Source: a virus. From it: 64,000 nucleotides of DNA. Position 1 is the stretch's first letter, and the number at the start of each line of letters is the position of its first letter. Both the position numbers and the translations under genes were made by a program. The notes beneath the pieces were generated by a model. That model saw only the letters and a program-made list of their open reading frames with translations. It had not been told where the DNA came from and made no database searches. Below are positions 1 through 64,000 of this stretch, piece after piece. The stretch lies in IMG/VR virus record IMGVR_UViG_3300006923_000005. One strand, 5' to 3'.

Positions 1-2
1 TG

Positions 3-3000
3 GGTGATCGTCCCGCGCTTGTACTTGGTAGTCTTGATACAGCAGCAGATATCACGCAGAACAATGACCTGTGGTTTTCGCAGCCCCCACTTTTTGAGGG
101 GACAGATCAACCATCAAACTATGACAATTTTGGTGACGCGCCATCTGTGTTTTCACCACACTACAGCTACACACTTGATGATGAATCATGGCTAATTGAA
201 AAACAAGAAGAATTACAGGAAAAAATTACGTATATGCGCCTAGAGGGTGCAGATGGCTTCTTTCCTCTTCCTGGCTTCGCAGAGCGTGATGCCAATGTTC
301 TTGTTGATTTAAAGACACGCTTTTATGATCGCATTCCGAATAATACTTTAGATATTCGCGTGCATCCAACGTTTGATTCTGTTTATTCATTCTTCACAGC
401 ATATGCTACAGGCTCATTAATCGGGAAGGGAAGAATTAACCAGATTGAAATTAATCAAGATCCAGGTCCAATTCTTGGTAATCCATGGGCAACGCCTCAC
501 GCGCTGACAGAAGATAAGCAATTTCTTCGTGCTGTAGACGTTGTCAGCGTCGCGATGCGCCGCGCCAAAACATTCGGCGCATCAAAAGATTCAACTGATA
601 AAAAGCTGGCGCATCCCTTTCATCCGCCGTTTGTAATTGAAGATTATTTAACGCAAACAAGATTCCCAAACCCTCTTGGCTTTAACGTTGATAGCACGTC
701 TGTCGTGTCAGATGCAAACATGCAAATCTATTATGAGGAGGCTTCGAAACTAATTCTTGGTGATTCTTTTGAGGAACTTGGAAAACAGATTTCATGTGCC
801 ATGGCGCAATTTAGCGCAGCATCTATAACACGGGCCGGCCCTTACACAATTGGTAAACAACCAGGAACAAATCCGAACTGGGCATTTGGCGTATATAACC
901 ACGAAACAATTAGCGATGAACTCGAAGATTTAATTCAAGCTTCTTTGGGCATTTCCATACGCGAGAATAGCGATTTAGCGATTATTCAGGATACTTTTGA
1001 GGACACACCGTTTGGTGCTGCTGATAACAGAATTTTGCGATATTCAGTTCAGGGATTTGCAATTAAGACTGAGGAAGTAAAATGGTATGACCTACGCTTC
1101 TCTAATTTCACACATACTTTAACACCTGCTCAGGACCGTAAGGGACTAGGTGAAATGGTCATGCTAAACATGCGCCAACTGCGTGATTTAATTACGCTTG
1201 AAGGCCCAACACGCAATGAAGGGCCAAACGATTTTGATGATGAAACGCAAGGTGTGCTAAGTGAGCTAGGCTTTGATCCGGATGAGTTTAGAAGTCTTTT
1301 TGATGAAATTTACCATGCTGTAGGTAGATCTGTTGATCCATATGTTTTGCCGCTTGAAACGCTGCCGTCCTGGCAGGAGGAATGGGATTATGTTGAAAAC
1401 AATCCATTCACAATTCCAAGAATTAACTTCATTGACGGTCCAGATGGTGAGGTTGTTGAAAGCCATTTGCAGGCTAGAACAAAATTTAAGGTTTATGTTC
1501 ATCAATTAATTGACATTGGATTTTTCATTCCAAAAATCGTTTCGCAAGCACCATTATTCTACGATCTTGTTGAGACACTAAATATTGGACCTGAGGCAAT
1601 TGGAAGCTTGGCTGACGTGCAAAGTGATCCTGATAGTTTTTCAAGTACAAGAAACTTGTCAGAGGGCCAAATTTCACATCGAGTTGAATTTTTTAGCGAT
1701 ATCTATGAAGCACTTGATGATAATGGCGGGGACTTCTCAGACCCTGCAATCGAAAATCGCGAGCGCGCCATTGTAAAGCGCCTTGAAATGTACAAACAAT
1801 TTAGAGCGCTACTTAATGATGAGCGCTGGACGTCAATTTTGAAATTGAAGGAGCTGAATGAAGAGGCCAAGGTCCACGCAGCAAATCTTGCTGCGTCAGG
1901 TTATATGGCAATTCCACCTCCCTTTGGGATTCTTGCTGCTATTGCAAATATTCCACAAATCGTCGGTTCATTTGATGTTGCCAATGCGCAAATTGACGCC
2001 TTCATGAACATCTTTAACATGTGGAGAGCTCGCGCCTTGCAAATCATCGATGCTCTAATTCAGCACGACTGGCGCGAGCCAAATTATTTCCGCGCCAGAG
2101 ATGTAACAGTTGAGAGAGGCGGAATACTAAAGTCGCAGAAGCAAAATATTGTGTTTGCATCAAGAATCTCAGATTCAGTTGAAATGAATGCCTATATGGT
2201 TCCGCGTGTGCTTGCACAATCTGTGTATAACTTCTTTGATGCAGGCGAAAATGAGTTGAATCCAGATGGACCAGTTGTTGATGGTAATGGTGAACCTCAA
2301 ATGAAGAATGTTGTGCAATGGGTGACAACAGAGCTTCCTTTTATTCCAAATCTACACAGTCATTATACACATCAATTTAGCGGGTATGATAGACTTACAA
2401 AACACTTTTTGTGGAATCACGCAATCAAGGGTTATGAATTGCAGAAGTTTGACGAAAATATGGAGCTTGTTGAGACTGTTTCACTTCCGCCGACTGAACC
2501 GCATATTTGGACCGATGTTAATGTTGTATACGGAAAGTTCTATTATTATAGAGTAAGGGCGCTTTGGGATTTGAGATCAATTGAATTTTCGCCACCTCCG
2601 GCCCCCGAGTTCTCAGGTGATACTGACAATGCCGGCGGTTCGCCGATTGCAGAGCCAGGCACAAAGGTGCCAGAGATTGATCCTGGTCCATTGCTCCCCG
2701 GCCTTGATGGGTTAGAGTTTGATGTTTTCTTAGAGCCTCCTATTGAAATTGATCCAGATGCTGCTGGTGGCCCATTTGCTGGTGGCCTTCTGGGAGAAAT
2801 TTCTGTTAACATTGCAGACCTTGAAGCATTCTTAAACGGTATCCTTTCACCTGGCCCAATCATCATTGGTCCTGGTGTAAACCTTCCGCAACTGCAAAAC
2901 TTTGCGCCTGTAACACTCCGCTTTCCAACGCAGCAGACAACCCCACAGCAAACAAATACGGGAAATCCAATATATAGCCAGAACCCACGCTATAATCTAA

Positions 3001-3191
3001 GAGAAGGTGAGGCAGTTTTGCGCCAACCTCTTGGGCAAGAGAATTTTGGGGTTGAATTAAAAGAAATAGATCGTCCAGAAATCAGTGAACTGAATGAAGC
3101 TGTGCTAAGAAGAATTGACACTGATCACGCTGAATTCTCAAACGAGTTTTTATTGAGTCACCTACTTAATGTGGGAGATATCAATGACTAG
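3..3191 (+). CDS. 5'-partial large virion structural protein (over 1060 aa in window). It has an FN3-like segment (YYYRVRALWDL) and a Pro/Gly-rich C-terminal region. Probably a tail fibre or baseplate component.
   Basis: Frame 0 is open from the window edge to the stop at 3191. The codon at 147 is GTG and there is no stop upstream, so the gene starts before the window. Fibre-like genes follow it. Confidence 0.6.
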   Translation, partial: GDRPALVLGSLDTAADITQNNDLWFSQPPLFEGTDQPSNYDNFGDAPSVFSPHYSYTLDDESWLIEKQEELQEKITYMRLEGADGFFPLPGFAERDANVLVDLKTRFYDRIPNNTLDIRVHPTFDSVYSFFTAYATGSLIGKGRINQIEINQDPGPILGNPWATPHALTEDKQFLRAVDVVSVAMRRAKTFGASKDSTDKKLAHPFHPPFVIEDYLTQTRFPNPLGFNVDSTSVVSDANMQIYYEEASKLILGDSFEELGKQISCAMAQFSAASITRAGPYTIGKQPGTNPNWAFGVYNHETISDELEDLIQASLGISIRENSDLAIIQDTFEDTPFGAADNRILRYSVQGFAIKTEEVKWYDLRFSNFTHTLTPAQDRKGLGEMVMLNMRQLRDLITLEGPTRNEGPNDFDDETQGVLSELGFDPDEFRSLFDEIYHAVGRSVDPYVLPLETLPSWQEEWDYVENNPFTIPRINFIDGPDGEVVESHLQARTKFKVYVHQLIDIGFFIPKIVSQAPLFYDLVETLNIGPEAIGSLADVQSDPDSFSSTRNLSEGQISHRVEFFSDIYEALDDNGGDFSDPAIENRERAIVKRLEMYKQFRALLNDERWTSILKLKELNEEAKVHAANLAASGYMAIPPPFGILAAIANIPQIVGSFDVANAQIDAFMNIFNMWRARALQIIDALIQHDWREPNYFRARDVTVERGGILKSQKQNIVFASRISDSVEMNAYMVPRVLAQSVYNFFDAGENELNPDGPVVDGNGEPQMKNVVQWVTTELPFIPNLHSHYTHQFSGYDRLTKHFLWNHAIKGYELQKFDENMELVETVSLPPTEPHIWTDVNVVYGKFYYYRVRALWDLRSIEFSPPPAPEFSGDTDNAGGSPIAEPGTKVPEIDPGPLLPGLDGLEFDVFLEPPIEIDPDAAGGPFAGGLLGEISVNIADLEAFLNGILSPGPIIIGPGVNLPQLQNFAPVTLRFPTQQTTPQQTNTGNPIYSQNPRYNLREGEAVLRQPLGQENFGVELKEIDRPEISELNEAVLRRIDTDHAEFSNEFLLSHLLNVGDIND

Positions 3192-4461
3192 TTGCAAAAG
3201 TGTCCAGGTTGCTTTCACAAAAAATAATCCGTTTCCGGTTCAAGAAAATTGGACCCGTGTGACTGTTGCGACTGACAATTTTGATAGCCAGCTAACAAGT
3301 GTTCTTAACGCCTCAAGCAAGCAAGCGACGGCCGCAGATCAATATCACGAGTTCAAAGATAGATTCTCAACAACAATTGAAGCTTCTAATGAGAATGTTG
3401 TATTCACAAACGAGTTTGGAAAATTTTCACTGCTTGTTAATGATAAAATTAGCCTAGGGGAAACTGTCCCTGATGAAGAGTTAAATGTATATTATGCAAA
3501 TGAGCAATTTTACTCATCACCGCTAAATCCTATCGATCAAAATATTGGACGTCCTGCTGCAATCCTTGAAGCAATGCACCAATACGAAAATGCTGAATAT
3601 TGCGTCGCATCACCATATTCAAATCTAACACCGGCTCAAGTCGTTGACACAGAGCCGTTTGCAGCCATTGACGATTTCCATGCAATTTTAGGTAATAGTG
3701 AACTTTTCTTTTGGTGGGCGCCGCCTCCCAGAAAGTTTGAGCTTATTGAAACTGGAGGCACAAAATTTTTTACCGAAATTGTTGGTGATGTAACTGGTTT
3801 AGGTGAGGTGATTGGCCGGCTTTTGGATGAATATTTACAATTCCAGAACCTTCTGGTTTCACTTGGTGCAACCATAATTTCCGGAAATCCACCTGTTCCT
3901 GATTTGCTTCCAAATGGGCAATTCAAAGTCACAGCGCGCGTCACATGGGAAAATGCGATCCCGCATACAGATCAAGAGCCGATTGCAGGTTATAACCTTT
4001 ATGCAAAGAATGACGTTGATGGAACTTGGAAGAGAATGAATTCAGAATTAATTGGACTTGCTGAGCGCAGCTTTGTGTTTGAAAGCCCTACAGGTCTATT
4101 CACAGCACTCCAGCGTGATGAATTGTTTTTTGCTGTTACTTCGATTGATGTACATGGAAATGAGTCAGCATTATCTCCACAAATTGCAGTACATAAAGAC
4201 AAGGGCATCGGGAAAACTAATAGGCAAATCTCGTTTCAAGGAATGGAACTTGGTGATAAGATACTAGAAAAGCCACTAACAAACATGATGGCTTTAAAGC
4301 AAGTGAAGGTACGACCATTGCAGGGACTACGAGATGCGCTTGCTAATGAAGCATTATTCTTTGCAGTCGATAATGACTTTGGAGACATTGTTTTGAACTT
4401 TACATCAATAGACACTTGTAAGAATACCAAAATTCGCATCAAGGCGCTCGGTGCTGTCTAG
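3184..4461 (+). CDS. Structural protein with an FN3/Ig-like beta domain.
   Basis: ATGA overlap with the upstream stop, with a GGGAGA RBS 5 nt ahead. Carries the FN3-like motif FFAVTSIDVHGNESALSP. Confidence 0.6.
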   Translation: MTSCKSVQVAFTKNNPFPVQENWTRVTVATDNFDSQLTSVLNASSKQATAADQYHEFKDRFSTTIEASNENVVFTNEFGKFSLLVNDKISLGETVPDEELNVYYANEQFYSSPLNPIDQNIGRPAAILEAMHQYENAEYCVASPYSNLTPAQVVDTEPFAAIDDFHAILGNSELFFWWAPPPRKFELIETGGTKFFTEIVGDVTGLGEVIGRLLDEYLQFQNLLVSLGATIISGNPPVPDLLPNGQFKVTARVTWENAIPHTDQEPIAGYNLYAKNDVDGTWKRMNSELIGLAERSFVFESPTGLFTALQRDELFFAVTSIDVHGNESALSPQIAVHKDKGIGKTNRQISFQGMELGDKILEKPLTNMMALKQVKVRPLQGLRDALANEALFFAVDNDFGDIVLNFTSIDTCKNTKIRIKALGAV

Positions 4462-4492
4462 TTATTAATAACGCTACTAGGAGAGACGTTCA

Positions 4493-5230
4493 ATGGGCAT
4501 GATTAATCCAACAGAGAATGAAATCGTTATTGACGCTGTTTTGACAGAGTTGGGGCGCGAGCTACTTGCACGCCAAGATGGTTCATTCGATATTGTAAAG
4601 TTTGCGCTAGGAGATGACGAGTTTGATTATACACGTGTGAATGTGTCCGGCTCGACAATTTCAGCCATCTTTTCACCGATTGTCAATACACCCGTTTTTC
4701 AGGCAAGTACAAACGAAAATATGGATCTTAAGAATAAGCTTGTGTCAGTTAGCAAGCGCCTCTTTACTTTTCCAACACTTCGTCTTTCAACACCTGATGC
4801 GCGCCTTGATATCCGTGAGCGTGATAATGCAAATACACCAGTTACTGTTGTTGCTTCACAGCAATTCCTTGCTGGCACGTCAGATCAACCGCAAGTTATG
4901 GATGCAGAGCTTACTGATCCTGCTTTTATTGTAACTATGCGTGCCGACGCACTTTCATTAATGGACTCAAAGGGCCGTAGGCTTTCGCCTGTGCAAACTT
5001 CCAAGAATGGTTTGGCTCGCTATATTGTTCGATCGTCAGGTATGAATGAACAGTATAATACAGCATTTGTAAATCTGAACTTTGTTGTTCCGCCTTTGTC
5101 AAATAGATTCTTGGATAATTTCTTTGTTGGAACTGCGCCTCGCAGAACCTTTGATTTAACTGCACGTGTTGAAGGCGTATCTAGCGGCGCTTCTGCAGAA
5201 ATTAACTTCCGCGTAGCAGAGCAGCGATAA
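4493..5230 (+). CDS. Hypothetical structural protein.
   Basis: ATG follows an AGGAGAG RBS. The gene is packed between fibre-like genes. Confidence 0.55.
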   Translation: MGMINPTENEIVIDAVLTELGRELLARQDGSFDIVKFALGDDEFDYTRVNVSGSTISAIFSPIVNTPVFQASTNENMDLKNKLVSVSKRLFTFPTLRLSTPDARLDIRERDNANTPVTVVASQQFLAGTSDQPQVMDAELTDPAFIVTMRADALSLMDSKGRRLSPVQTSKNGLARYIVRSSGMNEQYNTAFVNLNFVVPPLSNRFLDNFFVGTAPRRTFDLTARVEGVSSGASAEINFRVAEQR

Positions 5231-6435
5231 TGTCAGTTTTTAAAACCTTTGATAAGCAAAGGGATATCACAGTCGCGGGCACCCGCAATCTAACTGCCGT
5301 GCACGTAACGGCATCTGATATTCTTAACGGTGGCAGCGATGATTATGATCATTTTACAACATCACAGTTTACAATTTCTGCGTCTGGTGATACAGCTAAC
5401 GGCTTTGCACTTGCAAATGTAGTCTACAGAACAAATTCATCTGCCTCAAACGGCGTGACTGTTGCGTATCCTCGCTCTGCATTCTTTGCGACACAACACG
5501 ATTCTGATTCATTGCTAGCAACAACAAATAAAATCTTTGATATAACAGTCGGCCTTAACACAGGATCTGTTTTTCTTCCTGCCGCGTCTTCATCAGCACA
5601 CCAAATTGAAAAAAATAGAGTTTATGAGTTGATGGCCAAAACGCTTCTTGGAGACAAGGATAAAGTTTTCAAGACGTCAGGCGGCGCAGATATTAAAGAA
5701 GCCGTCTTCATCAGCACAAAGCGTTTCTTTGGTCAGGACAAGTTACGAGAAGGAGAGACGCTACTAACGTTTTTGGTGTCAGGCTCGTATACAACAGGTT
5801 CGCATCCAACCGCAAATAACACTTTCATTTCAATGAAGGATACAACAGACGCTTCAAGGCGTGTGTATCCTGGCGGCGTTGCAAGGGATCTTGTGGTAGT
5901 CGGTGGTGCTAATGCTCACGGCGTTGTTTTCACTGACGCACAAGTTGCAGTCGTTTCATTGGCCACGTCAGCCTCCGGCGGCCCTGGCTTCTGGAATCTA
6001 ACTGATCTTCAATTCGACATGGATAGCCAGTATAGTTCGTCTGTTGGTGGGATTTTGTCAGCAGGTTCTGAGCATTTACAGGACATGCTACAGTCTGGAA
6101 CCGTTGATGTTGCTGCATTTACTGTGCTGAAAACCATTGCTGTTTTGGATTTCCAAGGGCAGGCAAACCTGAAGTCATCTACATTCTTCTGCTTCGCAGG
6201 ACCTAACGAATTTAATTACAGTTCAAATCCAACGTGGGTTGATGCTTCTGGTTCAATTCGTGTAGTAGACACGGGCTCACTTGATACACCGGCACCAGCG
6301 GTCGCAATTTCAACTGTCGGTCTTTATGACGCCAACGATAGAATGCTCGCAGTCGGCAAGCTCACAGGTCATGGTAGCATTATTACAAAGCACTTTGATA
6401 CAACAGTAAGCGTGAAGGTGCGGTTAGACTACTAA
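5230..6435 (+). CDS. Ser/Thr/Gly-rich beta protein, probably a tail fibre or receptor-binding protein.
   Basis: TAATG start overlap. Composition is typical of fibre proteins. Confidence 0.55.
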   Translation: MSVFKTFDKQRDITVAGTRNLTAVHVTASDILNGGSDDYDHFTTSQFTISASGDTANGFALANVVYRTNSSASNGVTVAYPRSAFFATQHDSDSLLATTNKIFDITVGLNTGSVFLPAASSSAHQIEKNRVYELMAKTLLGDKDKVFKTSGGADIKEAVFISTKRFFGQDKLREGETLLTFLVSGSYTTGSHPTANNTFISMKDTTDASRRVYPGGVARDLVVVGGANAHGVVFTDAQVAVVSLATSASGGPGFWNLTDLQFDMDSQYSSSVGGILSAGSEHLQDMLQSGTVDVAAFTVLKTIAVLDFQGQANLKSSTFFCFAGPNEFNYSSNPTWVDASGSIRVVDTGSLDTPAPAVAISTVGLYDANDRMLAVGKLTGHGSIITKHFDTTVSVKVRLDY

Positions 6436-6446
6436 GGTGCAACTAC

Positions 6447-8252
6447 GTGTTCTTCAAATTTGACGATAGTGATAAAGTATACGGAAATTTTCGAGCGGCC
6501 CCGCGGTACAAGCTGCAGGGTGGCAACTTTGTCACGTACACATCTGGTGTAATTGACACTGGGACGCCTGCAAAACTTTATCGTAGTTCATCTTTTGCTC
6601 CAGTGCCACTTGATGGTAATGCTGTTAAGTTTAAGAACGTTTTTGCGACGTCTGGCACCTGTGTATACAATCCTGATTCTGCACTCTTAAACTTTGCTAC
6701 TGCTACACTTGGCTGGGAAATGTCCTCTGCTGTTCGATTCTTCTCTGAATCGATTGGTGAGATAGCAGGCAGCAATCCAGAATCCCGATTACGATCAATC
6801 TATCGTGTTTTTGATCCCTGCTATGAAATGGCAGACAGTGAGCAAAGTTATACCATTGCAGACTCTGCGGCACCGAAACTTTTCTTTCATCATGCGTTTC
6901 ATGCGCACTCCTATCAGGATGCTGATTCAGCTTGGCTCGCGTCAGCTGACATCGAATTTGCTGCTGGGCAAACTTTCACCTATGAGACACGATACTTCGT
7001 TAATCCTGTAACATCATCCGTAGTCCAATATCTCTTCTCTGCGCGCCGTAAGGCTGCCGAAGAGGGCTTTCGGGTGTTCATCGATACAGATAATGAATTA
7101 GGCGTTGCATTCTCAGGCGCTCTCGGCACAATTCAATTTAAGCCAGGCGTGACTGCAAGTGTAGGCCAGTGGGCGCACTTCGCCTTTCAGTGGGATGGTG
7201 TCCTTCAATCGGGCTCATTCATGCATAATCTTGAAACTATGCATGTTTCAAGCTCTGACAACATTGCTGTGCAAGAAGTCGGTCCAGTTTGTGTTGGTGG
7301 GCGTGCAACAACAGCAGTGATCAATGTGAATCGTCTTCATGGCGCCTTGCACGAAACACGAATTTGGTCTGACAAGAGAACTCCTGCAGAGATGTCAGGT
7401 ACTTGGAACCGTTCACTAACCACTGATGAGGCAGCTGACTCTAATCTTCTGCATTATTGGCCTGCGACTGCTGGCTCTGGTTCAACTCTTGTTGATTATG
7501 GTGCTGCTACATCTCCTATTGATCTGCCACTTCACCCGACATTTCCTACCGACCGCAGATCATGGGGTATTAGCACCGATAGGCTATTCACATTCTGCGA
7601 AAGTGCTGTTTCACAGTACAGTGATGCAATGGTCTTTGATATTTCACATGTCTATTATGGCGACCAAATTAAGCGAGAGTCCATTGAGATTTGGGAAAAC
7701 TCTTTCCTGAGCGCATCGACAGCTGTTGGTGTACCTGACGAATCTGGCTCATTACCAGCCTACAATGCCACAAAGTTTATTGACGATGGCAACGGTTGCC
7801 TTATTCTCTCTGGCGGGCACACATGGAATAAGCTCGGGCGTGTTATGTATGATAGAGGAATTATCATGCTGACAAACCCACTGACATTGAATAATGGCCT
7901 AGGCCCACTGTCAACATCATCGATACATTTTCGGGCAGACCATCGCGTTTTTGAAAACATGTACCTCTGCCGGTTGCCAGCAAACACGCTGAACAGCACA
8001 ACCAACGCATCCTATGCAAGAATTGTTGACGCTGAGTCACTGTCAGGTTCGAGCATTGCTGATCACCCGTGTCCACCATCGCCGCTAACTGGGTCAAGTT
8101 ACAATTTCAGGGCAACAAAAGATGAAGTTTACGTAACAACAATTGGGATTTATAATGAACATTATGAGCTGGTTGCGACTGCAAAACTTGCGCAGCCTGC
8201 CAGAGTTACTCCAAACAGGCCCCTTTTGTTCAAGCTGAGGCACGATATCTGA
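6447..8252 (+). CDS. Putative receptor-binding or tail fibre protein with a ConA/LamG-like lectin region.
   Basis: GTG start after an AAGGTG RBS. The segment LHETRIWSDKRTPAEMSGTWN...LLHYWP resembles LamG/pentraxin-type domains. Confidence 0.55.
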   Translation: MFFKFDDSDKVYGNFRAAPRYKLQGGNFVTYTSGVIDTGTPAKLYRSSSFAPVPLDGNAVKFKNVFATSGTCVYNPDSALLNFATATLGWEMSSAVRFFSESIGEIAGSNPESRLRSIYRVFDPCYEMADSEQSYTIADSAAPKLFFHHAFHAHSYQDADSAWLASADIEFAAGQTFTYETRYFVNPVTSSVVQYLFSARRKAAEEGFRVFIDTDNELGVAFSGALGTIQFKPGVTASVGQWAHFAFQWDGVLQSGSFMHNLETMHVSSSDNIAVQEVGPVCVGGRATTAVINVNRLHGALHETRIWSDKRTPAEMSGTWNRSLTTDEAADSNLLHYWPATAGSGSTLVDYGAATSPIDLPLHPTFPTDRRSWGISTDRLFTFCESAVSQYSDAMVFDISHVYYGDQIKRESIEIWENSFLSASTAVGVPDESGSLPAYNATKFIDDGNGCLILSGGHTWNKLGRVMYDRGIIMLTNPLTLNNGLGPLSTSSIHFRADHRVFENMYLCRLPANTLNSTTNASYARIVDAESLSGSSIADHPCPPSPLTGSSYNFRATKDEVYVTTIGIYNEHYELVATAKLAQPARVTPNRPLLFKLRHDI

Positions 8253-8254
8253 TG
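8229..8254 (+). repeat. 26-bp direct repeat R1a (ttcaagctgaggcacgaYatctRatg). It spans the fibre-gene stop, an RBS and a start codon.
   Basis: Repeated at 9681-9706 with 2 mismatches. Confidence 0.7.
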
Positions 8255-9079
8255 AAAAAGAATGCACACTGGGATAATGAAGCTGATCTTGCCCACGGTT
8301 CTGGGGCTGCTCGGCTACGCAGGCTTGCTGTAAAGTATAATGTGTCACCTTTAGCAATTGCCTACGCGAAGAATAAGCTGGGTATTACACAATACAAGAC
8401 ACCCGGCAGGCATCCCTTCCTTAAGAGGACATATACACTGCAGACTGATCCTGCCGTTGCTGATCCTGCTGTTAGCCATGAAAAGCTTGCAGAGAAGTGG
8501 CATGTTTCTGCCCTAGCTGTAGTAGAACTTCGTGCTTTAAGGCCAAAAGAGATCTCTGCATTTAAACGAAAGCTTCGCGATTCCGCCGCAAAGAAAGAAA
8601 GAAGTGTTGCCAGGCAGCAGGCATTTAAAGTTATTCCTATTTGGCTCCGGGATGCCAGCGTTGTTGATTTTAACATGCCTACGCATATCGCCAGAAGAAA
8701 GGCTGGATTGGCTGACTATGATGTGAGATTCCTCCGCGAGGCTCTTAAGCCAATGGTTGAATTTGCTAAAAAGAACAGCTCGGGCCCTGGCCCGTGGCTT
8801 GCCTTTGAATTGCTTGAAAGTGTGGGACTGAAATCTGATAATCAAATTGCAGAGTATTTTGGAATTCCAGCAGCAGCAGTCACGGACGCACGTGAGGCTA
8901 AATCCAACTTCAGTGAAGCCGACTTCAGGGTGCTGCAGGCCGCAGCCGACCCTAGCTGGCGAACCAGGCCAGGCCTTTTAAAGCTTTATAAAGTAACTGA
9001 CGAAGCGGCAGTCGACGAGGTCCGCGAAAATCTTTATAACATGATCAACATAACAGCGCCAGCTAAAGATGGTGCTTAA
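8252..9079 (+). CDS. Protein with tandem HTH-like repeats (x-L-A-x-K/R-Y/W-x-V-S/P-x-x-A-x-x-x-x-K/R-x-x-L-G-I). It is a paralog of the central part of 20637-21770.
   Basis: At least three copies of the repeat motif are present: LAVKYNVSPLAIAYAKNKLGI, LAEKWHVSALAVVELRAL and IAEYFGIPAAAVTDAREA. Confidence 0.6.
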   Translation: MKKNAHWDNEADLAHGSGAARLRRLAVKYNVSPLAIAYAKNKLGITQYKTPGRHPFLKRTYTLQTDPAVADPAVSHEKLAEKWHVSALAVVELRALRPKEISAFKRKLRDSAAKKERSVARQQAFKVIPIWLRDASVVDFNMPTHIARRKAGLADYDVRFLREALKPMVEFAKKNSSGPGPWLAFELLESVGLKSDNQIAEYFGIPAAAVTDAREAKSNFSEADFRVLQAAADPSWRTRPGLLKLYKVTDEAAVDEVRENLYNMINITAPAKDGA

Positions 9080-9090
9080 GGAGTGACAAG

Positions 9091-9501
9091 ATGAAATATC
9101 CAACGATGAAATTTTTACTAGAAAGTGCTGATGCAAACAGCACAGTGACGATTGACTATGGCAGCTACGGTGTGTCTGCAGCTGGCCCAGGCGGATACGA
9201 TGTTGGTGAACGTGATGTTCCTGACCACTGGGAAATCAAAGCTGCGCATGGAACAGATGAGTGGCAAGAGGAATGGATTGGCAATCTCATGATTGACATC
9301 ATGAAGGACCCCAAGGTTAAATCTGTTGTTGACACTGAGTGGACTGGTCACTCTGGGACTACTGGCATTTATGACAAAATTCCAAAGCTGCGCTGGGCCA
9401 AGAAGGTTGCAGCAACGCTGCAAGATCCTGATTGGGGCCGAGGTGCTGAGCTTCCTGGCTTCTGGCCACAACATGATGATGATGATTTCATGGGTAATTA
9501 G
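9091..9501 (+). CDS. Leader-bearing protein (MKYPTMKFLLESA...), a putative virion-packaged cargo protein.
   Basis: ATG after a GGAGTGA RBS. The N-terminus matches the 11-member leader family. Confidence 0.6.
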   Translation: MKYPTMKFLLESADANSTVTIDYGSYGVSAAGPGGYDVGERDVPDHWEIKAAHGTDEWQEEWIGNLMIDIMKDPKVKSVVDTEWTGHSGTTGIYDKIPKLRWAKKVAATLQDPDWGRGAELPGFWPQHDDDDFMGN

Positions 9502-9516
9502 AAAGAGGGCGGCCTG

Positions 9517-9625
9517 ATGTTTCCAACTGTCAGCCAACTGTTAAGCGAAGCGCAATCAAGCCAGCAAAAGCCTACACAGCCAATCCCTGCTGAAGTTATA
9601 ACTGTCAAAGGTGAAAGAGATTAAT
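9517..9625 (+). pseudogene. 36-codon remnant of a leader-family gene (MFPTVSQLLSEAQ...). It runs into the duplicated ruvC 5' segment and stops there.
   Basis: The leader is intact but the body is missing. The stop lies inside repeat R2a. Confidence 0.4.
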
Positions 9626-9671
9626 GCAATGCTACTCATCGGACTCGACGTCAGTACTTCCTGTACTGGCT
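9611..9671 (+). repeat. 61-bp direct repeat R2a: RBS plus the first 14 codons of the ruvC-like gene (MLLIGLDVSTSCTG).
   Basis: Identical to 10392-10452. Confidence 0.8.
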
Positions 9672-9680
9672 TCAGTGCTT

Positions 9681-9706
9681 TTCAAGCTGAGGCACGACAT
9701 CTAATG
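9681..9706 (+). repeat. 26-bp direct repeat R1b. It supplies the RBS and ATG of the kinase gene.
   Basis: Matches 8229-8254. Confidence 0.7.
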
Positions 9707-10390
9707 TTCCCCACAATGTCGTATTTACTTGAGTCTGATTATACAGACAACGTGTCCAAGGCAGATGTTGTAGAGGCACTGGCGCAGGAGGGATATGTTG
9801 GTGCTGTAGAAGTAGGTGACGGATTTCACGGAACTGTTTGGTCAGCGACTGACCAGCAGGGCCGGCAGGTTGCAATCAAAACTCACTATGCGTATCGGCT
9901 TGAGCTTGACACGATCAAGAGAGAGATTGCTGAGTATAAAAGGCTTAAGGGAGCGCTGCCAAGCAATTTGAGCAAGCACCTCATCCAGTTCTATCGAGTC
10001 TTCTTTTTGCCAATTGGCTTTGGCGATCACATGACACCGTGTGTTGTAGCTGAATTTCTTGAGCCGTTAAATTCTGCCGAGCAGAAAGAGGTTGCTTTTC
10101 TTTTTGGGTTGCTTGACGATGATACAGAAGTTCTTAGCTACACTGGGCCGTCGAATTGGAATGACCCTCTACCGCACCAAGATCGTCTAGATAAGATTGA
10201 AAAGCTGCGTGCCAAAGCAGGCACGTTGCAGACCATGGTAGATTTCCTTGAGGCGTCTAGTCTGTTCTGGGCTGACGTGAGTCCCGGGAATGTAATGAAG
10301 CGCCCACGGACAAAGGAGCTGGTTTTCATTGACTACGATTACTGGGTCATGCCAACTGTGTATCCCTATAAGTCACGCGGCCTTTATTAA
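9704..10390 (+). CDS. Eukaryotic-like Ser/Thr protein kinase with the family leader (MFPTMSYLLES...).
   Basis: Gly-rich loop GDGFHGTVW, VAIK beta3 lysine, alphaC Glu (REIAEYKRL), catalytic-loop-like WADVSPGNVM and a DFG-like FIDYD. It is in frame with the upstream duplicated ruvC start, but an internal ATG with the conserved leader is the likely start. Confidence 0.6.
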   Translation: MFPTMSYLLESDYTDNVSKADVVEALAQEGYVGAVEVGDGFHGTVWSATDQQGRQVAIKTHYAYRLELDTIKREIAEYKRLKGALPSNLSKHLIQFYRVFFLPIGFGDHMTPCVVAEFLEPLNSAEQKEVAFLFGLLDDDTEVLSYTGPSNWNDPLPHQDRLDKIEKLRAKAGTLQTMVDFLEASSLFWADVSPGNVMKRPRTKELVFIDYDYWVMPTVYPYKSRGLY

Positions 10391-10391
10391 A

Positions 10392-10452
10392 GTGAAAGAG
10401 ATTAATGCAATGCTACTCATCGGACTCGACGTCAGTACTTCCTGTACTGGCT
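10392..10452 (+). repeat. 61-bp direct repeat R2b, the functional 5' end of the ruvC-like gene.
   Basis: Identical to 9611-9671. Confidence 0.8.
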
Positions 10453-10958
10453 ACACTGTCTTTCGCAGATTCACTGAAGGCGATGAACTCGTCGGCATGG
10501 GATTCATCAAGCTAGGGAAGCACAAGACGCTGTTCGGCAAGATCAGCGCTATCACAGAGAAGATCGACGATCTCATTCGAGATGCGCGCCCCGGCGATAC
10601 AGAACCCGTCAAGTTCTACACAGCGGTCCCTCTGAAGCGCACAGGCTTCGGCAGTATCAATACAATCACACTTCTTTGGATGTTCCACGGAATGCTTTCA
10701 CAAGCGCTCTGGGAAAGTTATGGCATTGAATTGCTAACAATCAAAGAGAATGAAGCTCGTCGCCAATTTGGCATTGTGAAAGATAAAAAAGCAGGGATTC
10801 ATATCAAAGAAGCTGGCCGCCTGTTTACAATGAAGGATATTGAGATGTACAATTATCCTATGGAGTGGGAATACACCCGGTCCGGCAATGTAAAAGGTGG
10901 GACTTACGATATGACTGATGCATATGTCATTGCAAAGTTTGCCCTAGCACTCTGCTGA
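10410..10958 (+). CDS. ruvC: RuvC-like Holliday junction resolvase (RNase H fold).
   Basis: N-terminal LIGLDVSTSCTGY (catalytic Asp) and C-terminal DMTDAYVIAKFA, which matches the RuvC H-x-x-DA-x-AIA motif. Confidence 0.65.
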   Translation: MLLIGLDVSTSCTGYTVFRRFTEGDELVGMGFIKLGKHKTLFGKISAITEKIDDLIRDARPGDTEPVKFYTAVPLKRTGFGSINTITLLWMFHGMLSQALWESYGIELLTIKENEARRQFGIVKDKKAGIHIKEAGRLFTMKDIEMYNYPMEWEYTRSGNVKGGTYDMTDAYVIAKFALALC

Positions 10959-11933
10959 ATGCATAATGTTCGCATCGCGAAGCTAGAACTCCTCGAGGAT
11001 ATTTTTGGCACCTGCTACGAATATCGACTGGACGAAATCTCGTTTGCCTGCCCCCGCTCGGATTGTGATTCGGCTCGCAAAGGCAAAAAGAAGCTCTCTG
11101 TTAACATCGAGAAAGATAACTTTCACTGCTGGGTTTGTGCGTATAGTGGAAAGATTACACGGCTTCTTTATGACTACGGAACATCATCACACAGAGCACA
11201 ATATAATAAACTTGTAGGCATCGTTGACCTTAATGACTTTGAAAAACTACTTCGTGATGCAGCTAAAGCAGCTGAGCACGTCACTGTCGAACTACCCTAT
11301 AGTTACAAGCCTCTCACAGTTCGACCAAATGCCAGAGCCCTCGAGTACCTTGCACAGCGAGGTGTCACAACTCCTCAAATCCTGCAACGTCGAATTGGGT
11401 ATTGCAATCTTGGTCCATCAAGAGGCGCAATTGTATTTCCGTCGTACAACAGCAAGGGCCGCCTCAACTTCTTCATAATGAAGAGCATGTTGACTGGTCG
11501 CTATACACTGGCGGAGACAGAGAAATATGGCATTGTTTTCAACGAGGGTGGCATCGATTGGGGTGCTGACAATATTACATTTGTAGAGGGTATCTTTGAC
11601 GCACTGATGATTGGCGGTAATGTTGTTCCCCTCTTTGGCTCGACGTTTAGGAAAACGTATAGCCATATGAATACTAGAGCATATACTGCGCTATACCGAA
11701 AATTGAAGACAAGCAGCATCAAAAATGTCAGATTAGCACTTGATAATGATGCCGCAACAAAAGAACTACGCATTGCTGACATGCTGATTCGCGACGGCTT
11801 TACAGTATCACGGGCTCATATACCGAAGAGTGTCAACGACCTTGGTGAAATGACAAAAGAGCAAATTAGCGACCTCAATTTTACAGTTCATGATGAATGG
11901 TCGTCTATGAAAGAAATGATGCTTACCCTATGA
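10959..11933 (+). CDS. 61: DNA primase (T4 gp61-like, zinc-binding domain plus Toprim).
   Basis: Zinc-finger segment CPRSDCDS...HCWVC and Toprim-like FVEGIFDALMIGGNVVPLFG. Confidence 0.7.
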   Translation: MHNVRIAKLELLEDIFGTCYEYRLDEISFACPRSDCDSARKGKKKLSVNIEKDNFHCWVCAYSGKITRLLYDYGTSSHRAQYNKLVGIVDLNDFEKLLRDAAKAAEHVTVELPYSYKPLTVRPNARALEYLAQRGVTTPQILQRRIGYCNLGPSRGAIVFPSYNSKGRLNFFIMKSMLTGRYTLAETEKYGIVFNEGGIDWGADNITFVEGIFDALMIGGNVVPLFGSTFRKTYSHMNTRAYTALYRKLKTSSIKNVRLALDNDAATKELRIADMLIRDGFTVSRAHIPKSVNDLGEMTKEQISDLNFTVHDEWSSMKEMMLTL

Positions 11934-14900
11934 GATTTGCCCACGTTTCTGACATTCACATTCGTAATGTGAAGCGACATGATGAGTACCGTATTGTTTT
12001 TGATAAGCTGTACGAGTCACTTCGTAGTGAAAATATTGATAGAATTGTATGCACAGGTGATGTTGCTCACACAAAGACGCAGTTATCACCTGAGTACTTT
12101 TCACTAACTGTCGACTTCTTCCATCAGTTAGCAATGATAGCGCCGATTGATTTACTACCTGGCAACCATGACGGCAATCTCCGGAATAGCACACGTCAAG
12201 ATGCGCTGACACCTGTGATTGATGTTGTCAATGCCATGCAACCGGCCCATAACATCAATTACTATAAGAAGTCAGGCATCTATAGGATTAGCGACGACTT
12301 TGCTTATGGCGCATATTCATGCTTTGATGAAGATAATTGGCCACTTGAGCCTGAAAAGAATGGTCTTGAGCAGGCGCCCGTGATGATCGCCCTCTATCAC
12401 GGTGGCATAACAAATTCAACAACAGACATCGGTTGGGTGATGCGTGGTAACACCGACCAAGTAAACATTTTCGACGGCTATAGCTACGCAATGTTGGGTG
12501 ATATTCACAAGCGTCAGGTACTTGATAGGGACGGCCGCATTCGATATGCGGGCAGTCTTATCCAGCAGAACTACGGTGAAACTGCTGACAAGGGTTATCT
12601 CATTTGGGACATCGATTCTGCTGATAAATTTGACATCCAGTTCCGAGAATTGGAAGCGCCGAACCCATATATGACAGTAGAGCTCGCTGATTTTGATCCT
12701 GACGATGTTCCCACAGGAGCACGACTCAGGCTTGTCGACGGCGCCTCCATCATGAGTGATGTGAAACAGGGTATCCGTGATGAGCTCAATGAAAAGCACC
12801 TACGAGAGCTTGTTTTCACTGTCAAGCGCAGACCGACTGAAGTATCTGCGAGTGAAGAGCTTCACGAAAAGTTTTACGAGATTGACAACCAGGATGCTCT
12901 AATCAAGACATACCTTGAGGAGCGATATGGTACACTCGAACCAGCTCTACTGGCTCAAATCCTTGCTTTTAATGCAAAATACGATGGTGCATTGAAGGAT
13001 GACGGAACTGTGACGGCCCGCGGCGTGAAGTGGCGAATCAAGAACTTTAAGTTTTCTGATACACTCAACTACGGGCCTGAGAATGAGATTGACTTTGGGC
13101 GCCTGCGAGGCCTTGTTGGGCTATTTGCGGCAAACGGTTCAGGCAAGTCAAACTTCCTTGAATCTATTCTCTATACACTCACCAACAGTATCTCAAAAGC
13201 TTCTGTTAAGAATATAGACATCATACGAACAGGGCAAAATGAGTGTGTTGGTGAACTTACGCTTGATGTAAACGGTGTTGACCATGTTGTTAAGCGCTGG
13301 ACAGAGCGCCTCAATCCCGGCCGCCCAAATGAGTGGGGAAAGACTAGTCTTGAATACTCTGTAGATGGTCTTGATATGACTGGTTTGCAGCGAAATGACA
13401 CAGAAAAGGCTATTCGCACACAGTTTGGAATGATTGATGATCTTCTACTCACAATGCTCTCTTCACAATTTGGAATGCTGTCATTCATTGAGAAGGGTGC
13501 AACAGAGCGAAAGCAGGTAATCAGTCGCTTTATGGACCTCGACCGCTTCAAGCAGAAGTATGTGAAGGCCAAAGATGACATGAGTGAAATCAAGCGTGAC
13601 ATGCGTAGCTATAAGACTCCTGAAGAGTACGACGAGCTCATGCATGCATGCACGACGCAAACACGAGACCTTCGAAAGCAGCTCCGTGGCCTTGATTCTG
13701 AGAAAGAGAGCTATGAAGCTGCAATTGCTGGACATCAAGAGCAAATTGCTGAGCTTAATAGGCAGATCACGCCTATTGATCCTACGCTAATTGGTGTAAG
13801 TGAAGACTCTCTGAACGGCGAAATTGCTGAATTGGAAGATTCTCTGGGTGCGTTTGACGATCATTTAGTAGAGCTGCGTGAAGAGAGAAATAGCTTACGT
13901 TACGTTGCCGGCAAAGATTCTGATAAGCTGCGAAAAACCATTGAAGAAAGTAGAAAACAGCTTATAAATCAACGTGATACAATTCGTGAAGCTGGACACC
14001 TCACGCAGCGAGCTGCACTTCTTGAGAGTGTTCCATGTGGTGACAAGTTTCCTGATTGTCGCTTCATTGCTGATGCATTTAGCGCCAAACAAGAGTTGGT
14101 TTCTATCAATTCTGCGATTGCAGCATTTGATGATGCAGAGTCACTAACAGCGTCAATTGGTAAGGCAGAGCTTGAACTTGATAAGCAGGCGCGCTTTGAA
14201 CACTTGAAACTGCTTATTGACACTGCTATGGCAAAAAAGAAGGGTGTACGTGCTGCAATTCGCTTGAAGAATATCAAGGTTGCTGCAATCTTAAACGCAC
14301 GCGAAGCAATTGAGGAAAATAAGCAACTTGATAAGCAACTTGATGAACTTCAAGATGAACTTCATGGAGCACAAGCATATATCAATAATGCAATTGTTAG
14401 CGCCCAACGCCAGGTGTCTTCACGCATTGATGCTGTTGCTATTGATAGGGCTAGAAAAAAGGACCAGAAGGCAGAGATTGAGAAACTAAAGGCAGATTAC
14501 ACAGCTCTAGAGTATTACATTGACGCAATGTCAAAGAACGGCGTGAGCTACTTCGTCATGAAGCAGCGTCTTCCGCTTCTCAACAACGAAATCAACGCGA
14601 TTCTGTCATCAATTGTTAACTTCACGATAACACTGGAACCCGACACTGACGATAAGAAAGTTGATATCTACATCCATGATGAGAAAAAGGGCAGGCGACC
14701 AATTGAGTTAGCTGGCGGGGCAGAGAAGTTTATTTCGTCAATCGCCATGCGGGTGGCCATGATTAACGTAACAAATCTCCCCAAGACCAATATGTTTGTG
14801 ATTGATGAGGGTTTCGGCTCACTTGATCCAGAAAAGATTGATTCCATTCAGAACATGTTTACCTATCTAAAGAAGGTTTTTGACGTAGTTATCATAGTTT

Positions 14901-15019
14901 CACATATTGACCTTTTAAAAGATATGGTTGATACTACTTTAGAGATCATCATTGACGATAATGGTGCATCAAGTATTGAATACATTGGAGAACCAGATGC
15001 CACGACAATTAACGACTGA
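11930..15019 (+). CDS. sbcDC: Fused Mre11/SbcD-Rad50/SbcC recombination nuclease, equivalent to T4 gp47 plus gp46 in one polypeptide.
   Basis: ATGA overlap with the primase stop. N-terminal metallophosphatase motifs (FAHVSDIH, CTGDVAH, GNHD), then Walker A GSGKSN, long coiled coils and the C-terminal VIDEGFGSLD Walker B/D-loop. Confidence 0.75.
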   Translation: MRFAHVSDIHIRNVKRHDEYRIVFDKLYESLRSENIDRIVCTGDVAHTKTQLSPEYFSLTVDFFHQLAMIAPIDLLPGNHDGNLRNSTRQDALTPVIDVVNAMQPAHNINYYKKSGIYRISDDFAYGAYSCFDEDNWPLEPEKNGLEQAPVMIALYHGGITNSTTDIGWVMRGNTDQVNIFDGYSYAMLGDIHKRQVLDRDGRIRYAGSLIQQNYGETADKGYLIWDIDSADKFDIQFRELEAPNPYMTVELADFDPDDVPTGARLRLVDGASIMSDVKQGIRDELNEKHLRELVFTVKRRPTEVSASEELHEKFYEIDNQDALIKTYLEERYGTLEPALLAQILAFNAKYDGALKDDGTVTARGVKWRIKNFKFSDTLNYGPENEIDFGRLRGLVGLFAANGSGKSNFLESILYTLTNSISKASVKNIDIIRTGQNECVGELTLDVNGVDHVVKRWTERLNPGRPNEWGKTSLEYSVDGLDMTGLQRNDTEKAIRTQFGMIDDLLLTMLSSQFGMLSFIEKGATERKQVISRFMDLDRFKQKYVKAKDDMSEIKRDMRSYKTPEEYDELMHACTTQTRDLRKQLRGLDSEKESYEAAIAGHQEQIAELNRQITPIDPTLIGVSEDSLNGEIAELEDSLGAFDDHLVELREERNSLRYVAGKDSDKLRKTIEESRKQLINQRDTIREAGHLTQRAALLESVPCGDKFPDCRFIADAFSAKQELVSINSAIAAFDDAESLTASIGKAELELDKQARFEHLKLLIDTAMAKKKGVRAAIRLKNIKVAAILNAREAIEENKQLDKQLDELQDELHGAQAYINNAIVSAQRQVSSRIDAVAIDRARKKDQKAEIEKLKADYTALEYYIDAMSKNGVSYFVMKQRLPLLNNEINAILSSIVNFTITLEPDTDDKKVDIYIHDEKKGRRPIELAGGAEKFISSIAMRVAMINVTNLPKTNMFVIDEGFGSLDPEKIDSIQNMFTYLKKVFDVVIIVSHIDLLKDMVDTTLEIIIDDNGASSIEYIGEPDATTIND

Positions 15020-15401
15020 ACAACTCGATGCAATGATTCGCCCAGCAATGCGTGAGGCGCGCCTCATCTATGAATTCAAGCGTATAGATGAAAAAACGTC
15101 TAAGCAAGGGCCCCTGTATGAAGGAACTGTTGATAAGCTATCAGCAATTTTCAAGGTTGGAAAGACAAGAGACTTTGAAATGGTTGGGCGCGCCCTTGCT
15201 AAGGTATACCATGAAAATATCGGCCAATTATCAGACGCTGGCTGGCGAAAGTTGCTTGAGGTAATTGCGCAGCTTATTTCGCTTGTTGATCAAGGAAAGG
15301 CGTCACCAGAACAATTGTATTTGCATGTGCTTCGTGTAATTGAGACTCTTAAAAAGAGGGAAAGCCCAAGCAAGCAAGAGGAGCCAGAAGGCGAGGAATA
15401 A
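14997..15401 (+). CDS. Hypothetical protein.
   Basis: Overlaps the sbcDC 3' end. Acidic C-terminus. Confidence 0.45.
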   Translation: MPRQLTTEQLDAMIRPAMREARLIYEFKRIDEKTSKQGPLYEGTVDKLSAIFKVGKTRDFEMVGRALAKVYHENIGQLSDAGWRKLLEVIAQLISLVDQGKASPEQLYLHVLRVIETLKKRESPSKQEEPEGEE

Positions 15402-15402
15402 T

Positions 15403-15684
15403 ATGAGAATGCAAGGTGCAATTGATACAATTCTTGAAAAAATCATTTCAAGAAAATTAATGGCGTGGATTGTCACGCTCGTCTTGCTACTTCTTTTTGC
15501 AATTTTTGGATGGGATGTTCAAGATCGTCTTGTAGATGTGTTTAGAGATGTAACAATGATGTATATTGGAACAGTTGGCGTGATTGATGCTGTAAAAGCT
15601 TATAAGGGGAAACCATCAATTATTGGAACCATTGCTGCAAAATTTAAATCAAACGATGATGAGGAAATTATTGATGATCCTTAA
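15403..15684 (+). CDS. Small single-pass membrane protein, a possible holin-like protein.
   Basis: GAGGAATAAT RBS. TM segment LMAWIVTLVLLLLFAIFGW. Membrane-protein genes follow it. Confidence 0.45.
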   Translation: MRMQGAIDTILEKIISRKLMAWIVTLVLLLLFAIFGWDVQDRLVDVFRDVTMMYIGTVGVIDAVKAYKGKPSIIGTIAAKFKSNDDEEIIDDP

Positions 15685-15991
15685 GAGTAAATTAAAGAAG
15701 TGGGGCTGGAAGATTGCCGCTGGTGTTGTAACTTTGCTTATTTTACTAGGGTTTATTCTTGCTATCATTTTGCCGAAAGAAAAATCTGAAGCTGTGATTG
15801 TAGCTGCGATTGATGCGCAAGGGAAGCTTGCTGACAATGCAAAAGAACATGAGGTTCGGATTGCTGTAGCAGAAACAAAGCACAGCGAAGGCAAAAGGGT
15901 GCTTGAAGAGAAGCTCGCAGAAATTGATGCAGAGCCAGATTCACTTCGCCGCCGAAAGGCCTTAATCGCGATGCACAGAGAACTACTCTAA
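15674..15991 (+). CDS. Type II membrane protein with a periplasmic coiled coil (i-spanin-like topology).
   Basis: N-terminal TM KIAAGVVTLLILLGFILAIIL followed by a charged helical region. Confidence 0.45.
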   Translation: MILKSKLKKWGWKIAAGVVTLLILLGFILAIILPKEKSEAVIVAAIDAQGKLADNAKEHEVRIAVAETKHSEGKRVLEEKLAEIDAEPDSLRRRKALIAMHRELL

Positions 15992-16461
15992 TGCGTTCAT
16001 TTATTGCACTTCTGGTTGCAATCGCAGTGCTTGCAGTTCCAATGCAGGCCGCAATTGCTATTGAACCAGAAGTAACTGTAGAGCTCAGGTCAGACTTTGA
16101 CCCACTTGCGATTGATTATGAGCATACAGACCCTGACACAGGCGTAACTGTTGTGCTACAGGGTGTTCTACTATCTGAATCAAGTTATCGTGATTTGCTC
16201 TTTATACAAAAAGAGCTCAAACTTGATCTTGATCTTGCATCAAGCCAAGCAGAGTCTTGGCGGCTCCGCTGGGAAGTTGACATGCAAGTTAAGAACGCGC
16301 ACATTGGCGTTCTTGAAGTCCAATTATCTAAAACAAACACATGGTTTGCAAGGAACAAGGGCGGCATAGGCTTTAGTCTCGGCGTTTTTGTAACTGTCCT
16401 TTCTTCAATCGGACTAGCATATGCATTTGCAGGCGCCGGAAACGTCGCCGGAGGAAACTAA
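15991..16461 (+). CDS. Secreted or membrane protein with an N-terminal signal peptide and a C-terminal hydrophobic segment.
   Basis: Signal-like MRSFIALLVAIAVLAVPMQAAIA and C-terminal GVFVTVLSSIGLAYAFAGAG. Confidence 0.5.
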   Translation: MRSFIALLVAIAVLAVPMQAAIAIEPEVTVELRSDFDPLAIDYEHTDPDTGVTVVLQGVLLSESSYRDLLFIQKELKLDLDLASSQAESWRLRWEVDMQVKNAHIGVLEVQLSKTNTWFARNKGGIGFSLGVFVTVLSSIGLAYAFAGAGNVAGGN

Positions 16462-16462
16462 G

Positions 16463-16909
16463 ATGGCAAAGAAATTCAATATTTCAGCAATTCACCAAGC
16501 AGCTTCTGAGGTCAAGCACCCAGATGAGTGGGCATTCTCTGTACAGACCGGTCAGATTAATCAAGGTGAAGGTGTTCGTTACACTTTAACATACGTCACT
16601 ATTGAAGCGCTTGATGATTGGGGTCTGGCAAATCTTCTCAACGACCGTGAAAAGAATGCCAAGGAAGCCATGAAGGATGTTCATAAGCAACTTAAGGCCC
16701 GCTATAAAGAGCGCGCCGGCCATGCCCTTCCAGGAAAAGAGGTGCTGGCGACTATTGATATGGATGCTGCAAGTGTAACAGCAGATCGTTCTGGTTTTTG
16801 GGGTCACGGATATGATGGCCATGCTATCGCGAATCGATACATTGTAAAGCACATTTGCGTTTATGATGTTGACTCGGTTGAAGCAGTAGAGTGGATGCAG
16901 GAGCTATAA
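16463..16909 (+). CDS. Hypothetical protein.
   Basis: GGAGGA RBS upstream of the ATG. Confidence 0.5.
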   Translation: MAKKFNISAIHQAASEVKHPDEWAFSVQTGQINQGEGVRYTLTYVTIEALDDWGLANLLNDREKNAKEAMKDVHKQLKARYKERAGHALPGKEVLATIDMDAASVTADRSGFWGHGYDGHAIANRYIVKHICVYDVDSVEAVEWMQEL

Positions 16910-17353
16910 ATGTATGAGCGCGAAGAACGTGCTGAACGCACAGGGATGGTTTGGATAAAGACAGGTCACGTCCCAGGCCAGCCAAACGTCGAAAAAGGCT
17001 ATTGGATTAGTAAGAATCTTGCTGCTGCACGAGCTGCTGCTGGTGACTCTGTAAAGATTAGCAACACTTGTGACTGCTGCAAGCGCATCCCGACTGCGCA
17101 GAGAAAGACGACCAAATCCGACATTAATAAGTGGGGGATTTGCTCAACATGCGTAACACTGTGGGTAGATGGAGATCCAGATCTTCAAAACCTTCCAGCT
17201 GGTGAGCTTCTTCCAGCTGTAAAAGAAAAGCGTGAAACTACACGCGCGTGGATTCTAAGTAAGGAACCTTTCATTAGAGACCAATTGCTAAAGAGATTTG
17301 AGCTAGAGAGACAAGAACATGCTTCCGACAATTTTACATCTAGTAGAGGCTAA
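16910..17353 (+). CDS. Hypothetical Cys-containing protein. Its position makes it a small-terminase candidate.
   Basis: TAAATG overlap. CDCC...CSTC cluster. Lies upstream of the terminase large subunit. Confidence 0.45.
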   Translation: MYEREERAERTGMVWIKTGHVPGQPNVEKGYWISKNLAAARAAAGDSVKISNTCDCCKRIPTAQRKTTKSDINKWGICSTCVTLWVDGDPDLQNLPAGELLPAVKEKRETTRAWILSKEPFIRDQLLKRFELERQEHASDNFTSSRG

Positions 17354-17500
17354 TAATAATGAAAGCCTGCGCGTCAAAGTTCCTGAAATTTTAAATGTTG
17401 GTGGGGGAAAATATGACAGTTTACAATATAGCACATTACGCGAATGAGCTGCCAGATATGCCTAGTGAAGTGGATCAATTTCTAAAGGGGCTTTTTAAGA

Positions 17501-19195
17501 ATGGCATTCACTAAGAAGGTCCTGACAGAGGAGCTTCGTCGGTGCACAAGACAACCGGCTGAGGGTGATGCGTATGACAGCGCAGGAGCCATCTATTTCA
17601 TGAAGAAGTACGGGTACATCTCGCATCCAGTGCGAGGTAAGATCCGCTTTGACATGTTCAAATTCCAGGAAGAAGCCACACAGCTGTTCGATGAGAACCG
17701 CTTTGCTATCATCCTGAAGGCACGCCAGCTTGGCTTTTCAACGCTGCTTGCAATGTACGTCACATGGCTCATGCTGTTCAAGCGTGACCAAGTTGTCATT
17801 ATTATCTCTAAGGATGCCGCAGCTGCTAAGGGTCTTATTCGTAAGATCAAGTACGCGCTGAAGGCACTGCCATATGAATTCAAGCGCGCCTTTGGCATCT
17901 CTTATGACGATAAGAAGCGTCGGGGTGATGTCAAGCTCGTAGCAGATAACGTTCACACAATCGAGTTGCCAAACGGTTCAACTGTTAAGGCCATGGCACC
18001 CACAGACAATGCGGGCACCTCTGAATCGACGTCACTTCTTGTTATCGATGAGGCGGCAAAGATTCCAAATCTCGACACAATCTGGACGTCAGCATACCCA
18101 ACAATTTCAACAGGTGGTCGAGCCATTGTGTTCAGCACTCCCTTCGGCGTCGGTGGCATGTTCCACAAGATGTACGAAGATTGTGTGGCGGGCAGAAATG
18201 ATTTCGTTGCGCTTCGGCCACTTATGTGGCATGAACATCCTGATCGTGATGAAGAATGGTTCAAGACGGAGACCCGCAACTTCTCCAAGAAGAAGATTGC
18301 ACAGGAATATGAGTGCAACTTCCTATTTTCAGGTGATACAGTTATTTCTGGTCAAAGACTTGAAGTCCTACAAGCACACGCAATTGATAAGTGGCATACA
18401 GAAGGCCGTGACGGCAGGATTTGGGTTTACGAAACATATAAGCCAGGGCATAAGTATGTAATTGGCTCTGATGTCGCCAGAGGTGACGGAGAAGATTATT
18501 CATCATTTTCCATTCTTGATGCTGAGATGGGACAGGTTGTTGCTGATTTCAAGGGTAGATTGAAGCCAACAACATTTGGGCACCTCCTATATGATATTGG
18601 GCATGAGTATGGTGGCTGTGCAATCTCTGTTGAGAACACAGGGATTGGCTGGACAACTGTTGAGAAGCTTGAAGAACTGCGTTATCCTGCCCTTATTTAT
18701 ACAGTCAAAGGCAAGCCTGCCGAGCATGTTCTTGTGAAGTATGGGACACACCGAAAAGACCTTGTTCCAGGCTTCACAATGTCTTCAACGGTGCGTCCTC
18801 TTATTGTTGCACGCATGCAAGAGTGGATTGAATCGGGGGATGATGAAGAAAATGAAATTGTTCCTAAGCTCCCGCCAAGACTGCTTGAAGAACTGAAGAC
18901 GTTCATTTGGCTCAACAACAAACCCCAGCACATGCGGGGCTACCATGATGATTTAATCGTAGCTTATTCCCAAACCTTGTGGCTGCGTGATAGAATTGTA
19001 TTAATTAATGATTCAAGAGAAGTCGAAGGAATGCTGGCCGGAATGACACTCGAAACTAATACTGTTACTGACATGACAGGCTATAAGTCAGATGAGTTTG
19101 CCCCACAGAAGCCATCACAAGCGCAGTTGAAGCGCAAGAGTGTATATGGGGAAAAATTCGATATCGACTTTTCATGGCTTATCTCGACTGGCTGA
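17501..19195 (+). CDS. 17: Terminase large subunit.
   Basis: ATPase segment with a Walker A-like GFSTLLAMY region and Walker B LLVIDEAAKI. C-terminal nuclease domain. Lies upstream of the portal gene. Confidence 0.85.
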   Translation: MAFTKKVLTEELRRCTRQPAEGDAYDSAGAIYFMKKYGYISHPVRGKIRFDMFKFQEEATQLFDENRFAIILKARQLGFSTLLAMYVTWLMLFKRDQVVIIISKDAAAAKGLIRKIKYALKALPYEFKRAFGISYDDKKRRGDVKLVADNVHTIELPNGSTVKAMAPTDNAGTSESTSLLVIDEAAKIPNLDTIWTSAYPTISTGGRAIVFSTPFGVGGMFHKMYEDCVAGRNDFVALRPLMWHEHPDRDEEWFKTETRNFSKKKIAQEYECNFLFSGDTVISGQRLEVLQAHAIDKWHTEGRDGRIWVYETYKPGHKYVIGSDVARGDGEDYSSFSILDAEMGQVVADFKGRLKPTTFGHLLYDIGHEYGGCAISVENTGIGWTTVEKLEELRYPALIYTVKGKPAEHVLVKYGTHRKDLVPGFTMSSTVRPLIVARMQEWIESGDDEENEIVPKLPPRLLEELKTFIWLNNKPQHMRGYHDDLIVAYSQTLWLRDRIVLINDSREVEGMLAGMTLETNTVTDMTGYKSDEFAPQKPSQAQLKRKSVYGEKFDIDFSWLISTG

Positions 19196-19222
19196 GCATA
19201 GTCGAGGATTTCGGAGGATTGC

Positions 19223-20257
19223 ATGAAATATTTACCAACGATGAGAATGCTACTAGAAGCCACACAGGTTGATTTCACACTGCGGCAGTTTGTTTCACGT
19301 TATCGCGCCAGCGGAGTAACACAGCACCCCCCCGTTTCTGGTGAGCATGTTAACACTGGGCCTATGCGCAGCCGAGTGGGTGTGCAAAAGCGGGCAGTGT
19401 ATGCTAACGTAGAAGATCATGATTTACACGCTTTTAAGTACAGCAAGCTGTTTATTGATTACTTTCCGGGCTGGACAAGTGATTATAAAAAGATGTGGAC
19501 TTCAATTGTGACTGTGACTGAAACGCCGGGAACTCCCCAAGTTTTCCATTCATACTATAAACAAATTCCAGAGCAAGCGTACGTGTACGTGATCAGCAGT
19601 ATTAAAGAGCAGGATCAGCAATTTATGGAGTTGCTGGCCAGTACGATTGAAGATGCGAATCTGCAGATGCTGGGCAAAGAAGCGCCTGCGAAGCACCTTG
19701 GTTATTCTGACGATGAAGAAACTGTTTATTCAAGGAAGCGCCCGGGCTTAGCCAATAGAAAAGCCGACATCCTCCCGCCGACTGCGGCCTTTATAAAAAA
19801 ATTGCAGCAGCTAGTGGTCTCTGGAAAGTTTGACGACTTTCCAGCACCAGATGCAGCTTCCTGGGCCAAAAGCCAGAAAGCGTTCACGGGTTTGTTCCAA
19901 GCACTATATGCTGCGTTTGGTGTGCAGCTTGATGAGGGTGAAGTTATCACTCTGATCACAGACGCATTTTTTCGTGATGTTGAAGAATTGATGCAAGAAA
20001 ATGCTGAAGAATTGACGTGGTTCATTGTTATCGATCACATGAGCTACAAGCTTCCAGAGCAGGATGTAGCTGCTGCAAAGAACGCAATCGCAGCTGGCGA
20101 AGATGTTGGCTGGGGTACTGCTGATAGTTCAATTCCAGCGTGGTGGTTAACAGAGGAGCAGTTTCTTACGAACATGAGCAGTACCCCAACACTTGACGCA
20201 TTTATGCAGGCTTGCGAACAGAACCACACAGAAGAGTTTGCTTGGGAAAACGCTTGA
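19223..20257 (+). CDS. Leader-bearing protein (MKYLPTMRMLLEAT...), a putative packaged cargo of unknown function.
   Basis: Member of the N-terminal leader family. Confidence 0.6.
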   Translation: MKYLPTMRMLLEATQVDFTLRQFVSRYRASGVTQHPPVSGEHVNTGPMRSRVGVQKRAVYANVEDHDLHAFKYSKLFIDYFPGWTSDYKKMWTSIVTVTETPGTPQVFHSYYKQIPEQAYVYVISSIKEQDQQFMELLASTIEDANLQMLGKEAPAKHLGYSDDEETVYSRKRPGLANRKADILPPTAAFIKKLQQLVVSGKFDDFPAPDAASWAKSQKAFTGLFQALYAAFGVQLDEGEVITLITDAFFRDVEELMQENAEELTWFIVIDHMSYKLPEQDVAAAKNAIAAGEDVGWGTADSSIPAWWLTEEQFLTNMSSTPTLDAFMQACEQNHTEEFAWENA

Positions 20258-20393
20258 TGCACTACCTCGTCTACCAGACTACCAACACTGTCAATGGAAA
20301 GATCTACGTTGGTGTACACCAGACTGAAGAACTGAAACGTTCATTTGGCTCAACAACAAACCGCAGCACATGCGCGGCTATCATGATGACTTA
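20256..20393 (+). pseudogene. Truncated GIY-YIG homing endonuclease N-terminus (MHYLVYQTTNTVNGKIYVGVHQTE), fused out of frame to a duplicated terminase 3' end.
   Basis: Matches the I-TevI/Seg N-terminus GIYQIKNTLNNKVYVGS. Only about 24 homologous codons remain. Confidence 0.5.
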
Positions 20394-20627
20394 ATCGTAG
20401 CTTATTCACAAACCTTGTGGTTGAGGGATAGAATTGTGCTAATTAACGATAGCCGTGAAGTTGAAGGAATGCTGGCAGGCATGACGCTGTCGACGAATAC
20501 CATTCAGGATGTGACAGGTTATAAAGCTGATGAATTTGCTCCAAGAAAGCCATCACAAAGTCACTTGAAGACTAAGAGCGTATACGGCGAGAAATTTGAT
20601 GTCGACTTTTCGTGGTTGATTGGATGA
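20327..20627 (+). repeat. Diverged, recoded duplicate of the terminase 3' end (the original is 18877-19195). Its 85-aa reading frame has lost the start.
   Basis: Protein identity is about 85% (MRGYHDDLIVAYSQTLWLRDRIVLIND...). There are many synonymous changes and a 1-nt deletion at the junction. Confidence 0.75.
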
Positions 20628-20636
20628 GGGCTGATT

Positions 20637-21770
20637 ATGAAGTTTCCAACAATACAAAAATTGCTGCTTGAGGCTTCAAAGAAAGAAAAGGTCCAAGCTG
20701 ATCCTGACTTTTTAAATCCAGACGTTTCACACAAAGAGCTGGCAAATAGATACAACATGGATTTATCTAGTGTTTCGAAGTATCGCCGTGCTGCAGGTCT
20801 TGCTCCCCTTAAAAGAGGTGGCCCAGGTGTAATAGCCAAGCTTAGAAAAGATCCGGATATCTATGACAAGAATGTCATGCATAAGACAATTGCAGCTCGC
20901 TATGGTATTAATTCTGCTACAGTTTTAAGAATTCGACAGAGGTTAGGTGTTAAAGGCTTTAAGAGTTCAATGGGACCAATTCTTAAGAATGATCCAGATA
21001 TTAGAAATCGTGATATTACTAATAAAGAACTCGGACAAAGGTATGGCATTGATGCATCAAGAGTTAGTATCTATCGTAAAGAATTAGGTATTGAGCCTAG
21101 GCGAATGAGCAGAAAAGAGATTGTTGCATTCCATAAGAAGCTTAAGGCAGATCCTCACTTTATGAATGGAAGGGTAAGTGCAGTTGAGCTTGCAGCCAAG
21201 TATGACGTAGCACCTGCAACAATCAAGAATTTACGAAAAGCAGCAGGTTTTAAGCCATATACTCCTAAGTGGTTTAATGATTCAATTCTTAAAGATAAAC
21301 TTGTAGGGCATGCTGAGGTAATTGCAAAATTACGCACTAGATTTCCAGGCGAGCTTGACACAATTACACTTAGCCGCGTAAGGGCACGCCGCAGAAAGCT
21401 GGGAATTGAATTTGGCCATGCCGGCCCCCGTGCAAGACAGCCAAAAGAGCCAAGCGAAATTATCGATATCTTTGATGACGATGATGATTTTCTAACAGAT
21501 GAAGATCTATCTGACGAAGAAGTGTCAATAGAGATTGGTCTTCCGCTTGCAACAGTCTTTTATAAGCGTGATATGTTAAAAGTTAAGAGACCACCAATCA
21601 AGAAGCCCCTCGGAAAAACAAGTAAGCTTGTAAATGATCCACGCATGCTTGACGAAACATTGACAGACAAAGAAGTTGCAGAGCAAATGGGCGTGCGTTT
21701 TGCAAATGTGTACTATATCAGAAGTAGGTTAGGTGTAAAGCGCCCATCTGATTCAGGGGATATAAAGTGA
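20637..21770 (+). CDS. Leader-bearing protein (MKFPTIQKLLLEAS...) with at least 5 tandem HTH-like repeats of about 47 aa.
   Basis: Repeats such as ELANRYNMDLSSVSKYRRAAGL, TIAARYGINSATVLRIRQRLGV and ELGQRYGIDASRVSIYRKELGI. Confidence 0.65.
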   Translation: MKFPTIQKLLLEASKKEKVQADPDFLNPDVSHKELANRYNMDLSSVSKYRRAAGLAPLKRGGPGVIAKLRKDPDIYDKNVMHKTIAARYGINSATVLRIRQRLGVKGFKSSMGPILKNDPDIRNRDITNKELGQRYGIDASRVSIYRKELGIEPRRMSRKEIVAFHKKLKADPHFMNGRVSAVELAAKYDVAPATIKNLRKAAGFKPYTPKWFNDSILKDKLVGHAEVIAKLRTRFPGELDTITLSRVRARRRKLGIEFGHAGPRARQPKEPSEIIDIFDDDDDFLTDEDLSDEEVSIEIGLPLATVFYKRDMLKVKRPPIKKPLGKTSKLVNDPRMLDETLTDKEVAEQMGVRFANVYYIRSRLGVKRPSDSGDIK

Positions 21771-22195
21771 AGTTTCCAACAATACAAAAACTGACAGAAG
21801 TAGTTGACGAGTTTAGCGCCCGCCACGTTGAAAGTGCGATTAATAAAGTAGCAGAAAAAATAAGAAGAGATCCTAGCATTGTTATTCAAGAGCTTGAGCA
21901 GCTCCTTATGCTTGTAAAAAGATTAACGCACGGCATGTTTACACTTGATTTTCCAGATTCAAAATATCGTGATAATGATGTTGATCTCATTGATGGAATA
22001 GAGAACTTAATTGAAGCAGTACGTGATGGTGAAGAAATAGAAGAGGTCTTTTATTTTTTAAAGATGTATGCAACATTTGCAAAATCACAGTATGACATGA
22101 AGGCTGCTATTGATATTCTGCGAAGAGATTTTAACTTTGCAAAAAGTGCAAGTGATATTGGGCGCGAAGTTGAAGATGAACTTGATTTTGATTGA
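21767..22195 (+). CDS. Small acidic leader-bearing protein (MKFPTIQKLTEVV...).
   Basis: GTGA overlap. The 5' nucleotides are identical to the start of 20637 (gaagtttccaacaatacaaaaa). Confidence 0.55.
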   Translation: MKFPTIQKLTEVVDEFSARHVESAINKVAEKIRRDPSIVIQELEQLLMLVKRLTHGMFTLDFPDSKYRDNDVDLIDGIENLIEAVRDGEEIEEVFYFLKMYATFAKSQYDMKAAIDILRRDFNFAKSASDIGREVEDELDFD

Positions 22196-22276
22196 TTACT
22201 GCGGGCAAATAAAGAAGTATAATCTATTTACAATTAGCAATCAAGTTTGATTGCAACAGAATGAAGGTAACAAACA

Positions 22277-24052
22277 GTGGCTGACGTTTTCAAACAATTG
22301 ACCAGGCTCTTTAAGTCTGGACCAGTGGTTCGCCACAGGATCCAGCGCCTTCCGTACCAACCGTCTGATTCTTCCGGCTTTAGCTCTCTATCATACAACA
22401 CGTACAGTACAGTTTCGAACGTAGGCCAAATTGAACGAATGGCGCGCTACAACGACTATGCCGAGATGGAGATGACGCCGGAGCTTGCTTCAGGTCTTGA
22501 CATCTACGCTGATGAAACATGCGTTCCAGATCCTCACGGCAGAATCATCCAGATTAAGTCTCAAGATGAAGATATTCGCCTGATCCTCGAACAGCTTTTC
22601 GGTGACATTCTGAACCTCGACTTCCAGCTTTGGGGTTGGACTCGTAATATGTGCAAGTACGGCGATCAGATGCTGTACCTTGATGTGAACGAGCACAACG
22701 GTCTCTTGCAAGCTGTTCCAATTCCAATTAATGAAATTGAGCGTGAAGAAGGCTACGATCCCAAGGATCCATTTGCATATCGTTTCCGTTGGGTAACGAT
22801 GGGAAACCGTGTGCTGCAGCCGTGGCAGGTTGCGCACTTCCGCGTTCTTGGTAATGATGTGTTCCTTCCCTATGGTACGTCAGTAATTGAACCTGCCCGC
22901 CGCATCTGGCGCCAGCTTCTTCTCATTGAAGATGCCATGCTTGTCTATCGTATCATCCGCTCACCTGAGCGCCGTGTCTTCTATATTGACGTAGGAAATG
23001 TTGAGCCTGAGAAGGTTCCGGCATTTATGGAGCGCGCAAAGTCAGCCCTTAAGCGTTCACAGGTTGTCGACAGTTCAACTGGGCGCGTTGATCTGCGCTA
23101 CAACCCACTTTCCGTAGATGAGGATTACTTTGTTCCTGTCCGCGGCGATAAATCATCACGAATTGAAACACTCCCTGGAGGCCAGTTCACAGGTGATATT
23201 GAAGATGTGCAATACATTCAAAGCAAGTTGTTTGCGGCACTCAAGATTCCAAAGAGTTACCTTGGCTATGAAGAAGATCTAGGTGCAAAGTCAACACTTG
23301 CCCAGGAAGATATTCGCTTCGGCAGAACAATTGGCAGAATCCAACGAAGCATTATTAGTGAATTAACACGAATTGCAATCATTCACCTTTTCATCCTTGG
23401 GTACACAGGCGACGCCCTCTTCAATTTTGAAATTGACATGACGTCCCCGTCAAAGATTTACGAGATGCAGCAACTTGAACTCCTCAGGACAAAGATGGAA
23501 GTTGCTGGCCAGGCCGGTGAAGGACTCTTTGACAAGCAGTGGCAGTATGATAATATCTTCTTCATCCCCCGCAATGTGCAGGAAGGAATTCAAAATCGTT
23601 TAAAGGATGATAGGATGTTTGAGCTTGAGCTTGAAAGTATGGAAGCTCCTCAGGATGAGAAAGAGAATCCTGAGGAAGTAAAGCCTGAAGAGAAGCCTAA
23701 GAAGGAAGAGGAAGCAGTCAGCTTAACTGATGGTCACATCTACGACGATTCTGAGCTTGAAGAATTATCTGGGCATGATAAGCGGAAGTCCTCTGGTCCT
23801 CGCCGCCAAAGTAATCACTCTGTTGCATTCCCAGAAGTTGATCGCGATATGTTTAATGTTGATATTGGTGGCCTTGTACAAGCATCACTCGGCGAACGCC
23901 AAATCAAGAAGCATTCGACACTCCTTGAAAGTATTGCTAAAGGCATGCCAGAGCTGTCCAGAAGCCGTCCAGAACAACAAATTGAAGAGCTTGAACTGGA
24001 TGATGATGATGCATTTGGTATTGATGAAAGCTTAAACATTTCGGGCAAATAG
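22277..24052 (+). CDS. 20: Portal protein (T4 gp20 family).
   Basis: VYRIIRSPERRVFYIDVGN matches T4 VYRITRAPDRRVWYVD. Also DEDYFVPVRG and an acidic C-terminus. Confidence 0.85.
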   Translation: MADVFKQLTRLFKSGPVVRHRIQRLPYQPSDSSGFSSLSYNTYSTVSNVGQIERMARYNDYAEMEMTPELASGLDIYADETCVPDPHGRIIQIKSQDEDIRLILEQLFGDILNLDFQLWGWTRNMCKYGDQMLYLDVNEHNGLLQAVPIPINEIEREEGYDPKDPFAYRFRWVTMGNRVLQPWQVAHFRVLGNDVFLPYGTSVIEPARRIWRQLLLIEDAMLVYRIIRSPERRVFYIDVGNVEPEKVPAFMERAKSALKRSQVVDSSTGRVDLRYNPLSVDEDYFVPVRGDKSSRIETLPGGQFTGDIEDVQYIQSKLFAALKIPKSYLGYEEDLGAKSTLAQEDIRFGRTIGRIQRSIISELTRIAIIHLFILGYTGDALFNFEIDMTSPSKIYEMQQLELLRTKMEVAGQAGEGLFDKQWQYDNIFFIPRNVQEGIQNRLKDDRMFELELESMEAPQDEKENPEEVKPEEKPKKEEEAVSLTDGHIYDDSELEELSGHDKRKSSGPRRQSNHSVAFPEVDRDMFNVDIGGLVQASLGERQIKKHSTLLESIAKGMPELSRSRPEQQIEELELDDDDAFGIDESLNISGK

Positions 24053-24056
24053 AGGC

Positions 24057-25001
24057 ATGTTTCCGACCATCTCGAACCTGTTGCTCGAAGTTACGATGCA
24101 GCAGGTAGAACAACGCTTTGAGGGCAAGAAGTTCCGGCGTGCTATTCAAAAGCATGTAAAGCTGCCAGGTGCTCTCGAAACTACGCCTGGTGAAGTTGTT
24201 GTGATGGTCAAGGGTCTCGTTCCTGAAGACATTCCGGAGGCATCAAAAGCTGAGGCGCTGAATTGGGCGATCAGCATCTTCATCTCTGGCGAGCTCGGGA
24301 AGCATATGAACGCGAAGCACGGCGGAATTGACATCTACGTCGATCTTGTGAGTGACATTGAGACGTTCTACCAGACAAAGGAAGCGGGCTTAGATCATCT
24401 ACTTGATGAGCGTGACATCTATCGGTATACCGATGTAGCTGCTTTCATGGATGACATGCAGGATGTCGTTGTCAAGCTAGCGAACCATAGAGCTGGCAAA
24501 GTTAATCCCACCCTTGCGGCCGAGGGCTTGAATCTGATCGGAGAAACGCCCGAGTGGCAGATCTTCATCCCTGAGAATAAAGCTGCCGCCTGCAAGCTTG
24601 GGCAAAATACGAAGTGGTGCACAGCAGCGCCGGGTCTCAATTACTACGAAGAGTATCACAGCGAGGACGACCCTCTTATCATCTTCAAGCATAAGAAAGA
24701 TGAAGAGAAGGATCTGCAGTTTCACTTTGCCATTCCTTCTGACGGGCCCCCTCGTCGAGGACAGTATATTGACTACGGGTTGTATTCCGGCGGTGATTAT
24801 AGTCAATGGTACGAAGATCACGGACAGCATGAAGAAGGCCAGGGTCCACAGTTCAGCGACGTAAATGATCGCCCTGTAGCATTTCAAGTTGTGAAGACGA
24901 TGGTGCATATCTTAAAGCGCATGCCGAAGCTGCCAAGAAAAGTAAAAGACTATCTTGAGCACGACTTTGATGTGAATGCAATCGACTTCAGTCATGCATA
25001 A
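24057..25001 (+). CDS. Leader-bearing protein (MFPTISNLLLEV...) with a conserved core of unknown function. Paralog of 44905-45816.
   Basis: Shared blocks WQIFIPENKAAACKLGQNTKWCTAAPGLNYY and DPLIIFKHK. Confidence 0.6.
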   Translation: MFPTISNLLLEVTMQQVEQRFEGKKFRRAIQKHVKLPGALETTPGEVVVMVKGLVPEDIPEASKAEALNWAISIFISGELGKHMNAKHGGIDIYVDLVSDIETFYQTKEAGLDHLLDERDIYRYTDVAAFMDDMQDVVVKLANHRAGKVNPTLAAEGLNLIGETPEWQIFIPENKAAACKLGQNTKWCTAAPGLNYYEEYHSEDDPLIIFKHKKDEEKDLQFHFAIPSDGPPRRGQYIDYGLYSGGDYSQWYEDHGQHEEGQGPQFSDVNDRPVAFQVVKTMVHILKRMPKLPRKVKDYLEHDFDVNAIDFSHA

Positions 25002-25062
25002 GAGAATTTAAACTGTTCACTAAACCAAGGATAGTTATAGAAGAACCTGTGAGAGAATATAA

Positions 25063-25896
25063 ATGACGCACAACAAGAAGAGAAATCTCGGTGTAACTTG
25101 CGATCTAATCGTGCACAACATTGCGCGCGATACAATGGATGGCAACAAGCAGCGTGCTCGGGTCGGTGTTAACATGCTAGAGCGATACTTTGGTAAAGGC
25201 TCTCCGCTTGTTGAAGAGTATGCTCCATTCAGCATAGTTCGTGAAATGCGAATTGCTGATTTAAGCCAGGCTGACAGAACACTTGATCGTATCTTAGCAG
25301 CTGCGGCCGCAACAACAACAAACCTTGACCATGTTAAAACATCATTGATTCATGAGATGAATCGTGTGTATGGTCAAGATGTCTGGGGTACAAAGATTCC
25401 AGATTATAAGCTGTACGCTTCACTGCAGCAATTGATTACTGCACGCAAGTCTGGAATGCTGTCAGAAGCGCGTCTTGTATCTGAGCGTAATGCAGTAATT
25501 AGCCACATCACACAACCACTTGCCGAAGGCAGCGATCTACTTCAAGAATTCGATGATCCTCTTGTTCAAGTGATGATGACAGCTAATTTCAATAAGCGTT
25601 ACGCTGAGCTTCCAGGCCCAAATAGAAAGCTAATTGAATCGTTTGTCACTCATGGCATCGCGGGCACATTAGACAAGTTTAACGAGAAGCTTGATCAATA
25701 TAAGCAGGTTCTTGATAATCGCGTTAATCGTGCACTTGAGTCAGGAAACCTCACAGAGCATGTTATCTCTACTGTTCGTGAAGCGCAGGCAGTTCTTGAA
25801 GCTGCCGAGGGTGATGAGAGAGTAACACTCATCATGGAATATGCAGATCTCTCAAGGGAGCTTGAGGGAAATGATCATGCAATTAACCAAAAATGA
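25063..25896 (+). CDS. Hypothetical protein in the head-gene cluster.
   Basis: ORF in the gene-dense region between portal and protease. Confidence 0.5.
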   Translation: MTHNKKRNLGVTCDLIVHNIARDTMDGNKQRARVGVNMLERYFGKGSPLVEEYAPFSIVREMRIADLSQADRTLDRILAAAAATTTNLDHVKTSLIHEMNRVYGQDVWGTKIPDYKLYASLQQLITARKSGMLSEARLVSERNAVISHITQPLAEGSDLLQEFDDPLVQVMMTANFNKRYAELPGPNRKLIESFVTHGIAGTLDKFNEKLDQYKQVLDNRVNRALESGNLTEHVISTVREAQAVLEAAEGDERVTLIMEYADLSRELEGNDHAINQK

Positions 25897-27796
25897 TAAA
25901 GAGAGTGTCTCAAATATGGCGCAGCAGACAGTTGACGAGCGTGAAGCCCAGCTCCCAGAAGGGCTCGCCGAGGGCCTAATTGACGATGAAGATATTGAAA
26001 GCCTCAACGTTTTAGGTAGTCAAGCAGAAGAAACATCGGATCAGCTCCGCGTTGTTGGTAATTACATCGACGATGTCGGTGAGGACTATCACGAAAATGC
26101 TGCAGCTGCCGTTCAAGGCATAACAGCTGGTGGCTCAGATTCAAAGCCTCTCAAGAAGCATATCTTTGATGAAGCAAGCATCGCCGATATTGAACCCCAT
26201 TCTAAGACTGCAGCATTTGTTCTGTTTCACAATCGCGGCAAATTCCTTGTAGCTTTGCGTGCACCCGGTGGCGATTGTGGTGAAACATGGAGCAACATCG
26301 GTGGCGCCCAGGAAGCTGAAGATATTATCTCTGGTGATCCGTACACGTCATTTGTTAGAACAGCTGCACGAGAAGTTGGTGAAGAAGTTGGCGCAATGCC
26401 TGTAACTGCGAAGATTCGCGGGCACTACATGCATGAAGGTGAAGGTTTCAAGGCGTTGAACTTTATTGCTGATATTGATGATAAAACTGCAGACAACTGG
26501 AAGTTTGAGCTTCAAAAAGATGAGCTCACTGAGATTAAGTGGGCAACATTAAGCGAATTGAAATCACAGGCAAGAGATTTGCATCCGGCCTTTCGGCGAA
26601 TGCTCTTTAGGTTCTATGGTTCTGATGGTGCTGAAGTTATGGATCCGTTTGAGGGTGAGCCAGGCGGCAATCTTAAGTTCAAGCAGGCTCCATCTCGCAA
26701 ATCAAAGTCACCGACAATACCAACTGGTCGAATGTCGACAGGTGAACCAAATGCGCTGTATGGTCGTGGTTTGTTCCAGGTCGATCACGTACTTCGGGAA
26801 GACGGACCATATAACATGGTCGGAAACCCAAGTAGCGATAATTATATGAGAGACTTGTTCACACCTGACACTATTGTCTGGTACGACGGTGATGGAGTTA
26901 ATATTCCATCCTCAATTTTTGGAGAGGGACGCATAATGTCTGATCTATTCACAGCACTTTTTGAGGATTGGTCACCTGACGTTCCTGATGCAGAGCTCGA
27001 AACAAAAGATATCAAGAAAGCGGGTGACAAATCTGCAATTGATAAAGAGCGGCCAGAAGATGTAGAGCGCTACGGTGAAGATTATATCTCTGATTCAAAT
27101 AGCTCTGATATGCGCTCACCATGGGCCAGCATGTCAGAATTGTTTGATGCTGATAATGAGTCTCCTGGCGCAAAAAAGCTTGCGAAGGCAAAGCCTGAAA
27201 GCAAAACAAATGCTGCTGACCAGCGTTTAATTACATATGAAGGTTCGGGTAAAATTGATAAGTCATGGCTTGATGAATTTGATCTCCTTGAGTGGTATCG
27301 CATCGCAGAGGCAAACGATGAGCCTGAGGGCGAAGATGAAAAGGGTCCTGATTCAAAAGCAGTAGATATCAACCTTGATAATGACGCAGATCCAGATGAT
27401 GTTGCGTCAGTAAATTACGACGACGTAAAAAATCCAAGTGATGATATAAAGCGCGTCCAAGATAGAGATGACAAGCCAGATGAACCTGAAGAGCCTGCTG
27501 ATGAACCTGAAGAGGGCGACCACGCTGACGTCGGAGAGGACGGTGAAATCGACGAAGAAACGTTGAAGCGAATTCAGAGTAAGCTTGCTTCGTTCATCAG
27601 CAGGTCACTTCAGTCTGATGACCCCATAAAAGTTTTTATGTCTGGCAACTCTGTTGTTATGCAGTTCAATCGAGTTTCAAATAAGCAAACGGTTCAGTTA
27701 GTCATTGCTTCACCATCTTCTGTAGCACTTAATGTGGGACGAAAGACTGATGATGAAGCAGTTGTTGGCACAGCAATCTCAAGCGTGAACCTCTAA
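25841..27796 (+). CDS. Nudix-hydrolase-domain protein with a long acidic, low-complexity C-terminal region (start uncertain, 25871-25916).
   Basis: Nudix-box-like GGAQEAEDIISGDPYTSFVRTAAREVGEEVG. D/E/P-rich tail. Confidence 0.55.
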   Translation: MQISQGSLREMIMQLTKNDKESVSNMAQQTVDEREAQLPEGLAEGLIDDEDIESLNVLGSQAEETSDQLRVVGNYIDDVGEDYHENAAAAVQGITAGGSDSKPLKKHIFDEASIADIEPHSKTAAFVLFHNRGKFLVALRAPGGDCGETWSNIGGAQEAEDIISGDPYTSFVRTAAREVGEEVGAMPVTAKIRGHYMHEGEGFKALNFIADIDDKTADNWKFELQKDELTEIKWATLSELKSQARDLHPAFRRMLFRFYGSDGAEVMDPFEGEPGGNLKFKQAPSRKSKSPTIPTGRMSTGEPNALYGRGLFQVDHVLREDGPYNMVGNPSSDNYMRDLFTPDTIVWYDGDGVNIPSSIFGEGRIMSDLFTALFEDWSPDVPDAELETKDIKKAGDKSAIDKERPEDVERYGEDYISDSNSSDMRSPWASMSELFDADNESPGAKKLAKAKPESKTNAADQRLITYEGSGKIDKSWLDEFDLLEWYRIAEANDEPEGEDEKGPDSKAVDINLDNDADPDDVASVNYDDVKNPSDDIKRVQDRDDKPDEPEEPADEPEEGDHADVGEDGEIDEETLKRIQSKLASFISRSLQSDDPIKVFMSGNSVVMQFNRVSNKQTVQLVIASPSSVALNVGRKTDDEAVVGTAISSVNL

Positions 27797-27807
27797 GGAG
27801 ATTAATC

Positions 27808-28407
27808 ATGGCTGATCGAAAAATCCTCTGCGAATTTTACCAGCTTGAGTATGATGCTGACAAGCTTCGTGAGGATGTGGAGGCTGGTCGTGACATCATC
27901 CTCTCTGGCCGGTGCCAGCATGCTGATTTGGGAAATGCAAATGAGCGCAAGTATCCGCGTGAAATTCTTGAACGTGAAGTTCAAAATTATCAAACACCCA
28001 TTCAAGAGCGAAGAGCGTATGGAGAGCTTGATCATCCACAAGACACTGTTGTAAACTTGCAGAAGGCATCACACATGATGACTGAAGTCTGGTGGGAAGG
28101 TGATGAAGTTTTTGGAAAGCTTAAGCTAATGGGAACCCCGACAGGCCAAATTGCTGAGGCAATCCTTAAGGCAGGCGGAGTATTAGGAATTAGTTCACGC
28201 GGAGTTGGTTCGACACAAGCCTCTGGTGGCTTTGATGTAGTCCAAGATGATTTCCAATTAATTTGCTTTGATTTAGTATCTGAACCATCAACACCCGGTG
28301 CATACGTGCTACCAGAAGGCAAACGGATCTTGCGGCCAAGAGAGCGAAATGATCGCATCACCAGGATTGCAAACAATATAATTTTCCACAAGCGTGGCAA
28401 GGAGTAA
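27808..28407 (+). CDS. 21: Prohead core protease (T4 gp21 family, peptidase U9).
   Basis: RKYPREILEREVQNY, GELDHP, ISSRGVGS and FDLVSEPSTPGAYV match gp21. Confidence 0.8.
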   Translation: MADRKILCEFYQLEYDADKLREDVEAGRDIILSGRCQHADLGNANERKYPREILEREVQNYQTPIQERRAYGELDHPQDTVVNLQKASHMMTEVWWEGDEVFGKLKLMGTPTGQIAEAILKAGGVLGISSRGVGSTQASGGFDVVQDDFQLICFDLVSEPSTPGAYVLPEGKRILRPRERNDRITRIANNIIFHKRGKE

Positions 28408-28410
28408 CCG

Positions 28411-28788
28411 ATGAGTATGAATAACCCGCTTGCAGGATTGCATGACGTTTCGCAATATGGAGTGTCAGGTTATCCATATCTAACGCAATCAACTGCGAAT
28501 GCTTCAACAGCAGTTGAAATTAAATTTCCACAAGTCACACGATTCTTCACAGTGCAGGTGCTCACTAGCGGCTCTGTTGATTTCGCAGTAACAGAAAATG
28601 GCCTTGATAGTGGCCATACTTTTAGGCTTGAAAATTCTGGTTCTTTAGCTGTTGAGCTTCGAACACCATCACTTTTCATGCTCGCAGTTGACGGAGATGA
28701 AGATGTGCAGGTCGTTGCCGGTCTAACTGGAATCCCTGCAGGCCTCATGATAGTCACAGGATCTGATGGCCAAGAAGGCGTAGGTTAG
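28411..28788 (+). CDS. Hypothetical head-module protein.
   Basis: ATG follows a GAGTAACCG RBS. Confidence 0.45.
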   Translation: MSMNNPLAGLHDVSQYGVSGYPYLTQSTANASTAVEIKFPQVTRFFTVQVLTSGSVDFAVTENGLDSGHTFRLENSGSLAVELRTPSLFMLAVDGDEDVQVVAGLTGIPAGLMIVTGSDGQEGVG

Positions 28789-28793
28789 AAAAG

Positions 28794-29363
28794 ATGAAAG
28801 TGAATAAGAAGCAATTAAAGGCAAAGCTTAAGCCACTTATTCGTGAATGTATCAATGAGGTCCTGTCAGAGATGCTGATTGAAAGTAAGCTTGCTGGGAT
28901 TGTTGCAGAATCTGTTTCACGGGTTCTGAATGAAAACAGTGCTGCAGCACCCTCACACCAGCAAGCACCCAAGCAGGAAATGAGCATTGAGGAAATGTTT
29001 CAGAGGAATATGGCGAGCAATAGGCTTGATGAAAGAGTCACACCTCCAACCCGTCCATCAATGAGTGTTGGCGGTGTTGATATCTTTGCAGACGTTGGCG
29101 CCCCCATTGGTCGAGGTGACAGTCCAGAAGCATTAATGGCAGAGCACTCTGCTGGAGCAATGGGTGGTGATGCCGATCTTGCAGCACTTGGTTTAGATTT
29201 TGATGTGATGCAGCGCGCCGCTGGCATTGAAGTTAAAGCACCGCAGCAATTGCAGTCAAATTTTCTTGAAGAGCAGCGGCTAGCGTCACTGCGCGCGTCA
29301 CTTGATGTTCCTGTTGGATCACCTGAGGCGACACAGGCTATTATTAACACGAGGACAAGGTAA
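28794..29363 (+). CDS. Hypothetical head-module protein.
   Basis: ORF with an AAAAG RBS region. Confidence 0.45.
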   Translation: MKVNKKQLKAKLKPLIRECINEVLSEMLIESKLAGIVAESVSRVLNENSAAAPSHQQAPKQEMSIEEMFQRNMASNRLDERVTPPTRPSMSVGGVDIFADVGAPIGRGDSPEALMAEHSAGAMGGDADLAALGLDFDVMQRAAGIEVKAPQQLQSNFLEEQRLASLRASLDVPVGSPEATQAIINTRTR

Positions 29364-30136
29364 TGGGTTTCGGGGGCGGCTTCGGCGGCGGCTTTTCACA
29401 AGATTCTCGACCTGCTGTTGGCGGAGGTGATGGTGCAACAGTGACTGAGCTAACTATTGTCCCAATAATTGCAGACAGTTCGCTTGTCTATACCGAGAGC
29501 GGCGGTCTTTTAGTTGGGTCTGGAGGCGCTCTGGATGGTAGGGAGGTTCAGAATTTCGCATTGTTCGACTCCATAACTGAGTACCCTGATAGATTCGAGT
29601 TTATACTAGGGGACCCCGGCGCACACCATTACTGGGGCTATACAACAGCCGCACCTAACGACGCGGCAGCGCTAATCTTAGGCACCTGTGTTGGAAACAG
29701 TGAAGTAGCGGTGAACTTTGAGAGTGACGCTGCAACATTATCACGGAACATATTTGCAGGCAAGTGGAGCGGTAACGCAAACACAGACAATGATACTAGG
29801 CAAGTTGGGGCACTGTATAAAGATAGCATAATGTACCCTCGTGCCATGGCATTCGGCGCAGCAAGGTTGGGCACTAGCCATAATCCAGTACCAACATGGA
29901 CTGACGATCAGTGGATTGGGTTTGAATCTATCGATGGAATGTGCGACTGGAAATGGAAAGAGCTTGAAGGTGATGCATGGGTAACTCCAGACCCTGACGA
30001 GTGGGATTGCGTTGGCGCGCAGTCCAAATTAGGTGTAGGTTTTGGCGCGCAAAATGGCGCAACTAGCGTGCTATTTATTGTCTATAAAATTACAGCAGCA
30101 TTTTATGCATCTTCTGAGCTTGATGCTCTTCCATAA
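29363..30136 (+). CDS. Hypothetical protein with a Gly-rich N-terminus (GFGGGFGGGF).
   Basis: TAATG overlap. Confidence 0.5.
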   Translation: MGFGGGFGGGFSQDSRPAVGGGDGATVTELTIVPIIADSSLVYTESGGLLVGSGGALDGREVQNFALFDSITEYPDRFEFILGDPGAHHYWGYTTAAPNDAAALILGTCVGNSEVAVNFESDAATLSRNIFAGKWSGNANTDNDTRQVGALYKDSIMYPRAMAFGAARLGTSHNPVPTWTDDQWIGFESIDGMCDWKWKELEGDAWVTPDPDEWDCVGAQSKLGVGFGAQNGATSVLFIVYKITAAFYASSELDALP

Positions 30137-30198
30137 AGCTTTTCTAATTAGTGCTACTATCTGGTGCTAGATATTTAACAGGATAATAGAGTTAAACT

Positions 30199-31236
30199 AT
30201 GAGTACATTCTTTGAGCATATGCGCAGCAACGTCGCTGCTATAATTCCGCAGAAAAGGAACCAGGGTGAATACCGTGGGGAACCTGTAGATGATGCTCGC
30301 ACTGACACTTTCTATCCAAAGCAGGGTATGAGTGGAAATAAGATGGGAATGTACGGAAATCCTGCAATCGCAGACCGCGGGATGACAAAGACATCAAGAG
30401 ATGCGCATCCAGCAACTACATCAATCTCATACGGTGGCAAGGGCGGCTTTCAAGACCCTGCATACGGGCCTGACGATACTGGAGAGCCTGATACAGAATT
30501 GCAGGGGATGCTGTCACTAAAGGCTGAAGCTCCAGGTAATAAAAAAGCAAATCCACTAGATGATCTCAAGAAGCGGGTCGAAGAATTCAAGCCTAAAGAT
30601 CCAAGCATAAAGCGTGTAAAGTTTCATGCATGGCCTCCCTTTCAGGGCACATTCACTGGACAGACTCATTACACACATACACTTGACTGGAAAAATGTTG
30701 CATGGGATAAAAAGACTCCAGCTGGCATTCCGACAGGTGAAAAGGGTTTTGGTCGTATCTTATCTAAGGTCGAGCGAGGCCATGTTTTTTGGCACCCATT
30801 TGATAAGCCAAAAACACTCGAGTTTGATAGCCCGTCAGCGTTTATGGATTTCATGGATAAGTTTCCATATCATGGGCTTACCCAGGACGATCTTCGACAG
30901 GTTGGTCAAGGAAAATTTGCTGCACGTTCACGCGGCAGATGGTCTTCATCTAAGAGACCCCCAGAGGGAAGCTTGGCACGCATGATGGATAAGTCAGCCC
31001 GCCAAGTTGCAAAGGCTAAAGGCGTTGCACTTAAGGATGATGAAAGAAACAGAGCAGATCTTGCGCAGGCTAGAGCCGGCGGAGATCCAGCAAAAGATAG
31101 AATTAAAGCACGGGCTGCGAAGCCTGGGCAAAAGGTAATTCGGCGAAAACCGAAGAAAACAGAAAGTGTTCATATCACAGCAGAGAGGCTTCAAGAAATA
31201 ATTCATGAAGAGGTTGCTGCGTATTATGGAATTTGA
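30199..31236 (+). CDS. Hypothetical protein with a strongly basic C-terminal region.
   Basis: ORF. Its Lys/Arg-rich tail suggests nucleic-acid binding. Confidence 0.5.
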   Translation: MSTFFEHMRSNVAAIIPQKRNQGEYRGEPVDDARTDTFYPKQGMSGNKMGMYGNPAIADRGMTKTSRDAHPATTSISYGGKGGFQDPAYGPDDTGEPDTELQGMLSLKAEAPGNKKANPLDDLKKRVEEFKPKDPSIKRVKFHAWPPFQGTFTGQTHYTHTLDWKNVAWDKKTPAGIPTGEKGFGRILSKVERGHVFWHPFDKPKTLEFDSPSAFMDFMDKFPYHGLTQDDLRQVGQGKFAARSRGRWSSSKRPPEGSLARMMDKSARQVAKAKGVALKDDERNRADLAQARAGGDPAKDRIKARAAKPGQKVIRRKPKKTESVHITAERLQEIIHEEVAAYYGI

Positions 31237-31247
31237 TCGGACTATAA

Positions 31248-31427
31248 ATGGCGAAGAATGCAGTTAGAGTGTCGGTGGCAAGAAGAGGTAATGATACGAA
31301 TCAAAAACTTATCAAGCGCTTCTGTCGAAAAGTACAAAATTCAGGTATTCTTGACGAAGCAAGAGAAAGAATGTATTTTACCGGAACACGTAGAGCAAAG
31401 AAACGCCGCAAGGCCCGCAGAAAATAG
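31248..31427 (+). CDS. rpsU: Ribosomal protein bS21 homolog (59 aa).
   Basis: MAKNAVRVSVARRGNDTNQKLIKRFCRKVQNSGILDEAREKMYFTGTRRAKKRRKARRK matches S21 blocks (V-x-V...LRRFKR-x-CEK-x-G-V/I-L-x-E-x-R, basic C-terminal tail). It falls below the 60-aa ORF cutoff. Confidence 0.7.
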   Translation: MAKNAVRVSVARRGNDTNQKLIKRFCRKVQNSGILDEARERMYFTGTRRAKKRRKARRK

Positions 31428-31433
31428 TGTCAT

Positions 31434-31462
31434 TTGACACAAATAAACGAGCACTGTTATAA
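31434..31462 (+). promoter_or_regulatory. Sigma70-like promoter TTGACA-17 bp-TTATAA upstream of the scaffold and capsid genes.
   Basis: Exact -35 hexamer, a 17-bp spacer and a near-consensus -10, about 45 bp before the scaffold ATG. Confidence 0.45.
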
Positions 31463-31506
31463 CCCAAACGCTAGATATTTCTAGACAACTACCGGAGAAG
31501 CGATTA

Positions 31507-32448
31507 ATGTCACTTTACGAAAACGCAGTCCTTGATGCAAAGAAGATTCGGGAGAGCGCCCTGCATGCCGCACGTACGGTGATGGCGGAGTCGCTTCGAC
31601 CAAAGATTGATAGCATTGTAAACGAGAGCGTAAGCGCTCACTTTGGCGAAGGAGCCGACGACATGGAATATGAGACCGAGGCCGCTGAGGACCTTGAACT
31701 TGAAAGCCTCTTTGGTGAGGTTGAGGATGAGGAGCCGGCGCCCGTTGAGGAGCCTGTTGCTGATGATGAGCTGGAAGAGCTCTTTTCTCTAAGCGAAATG
31801 GCCGATGAGGACGAGCTTGAAGAGGCTGCCGATGAGGATGAGCTCGATGAGGCTGCTCTTGAAGAGGCGCTTCGTGGAATTGCAGAGGCCGCGGGTCCTG
31901 CAACATCTGACTTTGGTGATATTGATGCACCAGAAGAGCATATTGATCCTGCGTCAGGTCTAGCCGAAATCGGTTCTGAGTACCAGGCTGGCAAGGAAGC
32001 CGGCACTGTTGCAAACGTCCAGAAGTTCGCTGCTGAGGTACGCAGAGTTCGGACTGAGAATGCAAAGCTTCGTAAGCTTGCACGAAAGACTGTGAAAGAG
32101 AATTCTACTCTTCGCAAGACAAATGGAAAGCTCTACGGAGCTCTCAAGGAAACAAATCTTTTTAACGCCAAGGTTGTTTACACGCAGAAGGTTCTGCGTA
32201 GTCTACCCAGTGCTAACGCTGAAGGTCTGAGGAAGCAAGTTGCTGAATCCTTCGACAGGGCGAAGAGCGTAGACGCGGTGAAAATCGTTGCTGAAACTTG
32301 GAAGTCAACATTGAAGAACGTTCTTGCAGAAGGTCGTCGGGTTCCATCAAGTTCCCGCTCAACTGGACCAAGTGCACGACTTAATGAGGGCGCTAACAAA
32401 CAGGTTCTAAGTGAGTCGTGGAAGCGAATCGCTGGAATCGTAAGCTAA
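31507..32448 (+). CDS. 22: Prohead scaffolding core protein (T4 gp22-like). Acidic coiled-coil protein with several L-x-E sites.
   Basis: Extremely acidic, helical composition. Lies directly upstream of the major capsid gene. Confidence 0.6.
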   Translation: MSLYENAVLDAKKIRESALHAARTVMAESLRPKIDSIVNESVSAHFGEGADDMEYETEAAEDLELESLFGEVEDEEPAPVEEPVADDELEELFSLSEMADEDELEEAADEDELDEAALEEALRGIAEAAGPATSDFGDIDAPEEHIDPASGLAEIGSEYQAGKEAGTVANVQKFAAEVRRVRTENAKLRKLARKTVKENSTLRKTNGKLYGALKETNLFNAKVVYTQKVLRSLPSANAEGLRKQVAESFDRAKSVDAVKIVAETWKSTLKNVLAEGRRVPSSSRSTGPSARLNEGANKQVLSESWKRIAGIVS

Positions 32449-32479
32449 AAACGCTCGAAAGCACTAGGAGAATTAAGAA

Positions 32480-34357
32480 ATGACTAACATGAACGCACTC
32501 TTTGAGGGAATTCGAAACCCTAATAAGAAGGCTGATCACACGCGCATGCTGAATAAGTGGCGCAAGACTGGACTGCTTGAGGGGCTGTCAGGTGAACGTG
32601 CAGGTACGATGGCAGTGATGCTTGAGAACCAGGCCCGCGCGCTTTTGGCAGAAACTAACTCGCAGGGTGGCCTTGCTGGTACGGCTTCTGATGTGCAGGG
32701 CTTCCAGAACATTGCATTCCCCATGGTTCGCCGGGTGTTTGCAGGGCTTCTGGCCAATGAGCTGGTTTCTGTCCAGCCAATGAGTCTTCCCTCGGGACTA
32801 CTCTTCTACCTCGATTATCGCTATGGCTCTGCCCGCGGTATGGGCGCAGGCCAGGGTGGAAATGAGGCTCCGAACGACTCAATCTACGGTTCACCAATTG
32901 CTTCTGAATTGCAGGCAGGCGGTGCGTCAGGTTCAGGTGGTCCCTACGATCTCCTGGGCGCAGGTTACAGCCGTCGAAACGTTGTTGTGTCAGGGTCAGC
33001 AGTTGAAGGCGACATTGTCGCAATTTCAGGTGCGGTTACTTGGGCGCAGACTGATTTCGATCCTGCTCTTGCTTCACTGTACAACCTCAGTTCTTCAACT
33101 GATCTGGTCCCCGGCCTGTTTGTTGTTGCACTATCTGGTTCTTCAACGCAGCCTGGTTTCTTCTTCGGAAGCACAAACGCTGTTTATGATGAGTCACTTG
33201 TGACTTCACTGTTCCTGTACTCAGGTTCTGTTGTAACGGAAACTGATGAGTCAGATGATGAGGCTGGTTCAATTGCTTCTGCAGGTACAATGCCGGGTGC
33301 TGTTACACAGCTCCGCCGATTGAACAAGCTTGCAACCGGTATTACCATTGCTTCACAGGTTGGTATGGGTGAAGGTGCAGACCGCGTCCACGTTTACCTG
33401 ACTGGTTCGTACACTAACTTCCAGGCAAACGCAGGCTGGGCCGATGGTTCTGTCGCTGGTGCTAACCGTACTGTAGATAATGACATTGGTATTATGTTCC
33501 CGGTCTCCGAGAACCTGATTGTTGATGGTAATACAGCTGCTGTTAGTGTTGCACCGGCCTTCGAGTCTGATTTCGGTACTCTCAATGAGATTCCTGAAAT
33601 CAACATTCGAATCAACAGTGTGTCTGTTGTGTCCGAAACTCGAAAGCTCAAGGCAGTCTGGACTCCAGAGCTTGCGCAGGACCTCAACGCATACCACAAC
33701 TTGGATGCAGAGGTTGAACTGACTCAGATTCTGTCTGAGCAGGTCGCACTTGAAATTGATCGAGAGATTCTCGGTGATCTTCTGAATGATGCTGTTACAA
33801 AGCGCTTCTGGAGCCGTGCACCTGGTAAGTTCGTCGACAAGACAACTGGCGTGATTGTCACAGACAACAACAACGGACCTCGCTTCACTGGTACAGTCCG
33901 AGAATGGTATGAGACTCTTGTCGAGACCGTGATCGATTGCGCGAACGAGATCCACCGCCTAACGCTCCGCGGCGCTGCAAACTTCCTGGTTTGCGGTCCT
34001 GAGATTGCGACGATCCTTGAGGCCTCTGTGGTCTACAAGCCTTCGCTCTCCGGCTTCGGTAACGAGGGCATGAAGATGACGATCGGTGCTGAGAAGCTCG
34101 GTACCTTGAACAACCGCTTCACGGTTTACAAGGACCCCTACTTCCCACGCCAGAAGATCCTCGTCGGTTACAAGGGTAAGAGCTTCCTGGAGACAGGATT
34201 TGTGTACGCTCCGTACGTGCCGCTTATCACTACACCAACGATCTTCGAGCCGGACGACTTCACACCGCGTAAGGGCATCATGACCCGCTACGGTAAGAAG
34301 ATGGTTCGCCCCGACTTCTACGGTGTTGTTACTGTCCTGGACCTCAACATCATCTAA
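32480..34357 (+). CDS. 23: Major capsid protein (T4 gp23 family).
   Basis: LNKWRKTGLLEGL...MVRRVFAGLLANELVSVQPMSLPSGLLFYLDYRYG aligns with the T4 gp23 N-terminal region. There is a likely gp21 site at ALLAE-T. Confidence 0.9.
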   Translation: MTNMNALFEGIRNPNKKADHTRMLNKWRKTGLLEGLSGERAGTMAVMLENQARALLAETNSQGGLAGTASDVQGFQNIAFPMVRRVFAGLLANELVSVQPMSLPSGLLFYLDYRYGSARGMGAGQGGNEAPNDSIYGSPIASELQAGGASGSGGPYDLLGAGYSRRNVVVSGSAVEGDIVAISGAVTWAQTDFDPALASLYNLSSSTDLVPGLFVVALSGSSTQPGFFFGSTNAVYDESLVTSLFLYSGSVVTETDESDDEAGSIASAGTMPGAVTQLRRLNKLATGITIASQVGMGEGADRVHVYLTGSYTNFQANAGWADGSVAGANRTVDNDIGIMFPVSENLIVDGNTAAVSVAPAFESDFGTLNEIPEINIRINSVSVVSETRKLKAVWTPELAQDLNAYHNLDAEVELTQILSEQVALEIDREILGDLLNDAVTKRFWSRAPGKFVDKTTGVIVTDNNNGPRFTGTVREWYETLVETVIDCANEIHRLTLRGAANFLVCGPEIATILEASVVYKPSLSGFGNEGMKMTIGAEKLGTLNNRFTVYKDPYFPRQKILVGYKGKSFLETGFVYAPYVPLITTPTIFEPDDFTPRKGIMTRYGKKMVRPDFYGVVTVLDLNII

Positions 34358-34384
34358 ACAATGATGCTGGGCAAATAACCCAAT

Positions 34385-34430
34385 AAACGACAAACGCCCT
34401 GGAATGAAAGTTCCAGGGCGTTTGTCGTTT
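34385..34430 (+). terminator. Strong hairpin terminator after the capsid gene (20-bp perfect stem aaacgacaaacgccctggaa / ttccagggcgtttgtcgttt, 6-nt loop).
   Basis: Perfect inverted repeat ending in GTCGTTT. It is about 30 bp downstream of the gp23 stop. Confidence 0.6.
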
Positions 34431-34449
34431 CAGTGTGATAGTTATAACG

Positions 34450-35550
34450 ATGTCGCAATTTCCGTCAATGAAGCAGCTTCTCACTGAAGCCTTCCCCAGA
34501 GTAAGCAGAGGAAAGCTGAGGAAGTACGTTGAAGGTCTGTCTGAGGAAGAGCTTTCCTGGACCTTTGTCCACTTCAGTGATTTGAATAAGCTTGGTCTTA
34601 ACCCCAGCGCAAAATTTGATACGCCAATTGGGATTTATGGGTATCCTATTACACCAGAAGCAGAAAGCCTTGAAGGTTTTTCAATTGAAGAAATTATTAA
34701 ACGCGATGTCCCGTACGCCGGGGATCGTAAGTTTATGCATATCTTCAAGGTAAAACCAGAACATCGTGATAAAATTGTTGTTTTACAAAATCCATTTAGC
34801 GACTTTCCCAAGATTCGCCAGCAGTTTCCAGAGCTTGGTGAATTCATGTATGACTCTGTGGCATGGAATATCGACCAGCTTCAAAGAACTGGTGATGATG
34901 TTGAGCAAGTAGTTGTTGATGCGATTGTGCAATCACATAAAACGTGGCGGGATGAAGCACATAAAAATGATAGGACATCAAAGGCGTGGAATGTGATGCG
35001 CCATATGTTTGGAAAATCAGCGCAGAAGTGGACATCGGGGCTTAAAAGGTATTTTGGTGTACACGGCATTGTAGATAACGGAACCGGCACACTTCATAAG
35101 AATGAACCAGCACAGGCTTTTTTTGCTTCTGCAGATCTTCTTGAACATATTATGACAATTGAGGATACTGGACCGAACCTTAGCGCATATTCAAAAGAAG
35201 CGCTTCCAGGTATACGTGCAACAAAGGGTGCTGCCTCACGCATGCAGAAGCTTGCAAAAAAGTGGGGCGTAAAGCTGGAGAAAGAAACGATTGAAACCGG
35301 CGGAGGGGTTCGTTTTAACCTTACGATCAGTGATCCGAAAAGCGCTGAGCAAATGATTTATCTCAGGTCATTTATTGCAAACAGTGGCGAAGTTAACGTC
35401 ATTTTGCGCATCGCTGTTAAGAATGCATCGAGGCAAGAGGTCTATATCGATAAGCTGGATGATTTTGAAGAAGCCTTCAACGTTATTGAAAGAATTTCAG
35501 AACGAGCTCCGACAATCGAAAAGTTCTGGCAGCGTGGTAAAAATGATTAG
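34450..35550 (+). CDS. Leader-bearing protein (MSQFPSMKQLLTEAF...), a putative packaged cargo of unknown function.
   Basis: Leader family member placed immediately after the capsid gene. Confidence 0.6.
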   Translation: MSQFPSMKQLLTEAFPRVSRGKLRKYVEGLSEEELSWTFVHFSDLNKLGLNPSAKFDTPIGIYGYPITPEAESLEGFSIEEIIKRDVPYAGDRKFMHIFKVKPEHRDKIVVLQNPFSDFPKIRQQFPELGEFMYDSVAWNIDQLQRTGDDVEQVVVDAIVQSHKTWRDEAHKNDRTSKAWNVMRHMFGKSAQKWTSGLKRYFGVHGIVDNGTGTLHKNEPAQAFFASADLLEHIMTIEDTGPNLSAYSKEALPGIRATKGAASRMQKLAKKWGVKLEKETIETGGGVRFNLTISDPKSAEQMIYLRSFIANSGEVNVILRIAVKNASRQEVYIDKLDDFEEAFNVIERISERAPTIEKFWQRGKND

Positions 35551-35701
35551 TGGAGAATGATATGAATGCATATCCAGTAATCGTATTACTATAACAGAAA
35601 ATGACGTCCAGACACACTTCCGGATGCCTTAAATGGGTTTTAGGGCACTCCATGATGGGTATGAATCAATACAATTTGTGTACTAAAACTATTTTGAGAA
35701 A

Positions 35702-36232
35702 TTATGTCTGTGCGACCAGGATGCCAGTTGCAACAATATTAAACACATCGATACTTGAGACATCATCTCTAGCTTTAAAAACAATCTTATCGTTTGTGCT
35801 GGCACGGAGCCGAAGACCCCACTGCAGCCCGTATGTCAACGCTGTATCAAGAACTGGGATATATCCCTCAGACGTTCCGCTAACATTACTTGCTCTAAAT
35901 GCTGTTGCTCCATCACCGAATGGTGGATTGCCATGAGCAAGTCTAATAAAATCAAAATTTGTTTTTAAGCCTTCATGCAGTGTAATACTGCCATTCGAAT
36001 CTGTAACCCATGTAAATTCTACACCGTTTGATAATGCAGCAATATTGCCAAATTTACTCAAGACTGCATTTGTATCAACTATTGAAAAAGAGATTGCTTT
36101 AACGTAGATGTCAGTAGCAAAACCCATACTATTGTAATTAGGAGACTGCCAGCTATTTTGCCCATTCTTAAAAGCATATGAAGCATAGTTTGAGCTAGAT
36201 ATATTGATGACATGCACCGTAGGAGGGCGCAA
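35702..36232 (-). CDS. Lone minus-strand gene for an Asn/Ser/Thr-rich beta protein of unknown function (start uncertain, TTG/GTG/ATG).
   Basis: The only minus-strand ORF not nested inside a + gene. The opposing + ORF (35601-35936) has a non-protein-like composition. Confidence 0.45.
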   Translation of the reverse strand: MRPPTVHVINISSSNYASYAFKNGQNSWQSPNYNSMGFATDIYVKAISFSIVDTNAVLSKFGNIAALSNGVEFTWVTDSNGSITLHEGLKTNFDFIRLAHGNPPFGDGATAFRASNVSGTSEGYIPVLDTALTYGLQWGLRLRASTNDKIVFKARDDVSSIDVFNIVATGILVAQT

Positions 36233-37446
36233 TGGGCTTAGACAATTCTACATTCCTTCCAGCGCAGGTAATTGGTTCAACAAGCTTTGGGATCTATGAT
36301 ACTGACCTACAGTTTTTAACTGCAGCTGCAGCCATGCCAGCTTTTGTAAATAAGAAGTTGGGAGGCTCAATTCTTCAAGTTGAACTGCTACCTGCTGATG
36401 TCTTTTCATCCATGGAAGAAGCTGCACTTGAATACGGTGCGCTTGTAAATAGTTACCAAGCTAAATCAGCCCTTGCAGATTTGATGGGAAGCCAAACTGG
36501 CTCCTATGATGCTCACGGAACTGTCTCGGGTAGTGTTGATGGAACGCAAAAGTTTCCAAATAACAGCATGGCGTGGGCAGAGAATGAGGCAGACGCAATC
36601 GCCGAACATCTTGGAATGGGAGGTTCTAAACGTGTTTATTCTGGCTCTGTTGTTCTTGTTGCGAATAAGCAAGAATATGATTTTGCGTCGCTACTTAGCG
36701 CTTCGAACCTTCATGGCGAAGCGACGGGCAGGGTTAAGATTAAAAAGGTCTTCCACACAGAGCCAGCAGCAGCATATCGTTTCTTCAACCAAACATCATA
36801 CCTGAACTATCTCAACAACGAGTTCAAGTTCGAATCGTTCACACCTGAAACAGCTTTCTATCTCTTACCGATTTGGGAAGATGTACTTCGTGCGGGCATG
36901 CTTGAAATGAACCAGCGTGTACGAAGGTCAAACTTTTCGTATGACTTCTTTGGTGAGAATGTTGTTCGCATCTTCCCATCACCAACTGCAAATGATAATG
37001 GGCGTAAGCTCTGGGTGCACTACACTGTGACTCCAGGACCAACGTCAGGCGCAAACTCAGAGCCATATACAACTACAAACATCAATACAAGCAGGATTGA
37101 CGGCGTTGCTAACATTGGAAACGTTCCCTTCGGCAATATCTCATACAACACAATCAATGGCATCGGCCGCCAGTGGATCAGGCGCTACACAGTTGAGCTC
37201 TGCAAAGAGATGCTCGGGCAGGTAAGAAGTAAGTTTACCTCAATTCCTATTCCAAATGCTGACGTAACGCTTAATGGTCCAGATCTTGTCCAGGAAGGTC
37301 GTGATATGCAATCACAACTTAAAGACGAGCTCAAAGATCTAATGGAAGATACAACTTACGATAAGATTATCGCCAGAGAAGCTGATAAGGCGCAAGCGCT
37401 CGAAGATGTTTACAAGCGAACTCCACTTCTAATTGTAATGGGATAA
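36232..37446 (+). CDS. Hypothetical structural protein, possibly neck or head completion.
   Basis: ORF lying between the head and tail modules. Confidence 0.5.
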   Translation: MGLDNSTFLPAQVIGSTSFGIYDTDLQFLTAAAAMPAFVNKKLGGSILQVELLPADVFSSMEEAALEYGALVNSYQAKSALADLMGSQTGSYDAHGTVSGSVDGTQKFPNNSMAWAENEADAIAEHLGMGGSKRVYSGSVVLVANKQEYDFASLLSASNLHGEATGRVKIKKVFHTEPAAAYRFFNQTSYLNYLNNEFKFESFTPETAFYLLPIWEDVLRAGMLEMNQRVRRSNFSYDFFGENVVRIFPSPTANDNGRKLWVHYTVTPGPTSGANSEPYTTTNINTSRIDGVANIGNVPFGNISYNTINGIGRQWIRRYTVELCKEMLGQVRSKFTSIPIPNADVTLNGPDLVQEGRDMQSQLKDELKDLMEDTTYDKIIAREADKAQALEDVYKRTPLLIVMG

Positions 37447-37470
37447 TTTGACTGAGCTACTTACACTATA

Positions 37471-38007
37471 ATGGCACGATTATTTACATCTGAAGAAGAA
37501 AGGCTCATGGTGAATGAGTTGACTCGCGAAATTGTACAGAAAGTCGCCGGGCAACAAACATTCTACTGCGGAATCAGCAGGGAGCATACAAAAACACATG
37601 ATATTTATAATGAGTCAACTCGCAAAGTTTATCTTCCGCCTGCGTCTATCAACGCTCTGGTCTTCTTTGAAGAGCCAAGACAATCGACAACAGACGCTGG
37701 ACCAGATAGAATCCACAGAATCGAAGTCTATTATCACAACGACGAATTAAGACAGCGGAATATCAAAGTTCGCACAGGCGACTTTGTTATTTATGGCCCA
37801 GTTGTTTACGAGATTCTTGAATCTAAAGAAGACCAGCACCTTCACGGTATGGTTGAATATCCCATTATGACTAAATGCATTTGCCAGACAGCACGCAAGG
37901 GCTCATTTGACCCCCGCTTTGTGCGTCCAGCAAATGCACAGGGTCTTGCTCGAAATAATCGCCCGGGAATTACAGGTGGTGATTATGACAGTCCATACTA
38001 CGACTAA
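37471..38007 (+). CDS. Hypothetical structural protein.
   Basis: ORF. Confidence 0.5.
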   Translation: MARLFTSEEERLMVNELTREIVQKVAGQQTFYCGISREHTKTHDIYNESTRKVYLPPASINALVFFEEPRQSTTDAGPDRIHRIEVYYHNDELRQRNIKVRTGDFVIYGPVVYEILESKEDQHLHGMVEYPIMTKCICQTARKGSFDPRFVRPANAQGLARNNRPGITGGDYDSPYYD

Positions 38008-38093
38008 ACAGAGTTACTAAGTTTAAGCTGCGCTGTATAGTTAAAATATGAGGTAAAAAAAGAGAACGAACTCGACCCTCCGGGAGTATAGGT

Positions 38094-39011
38094 ATGTCCG
38101 GGCGCAAAGCATTTTCCATTTTTTTCACTGCAATTTTCATTTTACTTGCAGGCTGTAGCGACGTTTCAATCGGTCGCTATGTAACAGATACTATCTATTT
38201 ACCGCCAGGTTCTCCAGAAGTCCATGTGCAAATCTGGGAACAACCAGCATTTGTTGATGGGACGGACATTATTTGGGCCATTGATCGCAGTGGTTCAATG
38301 TGGGATGATGATAATAGAATTGTGGCAGGCATTAATGCCATGATGACTGCGCTGCCGCCAGGCGAAGACTGGAGGTTGACGATAATCTCAACTGATCCCA
38401 ATGAGTCTGTTGATAATGACAGATTTCCACTCAACCCTTTCAGCACAAGCGATGATGTCTGGGATGCTTATATTGCAATCGGCGAACCACAGCAGGAAAA
38501 GGGCTTTGAAGCAATCATGGAGTATATTGATCACGGAACATACGCAAGTACTTGGATGCGCGATGATGCATACACACAACTAGTTGTGGTGTCAGATGAA
38601 GATGATTCATCAACCATTGATGCTCCTGAGTTTGTTGATTGGCTTGATGGATTTCATGAATCATCATTCTCTGCTATTGTTGGACTTCCAGGCGTTCCCT
38701 GCAGTAGTGTATGGTACTCAGGTGATGAGTATGTAGAGGCTGCAAATGACAGCGGCGGCCTGGCTATTGATTTTTGCGATGATTGGGGCCTTGCTGTTCA
38801 AAACCTTGCAACACAAACAGACTTAACAGAGCAATTTGTCTTAGATTACATACCTGATGTCACAACAGTCATTACGACAGTGAATGGTGTTCCCAACGCT
38901 GAGTGGACATACGACATGTCAGTCAACGCAATTACTTTTGACGTTGCAACAGATTATGAAGATACAATCTTAATCGCTTACGCACTTCCCTACGAGGCAC
39001 CAACTGAATGA
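38094..39011 (+). CDS. Lipoprotein with a von Willebrand factor A (vWA) domain.
   Basis: Lipobox FILLAGCSD after a signal peptide. MIDAS motif AIDRSGSM. Confidence 0.6.
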   Translation: MSGRKAFSIFFTAIFILLAGCSDVSIGRYVTDTIYLPPGSPEVHVQIWEQPAFVDGTDIIWAIDRSGSMWDDDNRIVAGINAMMTALPPGEDWRLTIISTDPNESVDNDRFPLNPFSTSDDVWDAYIAIGEPQQEKGFEAIMEYIDHGTYASTWMRDDAYTQLVVVSDEDDSSTIDAPEFVDWLDGFHESSFSAIVGLPGVPCSSVWYSGDEYVEAANDSGGLAIDFCDDWGLAVQNLATQTDLTEQFVLDYIPDVTTVITTVNGVPNAEWTYDMSVNAITFDVATDYEDTILIAYALPYEAPTE

Positions 39012-39739
39012 ACATTCTCAAACATTTCCTTTCATTTGCCATAGCAGTGGCGCTTGTGCTCACACCTACAGCAGTTTTATCATCACCTCCATCAATGGAT
39101 ATGCGCTGGGCAATCCAGTCAGCTGTGATGGTACACATCACTGGTCTTGCGCCTACGCCTGTTGGTGATTTCCAGCGAATCGGTGGCGGAGGCTCAGGAA
39201 CAGCAATCCATACAGTCGGGGGAAAGACACGCGTCTTGACAGCAGCGCATGTTTGTGATTTGGGTCCAGCTGCTGTTTTTGTTAGGGCAACTGTGACAAC
39301 ACATGGAAGAAATATAATGGAGGGTCGTGTCATTGCACTGGATCATTCAACTGATCTCTGTGTCATTGATGTTAAGGGTACAATACGATCTATAGATGTT
39401 GCAAATAGCATGCCTACCGCTGGAACAAAATGCGCGATTGTTGGCGCCCCGGGCCGCAGATATGGTCCTCAAGCATGGCCAACACATGACACACTTCTAC
39501 TTAACGGTCCAACCATTGTACCCTTTGCAAGAAGCCCAATTAAAGACGCAGTTTGGGAAGTTACTGCAGATTTAACAGGTGGCTGGTCAGGAGCTGGTGT
39601 CATTTGCGGTGGACGCATCGCAGGCATAGTTTTTGCTGTTGATAGACACATCGGAGAGTTGGCATATATTATTCAAGTCGACTACTTAAAAAGCTTCCTT
39701 GCTAAGCATGATGCAAGAAAGGACTGGAGTAAGAAGTGA
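39008..39739 (+). CDS. Secreted trypsin-like (S1/chymotrypsin fold) serine protease.
   Basis: Signal peptide. His motif LTAAHVCD, Asp DLCVID and Ser motif GGWSGAGV. Confidence 0.65.
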   Translation: MNILKHFLSFAIAVALVLTPTAVLSSPPSMDMRWAIQSAVMVHITGLAPTPVGDFQRIGGGGSGTAIHTVGGKTRVLTAAHVCDLGPAAVFVRATVTTHGRNIMEGRVIALDHSTDLCVIDVKGTIRSIDVANSMPTAGTKCAIVGAPGRRYGPQAWPTHDTLLLNGPTIVPFARSPIKDAVWEVTADLTGGWSGAGVICGGRIAGIVFAVDRHIGELAYIIQVDYLKSFLAKHDARKDWSKK

Positions 39740-40629
39740 CAACAGGCGCGAATGTTCAAGAAGAAATTGTAGAACTACCAGTATCGCTTCAACGGCTTGA
39801 AGATGTTGATAGGGCAATGGTGCAGCTTTTTCGTGACCGCCTGAATGTTGCAGTTACAGATGATGGGGGAACTCGTCCGTTTTCAGTTATTATGGCGACT
39901 GGTGAACGTTGGGCAATGGTAAGAGATAGAAAGGTGCCTCGTGATGATAATGGCGCACTCATTCTACCTGTTATAACAGTCCGCAGAACAGCCATTGATC
40001 GCCGCGTCCCACCATCACAAGCTGTTGTCGCAAATGAATCACCGCATATTACTGTTGTGAAAGAAATTAATAGAAAGACACCACTACTTCGAAACAGTGT
40101 CGAAAATAGAAGCTTCCCGTTAAATAACCAACAGCAAGTGGCACCCATTTTTGATGTGCGCACAATTCCGCACCCTGATCCCATTAGGGTTGTATATGAT
40201 GTGAAAATCTGGACGCAATACCAGACACACATGAACATCATTCTTGAGAAAATCTTTAACAATTTTGATTACGGAGACACGTTTAAGCTACAAATGGCCG
40301 ATGGTTTCTATTGTGTCGCGAATCTTGATCCAAATGTGTCAGCCTCAGACAATTTTGAGGAATTCACAGATGATGAACGAATCATTCGTTATACAATGAC
40401 GTATACGGCTAATGTCTCACTGGTACTTAATCCAGATAGTGACACAACCTACACACACGCAGATATTGGTGGCACTGGAAAAAGTGTTAAGCGAGTATTA
40501 CAGACGCCTGCGCAGATTAAATTTGCTGTCAAAGAAGGTGTAGTTTCAGAAGCTGCATTGATTGAAATTCTTGACGGCTTAAACGTTAATCCGCGTCTTA
40601 AGGCAAGACTGCTAAATACACCACGCTAA
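39736..40629 (+). CDS. Hypothetical protein, possibly a tail-completion or sheath-initiator region.
   Basis: GTG start overlapping the previous stop. Lies upstream of the sheath gene. Confidence 0.5.
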   Translation: MTTGANVQEEIVELPVSLQRLEDVDRAMVQLFRDRLNVAVTDDGGTRPFSVIMATGERWAMVRDRKVPRDDNGALILPVITVRRTAIDRRVPPSQAVVANESPHITVVKEINRKTPLLRNSVENRSFPLNNQQQVAPIFDVRTIPHPDPIRVVYDVKIWTQYQTHMNIILEKIFNNFDYGDTFKLQMADGFYCVANLDPNVSASDNFEEFTDDERIIRYTMTYTANVSLVLNPDSDTTYTHADIGGTGKSVKRVLQTPAQIKFAVKEGVVSEAALIEILDGLNVNPRLKARLLNTPR

Positions 40630-40693
40630 AAAAACACATTTGCCTTTGCTATACGATAGTTAGTTATAGAATTCTGCATAGGAGAACTGATCT

Positions 40694-43246
40694 ATGCCAA
40701 CTGTATTTGGTGAGAGCACTTTCGTAAGTCCTGCTGTCTTTGTGAGCGAAATCGACCAGACGGTCCTTCCAGCTCAGATTGACCAAATTGGCGGCGCCAT
40801 CGTCGGCCTCTCTGGTAAGGGACCAACAATTCCGACTAAAGTCGGTACGTTCGACGAGTATGTTCGTCTGTTCGGCAACCTTGACCCTGATTATGATGCG
40901 CCATACGCTGTTTATTCACATCTGCTAAATGCACCAGGTGTGACATTCCAGCGTGTATTGGGCCACGAAGATGACCAGACAACGTTAAAGGCTGGCGGCT
41001 TGTATGAGCCGGGCTTGAAGCACCTTGTGATGTCCTCTTCAGGTGAAAATCCAGTTTCAATTGCAAGATTGATGGTTTCAGGATCAGGTATGGTCATCCG
41101 TCAGGATGGTGCTACAGACGGAACGTTTGTTGTTGAAGGTACCGCACCCGATGGTGCCATTACTCCAATCTCAGCGTCTGTTGCCCCAGGTGCTGCTGAT
41201 AGTTATCGCTTGCTTCTCAACTACGATCCAAGTAAGCTCACTGAGCTTGGCCATGTTGTTATCGCAGACTACGGTGACTGGTTTGAACCTGACGCAGGTG
41301 TGTCAGTTACGATCGCCGCCTCGGGTTCTGCTGCAACAATGCCGTCAGACTGGCAAACAAACCATACGTCAGGTTCAACTACAAAGATTAAGTCGCAGGT
41401 ATTTGGTGCCGGTGTTGAATACAACCTCTTTGAGTTCCACACTCTAGGTCAGGGTAGAGCAGCCTCAAGAGATGTAAAGGTTTCAATTCAAAATATTCGA
41501 CCATCGACGAATACGTCAGAAACACGCTACGGCACATTTGATGTTGTTGTTCGTCGCTTTGCTGACACTGACACAAGTCCAATTGAGCTTGAGCGCTTTA
41601 ACAATCTAAATCTTGATCCTGCATCTGCTAACTACATTTACAAGCGTGTTGGTGATATGAGGATCGAGTTTAATACCTCAACAAGAAAGTTTGATTTTGT
41701 CGGGGAGTATGATAATCAGAGCCAGTTCATTCGTGTTGTTGATGCATTAACAGCAGGAACACCTGAAGAAGCACTACCATGGGGCTTCCGCGGATATCTT
41801 CACGCTTCTGGTGGCGTTGGCGGAAATGACAGCGCTCTGGAAATGGTTGAGTTTCCTGTTCCATACACTCGTGCAATGTTTGACCATGCAGAGCGATTCC
41901 AGCGTAAGACTCACTGGGGTGTGTCGATCGGTAATCAGCAAACTGGTTCATGGGATGCATCACTTGTTGTTGCAAACCAAGTTTGGAAGACTGGTTCATT
42001 CAATCCGGTCTTCCAGGCTGAAGGTGTGGCGCGAAGGATGGAATATCTTCCAGCAGTTGGAGCAATTGATGAAGAGGACATTGAGTTTTCACTGTCCAAT
42101 CTAAGTTGTTCAGCAGGAAACGGTCCACTAACACCTGCCCGACTACGAGTGACATCTTATCTTCCAGACGGGTGGGCAGCAGCTACACGCTACTCTTACC
42201 CAACTGTTAACGCAGAACTGTCGGGCTCTTCAACAGGAACACAGGGGTTCCAGATTCCTCCGAAGCTTGCAAACTTCACTGTGACGTTTGCAGGTGGCTG
42301 GGATGGTTGGGATATTACAAAGGCTGATCCATTTGAGGATCTTAAAGCAGATAGCCTATCTGCAGATAGTCTTGAAACTATCGCGCTGAAGAAGGCAGTC
42401 GATCACTTGGCAAATCCTGATGAGGTTGACATCAACCTGCTTGCAGTTCCGGGTGTTGCACTTGAACTTGTTACAGACCACGTGCGTGATATTGTACGAG
42501 ACCGAGGTGATGTATTCTATGTAATGGATGTGTCAGGCTCTTCTGTCGATGACATCATCACAATTATGGATAACAGAAACATTGATGACAACTTCACGGC
42601 AGTCTATTACCCGAACCTGGTTATGCAGGATCCCGTAAACAGGCGCCGCGTGCCAGTCCCGGCTTCTGTTGGTGTCATGGGTGCGATTGCTTTCAATGAT
42701 AAGGTTAAGCAGCCATGGTTTGCTCCTGCAGGCATGAACAGAGGCGGTCTCCGCCAGTTCGGAATTGCACGGGCACAGGAGCGCCTCATCACTGATGAAC
42801 GTGATCGTCTCTATCGCGCTCGCATCAACCCAATTGCTACCATCTCTGGTAACGGTCCGGTTGTGTGGGGCCAGAAGACGCTGCAAAGCGCTGAATCTGC
42901 TCTTGATCGTGTTAACGTTCGTCGGCTTCTGCTTAAGCTTCGCAAGACAATTGCGTCCGCGGCGCAGTTCCTTGTGTTCGAACCGAATGATAATGCAACA
43001 CGCACACGCCTCCGAAAAATCATTGAGCCTCTGCTTCGTGATGTCCAGGCAAATCGCGGCATTGAAGACTACAGGGTTGTTGTTGATGAGACTGTGAATA
43101 CTGACGACCTGATTGACCGTAATATTCTTAAGGGTGTTGTGTTCATTAAGCCGACCAGAACTGCAGAATACATTGTGCTTCCATTCGTTGTTACAGGGGC
43201 AGGCGCTGAATTTGCGATTGAATCAATCAGCGCAAGCACTGCGTAA
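40694..43246 (+). CDS. 18: Tail sheath protein (T4 gp18 family).
   Basis: WFAPAGMNRGGL, RVNVRRLLLKL and RINPIATISGNGPVVWGQKTL match the gp18 blocks WMSPAGYNRG, RINVRRL and INPV...YGDKT. Confidence 0.85.
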   Translation: MPTVFGESTFVSPAVFVSEIDQTVLPAQIDQIGGAIVGLSGKGPTIPTKVGTFDEYVRLFGNLDPDYDAPYAVYSHLLNAPGVTFQRVLGHEDDQTTLKAGGLYEPGLKHLVMSSSGENPVSIARLMVSGSGMVIRQDGATDGTFVVEGTAPDGAITPISASVAPGAADSYRLLLNYDPSKLTELGHVVIADYGDWFEPDAGVSVTIAASGSAATMPSDWQTNHTSGSTTKIKSQVFGAGVEYNLFEFHTLGQGRAASRDVKVSIQNIRPSTNTSETRYGTFDVVVRRFADTDTSPIELERFNNLNLDPASANYIYKRVGDMRIEFNTSTRKFDFVGEYDNQSQFIRVVDALTAGTPEEALPWGFRGYLHASGGVGGNDSALEMVEFPVPYTRAMFDHAERFQRKTHWGVSIGNQQTGSWDASLVVANQVWKTGSFNPVFQAEGVARRMEYLPAVGAIDEEDIEFSLSNLSCSAGNGPLTPARLRVTSYLPDGWAAATRYSYPTVNAELSGSSTGTQGFQIPPKLANFTVTFAGGWDGWDITKADPFEDLKADSLSADSLETIALKKAVDHLANPDEVDINLLAVPGVALELVTDHVRDIVRDRGDVFYVMDVSGSSVDDIITIMDNRNIDDNFTAVYYPNLVMQDPVNRRRVPVPASVGVMGAIAFNDKVKQPWFAPAGMNRGGLRQFGIARAQERLITDERDRLYRARINPIATISGNGPVVWGQKTLQSAESALDRVNVRRLLLKLRKTIASAAQFLVFEPNDNATRTRLRKIIEPLLRDVQANRGIEDYRVVVDETVNTDDLIDRNILKGVVFIKPTRTAEYIVLPFVVTGAGAEFAIESISASTA

Positions 43247-43256
43247 GGGATAGCTG

Positions 43257-43406
43257 ATGAAGAGTATGGTACAATTGCTGACTGAGGCAGCGGGGTCGGG
43301 AGATTCCGTTGCTTTCGTCAAGGATCAGCCAGGCGAGGACCATGAATCGATTGATGCCTACATGCGAGAGCTGTTGGCAACAAGTAGCAAGAGTGTGGAG
43401 TGGTAA
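43257..43406 (+). CDS. 49-aa ORF that starts with the family leader (MKSMVQLLTEAAG...).
   Basis: Leader motif. Lies 2 nt upstream of the next gene, in a different frame. Confidence 0.4.
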   Translation: MKSMVQLLTEAAGSGDSVAFVKDQPGEDHESIDAYMRELLATSSKSVEW

Positions 43407-43408
43407 AG

Positions 43409-44158
43409 ATGCAAACGATGAAAAACCTTTTGACAGGAAAGTCTACTGCAAGACTTGATGAGCGTGCTCTGCCAAGCATGATGAGCCTACTGCTTGAGAG
43501 TGAAAGTGAGCCTGACGTTGAGCCACTGGAAACTGCAGAAGTGCACTGGATGGATCAGATTGCTGATTTGATTGGCGACGATATTGAAGGTGGTGCAGAA
43601 TTCTCGTGGATTCTTGGAAAAGACCTTCCACCCGACGAACTTGCTGACTATACAGCAGAGCTGGATGATAAGTGGGCTGATGATACTGGGGGTATGCGTA
43701 ACTACCAACGCGGCGATGGCCCTGATTGGAATGCCATGGTAGGCCAAGAAGGCGTGAGATATATCAAGGGTCTCACGGAAAAGGGCTGGCCCAGGGATTC
43801 AATTCTATGGGCAGGCTCTGAGGGGCAGGACGAGTATTCAGGTGATACTTACACTCTTCTGTATCACTGGGATCCAGGCTGGCACAGCGTATTCATCGCG
43901 ATGAACGCAAAGACCGGTGAAGTTGAAGGTTCATTCACAACAGGGCTGATTGATTCAACAGCATGGTTCACCGGCGGCCCAGGAACAATGAAGAAGCTGC
44001 TCGGTTGGGCCAAGGAGTTCAAGAAGGAAGGCTACAAGGAAAAGGGCGGTCACTACGGTGGCGAAGACACTTCAAGCCGCCACGGCCGCGGCCCTTCTGG
44101 CATGGCCTCTTTCCTACAGTGGGCAACTCTTGAAAAGAACTACCTACAACAGGGCTAA
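43409..44158 (+). CDS. Hypothetical protein with an internal leader-like motif (PSMMSLLLESE) near its N-terminus.
   Basis: ATG with a GGAG RBS. An alternative GTG lies at 43400. Confidence 0.5.
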   Translation: MQTMKNLLTGKSTARLDERALPSMMSLLLESESEPDVEPLETAEVHWMDQIADLIGDDIEGGAEFSWILGKDLPPDELADYTAELDDKWADDTGGMRNYQRGDGPDWNAMVGQEGVRYIKGLTEKGWPRDSILWAGSEGQDEYSGDTYTLLYHWDPGWHSVFIAMNAKTGEVEGSFTTGLIDSTAWFTGGPGTMKKLLGWAKEFKKEGYKEKGGHYGGEDTSSRHGRGPSGMASFLQWATLEKNYLQQG

Positions 44159-44188
44159 AGTCCTACTTACAACAGGAGTGAATAACAA

Positions 44189-44674
44189 ATGGCTGAGCTA
44201 AGTGTAAATGAGATGCTCGCAAATCAGTTTGAGCCGAAGCGCAAAAACCGATGGATCCTTGAGGTCGACGGTATCGATGCGTTTACGCTTAAGGCTTTTG
44301 CGAGACCAAATGTAAATAACAATGAGATTGAAATTCACTATCTCAATGAGCGAAGGTATCTCGCAGGGAAGTATGAGCCACAGAGTGTTACACTCCGACT
44401 CTACGATCCTCTAGAGCCCTCTGCTGCGCAGAAAGTGTATGACAAGCTTAAGCTCCTTTACGATCCCCAGACAGGCCGTGCAGGCTTTGCTGCAACGTAT
44501 AAGGAAGACATGGTTGTAAAGATGCTTGATCCTGAAGGTGGTATCGCTGAAGAGTGGACACTTGTTGGAGGCTGGTTCAAATCTTCAAACTGGGGTGACC
44601 TGGATATGGAGAATGCTGATCCTGCAGACATTGAGATTGAAGTTCGATACGACAAAGCAATTCTAAACTTCTAA
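44189..44674 (+). CDS. 19: Tail tube protein (gp19-like).
   Basis: 161 aa. Follows the sheath gene directly. Composition and pattern are tube-like (KRKNRWILEVDGIDAFTLKAFARP). Confidence 0.7.
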   Translation: MAELSVNEMLANQFEPKRKNRWILEVDGIDAFTLKAFARPNVNNNEIEIHYLNERRYLAGKYEPQSVTLRLYDPLEPSAAQKVYDKLKLLYDPQTGRAGFAATYKEDMVVKMLDPEGGIAEEWTLVGGWFKSSNWGDLDMENADPADIEIEVRYDKAILNF

Positions 44675-44904
44675 GGAGAAAGGTACGTCTGTGGTTGTGC
44701 TGCGCCACGCGTCACGCCTCTATACAGAAGCAAACGTCAACCTGACATAACCTCGTTTCTGCCATTGAGAAAGGAATGGCGGAAAATGGGTTTGGTCATC
44801 AAATTGTTTAATAATTTTGTGATAGGAGTGACCAACCGGTCCTCCCATTTCACGTTCTGGATGTGATATCCAGATACACTTCTGGAAGCTTAAAAGGCAC
44901 GAAA

Positions 44905-45816
44905 ATGACAGCATTTCCAACCATGTTCCAGCTCCTCAACGAGATTTCGTATAGTCAGGTTGAGCAGCGGTTTAAAAGTAAAAAGTTCAAGAATGCTGTG
45001 ATGCGCTTGAAGCAAATGCCGGGTGAACATAGTTCGTATGAAAACCTCTATCAGGATTTTCTACAAGAGATTGAGGATGCAGTCCCACACGATATTGAAG
45101 ACAAGTATAGAGGTGAAGCGCTGAACTGGTTAATTGGTAGTTTTGTTCACGCAACCAAGGATGTAAAAGCTGCCAGAAATTGGGAAAGGAGTCTTCCTCA
45201 TGCTCTGGGGCACCTTGAAATCTTCTATCAAATGAAAGCGCAAGGCGTTGATGTAATCCTAGAGAAAAACAACATTTACGATATTCCCAGTATTGGAGAG
45301 CTTATTAGAATTGTCAATGATGCTGAAGAAGAATATCATGAGCACATGGCTGCTCGCCCAATCGCAGGTGATGCAAGTGCTGGGATGAATCTTATTGGTG
45401 AAGATGACGAATGGAAGATCTTCATTCCTGAGACACACGCAGCAGCCTGCTATCTTGGCAAGGGTACGAGGTGGTGCACGGCAGCGCCGGGCCTGAAGAA
45501 GTATTATAATCAATACCACAAGAAAAACGACCCACTTATCATCTTTAAGCATAAGCAGGATTCGAGGAAGGATGTTCAGATACACTTTGATGTGACAAAT
45601 TGGCTCAAATTTAAAGGCCAAGTTGAATATGATGAGGATCGCTGGCCTGATTATGAAGATTATCTTGAGTATGTTGGATATCCAGGGCCCCAACCCTCAT
45701 TCATGGATGTCAAAGATGAACCGCTTGATGATCCTGAGCAATTTGTTAGGATTCTTAAGAAATTTGCCACCAAGTTGCCGAGTGATCTCCAGCGCCACCT
45801 CCGTAAAGAGTGGTAA
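44905..45816 (+). CDS. Leader-bearing paralog of 24057-25001 (MTAFPTMFQLLNEIS...).
   Basis: Shared blocks WKIFIPETHAAACYLGKGTRWCTAAPGLKKYY and DPLIIFKHK. Confidence 0.6.
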   Translation: MTAFPTMFQLLNEISYSQVEQRFKSKKFKNAVMRLKQMPGEHSSYENLYQDFLQEIEDAVPHDIEDKYRGEALNWLIGSFVHATKDVKAARNWERSLPHALGHLEIFYQMKAQGVDVILEKNNIYDIPSIGELIRIVNDAEEEYHEHMAARPIAGDASAGMNLIGEDDEWKIFIPETHAAACYLGKGTRWCTAAPGLKKYYNQYHKKNDPLIIFKHKQDSRKDVQIHFDVTNWLKFKGQVEYDEDRWPDYEDYLEYVGYPGPQPSFMDVKDEPLDDPEQFVRILKKFATKLPSDLQRHLRKEW

Positions 45817-45917
45817 CTGATTTCGTTTCCAATTCCTGCTGCCCAGTAATACAATTAAAGTACTACTATAATTCTTGTAGCATTGTCTACTTATAAAGAA
45901 TTGAGGAAAAGAAACAA

Positions 45918-46148
45918 ATGACTCCAAGAGATTTTACATATTGGCTGAAAGGCTTCTTTGAGATTACTGGCCAGCGCACGTTGAGTGAGCATGAGGTAAC
46001 AGTTCTAAAGGACCATCTTGATCTTGTGATGGAAAAGCATACACCCCATCGCGATTGTAGAACAGATTCTACACTTCCATTTCCTGAACCTGAACTTCCA
46101 CGGTTAACGCCGTCAAGGCATTCATTTAGTCAGAAATTGATTTGTTAA
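45918..46148 (+). CDS. Small hypothetical protein.
   Basis: GAGGAAAAG RBS. Confidence 0.35.
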   Translation: MTPRDFTYWLKGFFEITGQRTLSEHEVTVLKDHLDLVMEKHTPHRDCRTDSTLPFPEPELPRLTPSRHSFSQKLIC

Positions 46149-46796
46149 ATGAGTAAGTATCTTTGGATTCTTGATGCTGGCCACGGCGGCATCATTGATG
46201 GCCTTTATCAAACTGCTGGCAAGCGGTCTCCTGTATGGGAAGATGGCAGCCAGCTTTTCGAAGGTGAATTCAACCGCAAGGTTCTCGACAGGTTGATTGA
46301 GCTTCTTGACGAAGCTGGTTATCAATGGGCCTCTGCTACACTTGGCCAGCAAGATGTTCCGCTTCGCGAACGAACTGATTTTGCAAACGACGTATATCGT
46401 AGAGAGCGCCAGAAGAGGTCAGGTCGCCTCAAACCAGTCTTCATCTCAATTCATGCTGACGCATTTTCAAAGCCATCCGCTGGCGGCTGGTCAGTTTATA
46501 CATCTCCAGGCGAAACACGCTCTGACAAGATTGCTGAAGTTTTTTATGAATCAGCAGAAGAGTCACTACCTGAATTTAGAATGCGAAGAGATACCAGAGA
46601 TGGTGATAATGACAAAGAAGCCAATTTCTGGGTGCTTAAGAAAACAGTTATGCCAGCAATCCTAACAGAGAATCTGTTCATGACAAATCCAGCTGAGTGC
46701 AAATTCCTCATGTCAGAGGAAGGTGTGGAGCGAATTGTAGGTCTCCACTTCAACGCAATTCAGCAAATTGAAGAAAGTAACAAGAGGTACGCATGA
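46149..46796 (+). CDS. N-acetylmuramoyl-L-alanine amidase (Amidase_3), the putative endolysin.
   Basis: ILDAGHGG, SIHADA and VMPAILTENLFMTNPAE are Amidase_3 signatures. Confidence 0.8.
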   Translation: MSKYLWILDAGHGGIIDGLYQTAGKRSPVWEDGSQLFEGEFNRKVLDRLIELLDEAGYQWASATLGQQDVPLRERTDFANDVYRRERQKRSGRLKPVFISIHADAFSKPSAGGWSVYTSPGETRSDKIAEVFYESAEESLPEFRMRRDTRDGDNDKEANFWVLKKTVMPAILTENLFMTNPAECKFLMSEEGVERIVGLHFNAIQQIEESNKRYA

Positions 46797-47635
46797 GTAA
46801 CCAAATGGGGATCGACACCCCTGAGCTTAAGGAAACACCATCACAATTCAATGGTGTTCTTGATATTGCAATTCCATTCGAAACAATCCCACTGCCCTCG
46901 CGTGGTTTAGTTTACCCAGAAGACCATCCTTTTTATCAATTGCGTGAGGTAGACATCAAGTGTATGACTACTGCTGAGGAGGACATTCTTTACTCTGCAG
47001 CGCTTGTTAAGGCTGGGCGCGCGCTTGACGAATTAATCAAAGCGTGCCTAATGATCCATGTTGACACCGACACGCTGTTAGCGGCTGACAGGAACGCGAT
47101 TGCTGTGGCCATCCGCATCTCGGGCTACGGGTCAGAGTACGAAGCGACTGTAACATGTCCAAGTTGTGATGAAGAATTCGATGAGCTGTTCAGTATGAAC
47201 AACTTACCAATTAAAGAGCTTGACAAGGGTGATGTTATTAGGTTGGGTGAGAATGCTTTTAGTTGCAAATTACCCAAGACTGGCTTCGATGTCACGTTTA
47301 AGCTTGCAACTGGTGCAGATGAAAATGCATTAATCAAGGCGGCTAAAACCAAAAAGCGTATGGGAATGACACGTGGGGACACAATGACACGTCGTCTCAT
47401 GCAGGCGATCATATCTGTCGCCACCCCTAAGGGCCAGACCGAAAATCGAGCGGAAATCAAGAGATTTCTAAATGCGATGCCTGCTGCAGATGGTGCTGCG
47501 CTTCGGGCAGCAATTAAAGATGTTGAGCCAAAGCTTGAGCTTGTGCAGCCTGTAGTCTGCAAGTTCTGCGATCATGAGGCAGAATTGGAGATCCCGCTGT
47601 CAGCGAAGTTTTTTTGGCCATCCTTCGAAAGCTGA
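46793..47635 (+). CDS. Hypothetical protein with a zinc-ribbon-like pair (CPSCD...CKFCD).
   Basis: ATGA overlap. Confidence 0.5.
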   Translation: MSNQMGIDTPELKETPSQFNGVLDIAIPFETIPLPSRGLVYPEDHPFYQLREVDIKCMTTAEEDILYSAALVKAGRALDELIKACLMIHVDTDTLLAADRNAIAVAIRISGYGSEYEATVTCPSCDEEFDELFSMNNLPIKELDKGDVIRLGENAFSCKLPKTGFDVTFKLATGADENALIKAAKTKKRMGMTRGDTMTRRLMQAIISVATPKGQTENRAEIKRFLNAMPAADGAALRAAIKDVEPKLELVQPVVCKFCDHEAELEIPLSAKFFWPSFES

Positions 47636-47767
47636 TCAACTAGAACTAATTTATAGACTCGTAAAGCACGGCGGATTCGCGCGATCTGATATTTATTTGA
47701 TGAAGCTGCCTGAAAGGCGTTGGTTCCACGAACGCTTAATTCAGGAAATTGAGGAGTCGAATAAGAA

Positions 47768-50089
47768 GTGAGTGCATCCGAGAAAAATGTCATAGACTTC
47801 GCAAAGGCGATGTCTGATGCTGCTGCGAATTCTGAAAAGTTCCTCAAGGCGCTAAAGGCACTTGATCCTGAAGTTGGCGATGTCAACGAGGTCATTGCTG
47901 CAATGGCCGCGCAATATGAAGATTTGTCAGCTAGTCTTGACAACAATCGTGATAAATTCGTTGAAATGTATAAGGACGTGCTTCCAAAGCTCATTGAGGC
48001 TTATGAAGCTGGATTAATCTCTGCCAGCAAATTTACTGAAGAAATGCTTGATGGCATCGGAAAATCTAAATCAGCTGGTGCTGCTGCTGCTGGTTTTGCA
48101 GCACAAGCTATTGGCGATTTAAATCGAAAAGGCGAAGAGCTTGAAAGGACAATCAAGCAGAACAAGTTCTCATTCATTGAACTTGTCAATGAGATCGTCA
48201 ATTATAATGAGGCAACAACTACAGCAATCCAGAAGGCCGCAGCACTAAAGAAGCAAATGACAGAGGGAGGCTCTGTCTTCGTTAATAGTCTTGAGGCATT
48301 GAACAATTGGGCAAATAAGCTTGTCACACTTGATTTCTATCCTGTTCGCTCTGAATTCTTGCAGACAGTCGGCGTCTTTGGCGAAGGCCAGGCACATCTT
48401 GATATGCTTGGCCGCTCAACAACTAAGTTTGCAACAAAGTTCGGTGCTGACACGCTCGATGTGCAAAAGGCTTTGATTGGTTTGCGCGGCGAGTTCGGCC
48501 TCCTCCGTGGGCAATTCGACGAAAACTCAACAGAGCTTGAGCTTATCCTCACCCTGCAGCAACGATTCGGCGCAGAGGCGGGTGCATCTGCTGGTTACTT
48601 CCGTATTCTAACACAAGGCTATGGAATGACGACTAAGGGTGCAAAGAACTTCTACCTCGAGTTGATCAACGTCGCCGACGCGTCTGGTCTTGTGTCGGCG
48701 CAGTTGATCAACGATATGCATGAAAATGCAGCCATGATCTCGCGTTTCGGCATCAAAACTACATTCGCACTTACCAAGATTGCAATGGCCGCGAAGGAAA
48801 CAGGCTTGAGCATGGGAACTGTCTTTGATGTTGCTGATAAATTCACGTCAATTCAGGGGGCAATTGAAACAACTGCAAAACTGAACGCAGCATTCGGAAC
48901 AAGCCTCGACGCGTTTGGTATGTTTGCTGAGCAAGAGCCTGCAACAATCTTTGCTACACTCCAGGAAGAGCTCGCAGGAGCAACAGGCGATTTCAACAAT
49001 CTGAATAAGCAGCAGAAGGCGTTCCTTGCCAACGCGCTTAATTTGGATGATGCCCAGGTACAACTCTTTATCTCTTCAGATAATTTACATACAGCATTCT
49101 CTCAAGTTACGTCTGACATGGAAAATCAAGCTTCTATGGCTGATTTAAGCCGCGAGGCAATGACAACAATGATGCCGCTGATTAAGAATATGACAAACAT
49201 ATTCATGTCGATGCAGCCATTCATTCGCGGCGTCGCCCTTGGCTTAAACACATTTGGGTTTATACTTGCGTTCGTCATTAAGCAAGTTGCTGGTCTTATG
49301 GGATCTGATGTTGATGGATTCTTACAAGGCCTCGGTGTTGTAGTTGGTTTCATTGCAGGCCCGGTTGCATTCTTGGTTGCAAAATCAATCCTGCTTGGTA
49401 AAGCATTTACTGGTGTTGCTGCTGCTGCTTCTTCTGTAGGGGCTGCCATTGGCGGTGCTACAACAGCTGCAATGGCAACGTTTAGTCAACTCATGGCTTC
49501 ACTGAAGGTTGGTGGTTTCCAGCTTGCAGCAGTTACTGCAGCAGTTGGCGTACTTGCAGTTGGCATGGGATTCTTGACTGAACAAGTTGCCGCCTCGCCG
49601 AGCGCATTCTTTGCGGCTGCAGTAGGTATGACCGCATTTACGTATGCAGCCCTTGCAATTGGCGCATCAATTGCAAGTCCACCAGGAGCTACTGCCGGAA
49701 TGACACTTGTAGCATTCTTAGGCGCACTTGCAGGTGTGGCGCTTGCAGTGGGTCTAGCCTTTAAGCTTGCCGGCTCAGGAATTGAGCATGCTGCAGCAGG
49801 AATTGGAAAAATCACAGCAATTTCTGGCCCAAGATTTGCGGATACAATTGAGAGCATATCAGAGCTTAAGGCAGAAATGCAAGCCCTGGCACGTGTTGAT
49901 TTACGTAGAGTTGAGGGATCACTTAATAGAATAACGCAACGGGCGCACCAGCCAACATCGAGTAGAAATTACGCATCTGGCCCAACTGGTAAACGAACAG
50001 ATCCAGTTTTCGTCAACGTTGTTAATACAAAAGACCTTAAACCTGCAGGCCGACGCGGCCTAGGTGAGGGTCTTGCAACTAGGATGTAA
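47768..50089 (+). CDS. Tail tape measure protein.
   Basis: Long helical N-terminal region. Gly/Ala-rich hydrophobic C-terminal segments. Position after the tube. Confidence 0.65.
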   Translation: MSASEKNVIDFAKAMSDAAANSEKFLKALKALDPEVGDVNEVIAAMAAQYEDLSASLDNNRDKFVEMYKDVLPKLIEAYEAGLISASKFTEEMLDGIGKSKSAGAAAAGFAAQAIGDLNRKGEELERTIKQNKFSFIELVNEIVNYNEATTTAIQKAAALKKQMTEGGSVFVNSLEALNNWANKLVTLDFYPVRSEFLQTVGVFGEGQAHLDMLGRSTTKFATKFGADTLDVQKALIGLRGEFGLLRGQFDENSTELELILTLQQRFGAEAGASAGYFRILTQGYGMTTKGAKNFYLELINVADASGLVSAQLINDMHENAAMISRFGIKTTFALTKIAMAAKETGLSMGTVFDVADKFTSIQGAIETTAKLNAAFGTSLDAFGMFAEQEPATIFATLQEELAGATGDFNNLNKQQKAFLANALNLDDAQVQLFISSDNLHTAFSQVTSDMENQASMADLSREAMTTMMPLIKNMTNIFMSMQPFIRGVALGLNTFGFILAFVIKQVAGLMGSDVDGFLQGLGVVVGFIAGPVAFLVAKSILLGKAFTGVAAAASSVGAAIGGATTAAMATFSQLMASLKVGGFQLAAVTAAVGVLAVGMGFLTEQVAASPSAFFAAAVGMTAFTYAALAIGASIASPPGATAGMTLVAFLGALAGVALAVGLAFKLAGSGIEHAAAGIGKITAISGPRFADTIESISELKAEMQALARVDLRRVEGSLNRITQRAHQPTSSRNYASGPTGKRTDPVFVNVVNTKDLKPAGRRGLGEGLATRM

Positions 50090-50091
50090 GC

Positions 50092-51744
50092 ATGGCACAA
50101 GATCCACTAAATCCACACGATCCTTTTTTCCCACCAGGGCCCCGTGCACCACGAAGTTTGCCGCTGACGCCAAATCCTAGAAGGCCGTCAGGTACTGCAC
50201 GTCCAAGTTCAACTCCTGCTCCGCCTCACGCACCAAAGCATGATAATTCGCCAACAAAAGCTGCCAATGATCGGCCGCGCCCAGTTAGCAAGCGTATTAA
50301 AAATCTTTCTGGGTTGAGCCCATTTAAGGGCGAGCCATATGCAGCGCTCGTTAATCGAATGAAAAATCCAGGCGCAACACCGAGTCGCTTTGCTGACGTC
50401 GGCCAGGGTATTGAAGATAGAAATACACAACCTGCAAACAGCGAGTCAGAGCTGTTTGAGGATCCTGTCGACATTAGTAGGGAAGTACCTGCACAATTTG
50501 CACACCGCAGCAGCTATGTAGGTGGTGTTGATCCCAGTGCAAACAACAGCAAAGCAGCAGTTGGTGAAAATCCATATATAGGATTGGTTGTAACACCAGT
50601 TGGAACTGACGGAAATCCAATAGACACTGCTGACGGTGCAAACGGAGATTATGATATGTTTCCGTTTTACTTTTCAGACTTTCGTAGGACCAATAGAATC
50701 ATTAGGTTTCCAGCTACTCTAACAGATCTTGCTGAAAATTACGATGTAGAGTGGAACTCCGAGACATATTACGGTAGGGTGCAGCAGGTCCCAATCTATC
50801 GTGGAACAAATCGTTCAATCACAGTCGGTTTTAAGCTTATCGCAGTTGATGATGGAACAATGTCGGGAATTGATCAAGTTAATGTCCTCTATCAGAAACT
50901 TGAAGCATTTATCTGGTTGCTTTATCCCTCATTTAGAAAAGAGAAAGTTAAATCTGCAACAGATTTTGAGCAGCAGCTAAATGATGATAGAAACTTTAAG
51001 TTCGCTCGTGAAAAAAGAATTGGTGCAGAGGGTTCGTTGGGTCAGCTAAGTGCTGCCGAAGAGATTACAATTACCCGCGATGGCAAAAATATACCAGGCT
51101 TACTACTGCGAACTGAAGCTGATCCTGTATTTGCAGCAGACGGAAAATATTTTGGCATCCCAGGCGCTGAAATTGTTAACCCTCGCACAACAGTTGAAGG
51201 GCAACGCTTAATTACTGAGCTTGAAGAAATAGTTGAAGTTGCTTCTGAGTTTGAAACTGAAGCGCGCTCGCGAATTGCGTCTGGCCTTGAGACACTAAGT
51301 ACTTCTTTGATTATTCATAAGGCTCCCCTTATTCGTATGCGAATTGGTAATATGATTAAGCGTGCAGGAAACACAGGTGATGCAAAAGGTAAAAGCGCAG
51401 CCGGCGCCGCAGCACGCCGCAATCTTGGGGTTGATAGTCTTGGTGTTAGTCTTCATGATTCAAATTTAAATCGTGATGCTGGTTTAGGCGGATATATTAC
51501 CAATGCCAGTATTGACTATCACATTGGAACAAACGAACAAAAACTACAAGTCTTATATGATCCAGCAGAGCGCGAGAAGAAAGCAAACTTCGTCAGTTAT
51601 CATATTGACATTAGTTTTAATTTTGAAGTTGTGCATGATGAGACTCCATATGGTTGGAATCCAAACCACGGCGAAGGTGATACATCCGGGATGCTATTCT
51701 ACACACGCTGGCAAGACTATAAGAAGCTGGACAAGGTAAAATAA
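50092..51744 (+). CDS. Baseplate or tail protein with a Pro-rich N-terminus.
   Basis: ORF in the tail module. Confidence 0.5.
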   Translation: MAQDPLNPHDPFFPPGPRAPRSLPLTPNPRRPSGTARPSSTPAPPHAPKHDNSPTKAANDRPRPVSKRIKNLSGLSPFKGEPYAALVNRMKNPGATPSRFADVGQGIEDRNTQPANSESELFEDPVDISREVPAQFAHRSSYVGGVDPSANNSKAAVGENPYIGLVVTPVGTDGNPIDTADGANGDYDMFPFYFSDFRRTNRIIRFPATLTDLAENYDVEWNSETYYGRVQQVPIYRGTNRSITVGFKLIAVDDGTMSGIDQVNVLYQKLEAFIWLLYPSFRKEKVKSATDFEQQLNDDRNFKFAREKRIGAEGSLGQLSAAEEITITRDGKNIPGLLLRTEADPVFAADGKYFGIPGAEIVNPRTTVEGQRLITELEEIVEVASEFETEARSRIASGLETLSTSLIIHKAPLIRMRIGNMIKRAGNTGDAKGKSAAGAAARRNLGVDSLGVSLHDSNLNRDAGLGGYITNASIDYHIGTNEQKLQVLYDPAEREKKANFVSYHIDISFNFEVVHDETPYGWNPNHGEGDTSGMLFYTRWQDYKKLDKVK

Positions 51745-51992
51745 TGGGACGATACGATGATCTTGGAACTGTGCAGGGCACATTCATTGAAACACAAGAT
51801 GTAATTGATCATGGCGTGCGTGCCACAACTACATTTACAGTTGAAGTAACAGAAGAGACTCGCCTAACAGATCTTGCTGCCGAGTATCTTGGAGACGCTC
51901 GACTATGGTGGGTAATTGCTGACTTAAATGGGATCGGATATTTCTTTGATGCCTGGGAAAATGGAACACTTATAATTCCAGTAGAGGTGTAG
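51744..51992 (+). CDS. Small LysM-like tail or baseplate protein.
   Basis: LTDLAAEYLGDARLWWVIADLNGI is LysM-like. Confidence 0.55.
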   Translation: MGRYDDLGTVQGTFIETQDVIDHGVRATTTFTVEVTEETRLTDLAAEYLGDARLWWVIADLNGIGYFFDAWENGTLIIPVEV

Positions 51993-51993
51993 T

Positions 51994-54129
51994 GTGGCAG
52001 TAAATGAGCTGAACAAATATTTCCAACGTCTTAGAACAAGAGAATATCCAGATAATCTTGTGACAAGTGATGAAACACTTCCACCAATTATTGTTATGTC
52101 TCCACCGACAGCAGATGCAAAAGCAGCTGCAGATGTCCATGACATTCTTGAAGGTTCAATAAAGAAACTGAAAGTATCAAGAAAGCTTGATAGAGTATCT
52201 CACTCACCATTTGTTTTTGATCCTGAGACAATTGATTCTGTTTTTACTATGTTTGGTCTGAACCCGTTTCCAGACGGAGAAAAATGCATACAGACAATTG
52301 ATTATGCACAAGCACAGCCCTATATTGCGATTCATTTCTTAGACGGATTTAAGGAAGAGCCAAGGGTTGTTGTTGAACTTGACTTAAATGCAAAGTTTCA
52401 TGAAACAACAATCGATCATGCAAAGAACCCACGCCCGAACCGCGCCTTTGCTGATAGGCCTGAGGTTGCAATTGAAGACGTCACGATTCAATATGATGAA
52501 GGTCACCTCACTGGACCCTTCAATGATCTCGGAATCGCACACATTGAATATACACTAAAGTTCTTTGACGTTAGTGCAATACAACTACAGCCATACCGCC
52601 ACCTTTTTGCACTCGGCGTTCCAATGCTTTTGCGCTTTGGATGGCGAAACCTTGGTGGCAAAGACTATATTGAGGAGTTGAAGTTTCAGAACCATGACTA
52701 CACAATTAGAATCGATGAAGTTGGTGTTGCAACAATAAAGTTTCGTGCGTTGCAGCAGGGTGTCGGTGTCTATGTTTATGCTCAACTTGGTGCGTATACA
52801 AATAGGGATGCAGCAGGGAAAAGGTTCACGCGAGTCTTTAACATTTACCAAGCACGCCTTGAAAGGCAGCAGCTTGCAGATGCAAAGATTGATGAGAGAG
52901 GCCTTGCAAGCTTTAGAGAGTCAGCTGAATCAGCTGATATACTTGACAGTAAAACATTTGCGTCAGTCTTCACTAAGGATGAAGAAGACGAACCTGACGA
53001 TCTATCAACTGCTTACAGGCATAATATTGATTTGTGTATTAAGCGTATTGATGAAATCTCAACAAACAATGCTCTAAATCAATATACATTCGCTTCTCCT
53101 CTGATGTCACGCATCCAGAGTAAAGTTGGCGTAAAGACACCAATCAGGGCAGTTACACTCGGCGCGCTGATCAATGAGTTTGTTGTAAGGGATCTGATTC
53201 AGAATGATGTGCCGGTGCTTGACACAGTTATTGTCAGTAATTTCAATGAGAGGGCAGGCGCATATGCTGGTCATAGCATGCTCAACTTTCCAATTTTCAC
53301 TGACGACATAAAAGCGTGGCTGTTGGATGTTAAGAACACAAAAACAGGTGTAACAACATCTGGTTTCTTTTCATGGATTATGGCAAATCATGTTGCAAAC
53401 TACGATCATTATGTGACCAACACACCAACTGCGTTTGTTCGCCCACAGCCGCATGTCTTTACAAGGACAATCACAGTTGGGAAACGAAAGCTATCTGCGA
53501 TGTTCTTTATCGATAGAGCTGCCAATATTCCGCTTGCAGAATATTACGGCGGTTTGACACCCACACAGAAGCTTGAACTGCAGAAGACACAAGTTCCATC
53601 ACTTGCATACGGCCGTGCATGTTCACCAATAAGAACAATGAACATGGCGCTTATCAATGATCCTGGACTGCAGGATATTATTGTTGCTGAAACAATGGCA
53701 GGTAAAAGCTCATCACAGTTGCAATCTGCCATCGGCGTTCCCGCAGGGAGCGTAGCATATAGAGCGCATGAGCCCGATCTTGCCAGGCTACAATTTGAAG
53801 GTGAAATCGATCTTCTTGGAGTTCCCCACATTCCAATTTATCAGGTGATTGCAATGGATCTAAATTCAGGATTCTGGGATGGTCTCTATCAAACAATTGC
53901 AATTGAACATCGACTCGGCGCCGGTGAATTTACAACAAATATCCATATTCGCTATTTACACTTGACAGCGCAGCCATCCAAGGTTGTTGGTCTACGAAAT
54001 GATACTATTGATGCTGAGGCTGAGAAGATTCTTGAGCAACGTAGTAAAAAGCAAGATGAACAACGGCGCGCGCGCATAGAAAGCCTTCGTCAGGAAGGCC
54101 CACCGCCCTCGGTCATCCGCCGTCGCTAA
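51994..54129 (+). CDS. Large baseplate or hub-like protein.
   Basis: GTG start. Position in the tail module. Confidence 0.5.
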   Translation: MAVNELNKYFQRLRTREYPDNLVTSDETLPPIIVMSPPTADAKAAADVHDILEGSIKKLKVSRKLDRVSHSPFVFDPETIDSVFTMFGLNPFPDGEKCIQTIDYAQAQPYIAIHFLDGFKEEPRVVVELDLNAKFHETTIDHAKNPRPNRAFADRPEVAIEDVTIQYDEGHLTGPFNDLGIAHIEYTLKFFDVSAIQLQPYRHLFALGVPMLLRFGWRNLGGKDYIEELKFQNHDYTIRIDEVGVATIKFRALQQGVGVYVYAQLGAYTNRDAAGKRFTRVFNIYQARLERQQLADAKIDERGLASFRESAESADILDSKTFASVFTKDEEDEPDDLSTAYRHNIDLCIKRIDEISTNNALNQYTFASPLMSRIQSKVGVKTPIRAVTLGALINEFVVRDLIQNDVPVLDTVIVSNFNERAGAYAGHSMLNFPIFTDDIKAWLLDVKNTKTGVTTSGFFSWIMANHVANYDHYVTNTPTAFVRPQPHVFTRTITVGKRKLSAMFFIDRAANIPLAEYYGGLTPTQKLELQKTQVPSLAYGRACSPIRTMNMALINDPGLQDIIVAETMAGKSSSQLQSAIGVPAGSVAYRAHEPDLARLQFEGEIDLLGVPHIPIYQVIAMDLNSGFWDGLYQTIAIEHRLGAGEFTTNIHIRYLHLTAQPSKVVGLRNDTIDAEAEKILEQRSKKQDEQRRARIESLRQEGPPPSVIRRR

Positions 54130-54194
54130 TCACTTTAGCTTGTTTAAAACTAAGTAAATTCATAAAATCCGGCCAAGAGATATAATGAACTTAC

Positions 54195-55430
54195 ATGGAA
54201 TATTGTGTTTATACGGTTCTCGGAAGCTCTGCTTTCTGTGAGGGTTATGGTTTTCTTAGCACAATAGATCTACGCGAAGTGATGCATGCGTCTGACAGCA
54301 TATTCGTTACACACAATCGCGAGACGCTAGGCACTCAAAAAAGTGTGAATATTCACTATCTCATTAAGCTTTTAGGTGTTGGTGTGGATATTGGTAGTGT
54401 CAAGTTGACAAGCAGAAACAGCATGCTGGTCCAACTTTTCGAGTCTGGAATACGTGCCCACGTTCATGCTGGCATACCAATCCAGAATTACAAGGTTGAT
54501 GAGCTATTTCCGCAGCACACTGTAGAAAGTTACCTGCAAGCTCGTACTGCTTTGACAAGAGACATTCTTGATAAGGCAATTCTTCTTTCTTTCTTTGATG
54601 AGCATTTAGCTTTCTATAATGAGATGATCATTCCGCTTGACAGTGTATTAATTGAGATGGCAAAGCAGCCAGTTTCAACAACCACAGGAGCTGAAAAGAT
54701 TGAAATGTCACCTGCATCAACACGCCTTGGGCGCCTGTCTGTAGTTAGAGGAACAAACATCCTGAATATTAGAAAGCCTGAACGTAGCAAGTTTGTTAGT
54801 AGATTTGATGAGGGTGAATTAGTTCACTACGATTTCAAAGCAATTGATTTTCGCATCGCACTTTTTGATGCAGGCTATTCAAAGGTTGCGATGGTAGAAG
54901 ACCTGTACACACAAATTAAAGAAATGACAGGACTGCCGATGCGCCGCGACAATATCAAAGTGCTTGCGCTTGGCAGGTTGTATGGAATGGCAATGTCGAC
55001 TGCAAGTAAGAAGTTTGGGGTGCCACAATCCAGGGTCGAAGAGTACATTACCATGTTTAGCGCCGCATTTCCAGGTATTGCAACACGTCGACGAGAGCTC
55101 GAAAACGAGTTTGTTGACAATGAGGGTGTAGTTTTCAACTGGTTTGGGCGACCAGTCCACGTTGACAAGCAACGAAATGCTTATCAGAATTACATAGCAT
55201 CAAACACAGCTGATATTTGTAGTCTAGCATATCGCGCTGTATATGAAAATCTAATACAGGATACTGAGCGGAAGGTTGTTATGTTTCTTCACGACGCGAT
55301 TATTGTTGATCAAGCGCCAAATACAGAGCGGGGTGACATTGCCCAAATCATGCGGAATATTTTACCAGATTTGGGTAAGTTCCATGTGAGTATTACAAGC
55401 GGTAAAAATCTTATGGAAGCAACTAGTTAA
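54195..55430 (+). CDS. Family A (Pol I-type) DNA polymerase domain, palm and fingers only, with no exonuclease domain.
   Basis: Motif A-like DFKAIDFRIA, motif B RDNIKVLALGRLYGMAMSTASKKFGVPQ and motif C MFLHDAIIVD. Confidence 0.7.
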   Translation: MEYCVYTVLGSSAFCEGYGFLSTIDLREVMHASDSIFVTHNRETLGTQKSVNIHYLIKLLGVGVDIGSVKLTSRNSMLVQLFESGIRAHVHAGIPIQNYKVDELFPQHTVESYLQARTALTRDILDKAILLSFFDEHLAFYNEMIIPLDSVLIEMAKQPVSTTTGAEKIEMSPASTRLGRLSVVRGTNILNIRKPERSKFVSRFDEGELVHYDFKAIDFRIALFDAGYSKVAMVEDLYTQIKEMTGLPMRRDNIKVLALGRLYGMAMSTASKKFGVPQSRVEEYITMFSAAFPGIATRRRELENEFVDNEGVVFNWFGRPVHVDKQRNAYQNYIASNTADICSLAYRAVYENLIQDTERKVVMFLHDAIIVDQAPNTERGDIAQIMRNILPDLGKFHVSITSGKNLMEATS

Positions 55431-55433
55431 GGC

Positions 55434-55586
55434 ATGAAGTTTCCAACAATCACTGGTCTCTTAACAGAAGCTGAAGGTGCCTCACATCTTGTTAAAGCTT
55501 TGCTGAAATACAAAGATGACCAGGCTGTGATGGCCATGCCAGGACTATACACACCTGGGAGCCCACACTGGAAGAAGGACACATAA
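55434..55586 (+). CDS. 50-aa leader ORF (MKFPTITGLLTEAEG...). It is in frame with the downstream metallopeptidase gene across a single TAA.
   Basis: Same frame as 55590 (both coordinates divisible by 3). Only TAA-CGC separates the two ORFs. Confidence 0.45.
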   Translation: MKFPTITGLLTEAEGASHLVKALLKYKDDQAVMAMPGLYTPGSPHWKKDT

Positions 55587-55589
55587 CGC

Positions 55590-57557
55590 ATGAAGATTAA
55601 CGAAGATAACAGGCGAGTAGACACACTTCGCAACCGTGAGTTATGGGGAGCTGTCAAGAAGTTCATTCACAGTAAGGGTAAGCCTGACGTAAAGTTTCAG
55701 ACACGCCATGATAGAGAAACTGTTGGGCGGGCAGATGATGGTGACAAAATCCACTTGGCTCCTGCGTCAGATGTCAACGTCCTTAGAGTTATTGATGGTG
55801 ATAAAGTTGTAGTCAAGAAAGGCAGTAAAGAATATACATTCGCGCCGTCTTCATTACTCATTATGAACCTCGACGATCTTCCACTCAATCGTAAGCCTGA
55901 GGGTGTTGCCAAAGAAGAGCGCTTTCTTAAGGATGCACAAGCAGGGGAGCTTGAGATTGAGGGCCTTGATTACATTCCTGGGTCTGTAAAGTACGTCGGG
56001 AAGAGCCGTAAGAAATCAGACTTTACAATCCAGGAAAAAGATGGCACTGTTTATAACGTCTCATTCAAGTATCTTGGCGCTGGGCAGCCATCAATAATGT
56101 CAAATCTTCCAAGGCCATCAAGGGATGAGCCATGGTTGCAGACGATGATTAAGCATGAGGGTCTCAATTCTGATCATGTTGAAGAGCTAATGAAGCTTGG
56201 CATGATGAAGAAGGGTTTCCCATATTGGCATGATGATTTGGGAATGGATGACGCTGTGTTCAAGGCGCTTACCCGGGCATTCACAATGTATCTTGATCGC
56301 CACGGTGTTGTTGATCCTGTAAACGCGGTTATGACTGCCAAGGATCCCGACCTGAAGGATATTCTTTTCTTCAGATCATTCGATGATTTCTGGGATGTCC
56401 ATGGTGGGAAGGTCCACTTTGTTGCTGACACAAAAACGACGTTCAGTATAAAGTTATACACATCAGATAAAGAGCGTGAGAAGAAGGACGAAGCTGACAA
56501 GCTCGCCAAGCAAGAAAAGAAGATGGATGAGGCTTCGCACAACTTGCTTAATCTTCTTGCCGAAGGTCCCATTCCTATCAATTCGAGTTTTGTGAAAGAA
56601 ATTACAAACGAGCTGCTTCGAAAGCTCTATATCAAAATTAAGATTGGTGATGCTGAGAAAACCTTACTTGAACTTGTTGGCGGTGATGAAGAACGTGCGT
56701 TAGTTGCCATTGGTTTTGATGAAAAGATTGAGGGAACGAACCAAAAGATCTATGTCAAGGCTGGTTTATTTGTTGGAGAAGCAAGCGGTCCAGAGAAACT
56801 TTTTGCAAAAACAAATGGTGCAGCTGGTGTTGAGGATGGCGAATATAAAATCGGTATCAATCTCAATAGTTCAATTGTTGCTGGCGATCTTCTTGTTATT
56901 TATGACATTGACCATGCTTCGCTTGTCGAATCCTTTGAAGCGATTGTCGCTCATGAACTGACACACATTCGAGACAATGCAGTGACAGCAAAGAAAGATT
57001 GGGGCGAAAAGCAGATTAACAAGTATGAGCGGCAGCGTGCGTCTACAATGAAGAAATTCACTGGTTTCAATGATAGTTGGGCTGGTGAGCTGGCGTATTT
57101 GACTGACATGCCTGAAATTAAGGCTCGTGAATCTGAAACAGTGCATCTTATTAGAACGCATCTGCCACAACTTCTTGGCGATCGTTATACAACAGATAAT
57201 CATCCGCATATTTGGCCAGCAGCTAGAAAAAATAAGCTGATCAAGAATATTGTCATGAGTAAGAAGTTCATGCAGCGTGATCTTCATACGTTGATTAATA
57301 GTCAAAAATATGAAAAACTGCAAGGCCTAAAAGCATTTCGAAAGTTTCGGCGCAAGATTTTGCAAACAGCAGTTGCAGCAGCGCGTGATGAACTTAAGAA
57401 GCATTATGATAAGCGCAGCGCTGGAATGCGAGAACTTGCTGATGCTGTTGTGATGGATGAAGTAATTAACGACTACTGGTACGACATGGGTGCCGATAAG
57501 CCTGACGACTTTGAAAAGTTTCGGGCAGAAGCAAGAAAGAGATTATGGAGCAAGTAA
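55590..57557 (+). CDS. Putative zincin-like metallopeptidase (HExxH).
   Basis: AIVAHELTHIRDN contains HELTH, and the surrounding protein is long and helical. Confidence 0.5.
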   Translation: MKINEDNRRVDTLRNRELWGAVKKFIHSKGKPDVKFQTRHDRETVGRADDGDKIHLAPASDVNVLRVIDGDKVVVKKGSKEYTFAPSSLLIMNLDDLPLNRKPEGVAKEERFLKDAQAGELEIEGLDYIPGSVKYVGKSRKKSDFTIQEKDGTVYNVSFKYLGAGQPSIMSNLPRPSRDEPWLQTMIKHEGLNSDHVEELMKLGMMKKGFPYWHDDLGMDDAVFKALTRAFTMYLDRHGVVDPVNAVMTAKDPDLKDILFFRSFDDFWDVHGGKVHFVADTKTTFSIKLYTSDKEREKKDEADKLAKQEKKMDEASHNLLNLLAEGPIPINSSFVKEITNELLRKLYIKIKIGDAEKTLLELVGGDEERALVAIGFDEKIEGTNQKIYVKAGLFVGEASGPEKLFAKTNGAAGVEDGEYKIGINLNSSIVAGDLLVIYDIDHASLVESFEAIVAHELTHIRDNAVTAKKDWGEKQINKYERQRASTMKKFTGFNDSWAGELAYLTDMPEIKARESETVHLIRTHLPQLLGDRYTTDNHPHIWPAARKNKLIKNIVMSKKFMQRDLHTLINSQKYEKLQGLKAFRKFRRKILQTAVAAARDELKKHYDKRSAGMRELADAVVMDEVINDYWYDMGADKPDDFEKFRAEARKRLWSK

Positions 57558-58009
57558 TAAACATCGCGACCCCAGGCTTCAGCTTGAAGGATCCACCCCA
57601 ATTCAGTTTTTCACTTGATTTAGAGCGCTTTGATTCTGTATCAGTAGAGCTGCAAGGATTTATTGAAGAGCAAACCGCAGCTGTACCTGGCTTTGTTGGT
57701 GAGATGATGCTCGCCGAAGCGCGCTGGATGGCAAACCAAAAGAATATTGCTGAATTTATTACTGACTCAATTGGAACCGACGCTGACCGCTTTGTTGTAT
57801 ACATCGCACCTTCTACGATTTATTATGGAGGTATGTTAATCATCAAGGAAATCTTGGATCTCTATTTAACAACAGTCAGGAAGTATCCAAGCCACGAGGG
57901 CAGAGTTGCTTTGAAGCTTGTTGATGACGGTTCTGGGAATGAAGCCTTTGATTTCGTCAGGGCTCACCTCACAGGGCTTGGTCATAAATTTGAGGTTATA
58001 AAACTGTGA
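57545..58009 (+). CDS. Hypothetical protein.
   Basis: ATG overlaps the previous stop. Confidence 0.45.
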   Translation: MEQVINIATPGFSLKDPPQFSFSLDLERFDSVSVELQGFIEEQTAAVPGFVGEMMLAEARWMANQKNIAEFITDSIGTDADRFVVYIAPSTIYYGGMLIIKEILDLYLTTVRKYPSHEGRVALKLVDDGSGNEAFDFVRAHLTGLGHKFEVIKL

Positions 58010-58224
58010 GTGCTCCTCGTTATATGGTTACACTGTCTGTTCCTGGGACGAACCTGAAGAAGACAGTGAAGCTAAAAACAATCCTTGGCAACCATAAAGA
58101 ACTTGCTGCAGAGATTGCTTCAATGAATTGGAGGCAAATTGCTAATAACGCAGCTGTTGAAGCAGGCGGAGTTGGTGTCACAGCAGATGAATTTGGTGCG
58201 TATTACTTGGCACTTATTTCTTAG
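58006..58224 (+). CDS. Small hypothetical protein.
   Basis: GTGA overlap. Confidence 0.3.
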   Translation: MSAPRYMVTLSVPGTNLKKTVKLKTILGNHKELAAEIASMNWRQIANNAAVEAGGVGVTADEFGAYYLALIS

Positions 58225-58315
58225 AATCCTGTGCAATCTTAACAACTTGGAAGGTTCCAAAGTGAAAACCAAGTTGTACAATAAGGTAGGTTAAAACTAC
58301 TTATACGAGGTTGAT

Positions 58316-58702
58316 ATGAGGAATCAAGGTGTGCTACTTTGCACATTTGTTGATGCTGAAGTAGAGCTGGATGCAGCATTAGATTATGTCAATACAACAT
58401 ATTCTCCACCAAGAGTATTTGTATTGGGTACAACAGATAGGGATGACACGCGATTTGCTTTGACTTTTAATGTTGATGAACAAACATTAAAGCAAGTAGA
58501 TTTAGGAAATGAACCTTTAGAGATGATTCGGGTTCATAGAAACAGTGGAACAAATACACTGTTTACATTAAACGCATTAAATGCCATTAAGGGCAATGGA
58601 GATATAGTAAACTGGCAAAAACATAGAAATAGCATTATTACAACCCACAAGGGCCGATTAAGACACTTTCATACACGGCTCAACTCAATTATAAATAAAT
58701 AA
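58316..58702 (+). CDS. Hypothetical protein.
   Basis: ORF. Confidence 0.4.
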   Translation: MRNQGVLLCTFVDAEVELDAALDYVNTTYSPPRVFVLGTTDRDDTRFALTFNVDEQTLKQVDLGNEPLEMIRVHRNSGTNTLFTLNALNAIKGNGDIVNWQKHRNSIITTHKGRLRHFHTRLNSIINK

Positions 58703-58749
58703 CAAACAATAATTTACACAAACACCCATAACATAAAGGAAACATACCC

Positions 58750-59505
58750 ATGGGCATGAATGAAGCACTACGTGCACGACTCCAAGGCGCAATTGATCGC
58801 GCCAACAATAAGCGACAGAACGACCTATACAAGCCGACAGAGAATAAGACAGAGCGTGTCAGAATTCTTCCATACGGCGAAGATGGTTACCCATTTGAGG
58901 AAGTTTTCTTCCATTATGGTGTAGGAAAGGGCGCCGTTCGCTGTCCAAAGCGCAATAACAATGAGCCTTGTGCTATTTGTGAATTCGTCTCTGAGCTCTA
59001 CGATTCTGGAAATGATGCATCTGTGCAAGTTGCCAAGGATATTCGAGCCAAGGTCAGCTATTTTACTCCCGTTCTTATTCGCGAAGGTGAAGAGGCTGGT
59101 GAGGCCAAGTGGTTCCGTCTCAATAAGACCAACTTTACTTACGTCGTAGGTAAGATGATGGATGAGGACTATGGAATGGTCCAAGATCCTGTTGACGGAA
59201 TCGATCTTAAGGTCACTCTGACGCCGAAGGATCCAGCAGCTGGCCAGAATTGGCCAAAGACTGAACTTGATTTTGCACGCAAGAATTCACCATTAATCGA
59301 TGGCGATGATGATCGTGATCTTGACGAAATCATGGAAAGCTTGAAGCCGCTGGTGCAAATCTACGGTCTTTCAACACCTGAGGAAGTTAAGGAGCGCCTT
59401 TCTGATTACCTCGACGGTGACGCAAAGGCTACTGACACATCAATAGGGACTGTTCGAGGTTCCGGATCAGATGATGCTGTTGAGGCTGCAGTAGCAAACC
59501 TATAA
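58750..59505 (+). CDS. 32: Single-stranded DNA-binding protein (T4 gp32 family).
   Basis: RVRILPYGEDGYPFEE, the zinc site CPKRNNNEPCAICEF, KVSYFTPVLIREGEE and KWFRLNKTNF align with gp32 blocks. Acidic C-terminus. Confidence 0.8.
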   Translation: MGMNEALRARLQGAIDRANNKRQNDLYKPTENKTERVRILPYGEDGYPFEEVFFHYGVGKGAVRCPKRNNNEPCAICEFVSELYDSGNDASVQVAKDIRAKVSYFTPVLIREGEEAGEAKWFRLNKTNFTYVVGKMMDEDYGMVQDPVDGIDLKVTLTPKDPAAGQNWPKTELDFARKNSPLIDGDDDRDLDEIMESLKPLVQIYGLSTPEEVKERLSDYLDGDAKATDTSIGTVRGSGSDDAVEAAVANL

Positions 59506-59511
59506 TAGAAA

Positions 59512-59566
59512 CTGTTGGGTCCCCGACCGACATAGGCTTCGACGAGCTCGGTCGGGGACCCAACAG
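59512..59566 (+). terminator. Hairpin terminator after gene 32 (18-bp perfect stem ctgttgggtccccgaccg / cggtcggggacccaacag).
   Basis: Perfect inverted repeat starting 7 nt after the stop codon. Confidence 0.55.
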
Positions 59567-59594
59567 CCTTCGGGTATACACAGATTGGACTGCA

Positions 59595-59876
59595 GTGGAA
59601 TACGTTTATAAAATGCCGTTGAGTGGCAACATTATCTTGCGAACCTCTGAAGAAATTACAGAGATGGAAGCAAGTCGCCGCGGCATTGAATTGATAAACG
59701 CTCTGTCAGCAGAGGACGACTTAAATTGGACGCTTACGCAAGCAGGTAATGTTCATGTCCATGATATTGGAGCATATCTTCACGCTGAAGATGAATATGA
59801 GATTGCCTTGAATGGTCTAACAATTGGCCGTGCCGAGTTAGCTGGCAGAATTCTTGAAAAGGCAAACGGAGAATAG
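59595..59876 (+). CDS. Small hypothetical protein (GTG start, or ATG at 59613).
   Basis: ORF. Confidence 0.35.
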   Translation: MEYVYKMPLSGNIILRTSEEITEMEASRRGIELINALSAEDDLNWTLTQAGNVHVHDIGAYLHAEDEYEIALNGLTIGRAELAGRILEKANGE

Positions 59877-59881
59877 AAAAC

Positions 59882-61069
59882 ATGGTAGATGATGTAATGA
59901 GTGCTGCAGAAGCCTTTGAGAAGGGTTTTGCTCCGCTAGAAGCGCAGGCACGCTTTCAACTGGATGATTTAATTTCCTCATTGAACAAGGGAAGAAAGGG
60001 TGGCCCTCTTGCAATCGATCTAAGAAAAGACGATCCATTTGAGGGGCAGAGGTTTATATCAACAGGATCAACACTTCTAGATTATGCTATTAGTAATCGC
60101 GCAGATGGCGGCATCCCTGAAGGTAAAGTAATTGACATTGCGGGCTTCAACAGCGCAGGCAAGTCGCTTATGGGCGCCGTTATCTTGGCCAACACTCAAA
60201 AAGCTGGTGGACTGGCTATCTTAATTGATACAGAGTTTGCAGCCAATTTTGAGTTTATGGATATGCTCGGTGTTGACAGGGAAAATAACTTCCTATATCT
60301 TCAGCCAAACAATCTAGAAGAATGTTTTGTTTCAATTGAGAAGATCATCAATTTGGTTATTGCAAAGCGAGCAGCAGGAAATGACAGACCTGTAACTATT
60401 GTATGGGACAGTGTGTCTGCAACAAAACCTGCTGCCCAGCACGACGCAGATTATGATTTCAACATGAATAAGAATCTCATGTTTGCAAAGCAAATTTCTG
60501 GTGGCATGTCTAAGGCACTGCAACACTTTGATAAGGCAAACGTTACGCTGGTTGTGACAAATCACTTGAAGAATAAAATTGGCGCAGCAATGGGTGAGGA
60601 TGAATTCTATAGCCCAGGCGGTGAAACAATTCCTTATTACGCTTCTGTTAGAATACGATTGCATCACAGCAAGCGCATTAAACCAAAAGACGGTGAGAAT
60701 GCCTTAAAGAGAAAAGGGATGGTCTGCCGGTCAGAAGTAATCAAAACAAGATTCGGTCCTCCCTTCAGGCAGATGAAGTTTCCAATTTATTTCGCTGAAG
60801 GAATTGGTGATATTGAGTCTTGGTATCCGGTATTACGTGAGCAAGGATATATTAGTGGAACAAATCCAAAACGTTTGCACAAAAAGGGTGCAAGCAAAGG
60901 CGAAGGAATTCCATTTCAATACAGTGACAGCGATCATTCTGGCTGGATGGAACTAATTAAAACAGATCCAGAAGCTCATGCATTGGCACTTAGTTTTCTT
61001 AATGAGCACCTAGTTATGAAGTACATTAAGCGCGGCGGGCATACAACGGAGGTTCCGGATGTCAACTAG
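59882..61069 (+). CDS. uvsX: RecA-family recombinase (UvsX-like).
   Basis: Walker A GFNSAGKS, Walker B TIVWDSVSA and RecA-like loops. Confidence 0.8.
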   Translation: MVDDVMSAAEAFEKGFAPLEAQARFQLDDLISSLNKGRKGGPLAIDLRKDDPFEGQRFISTGSTLLDYAISNRADGGIPEGKVIDIAGFNSAGKSLMGAVILANTQKAGGLAILIDTEFAANFEFMDMLGVDRENNFLYLQPNNLEECFVSIEKIINLVIAKRAAGNDRPVTIVWDSVSATKPAAQHDADYDFNMNKNLMFAKQISGGMSKALQHFDKANVTLVVTNHLKNKIGAAMGEDEFYSPGGETIPYYASVRIRLHHSKRIKPKDGENALKRKGMVCRSEVIKTRFGPPFRQMKFPIYFAEGIGDIESWYPVLREQGYISGTNPKRLHKKGASKGEGIPFQYSDSDHSGWMELIKTDPEAHALALSFLNEHLVMKYIKRGGHTTEVPDVN

Positions 61070-61292
61070 ATATTCGATGCTGTTAAAGGCAGAATCAAAA
61101 ATTCACTTGGCAACTAAGGGTGCTGTTGGTTTTATTTATCCATCGCATGAAACTGCTGTTACATTAGAGCAAGAAACTGTGACTGTTGTACCTGAACTAT
61201 GCGACTTTACGGGTGGAAGATTAACAGCAGTCTTTCGAGACACTACACTTTTTTGGGTGCGCAAAGAAGACTTAGTGGAGTGTGATGGCTAA
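61059..61292 (+). CDS. Small hypothetical protein.
   Basis: ORF. Confidence 0.3.
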   Translation: MSTRYSMLLKAESKIHLATKGAVGFIYPSHETAVTLEQETVTVVPELCDFTGGRLTAVFRDTTLFWVRKEDLVECDG

Positions 61293-61692
61293 ATTTCAAG
61301 CCGGTGATGTAATTGATTTTGAATATAATGGCACGCACAGGCGTGCCATTGTTCTTAATGCTTCTTATCGAGGACATGTACATGTCCTAGAGCTTAATAG
61401 ACTATCACGGGCTGAAAAACAGCAATTCTATGGAATCATATATCCATATGAAGGAATGTCAAAATCATGGTTTATGAAGACTGCAAAGAAAAAGCTCAAG
61501 CGACGCCCTAACGCACACATCAAATCACCTGTATATTTTTATGCAAATTACATTGGACCACTTGCACGTGACAAACGTTGTTATAGAATTCTTAAGCCCG
61601 GCAAGATGAAACGGATTAGAGTTGTGACTGATAAAATTAGGTTTGATAAATCAAAGCCAGCAGTTGGTTTTTACAGATGGATGAAGCTCTAA
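61285..61692 (+). CDS. Hypothetical basic protein.
   Basis: ORF. Confidence 0.4.
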   Translation: MAKFQAGDVIDFEYNGTHRRAIVLNASYRGHVHVLELNRLSRAEKQQFYGIIYPYEGMSKSWFMKTAKKKLKRRPNAHIKSPVYFYANYIGPLARDKRCYRILKPGKMKRIRVVTDKIRFDKSKPAVGFYRWMKL

Positions 61693-62582
61693 TGGGCATT
61701 CCCAATCTTATGTTTGCTGGCATAAATACAGTCTACTATCATGAGGGTTGTAACGATGGTATGGCTGGTGCGTGGGCTGCTTGGTCTAATGAGCATGCAA
61801 GAAGAGATTGCAAATACATTCCATATAGTTTCGGACACAAGCCAAATGCCACTGACTACATTGATCGCAATGTTGTTTTCATTGATTCATGTCCACCACG
61901 TGACGCATTGCTTGAAATGAAGAAGCTTGCCAAGAATGTTTGGGTTCTTGACCACCACAAAACAGGTCGCGAGGAGTGTCAAGACATCGATGGAACTTAC
62001 TTCAATTATAACATGTCAGGCGCATCAATTGCTTGGCGCGCCTTTCATGGCAGCAAGAAAAAGCCACTTCTGATTTCGTATGCTGAGGATATTGATCTGT
62101 GGAAGTTTAATCTTCCGATGAGCCGAGCAGTGCAAACAGCACTCTATAATGTACCTTTTACGTTTGATGATTTTGATGCGCTTGCTGTGAACAGTGTGTT
62201 CAAGGAGCTAATAACTTCAGGAATTCAATTAACAGAGTATCGTGACAACATTCTTGATACAATTGCAAGAAACGCCCAGCGCTCTGTATGCGTTGTTGAT
62301 AGCCAGACCTATGAATTTGTTGCAGTGAATATCTCTTATTTCCATAGTGCCATGGGTGATAAACTTCGGCATGATGCTGATTTCGCTGTGATGTGGTACA
62401 TGAAAGCTGATGGGACAATTAAATTTGGGCTACGGTCAGCGCGCAGCTTTGGGGCTGATGTGTCTGTGATTGCAGCTGCATTAAATCCGCATGGCGGAGG
62501 TCATGCAAATTCTGCTGGCGCAATTGTCACAGTTGAAACAGCAGTGAAATTCCTCAACGGAGATTTTGACGATGGTGACTGA
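61677..62582 (+). CDS. DHH-DHHA1 phosphoesterase (NrnA/nanoRNase-like).
   Basis: YHEGCNDGMAGAW (motifs I and II), DHHKTG (DHH) and GGGHANSAG (the DHHA1 GGGH motif). Confidence 0.7.
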   Translation: MDEALMGIPNLMFAGINTVYYHEGCNDGMAGAWAAWSNEHARRDCKYIPYSFGHKPNATDYIDRNVVFIDSCPPRDALLEMKKLAKNVWVLDHHKTGREECQDIDGTYFNYNMSGASIAWRAFHGSKKKPLLISYAEDIDLWKFNLPMSRAVQTALYNVPFTFDDFDALAVNSVFKELITSGIQLTEYRDNILDTIARNAQRSVCVVDSQTYEFVAVNISYFHSAMGDKLRHDADFAVMWYMKADGTIKFGLRSARSFGADVSVIAAALNPHGGGHANSAGAIVTVETAVKFLNGDFDDGD

Positions 62583-63579
62583 TAAACTTGCCCCTCTTGA
62601 CGATCCAACTGGAAGACGAATTATCCTCGTAGACTTCCTCAACATGTTCATTCGTAATTATGCAGTTATTCCAACACACAACCCTAGAACAGGTGAGCCA
62701 AATGGAGGAACATTTGGCACGCTGCGTTCGTTGACTGCTGCGATAAGAAAGCTTAAGCCAACAGATGTTGTCGTCGTAACAGACGGTGCTGAGGGAAGTG
62801 TTCGTAGACGCAGCATCTTTAAAGACTACAAAGGGAATCGAAAGCCATTTCGAACAAATCGTTTCTATAATCACGGGACAGAGGAAGATGTACATAGGAA
62901 TATGCTTGAGCAGGGTGCACGTGTGCGCCACTATTTTGAGAATATGCCGATTGCCTATGTGTCAATTGATAGGTGCGAAGCAGATGATGTGATTGCCTAT
63001 CTTGCCACTGATTTTTTCAGCAAAGAAGATGAAAAATTTATTCTTTCGTCAGACAAGGATTTTTACCAGCTGTGTAGTGACGAAGATAATACATATGTCT
63101 ACAACCAAGCATCTGATGTGCTGGTGACAGAGGTCGATGTACTTGCAAAATTTGGCGTATCACCAGCAAATACAGCAGTTGCAAGAGCACTCGATGGTGA
63201 CGGTTCTGACAATATCCCAGGTATTAAAGGGCTAGGGATGAAGTCAATTACGAAATGCTTTCCAGAGCTTGCTGAGCCAACGCCAGTTGAGCTTGATCAA
63301 ATTATAGCTTGGGCTGTTGAGCGTGATGGAACAAAGTTTGATAGGATTGTTGAGCAGCAGGATGTTTTTTATCGCAACTACAAGCTGATGCAGCTTGCTG
63401 ATCCAATGCTTTCGCCTGCGCAATTGACTGAGTTACTAGAAACTGTCACTGAAGAGCTAAAGCGAAGAAAGTTAAATCAGCTTGCATTTAGACACATGCT
63501 TGCTGAGGATAGCATTACGTCAATTGCTGCGGGCCGCGTAACGCGAGATTTGCAGTTCATTACAGAATTTAAGCAGTGA
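62572..63579 (+). CDS. rnh: 5'-3' exonuclease / flap endonuclease (T4 RNase H-like).
   Basis: ILVDFLNMFIRNY, SSDKDFYQL and the H3TH motif GSDNIPGIKGLGMKS. Confidence 0.8.
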   Translation: MVTDKLAPLDDPTGRRIILVDFLNMFIRNYAVIPTHNPRTGEPNGGTFGTLRSLTAAIRKLKPTDVVVVTDGAEGSVRRRSIFKDYKGNRKPFRTNRFYNHGTEEDVHRNMLEQGARVRHYFENMPIAYVSIDRCEADDVIAYLATDFFSKEDEKFILSSDKDFYQLCSDEDNTYVYNQASDVLVTEVDVLAKFGVSPANTAVARALDGDGSDNIPGIKGLGMKSITKCFPELAEPTPVELDQIIAWAVERDGTKFDRIVEQQDVFYRNYKLMQLADPMLSPAQLTELLETVTEELKRRKLNQLAFRHMLAEDSITSIAAGRVTRDLQFITEFKQ

Positions 63580-63622
63580 TTTACAATATATCATATCATA
63601 AAAGACCAGAGGTATCAAGAGC

Positions 63623-64000
63623 ATGACAGAGCAGACTTTCGCAGAGATTGGTAGCGAGCATTTTCAAAATCTCGTTATGGCAGCTCTCTTAGTTGACAAG
63701 GAATACGCAGATCGAATGATCGAAGTAGTTCGCACAGAGAACTTTAGCGTAGATTCAATGCGTGTAACGCACGCAATGTGGATGACTTACTTCGAAGAAT
63801 ATAAGGCGTATCCAAGCACAACGATGATTAGAAGCATGGTCATTGACGAGCTGAGTAAAGAGCCAATCATGGCAAAGCAGGTAACTGATTTTCTTGACAA
63901 CATGTCAGAATTGCTTACAAAGCCGTCTGACGTCCAGTATGCAAAAGAGCGATCACTTGATTTCTGCAAGAAGCAAAGGTTAAAGGAAGCGCTTGTTGGC
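63623..64000 (+). CDS. 3'-partial gene, the N-terminal domain of a DnaB/gp41-like replicative helicase.
   Basis: Open to the window end. The N-terminal helical domain pattern resembles the gp41/DnaB N-terminus. Confidence 0.45.
   Translation, partial: MTEQTFAEIGSEHFQNLVMAALLVDKEYADRMIEVVRTENFSVDSMRVTHAMWMTYFEEYKAYPSTTMIRSMVIDELSKEPIMAKQVTDFLDNMSELLTKPSDVQYAKERSLDFCKKQRLKEALVG

What the first reader, a model, noticed from the sequence alone, without database searches (positions are those of the whole stretch)
54195..55430. Family A DNA polymerase domain in a T4-like genome, missing the exonuclease part and sitting among tail genes
Motifs A, B and C of Pol I-type polymerases are present (DFKAIDFRIA; RDNIKVLALGRLYGM...FPGI; FLHDAIIVD). 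The ORF is only 411 aa, so it has no 3'-5' exonuclease domain. T4-like phages normally use a family B polymerase, which is not in this window. This could be a split polymerase with the N-terminal part elsewhere, or an acquired accessory polymerase.
Basis: partly seen in the sequence, partly recalled or inferred. Interest (0 to 1): 0.55.

Follow-up and report, generated by a model that had tools for sequence, protein, structure and literature searches.

The report
Exonuclease-less second DNA polymerase (divPolA1-type)
This gene is a real, probably active, stripped-down family A DNA polymerase that a large group of big uncultured phages carries as a second polymerase at the start of their replication genes; the type was first described in 2024 and its job is still unknown.

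The parts
54195..55430 (+). divPolA1-type minimal family A DNA polymerase gene, 411 aa, with no exonuclease domain
54195..54689 (+). N-terminal ~165 aa with no sequence match to Pol I. The model shows a short beta-rich start (aa 1-48, low confidence) and then three long helices (aa 73-144), read as a reduced thumb.
   Evidence: The Pfam, PDB-sequence and family-profile matches all begin at about aa 137-165. AF2 pLDDT is 35-48 for aa 1-48 and 53-79 for aa 50-165. The Exo-I-like position 6 is Tyr here and is not conserved in the family.
54717..54740 (+). STRLGRLS, the Pol A 'TxTGRL' motif (G179 and R180 near-invariant; T178 is Leu in this lineage)
54819..54866 (+). Motif A, LVHYDFKAIDFRIALF. The catalytic D213 (54831-54833) equals Taq D610. 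The steric-gate position is D218 (54846-54848), where Taq has E615.
   Evidence: Alignment to Taq. D213 is present in 127/127 family members. Position 218 is Glu in 120 and Asp in 6.
54942..54986 (+). Motif B (O-helix), RRDNIKVLALGRLYG. R251, K255, Y263 and G264 equal Taq R659, K663, Y671 and G672. L259 sits at the Taq F667 position.
55191..55214 (+). YIASNTAD (Pol A motif 6). A335 replaces the otherwise near-invariant Gln that corresponds to Taq Q754.
   Evidence: Gln in 126/127 family members; Ala only in the target and in fragment P0002, which is not among the 127
55284..55310 (+). Motif C, FLHDAIIVD. H366 and the catalytic D367 (55293-55295) equal Taq H784 and D785. A368 replaces Taq E786; 'HDA' is the family norm.
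   Evidence: D367 is present in 127/127. Position 368 is Ala in 100/127 and Glu in 8/127.
50092..51744 (+). Conserved tail/baseplate-module protein (550 aa) that lies upstream of the polymerase slot in relatives
   Evidence: A homologue lies upstream in 38/38 related loci with at least 6 kb of upstream flank, and in immuto and Mel-JY01
51994..54129 (+). Immediate upstream neighbour (711 aa), last gene of the structural block; not an exonuclease
   Evidence: No hit in Pfam, PHROGs or NCBIfam. Weak similarity to the gene upstream of mini-PolA in L007.
58316..58702 (+). 128-aa protein homologous to immuto_2, the gene directly after divPolA1 in phage immuto
   Evidence: tblastn, 32% identity, E 1e-9
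58750..59505 (+). gp32-like single-stranded DNA binding protein
   Evidence: Pfam gp32; downstream of mini-PolA in 31/31 loci
59882..61069 (+). RecA/UvsX-like recombinase
   Evidence: Pfam RecA, E 7e-35; 31/31 loci
62572..63579 (+). Stand-alone 5'-3' exonuclease / flap endonuclease (FEN)
   Evidence: Pfam 5_3_exonuc_N and 5_3_exonuc; 31/31 loci
10959..11933 (+). DnaG-like primase (a replication gene on the other side of the structural block)
   Evidence: PHROG_47 DNA primase, E 1.8e-26

Best explanation
The gene encodes a catalytically competent, proofreading-less family A DNA polymerase of the divPolA1 type. It is a ~400-aa enzyme reduced to palm, fingers and a shortened thumb. It is the second polymerase of a large (at least 176 kb) phage that has T4-like morphogenesis genes, a bacterial-style replication set (DnaB, DnaG-like primase, DnaE) and T4-type gp32/UvsX-like proteins. 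Shown: the fold, the intact active site, the absence of an exonuclease domain, the stand-alone architecture as a family trait, the invariant slot at the head of the SSB-RecA-FEN-DnaB-RNR block, and the presence of a separate DnaE on the same contig. Inferred: DnaE does the bulk processive synthesis. The small PolA does short-patch synthesis at primer ends produced by its neighbours. That means filling gaps and displacing primers for the separately encoded FEN during Okazaki-fragment maturation (a Pol I function split into two genes) and/or extending RecA/SSB-made D-loops in recombination-dependent replication. I put the identity part at about 0.9 and this specific mechanism at about 0.4.
Against: There are no biochemical data for any member. 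According to the paper, divPolA1 co-occurs with regular polymerases of family A, B or C, so a role tied specifically to DnaE is not implied. A regular PolA or PolB could fill gaps itself, which weakens the Okazaki-maturation argument. Motif C is HDA, not HDE; in Klenow the corresponding Glu (E883) contributes to catalysis (my own knowledge). The target lineage has also lost the conserved Gln equivalent to Taq Q754, so activity may be low or unusual. The nearest cultured relative by RecA, Mel-JY01, has the same module without this gene, so the gene is dispensable in at least one relative. Only about 84 kb of the ~176-kb contig could be examined.
Confidence: 0.55

Rival explanations
1. It is the core replicative polymerase of this phage lineage. 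The interchangeable 'regular' polymerase (here DnaE) would then have another role.
For: It sits at the head of the only strictly conserved replication block. In the published genomes the regular polymerase varies between families A, B and C and lies in a variable neighbourhood, and the authors conclude that divPolA1 is 'involved in replication'.
Against: It has no proofreading domain and a reduced thumb, which is a poor fit for copying at least 176 kb. A complete DnaE with a PHP domain is present. Mel-JY01 keeps the module with a PolB and no mini-PolA. No clamp-binding element was identified: the family C-terminus ends at the last conserved palm-domain segment, which in the phmmer and profile alignments extends to about Taq residue 808.
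Confidence: 0.15
2. It is one half of a split Pol I-type enzyme, and a separately encoded 3'-5' exonuclease or thumb subunit elsewhere in the genome completes it.
For: The 5'-nuclease (FEN) function is indeed encoded separately nearby. About 90 kb of the contig could not be examined.
Against: No DNA_pol_A_exo1 or RNase_T-type domain appears among the called genes of the window plus 10 kb. No exonuclease gene appears among the conserved neighbours, identified by tblastn in 80 related loci and by Pfam in two contexts. The ~400-aa form is stable across hundreds of clusters. In immuto the only PolA-type exonuclease domain belongs to the complete regular PolA.
Confidence: 0.07
3. It is not a DNA-dependent DNA polymerase. 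It could be an RNA polymerase or primer-maker, a reverse transcriptase-like enzyme, or a template-independent polymerase, like other co-opted PolA derivatives.
For: T7-type RNA polymerases also lack the Glu of HDE (HDS, my own knowledge). The published divPolA2 was suggested to be a possible RNAP. Family members, though not the target, match PADLOC 'RTasPolA', the PolA partner of UG9 defence reverse transcriptases, at E 1e-9 to 1e-14 (PMC9226505). The target lineage has Asp for Glu at the steric gate and has lost the Gln equivalent to Taq Q754.
Confidence: 0.08
4. It is a truncated or decaying remnant of a full-length PolA (frameshift, pseudogene or assembly artefact).
For: The N-terminal 165 aa have no sequence match to Pol I, and three near-invariant family positions are changed in the target.
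Against: The identical 411-aa product is called on 6 contigs. Stops in all frames upstream rule out a simple frameshift. The catalytic residues are invariant. The lineage-specific changes are shared by relatives 57-67% identical. Full-length collinear homologues exist, e.g. P0004 (406 aa, 35% identity over aa 46-408).
Confidence: 0.03

Closest known systems
divPolA1 (Yutin et al. 2024, Virol J 21:200, PMC11348598): divergent PolA of Flavobacterium phage vB_FspM_immuto and 11 uncultured relatives
   Same: A small PolA (441 aa in immuto) with a conserved palm active site, no active exonuclease and a reduced thumb. It is encoded in addition to a regular polymerase (family A, B or C) in phages of 155-190 kb, directly upstream of SSB-RecA-FEN-DnaB-RNR. 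Our contig is 176-179 kb, its terminase and capsid are closest to immuto, and the genomes are collinear across the slot.
   Different: Sequence similarity to the immuto protein is only at the generic PolA level: hhalign E 4.5e-7 to the family alignment and 0.004 to the target subgroup, and the family HMM scores immuto's regular PolA higher. Immuto has YD instead of HD in motif C. The published representatives CAB4155247 and QDP51333 could not be retrieved. A 655-aa lineage-specific gene is inserted after our gene.
Polymerase domain of bacterial DNA polymerase I (KlenTaq, Klenow, Bst large fragment)
   Different: No 5'-nuclease domain, and no 3'-5' exonuclease domain or full vestigial equivalent. 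HDA instead of HDE. Leu or Ile at the Taq F667 position. In this lineage, Asp at the steric gate and Ala at the Taq Q754 position. NCBIfam Pol I models score 36 bits against cut-offs of 600-720.
divPolA2 (barbaviruses; same paper)
   Same: A second, exonuclease-less PolA in a phage that also has a regular polymerase.
   Different: According to the paper, divPolA2 has an unrelated globular N-terminal domain, sits in a variable neighbourhood, and has RNAPs among its top structural hits. Our gene has a fixed replication context and DNAP-dominated hits.
UG9-associated PolA of defence reverse-transcriptase systems (PADLOC model RTasPolA; Mestre et al. 2022, PMC9226505)
   Same: A small (profile of 475 positions) stand-alone PolA-like protein. 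Several family members match the model at E 1e-9 to 1e-14.
   Different: The target itself does not match. No RT gene is nearby. The family is viral and was not found in prokaryotic genomes.
Cellular two-polymerase arrangements: E. coli Pol III + Pol I, B. subtilis PolC + DnaE (functional analogy only, from my own knowledge)
   Same: A family C replicase together with a second, less processive polymerase that works at primer ends, plus a 5'-flap nuclease.
   Different: Here the Pol I functions would be spread over separate genes and proofreading would be missing. The analogy is untested, and divPolA1 also occurs with family A and B replicases.

Membership tests
divPolA1 (Yutin et al. 2024) | Family A palm/fingers with the main catalytic residues conserved | tested here: met
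divPolA1 (Yutin et al. 2024) | 3'-5' exonuclease activity lost (domain inactivated or lacking) | tested here: met
   No PF01612 hit, whereas immuto's regular PolA gives one. The N-terminal 165 aa have no Pol I match. The Exo-I-like position is Tyr and is not conserved in the family.
divPolA1 (Yutin et al. 2024) | Truncated thumb | tested here: inconclusive
   The AF2 model shows three helices (aa 73-144) where Pol I has a ~110-aa thumb, but pLDDT there is only 53-79 and no residue-level superposition was available.
divPolA1 (Yutin et al. 2024) | Gene lies upstream of a conserved arrangement of replication genes | tested here: met
   In the window and extension it is followed by gp32-SSB, RecA, FEN, DnaB and RNR. 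The order is identical in immuto and in 31/31 related loci.
divPolA1 (Yutin et al. 2024) | Genome also encodes a 'regular' polymerase of family A, B or C | tested here: met
   A 1,191-aa DnaE with PHP, DNA_pol3_alpha, finger and HHH_6 domains on the same contig. The PHP domain of the visible N-terminus scores E 6e-36.
divPolA1 (Yutin et al. 2024) | Phage of 155-190 kb related to the immuto phages | tested here: met
   Contigs of 175,726 and 179,159 bp. TerL's best hit is immuto, 35.5% identity, E 6e-102. MCP hits immuto and Mel-JY01. Gene order is collinear.
divPolA1 (Yutin et al. 2024) | Specific sequence relationship to the reference divPolA1 proteins, closer than to ordinary PolA | tested here: inconclusive
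   Immuto divPolA1 against the family alignment: hhalign probability 92.6%, E 4.5e-7. Against the target subgroup: E 0.004. The family HMM misses it but hits immuto's regular PolA at 57 bits; there is a transitive link via P0033 at E 1e-9. CAB4155247 and QDP51333 are not in the available collections.
divPolA1 (Yutin et al. 2024) | The regular polymerase's neighbourhood encodes GroEL/GroES | not testable with these tools
   The contig beyond the DnaE start could not be fetched.
Bacterial DNA polymerase I (NCBIfam TIGR00593 / NF004397) | Full-length 5'-nuclease + 3'-5' exonuclease + polymerase architecture, scoring above the equivalog cut-off | tested here: not met
   36 bits against cut-offs of 600 and 720; only the C-terminal ~150 profile positions match.
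UG9-associated PolA (PADLOC RTasPolA) | Match to the model and adjacency to a UG9 reverse transcriptase | tested here: not met
   No PADLOC hit for the target at E <= 0.01. No RT domain among the neighbouring genes.
T4-type replisome (gp43 family B polymerase) | A family B polymerase as replicase | tested here: not met
   No family B domain among the called genes of the window and flanks. DnaE is present instead. The unseen ~90 kb were not checked.

The most novel reading that the evidence does not exclude
The small exonuclease-less PolA, and not the swappable 'regular' polymerase, is the ancestral core polymerase of this very large uncultured phage clade. It could be the enzyme that starts every DNA chain from primers or D-loops before hand-off. 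In the target lineage the minor-groove and sugar checks are loosened (Gln to Ala at the Taq Q754 position, Glu to Asp at the steric gate, Thr to Leu in TGRL), which would make it a specialised low-fidelity, modified-nucleotide-tolerant or ribonucleotide-tolerant polymerase.
Probability: 0.12. Interest if true: 0.7.

Novelty: new member of a known kind. Interest (0 to 1): 0.4.

Why it matters
It corrects the picture of this genome. The virion is T4-like, but the replication set is DnaB, a DnaG-like primase and DnaE plus gp32/UvsX-like proteins, with an additional minimal PolA. It also shows that the 2024 'divPolA1' observation (14 genomes) is part of a much larger, virus-restricted family: 822 clusters at 50% identity and at least 189 viral loci, with a fully fixed gene slot. 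A polymerase conserved this strictly, lacking proofreading and always next to SSB, RecA and FEN, points to an unrecognised division of labour between two polymerases in large phages. These ~400-aa enzymes are also compact PolA scaffolds of possible biotechnological interest. No member has been studied experimentally.

Tried and rejected
(1) AF2 without an alignment failed (pLDDT 30), so it was repeated with an 80-sequence alignment.
(2) The word-indexed protein search found only the protein itself. With the 40-sequence profile it found only two proteins. The exhaustive HMMER search was needed.
The target-subgroup alignment A2 found only one weak viral locus.
(4) The 428-aa gene in the equivalent region of Microcystis phage Mel-JY01 was tested as a possible mini-PolA. 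It is SAM-lyase-like instead.
(5) I tested the idea that mini-PolA travels specifically with DnaE. There is no DnaE within 10 kb in the related loci. Walking along a 200-kb contig reached only RNR, ThyX, Tmk and HSP20, and then failed because the collection is stored in fixed blocks. The top-80 contig lists for mini-PolA and DnaE do not overlap, but both are truncated. The paper reports partners of families A, B and C. The idea is therefore dropped as a specific claim.
(6) The metagenome scan did not return this phage's own contig, so the DnaE region could not be extended.
(7) The BFVD fold search gave only generic PolAs.
(8) LR796625 and MK892584 are not in the collections, the paper's supplements held nothing useful, and the cluster look-ups gave no accessions.
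(9) A shared GTT(T)AAAACTA element upstream of two genes is not enriched: 5 matches against 2.0 expected, reached by 7/100 shuffles.
(10) The sigma-70-like site TTCATA-16-TATAAT at 54159-54186 is a consensus match only.
(11) No repeats of note were found around the locus and no tRNAs in the window.

Full report
**1. Observation**

The ORF is at 54195-55430 on the + strand, starts with ATG and encodes 411 aa. The 65-nt spacer upstream contains stop codons in all three frames. The frame that carries the upstream 711-aa gene ends at 54129. The ORF therefore cannot be joined to upstream coding sequence by a single frameshift. The identical product is called on six assembled contigs, the longest 175.7-179.2 kb.

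Pfam DNA_pol_A matches above its curated cut-off (55.3 against 34.3 bits). The match covers aa 154-395 and profile positions 94-362 of 381. PHROGs assigns it to DNA polymerase families. NCBIfam Pol I equivalogs match only the C-terminal part and fall far below cut-off, at 36 bits against 600-720.

**2. Active site**

phmmer against PDB sequences aligns aa 137-391 to Taq Pol I. With the coordinates the correspondences are:
- Motif A: D213 = Taq D610, and D218 sits at the steric-gate position, Taq E615.
- Motif B: R251 = R659, K255 = K663, L259 = F667, Y263 = Y671 and G264 = G672.
- Motif C: H366 = H784, D367 = D785 and A368 = E786.

Both metal-binding aspartates and the O-helix residues that bind the incoming nucleotide are therefore present. 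The roles of these Taq and Klenow residues come from the established literature, cited from memory.

**3. A family, not an accident**

The word-indexed database returned only the protein itself. An exhaustive HMMER search of 1.84 billion cluster representatives found 822 matches at E <= 1e-3 and 207 at E <= 1e-10. Of the 150 best, nearly all are 375-425 aa long.

The closest relatives are two fragments (67% and 57% identity) and P0004, which is 406 aa and 35% identical over aa 46-408. The rest are 25-33% identical over aa ~165-400, and the 40-sequence alignment shows only weak N-terminal conservation.

In a 127-sequence alignment the following hold:
- D213, D236, R251, K255, G264 and D367 are invariant.
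- G179 and R180 of the TGRL motif are present in 126/127.
- Q335 is present in 126/127.
- H366 is present in 122/127.
- Position 218 is Glu in 120 and Asp in 6.
- Position 368 is Ala in 100 and Glu in only 8, so 'HDA' is the family's normal motif C.

The target deviates at three conserved positions: T178L, E218D and Q335A. T178L is shared with P0003 and Q335A with P0002. E218D is shared with P0004. These are fixed lineage traits and not decay. A second search seeded with P0006 gave 364 more members; the listed ones are mostly ~400 aa, apart from fragments, and are named at most 'DNA polymerase family A' or 'hypothetical protein'.

**4. Structure**

AF2 without an alignment failed. With an 80-sequence alignment the model has pTM 0.76 and mean pLDDT 74. 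Values are 84-94 over aa ~170-360, 53-79 over aa 50-165 and below 50 for aa 7-48.

- Single-subunit RNA polymerases lower: mitochondrial 14.5, T7 12.2, N4 8.4-9.8.

Foldseek against the PDB agrees. About 350 of the 411 residues therefore superpose on a Pol I polymerase domain. Three long helices (aa 73-144) occupy the place of the thumb. The first ~50 residues are a low-confidence beta-rich element. No exonuclease domain is detectable by Pfam, whereas the regular PolA of phage immuto yields DNA_pol_A_exo1 in the same kind of scan.

**5. Genomic setting**

Precomputed Pfam calls along the contig show a T4-like morphogenesis block: Terminase_6N, Portal_T4, Peptidase_S77, Gp23, gp13, gp15, sheath and T4_baseplate. 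This block runs up to the 711-aa gene that ends at 54129.

After the polymerase come:
- a 655-aa orphan;
- small ORFs;
- a gp32-like SSB and a RecA/UvsX;
- a weak DHHA1-like protein;
- a stand-alone 5'-3' exonuclease (FEN);
- beyond the window, DnaB, the RNR large subunit and several small genes;
- about 17 kb downstream of the polymerase, a 1,191-aa DnaE with PHP, DNA_pol3_alpha, DNA_pol3_finger and HHH_6 domains. I confirmed the PHP domain on the visible 277 aa at E 6e-36.

Upstream of the structural block lie a RuvC-like resolvase, a DnaG-like primase and an SbcD-SbcC fusion. No family B polymerase and no DEDD exonuclease appear among the called genes of the ~84 kb examined. The gene is therefore at the tail-to-replication junction, and the genome's regular polymerase is family C.

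**6. Conserved synteny**

A scan of IMG/VR with a sub-alignment found 189 viral loci, on contigs of up to 298 kb. tblastn of all window proteins against the 80 retained loci gave:
- Among the 31 loci with at least 9 kb downstream, all have SSB, RecA, FEN and DnaB, and 30 have RNR.
- All 45 loci that contain the four genes have them in the same order.
- All 38 loci with at least 6 kb upstream have a homologue of our 550-aa tail-module protein.

Two further contexts, on 128-kb and 219-kb contigs, show the same order. They carry extra HD, dUTPase and actin-like genes. The 655-aa and 711-aa neighbours are not conserved. A pattern-based scan of one genome from each of 185,579 bacterial and archaeal species found no relative. 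No record in the 50,697-phage collection matches P0006 at E <= 1e-8, and none matches the target beyond ~25% identity to ordinary PolAs.

**7. Link to the literature**

Yutin et al. [quoted passage not shown] It is a divergent PolA with a conserved palm, a truncated thumb and a lost exonuclease. It is present in addition to a regular polymerase of family A, B or C, and it lies upstream of a conserved set of replication genes. No other paper in the library mentions it.

Our phage's terminase has its best hit among all phage records in the immuto phages (35.5% identity, E 6e-102). The capsid protein also points to immuto and to Microcystis phage Mel-JY01.

In immuto_3-5A, gene 1 is a 441-aa 'DNA polymerase family A'. 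It is followed by two small genes, SSB, RecA, 5'-3' exonuclease, DnaB and RNR. A complete 777-aa PolA lies 38 kb away beside GroES and GroEL. The end of the linear record carries sheath, tube, baseplate hub, tape measure and more tail genes.

tblastn shows that the two genomes are collinear across the junction. The gene right after immuto divPolA1 (immuto_2) is homologous to our 128-aa ORF at 58316-58702. Our gene is thus the positional counterpart of divPolA1.

At the sequence level the link is weak:
- hhalign of immuto divPolA1 against the family alignment gives probability 92.6%, E 4.5e-7 and 14% identity.
- Against the target subgroup it gives E 0.004.
- The family HMM does not detect it but scores immuto's regular PolA at 57 bits.
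- Immuto divPolA1 does hit family members P0033 (E 1e-9) and P0150 (E 1e-6).

The published representatives CAB4155247 and QDP51333 were not retrievable. I therefore file the gene under divPolA1 on architecture, slot, lineage and partner polymerase, with sequence-specific membership left open.

**8. How it probably works**

Shown: a PolA polymerase domain with a complete catalytic centre; no exonuclease; a stand-alone form under purifying selection; a fixed position at the head of the SSB-RecA-FEN-DnaB-RNR block; and a separate DnaE on the same contig.

Inferred: DnaE, whose PHP domain may supply proofreading, is the processive replicase. The small PolA carries out short DNA synthesis at primer termini. 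Two versions fit the neighbours. One is gap filling and primer displacement feeding the separate FEN during Okazaki-fragment maturation, which amounts to Pol I split into genes. The other is extension of RecA/SSB-generated D-loops in recombination-dependent replication.

Arguments against a DnaE-specific role:
- The paper finds divPolA1 with replicases of all three families.
- Mel-JY01 keeps the module with a PolB and no mini-PolA.

My attempt to test co-occurrence across the family was inconclusive.

**9. Verdict**

The feature is a divergent new member of a recently described but functionally uncharacterised kind. The added value here has four parts: the correction of the replicase type (DnaE); the demonstration that the ~400-aa form is a very large, virus-restricted family with a fully fixed slot; residue-level conservation data; and the lineage-specific changes at the steric-gate and Taq Q754-equivalent positions.

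Interest is moderate (0.4). It is already in the literature at the in-silico level, but it poses a clear and testable question about two-polymerase replication in large phages.

Noticed in passing
L002 20176-21008 (about 8.6 kb beyond the 3' end of the window, on the same contig): A 1,191-aa DnaE-type family C DNA polymerase (PHP, DNA_pol3_alpha, finger, HHH_6) is encoded about 17 kb downstream of the PolA gene. The phage combines T4-like virion genes with a DnaB, DnaG-like primase and DnaE replication set.
   Followed up: partly
window 55590-57557 (+): A 655-aa ORF directly after the polymerase has no hit in Pfam, PHROGs, NCBIfam or PADLOC. It carries an HExxH motif (HELTH at aa 455). It is absent from that position in the 80 related loci and in immuto, so it is a lineage-specific insertion between divPolA1 and the SSB.
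   Followed up: partly
window 11897-15019 (+): A single ~1,030-aa ORF combines an SbcD/Mre11-like phosphoesterase (aa 11-328) with an SbcC/Rad50-like ATPase (aa 396-1029). These are separate proteins (gp47 and gp46) in T4 (the T4 comparison is from memory).
   Followed up: no
window 61677-62582 (+): A 301-aa protein between RecA and FEN has a weak, sub-threshold DHHA1 match (E 1.4e-4, 22.7 against 25.9 bits). It may be a RecJ/NrnA-like phosphoesterase.
   Followed up: no
L095 13737-16491: In a related 45-kb contig the RecA gene appears split. A 255-aa RecA_N product and a 138-aa RecA_N (weak) product are separated by a Vsr/DUF559-like endonuclease gene, which suggests a homing-endonuclease insertion. 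The 219-kb relative L096 has an intact 408-aa RecA.
   Followed up: no
L091 3713-5338 and L092 9827-11452: The N-terminal coding region of DnaE relatives is interrupted by about 700 bp between query residues ~177 and ~171. This may be an intein or an intron.
   Followed up: no
L095 17246-18250; L096 16935-17939: Related phages encode a 334-aa actin-like protein (Pfam Volactin) inside the replication block, between dUTPase and FEN. No counterpart was seen in our window.
   Followed up: no
L086 (Microcystis phage Mel-JY01, PP395634) 17708-25481: This phage has the closest RecA among cultured phages. It keeps the order gp32-RecA-FEN-helicase-RNR but has a SAM-lyase-like 428-aa gene where mini-PolA would be, and it carries a family B polymerase. 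Its 346-aa 'DNA polymerase I' annotation is in fact only a FEN.
   Followed up: yes
window 35702-36232 (-): This is the only gene called on the minus strand in the stretches of the contig examined (about 84 kb). It encodes 171-176 aa, has no Pfam hit, and sits between the capsid region and the gp13-like gene.
   Followed up: no
window 54159-54186 (+): A sigma-70-like site, TTCATA-16 nt-TATAAT (10/12), ends 8 nt before the ATG of the polymerase gene. This is a consensus match only, and there is no clear Shine-Dalgarno sequence.
   Followed up: no
whole window: No tRNA or tmRNA genes occur in the 64 kb, whereas the related phage immuto has a tRNA cluster and a full 7-deazaguanine DNA-modification gene set near its replication block.
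   Followed up: no

Follow-up and report, generated by a model that had tools for sequence, protein, structure and literature searches.

The locus at positions 55434-57557 of a 64,000-nt stretch of phage DNA (the whole stretch analysed, hereafter the window) consists of two ORFs in one frame. A 50-codon leader ORF opens at ATG 55434 and closes at TAA 55584-55586, and CGC (55587-55589) is the sole triplet between this stop and ATG 55590, where a 655-codon ORF begins (Table 1). The ORF coordinates, the in-frame TAA followed by CGC and a HELTH motif in the larger product had been recorded in a first-pass annotation of the same DNA, and all of them are confirmed in the sequence. Immediately upstream and again in the same frame lies a PolA-like DNA polymerase gene, which ends in TAA followed by GGC and the ATG of the leader ORF. 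A reading of the leader ORF as a C-terminal extension of this polymerase was rejected, because the polymerase already ends ~40 residues past its HD motif, as Pol I does. An alternative genetic code was likewise rejected; the long ORFs are all intact under table 11, and most of them are closed by TAA.

Table 1. Features of the 55434-57557 locus, its upstream neighbour, the prohead protease gene and the leader-family ORFs of the window
Feature	Coordinates	Strand	Remarks
PolA-like DNA polymerase gene, 411 aa	54195-55430	+	Pfam DNA_pol_A E = 6.7e-15
50-codon leader ORF MKFPTITGLLTEAEGASHLVKALLKYKDDQAVMAMPGLYTPGSPHWKKDT	55434-55586	+	Coding-type codon usage; gene call by JGI/IMG
N-terminal leader motif MKFPTITGLLTEA	55434-55472	+	Leave-one-out PSSM 19.4 bits
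Shine-Dalgarno-like AAGGA	55575-55579	+	10 nt 5' of ATG 55590, within the leader-ORF end
TAA stop of leader ORF, then CGC 55587-55589	55584-55586	+	Stop retained in independent assemblies
655-aa ORF, no detectable homologue	55590-57557	+	No Pfam/PHROGs/NCBIfam match above threshold
HELTH (HExxH), residues 455-459	56952-56966	+	Context KIGINLNSS...FEAIVAHELTHIRD
T4 gp21-like prohead serine protease	27808-28407	+	Pfam Peptidase_S77 E = 4.1e-30; PHROG head maturation protease E = 2e-49
Leader-family ORF MKYPTMKFLLESA..., 136 aa	9091-9501	+	Leader motif
Short leader-only ORF MFPTVSQLLSEAQ..., 35 aa	9517-9624	+	Ends inside 76-nt direct repeat
Leader-family ORF MFPTMSYLLESD..., 228 aa	9704-10390	+	Weak kinase-like matches; gene caller picks same start
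Leader-family ORF MKYLPTMRMLLEAT..., 344 aa	19223-20257	+	Between terminase and portal
Leader-family ORF MKFPTIQKLLLEAS..., 377 aa	20637-21770	+	Multiple HTH repeats
Leader-family ORF VKFPTIQKLTEVV..., 142 aa	21767-22195	+	Leader motif
Leader-family ORF MFPTISNLLLEVT..., 314 aa	24057-25001	+	Directly 3' of portal gene
Leader-family ORF MSQFPSMKQLLTEAF..., 366 aa	34450-35550	+	Directly 3' of major capsid gene
Weak, shortened leader-like ORF MKSMVQLLTEAAG..., 49 aa	43257-43406	+	10.1 bits (borderline), positive codon score
Leader-family ORF MTAFPTMFQLLNEIS..., 303 aa	44905-45816	+	Post-leader sequence like that of the 24057 ORF

The TAA between the two ORFs is a real stop codon. The independent ENA assembly ERZ27249139 is identical across 13,968 nt (some 14 kb), a strain variant from another sample (ERZ27249191) carries two SNPs in 980 nt, both of them elsewhere, and retains the same TAA, and 4-6 contigs (JGI, Logan, ENA) carry the 655-aa product in identical form. 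A Q30R variant of the leader ORF also exists. The suggestion of the first-pass annotation that a sequencing or assembly error had created a false stop, in favour of which the shared frame and nothing further can be cited, is effectively refuted by these assemblies. Conservation of the stop can be checked only in near-identical strains, because no diverged relative carrying the 55434-57557 locus was found in the searches run.

The start signals at the junction are normal for this phage. Shine-Dalgarno 5-mers precede 21 of the 59 gene starts (36%), compared with 30 of 402 internal in-frame ATGs (7.5%), and the second ORF has such a sequence, AAGGA, at good spacing. TAA is the commonest stop in the window (27 of 48 scored ORFs). 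The arrangement of a stop, three nucleotides and an ATG is found three times in the window, once at 55584 and also at 28407/28411, from the prohead protease gene to the next ORF, and at 55430/55434, from the PolA gene to the leader ORF (TAA-GGC-ATG). Because ATG 55590 has its AAGGA, TAA is the commonest stop and the same junction occurs elsewhere, the reading of the locus as separate genes gains support. Of the 58 pairs of neighbouring genes in the window, 15 are in a common frame, and the in-frame arrangement at 55584 is no more than chance would give. Translationally coupled phage genes have the same layout, with the stop 3 nt before the ATG and the Shine-Dalgarno sequence lying within the 3' end of the preceding gene; nothing in the junction is unusual in this comparison, and the two ORFs are probably coupled. 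We consider it moderately probable that the locus holds two separately translated genes, with a genuine TAA, an ordinary gene boundary and a 50-aa product that is a member of a capsid-leader family. Among the observations that count against this reading, ATG 55434 is without a Shine-Dalgarno sequence of its own, and a targeting module lacking cargo is followed by a large leaderless ORF in frame.

Programmed readthrough or suppression, also raised in the first-pass annotation, would give a minor, packaged 707-aa tagged product beside a major untagged 655-aa product. The shared frame and the reality of the leader would suit it, as would the C that follows the stop, UAA-C being the weakest UAA tetranucleotide context in E. 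coli. Against it stand the low leakiness of UAA, the least leaky of the stops, and its position as the main stop of this genome. The 141 nt downstream have a folding z = -0.19, i.e. no stable RNA structure, there is no Rfam match, and no tRNA gene, suppressor or other, was found in the ~79 kb examined (the window plus 15 kb of flanking DNA). The second ORF moreover has its own Shine-Dalgarno sequence. At a background UAA readthrough of ~1e-4 to 1e-3, less than ~1 fused molecule per cell would be made. The known phage case, the A1 protein of Q-beta, is likewise an in-frame extension past a stop codon, there a leaky UGA that extends the coat protein; here, by contrast, the stop is UAA, the search for a stimulatory signal was negative, and the second ORF is provided with a start of its own. 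Readthrough is thus unsupported, and we regard it as highly improbable.

The 'leader' label that the short ORF had been given is apt, its N-terminus being common to nine other ORF starts. The motif M(K)[FY]P[TS][IVM]xxLLxE heads ten ORFs, the one at 55434 included, with varied synonymous codons and no comparable score off-frame or on the minus strand. In the leave-one-out PSSM, the 55434 leader ranks 10th among 127,924 six-frame positions; it is outscored only by the nine leaders used for training, and 12.6 bits is the highest score of an unrelated position. The bodies of the leader-family ORFs are unrelated to one another, and no paralogue of the leader-ORF body or of the 655-aa body was found in the window. 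In the 50-aa product (MKFPTITGLLTEAEG...KKDT), the leader is followed by a short segment of helix-like character and by a tail rich in Pro and Gly; no cargo domain is obvious. The codon usage of the ORF lies inside the in-frame range of the phage's genes, equally high scores are reached by no more than 0.15% of 50-codon windows taken off frame, and the coding-like usage spans the whole ORF, the post-leader part included. Two further leader-type ORFs, of 35 and 49 aa, each lie directly 5' of a larger gene, so a small leader ORF is a recurrent class here. The 49-aa ORF at 43257 and the ORF after it (43409) are in different frames, with 2 nt between them, and given this recurrence out of frame, the shared frame at 55584 is best seen as incidental.

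The window also encodes T4-type head genes, namely a gp20-like portal (Portal_T4 E = 3.2e-70), a gp23-like capsid protein (Gp23 E = 2.6e-77) and the gp21-like (S77) protease, and with such genes present the leader motif resembles the T4 capsid targeting sequence (CTS) together with an L/I-x-E cleavage site. Both the CTS and the cleavage rule are documented in T4 (PMC9026906, PMC3012670), where gp21 cleaves by the L/I-x-E rule (PMC9026906). As in T4, a short N-terminal peptide is common to otherwise unrelated proteins of one phage; its first residues are MK and an aromatic one, its last are hydrophobic-x-Glu, in agreement with the gp21 rule, and the tagged genes are scattered, several of them in the head module. 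In 7 of the 10 strong leaders, the residue after LLxE is A, S, V or I; in the 50-aa ORF, LTE followed by A fits L/I-x-E plus a small residue. The sequence at this point suggests prohead-protease cleavage after LTE (Glu12, codon 55467-55469), and the gp21-like protease is the presumed processing enzyme for the leaders. The maturation site of T4 gp23, FLTE/AEIG, is similar to the site LLTE/AEG in the 50-aa ORF. Because the phage has T4-type head genes, a gp21-like protease among them, a virion-targeting role of the leader is plausible, and by analogy with T4 the N-terminal tag of the ten ORFs probably directs proteins into the capsid. The position of the leader ORF in a replication operon, outside the head module, counts against a capsid role.

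The likeness to T4 has clear limits. The leader is ~12-13 residues long (MKFPTIxxLLxE), whereas the CTS of T4 has 10 (MKTYQEFIAE); at least ten ORFs are tagged in 64 kb, compared with a handful in T4; and three of the tagged ORFs encode 35-50 aa, below any T4 internal protein. The phage has PolA and a DnaE-type polymerase instead of gp43, its capsid protein is ~30-50% identical to those of the nearest isolates, and it is only distantly T4-like. The T4 late promoter TATAAATA is not enriched (3 found, 1.35 expected), and no shared leader was found in the head module of Microcystis phage Mel-JY01, the nearest cultured phage.

If the locus holds two genes, as we prefer, its expression may proceed as follows. 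Both ORFs would probably be co-transcribed with the upstream PolA gene, and termination-reinitiation would probably pass translation across TAA-GGC-ATG and then TAA-CGC-ATG, with the AAGGA helping the second start. By analogy with the T4 CTS, the leader would bring the proteins that bear it into the core of the prohead during assembly, and the gp21-like protease would then remove it after L-x-E, here LTE. From the 50-aa product, an internal peptide of 38 residues would result. The 655-aa product would be made on its own, without a leader.

The first-pass annotation had called the 655-aa product a zinc peptidase, of which the HELTH motif stands and a family assignment does not. Profile searches against Pfam, NCBIfam and PHROGs gave nothing above threshold, and no relative was found among PDB sequences; the best sub-threshold matches over the HELTH stretch were DUF5700 (E = 0.014; a putative Zn peptidase, 15.2 bits, the cut-off being 25) and HtpX (E = 0.048). 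HExxH occurs once in the 20,158 predicted residues of the window, where 0.53 occurrences are expected, and is at chance level. Like zincins (thermolysin M4, HtpX M48, DUF5700), the protein has its HExxH in a predicted helix after a strand-like KIGINLN, and the heptapeptide VAHELTH is identical to that of the thermolysin active site; the Arg after H-I breaks the PROSITE zinc-protease pattern. Candidate third zinc ligands, read from sequence alone, are E473 and E480, 14 and 21 residues past the second His. Unlike the zincins, the protein has no threshold match and no PDB relative, and both predicted structures are of low confidence (AlphaFold2 without alignment, mean pLDDT 36.8 at full length and 42.5 for residues 395-560). 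The single HExxH could mark a zinc peptidase or be without such meaning, and any peptidase activity is putative. The product is a lineage-specific protein in a variable slot between PolA and a gp32-like SSB.

Relatives of the locus were sought by protein, by neighbour and by DNA. Among ~15 billion public proteins there is no fusion of the leader with the 655-aa protein; when the fused sequence was searched by word index against 5.8 billion clusters, the 655-aa protein itself was all that came back. In an exhaustive phmmer search of 1.84 billion representatives this protein found only itself and a cadherin-like repeat protein, whose weak match is to a short repeat motif and was rejected as an artefact. 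Searches of IMG/VR and of GTDB genomes, and a tblastn search of cultured phages, gave no relatives. The PolA neighbour has no IMG/VR matches, no protein match at E < 1e-10 except itself and only ~25% identity to isolated phages. A degenerate DNA pattern of the leader had 0 matches in viral contigs and 12 metagenome and 9 genome matches, all single and at chance number; these fall in unrelated genes, e.g. acyl-AMP ligases, and were rejected as relatives. UvsX led to an 86%-identical relative on a contig of 4.4 kb (NODE_90461 of ERZ24794644), which breaks off within the 154-aa homologue, <0.5 kb before the locus would be reached, and to a 48%-identical syntenic relative that has unrelated genes in the PolA-SSB interval. 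A close relative is without the neighbouring 72-aa ORF. The phage itself, of ~176-179 kb, is uncultured and comes from metagenomes only, and public data contain next to nothing related to it.

A recent nonsense mutation at 55584, as the first-pass annotation had also put forward, is possible, and a split leader-cargo gene would look exactly like the 55434-57557 layout. An ancestral, capsid-packaged, leader-tagged protein of ~707 aa would then have been split by the TAA, leaving the cargo untargeted and translated from ATG 55590. This would account for two ORFs in one frame and two codons apart, the upstream one being leader and linker with no obvious cargo domain, while the other leader proteins of the window (136-377 aa) keep their cargo attached; a nonsense mutation is also best tolerated near a restart codon. 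In T4, the large enzyme Alt is packaged through an N-terminal propeptide (PMC9026906). Alt offers a model for the fused product, a ~75-kDa enzyme that owes its entry into the head to a short, cleavable peptide at its N-terminus and accompanies the DNA on injection, whereas here a stop divides the leader from an enzyme-sized ORF with its own start signals; Alt has no sequence similarity to the 655-aa ORF. Several observations weigh against a split: an ATG with a well-spaced AAGGA stands right at the junction, the identical junction type is found at two unrelated gene pairs, and neither of the two sequence variants across the assemblies departs from the stop. The fused version is absent from public protein collections, and the small leader-like ORF at 43257 abuts its neighbour out of frame. 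A pseudogene split by a nonsense mutation is recognized by fused homologues elsewhere and by a downstream part devoid of independent start signals, and the locus displays neither. We judge a split gene unlikely. It also seems doubtful to us that the two ORFs are now, or recently were, one leader-tagged HExxH effector, packaged in the head and coinjected with the DNA, with the TAA as an evolutionary or regulatory switch between packaged and cytoplasmic forms.

The 50-codon ORF could instead be the truncated 5' end of a leader gene whose body was lost as the 655-aa gene entered the slot, in which case the two ORFs would never have been one protein and the short one may be functionless. Leader genes do get rearranged, as the 35-aa ORF at 9517 ends in the 76-nt direct repeat (93% identical), which flanks another leader gene and in which the 5' end of the gene that follows downstream (MLLIGLDVSTSCTG...) is present a second time. 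That gene has no family match, and the start of its product resembles the N-terminus of a RuvC-type resolvase. The unrelated genes in the PolA-SSB interval of the syntenic relative, the missing 72-aa ORF in the close relative and a 655-aa gene with no homologue anywhere searched fit replacement in this slot. On the other side, a search around 55434-57557 gave no repeat or junction scar, and there is nothing meaningful of the kind, insertion scars included, around 53.5-59 kb; the short ORF is coding-like throughout, past the leader as well, exactly fills its gap and retains the canonical junction. We consider such a relic quite unlikely at 55434. More generally, the phage lineage may use the leader as a portable module, shuffled onto cargo genes and away from them, with leader-only stubs left behind at 9517, 43257 and 55434.

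The in-frame stop alone is unimportant, being a normal gene boundary. What the locus brings to light is a new leader sequence of the capsid-targeting type, heading at least ten genes of a distantly T4-like phage. If these leaders act like the T4 CTS, they mark proteins that are packed into the head and probably injected, and the tagged proteins would be candidate host-takeover or anti-defence proteins. The leaders would then also be a second natural tag with which foreign proteins could be loaded into phage capsids. The three mini-ORFs that consist of little but a leader, and the leader gene flanked by 76-nt repeats, hint at the way in which such sets of cargo are shuffled.

The 50-codon leader ORF and the 655-codon ORF sit in the replication module, in the order 711-aa unknown, PolA (411 aa), 50 aa, 655 aa, 154 aa, 72 aa, 128 aa, gp32-like SSB, UvsX and 5'-3' exonuclease, with DnaB, RNR and a DnaE-type polymerase just past the window end. 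Re-reading the coordinates from the sequence bore out the layout described in the first-pass annotation, namely two ORFs in one frame with only TAA and CGC between them. The TAA at 55584 is a genuine stop. A 175.7-kb contig in ENA assembly ERZ27249139 matches the window without a single difference across 13,968 nt that include the locus, the 50-aa product is already a called gene in JGI/IMG, and its Q30R variant occurs on a contig from another sample (ERZ27249191), which departs from the window at 2 positions in 980 and in which TAA-CGC-ATG is unchanged. A fused 707-residue query against 5.8 billion protein clusters returned the 655-aa protein as sole match, and thus no assembly with a fused ORF. 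The suggestion of a sequencing error is refuted by the TAA in both the identical assembly and the strain variant, and we give it practically no credence.

Coordinates of the features discussed (window positions unless a contig is named)
Feature	Position	Strand	Description
Leader ORF	55434-55586	+	MKFPTITGLLTEAE; ATG 55434, 50 codons (50 aa), MKFPTITGLLTEAEGASHLVKALLKYKDDQAVMAMPGLYTPGSPHWKKDT, TAA 55584-55586, then CGC
655-codon ORF	55590-57557	+	ATG 55590, frame shared with leader ORF
HELTH	56952-56966		residues 455-459
Leader ORF	9091	+	MKYPTMKFLLESA; 136 aa
Short leader ORF	9517-9624	+	MFPTVSQLLSEAQ; 35 aa; 3' end within 76-nt direct repeat
Leader ORF	9704	+	MFPTMSYLLESD; 228 aa
Leader ORF	19223	+	MKYLPTMRMLLEAT; 344 aa
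Leader ORF	20637	+	MKFPTIQKLLLEAS; 377 aa
Leader ORF	21767	+	VKFPTIQKLTEVV; 142 aa
Leader ORF	24057	+	MFPTISNLLLEVT; 314 aa
Leader ORF	34450	+	MSQFPSMKQLLTEAF; 366 aa
Leader ORF	44905	+	MTAFPTMFQLLNEIS; 303 aa
Short leader-like ORF	43257-43406	+	49 aa, MKSMVQLLTEAAG...; weaker, shortened leader, 10.1 bits
Weaker leader-like start	43409	+	
76-nt direct repeat	9608-9683, 10389-10464		93% identical, 781 nt apart
Stop + 3 nt + ATG	28407/28411	+	prohead protease to next ORF
Stop + 3 nt + ATG	55430/55434	+	PolA to leader ORF
Large terminase	17501	+	head module
gp20-like portal		+	head module; Portal_T4, E = 3e-70
651-aa protein	25841-27796		head module
gp21-like prohead serine protease	27808-28407	+	Peptidase_S77, E = 4e-30
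gp23-like major capsid protein	32480-34357	+	E = 3e-77; 625 aa
PolA	54195-55430		
72-aa ORF	58006-58224		
5'-3' exonuclease	62572-63579		
GC-rich palindromes	34390-34430, 59506-59612		
Intergenic motif sites	25002-25062, 30137-30198, 31237-31506, 34358-34449, 35937-36231, 40630-40693		GATAGTTATA / GCTAGATAT
Distant syntenic relative	L020 2389-9413		Logan SRR27686863, 70-kb contig; UvsX 48% identical

Codon usage of the 50-codon ORF falls within the in-frame distribution of phage genes, and its codon score is equalled or exceeded in no more than 0.15% of off-frame 50-codon windows; the part after the leader behaves likewise. The ORF exactly fits the 159 nt that separate PolA from the gene that follows, with its ATG 3 nt past the PolA stop, and has no Shine-Dalgarno of its own, as is the case for 39% of starts here. 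The arrangement at 55584 is not unusual. All window genes lie closely packed on the + strand, neighbours are in the same frame in 15 of 58 pairs, and a stop followed by 3 nt and ATG occurs three times in the window, including this junction; PolA, the leader ORF and the 655-aa ORF share one frame, as would happen by chance in 1 case in 9. ATG 55590 is the earliest start available past the TAA and has AAGGA 10 nt upstream; 5-mer Shine-Dalgarno sequences precede 21 of 59 gene starts versus 30 of 402 internal in-frame ATGs. No typical hallmark of recoding was found at the junction, and programmed readthrough, proposed earlier as a source of a leader-tagged product, is unsupported and very unlikely: TAA is the commonest stop (27 of 48 scored ORFs), the fold of the 141 nt from 55560 is no more stable than that of shuffled sequence (z = -0.19), an Rfam search gave no relevant match, and the window plus 15 kb of flanking contig holds no tRNA gene. 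Promoter or terminator consensus sequences were not found at the junction either.

The word "leader" was aptly chosen, and the 55434 N-terminus belongs to a motif, M(K)[FY]P[TS][IVM]xxLLxE, that heads at least 10 + strand ORFs and is followed by A/S/V/I in 7 of the 10 strong leaders. On a scoring matrix built from the nine others, with the 55434 sequence left out, it scores 19.4 bits and ranks 10th of 127,924 six-frame positions, below the nine training leaders only; the best unrelated position reaches 12.6 bits. Synonymous codons vary among the leaders, and the leader is therefore conserved at the protein level. The bodies past it are mostly unrelated proteins, one with HTH repeats and another with weak kinase-like matches, while those at 24057 and 44905 are alike just past the leader. 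Four leader genes lie between terminase and protease and one directly 3' of the capsid gene. Three leader-type ORFs are only 35-50 aa long.

The 655-aa protein gave nothing above threshold against Pfam, PHROGs and NCBIfam, no PDB relative, no paralogue within the window and no phmmer homologue among 1.84 billion representatives. The single phmmer match was spurious, matching a repeat motif. HELTH is its one HExxH, and because one such motif in 20,158 predicted residues is near the 0.53 expected by chance, the motif taken by itself is no evidence. Some of the local context favours a putative zinc site: a strand-like KIGINLN precedes a predicted helix with VAHELTH, Glu residues lie 14 and 21 positions past the second His, and the top sub-threshold profile matches of a fragment, DUF5700 (E = 0.014, 15.2 bits, cut-off 25) and HtpX (E = 0.048), are both zinc peptidases, although these profiles reward HExxH itself and the support is thus partly circular. 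AlphaFold2 models made without an alignment had a mean pLDDT of 36.8 over the full length and 42.5 for residues 395-560, both too low for use. The earlier idea of a packaged zinc protease is not supported.

A PolA search of public data found no close relative, and the leader pattern returned chance matches only. Using UvsX as anchor, we found one close relative (L019, 86% identity), whose 4.4-kb contig does not quite reach the locus: it opens inside the 154-aa ORF homologue. This relative also lacks the 72-aa ORF that the window has between its 154-aa and 128-aa genes (L019 1-330), and small ORFs of the replication module turn over quickly. The distant relative L020 keeps the order PolA ... 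SSB-like, UvsX, exonuclease, DnaB, RNR ... DnaE, and after PolA carries ORFs of 153, 107, 1120 and 256 aa ahead of a 293-aa gp32-like SSB homologue. These PolA-SSB ORFs include no homologue of the leader ORF or 655-aa ORF and no HExxH. Since L020 has different genes there, the PolA-SSB slot is variable or hypervariable, and the 655-aa gene would be a lineage-specific accessory gene.

Small leader ORFs directly 5' of a larger gene recur in this genome, as seen from the short ORFs at 9517 and 43257. The ORF following the latter begins 2 nt after it ends, in a different frame; with one tight small-leader-ORF junction in frame and one out of frame, nothing indicates that sharing a frame is meaningful. 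We consider it probable that the locus comprises two separately translated genes and that their common frame is incidental: the first would yield a small leader-family protein, made separately, and the second an unrelated accessory protein with no detectable homologue, probably translationally coupled to the first. A single leader-cargo gene later split by a nonsense mutation would account for an upstream ORF that resembles a targeting module without cargo and for the in-frame ORF after it, but seems rather unlikely. Less likely again is that the 50-codon ORF is a truncated relic of cassette shuffling, a reading that agrees with the rearrangement at 9.5-10.5 kb. There, the 76-nt repeat copies bracket the leader gene 9704-10390. 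The repeat corresponds to the RBS and first ~20 codons of the gene 3' of the second copy (start MLLIGLDVSTSCTG), the first copy is joined in frame to the leader gene, and the whole resembles a scar left by insertion or duplication of a cassette. We take the MLLIGLDVSTSCTG start to be RuvC-type resolvase-like; a Pfam search of that gene gave no match.

The source phage is uncultured, ~176-179 kb, and its head module is of T4 type as judged by homology; by capsid protein, its nearest cultured phages are Microcystis phage Mel-JY01, Rhodothermus phage RM378 and Flavobacterium phage immuto (32-49% identity). The Gp23 Pfam domain covers only residues 314-614 of the capsid protein, and tblastn aligns the protein in two pieces in most nearest phages and in one piece in RM378 (96% coverage), which points to a sizeable insertion or an additional domain within the N-terminal half. 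The 651-aa protein encoded between portal and prohead protease contains a NUDIX domain (residues ~123-255). The intergenic motifs GATAGTTATA and GCTAGATAT, which recur immediately 5' of structural genes, are candidate late promoters; the T4 late promoter TATAAATA shows no enrichment in the window (3 found versus 1.35 expected). Long GC-rich palindromes 3' of the SSB gene (ggtccccgaccg...cggtcggggacc) and of the capsid gene (aaacgccctgg...ccagggcgttt) are probable transcription terminators. Despite the T4-like head, the replisome is unlike that of T4: PolA is short and consists of the polymerase domain alone, the 5'-3' exonuclease is encoded separately, DnaB is present, and the place of a family B gp43 is taken by a DnaE-type Pol III alpha of 1191 aa, encoded just beyond the window (flanking locus: L015 20176-21008).

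The sole common feature of T4 internal proteins is a 10-residue N-terminal capsid targeting sequence (CTS), which carries them into the prohead core and is cut off by the gp21 protease after L/I-x-E; the cargo is diverse, including anti-restriction proteins, and Alt, a large enzyme, is packaged via a short propeptide (PMC3012670, PMC9026906). The leader of the window phage matches the T4 CTS in position and in its terminal L-x-E and is of similar length, and the prohead protease is from the same family as gp21. The LLTE/AEG site of the 50-aa ORF also resembles what we take to be the T4 gp23 maturation site, FLTE/AEIG. From these likenesses we infer that the leader motif would serve as the capsid targeting and processing leader of this phage.
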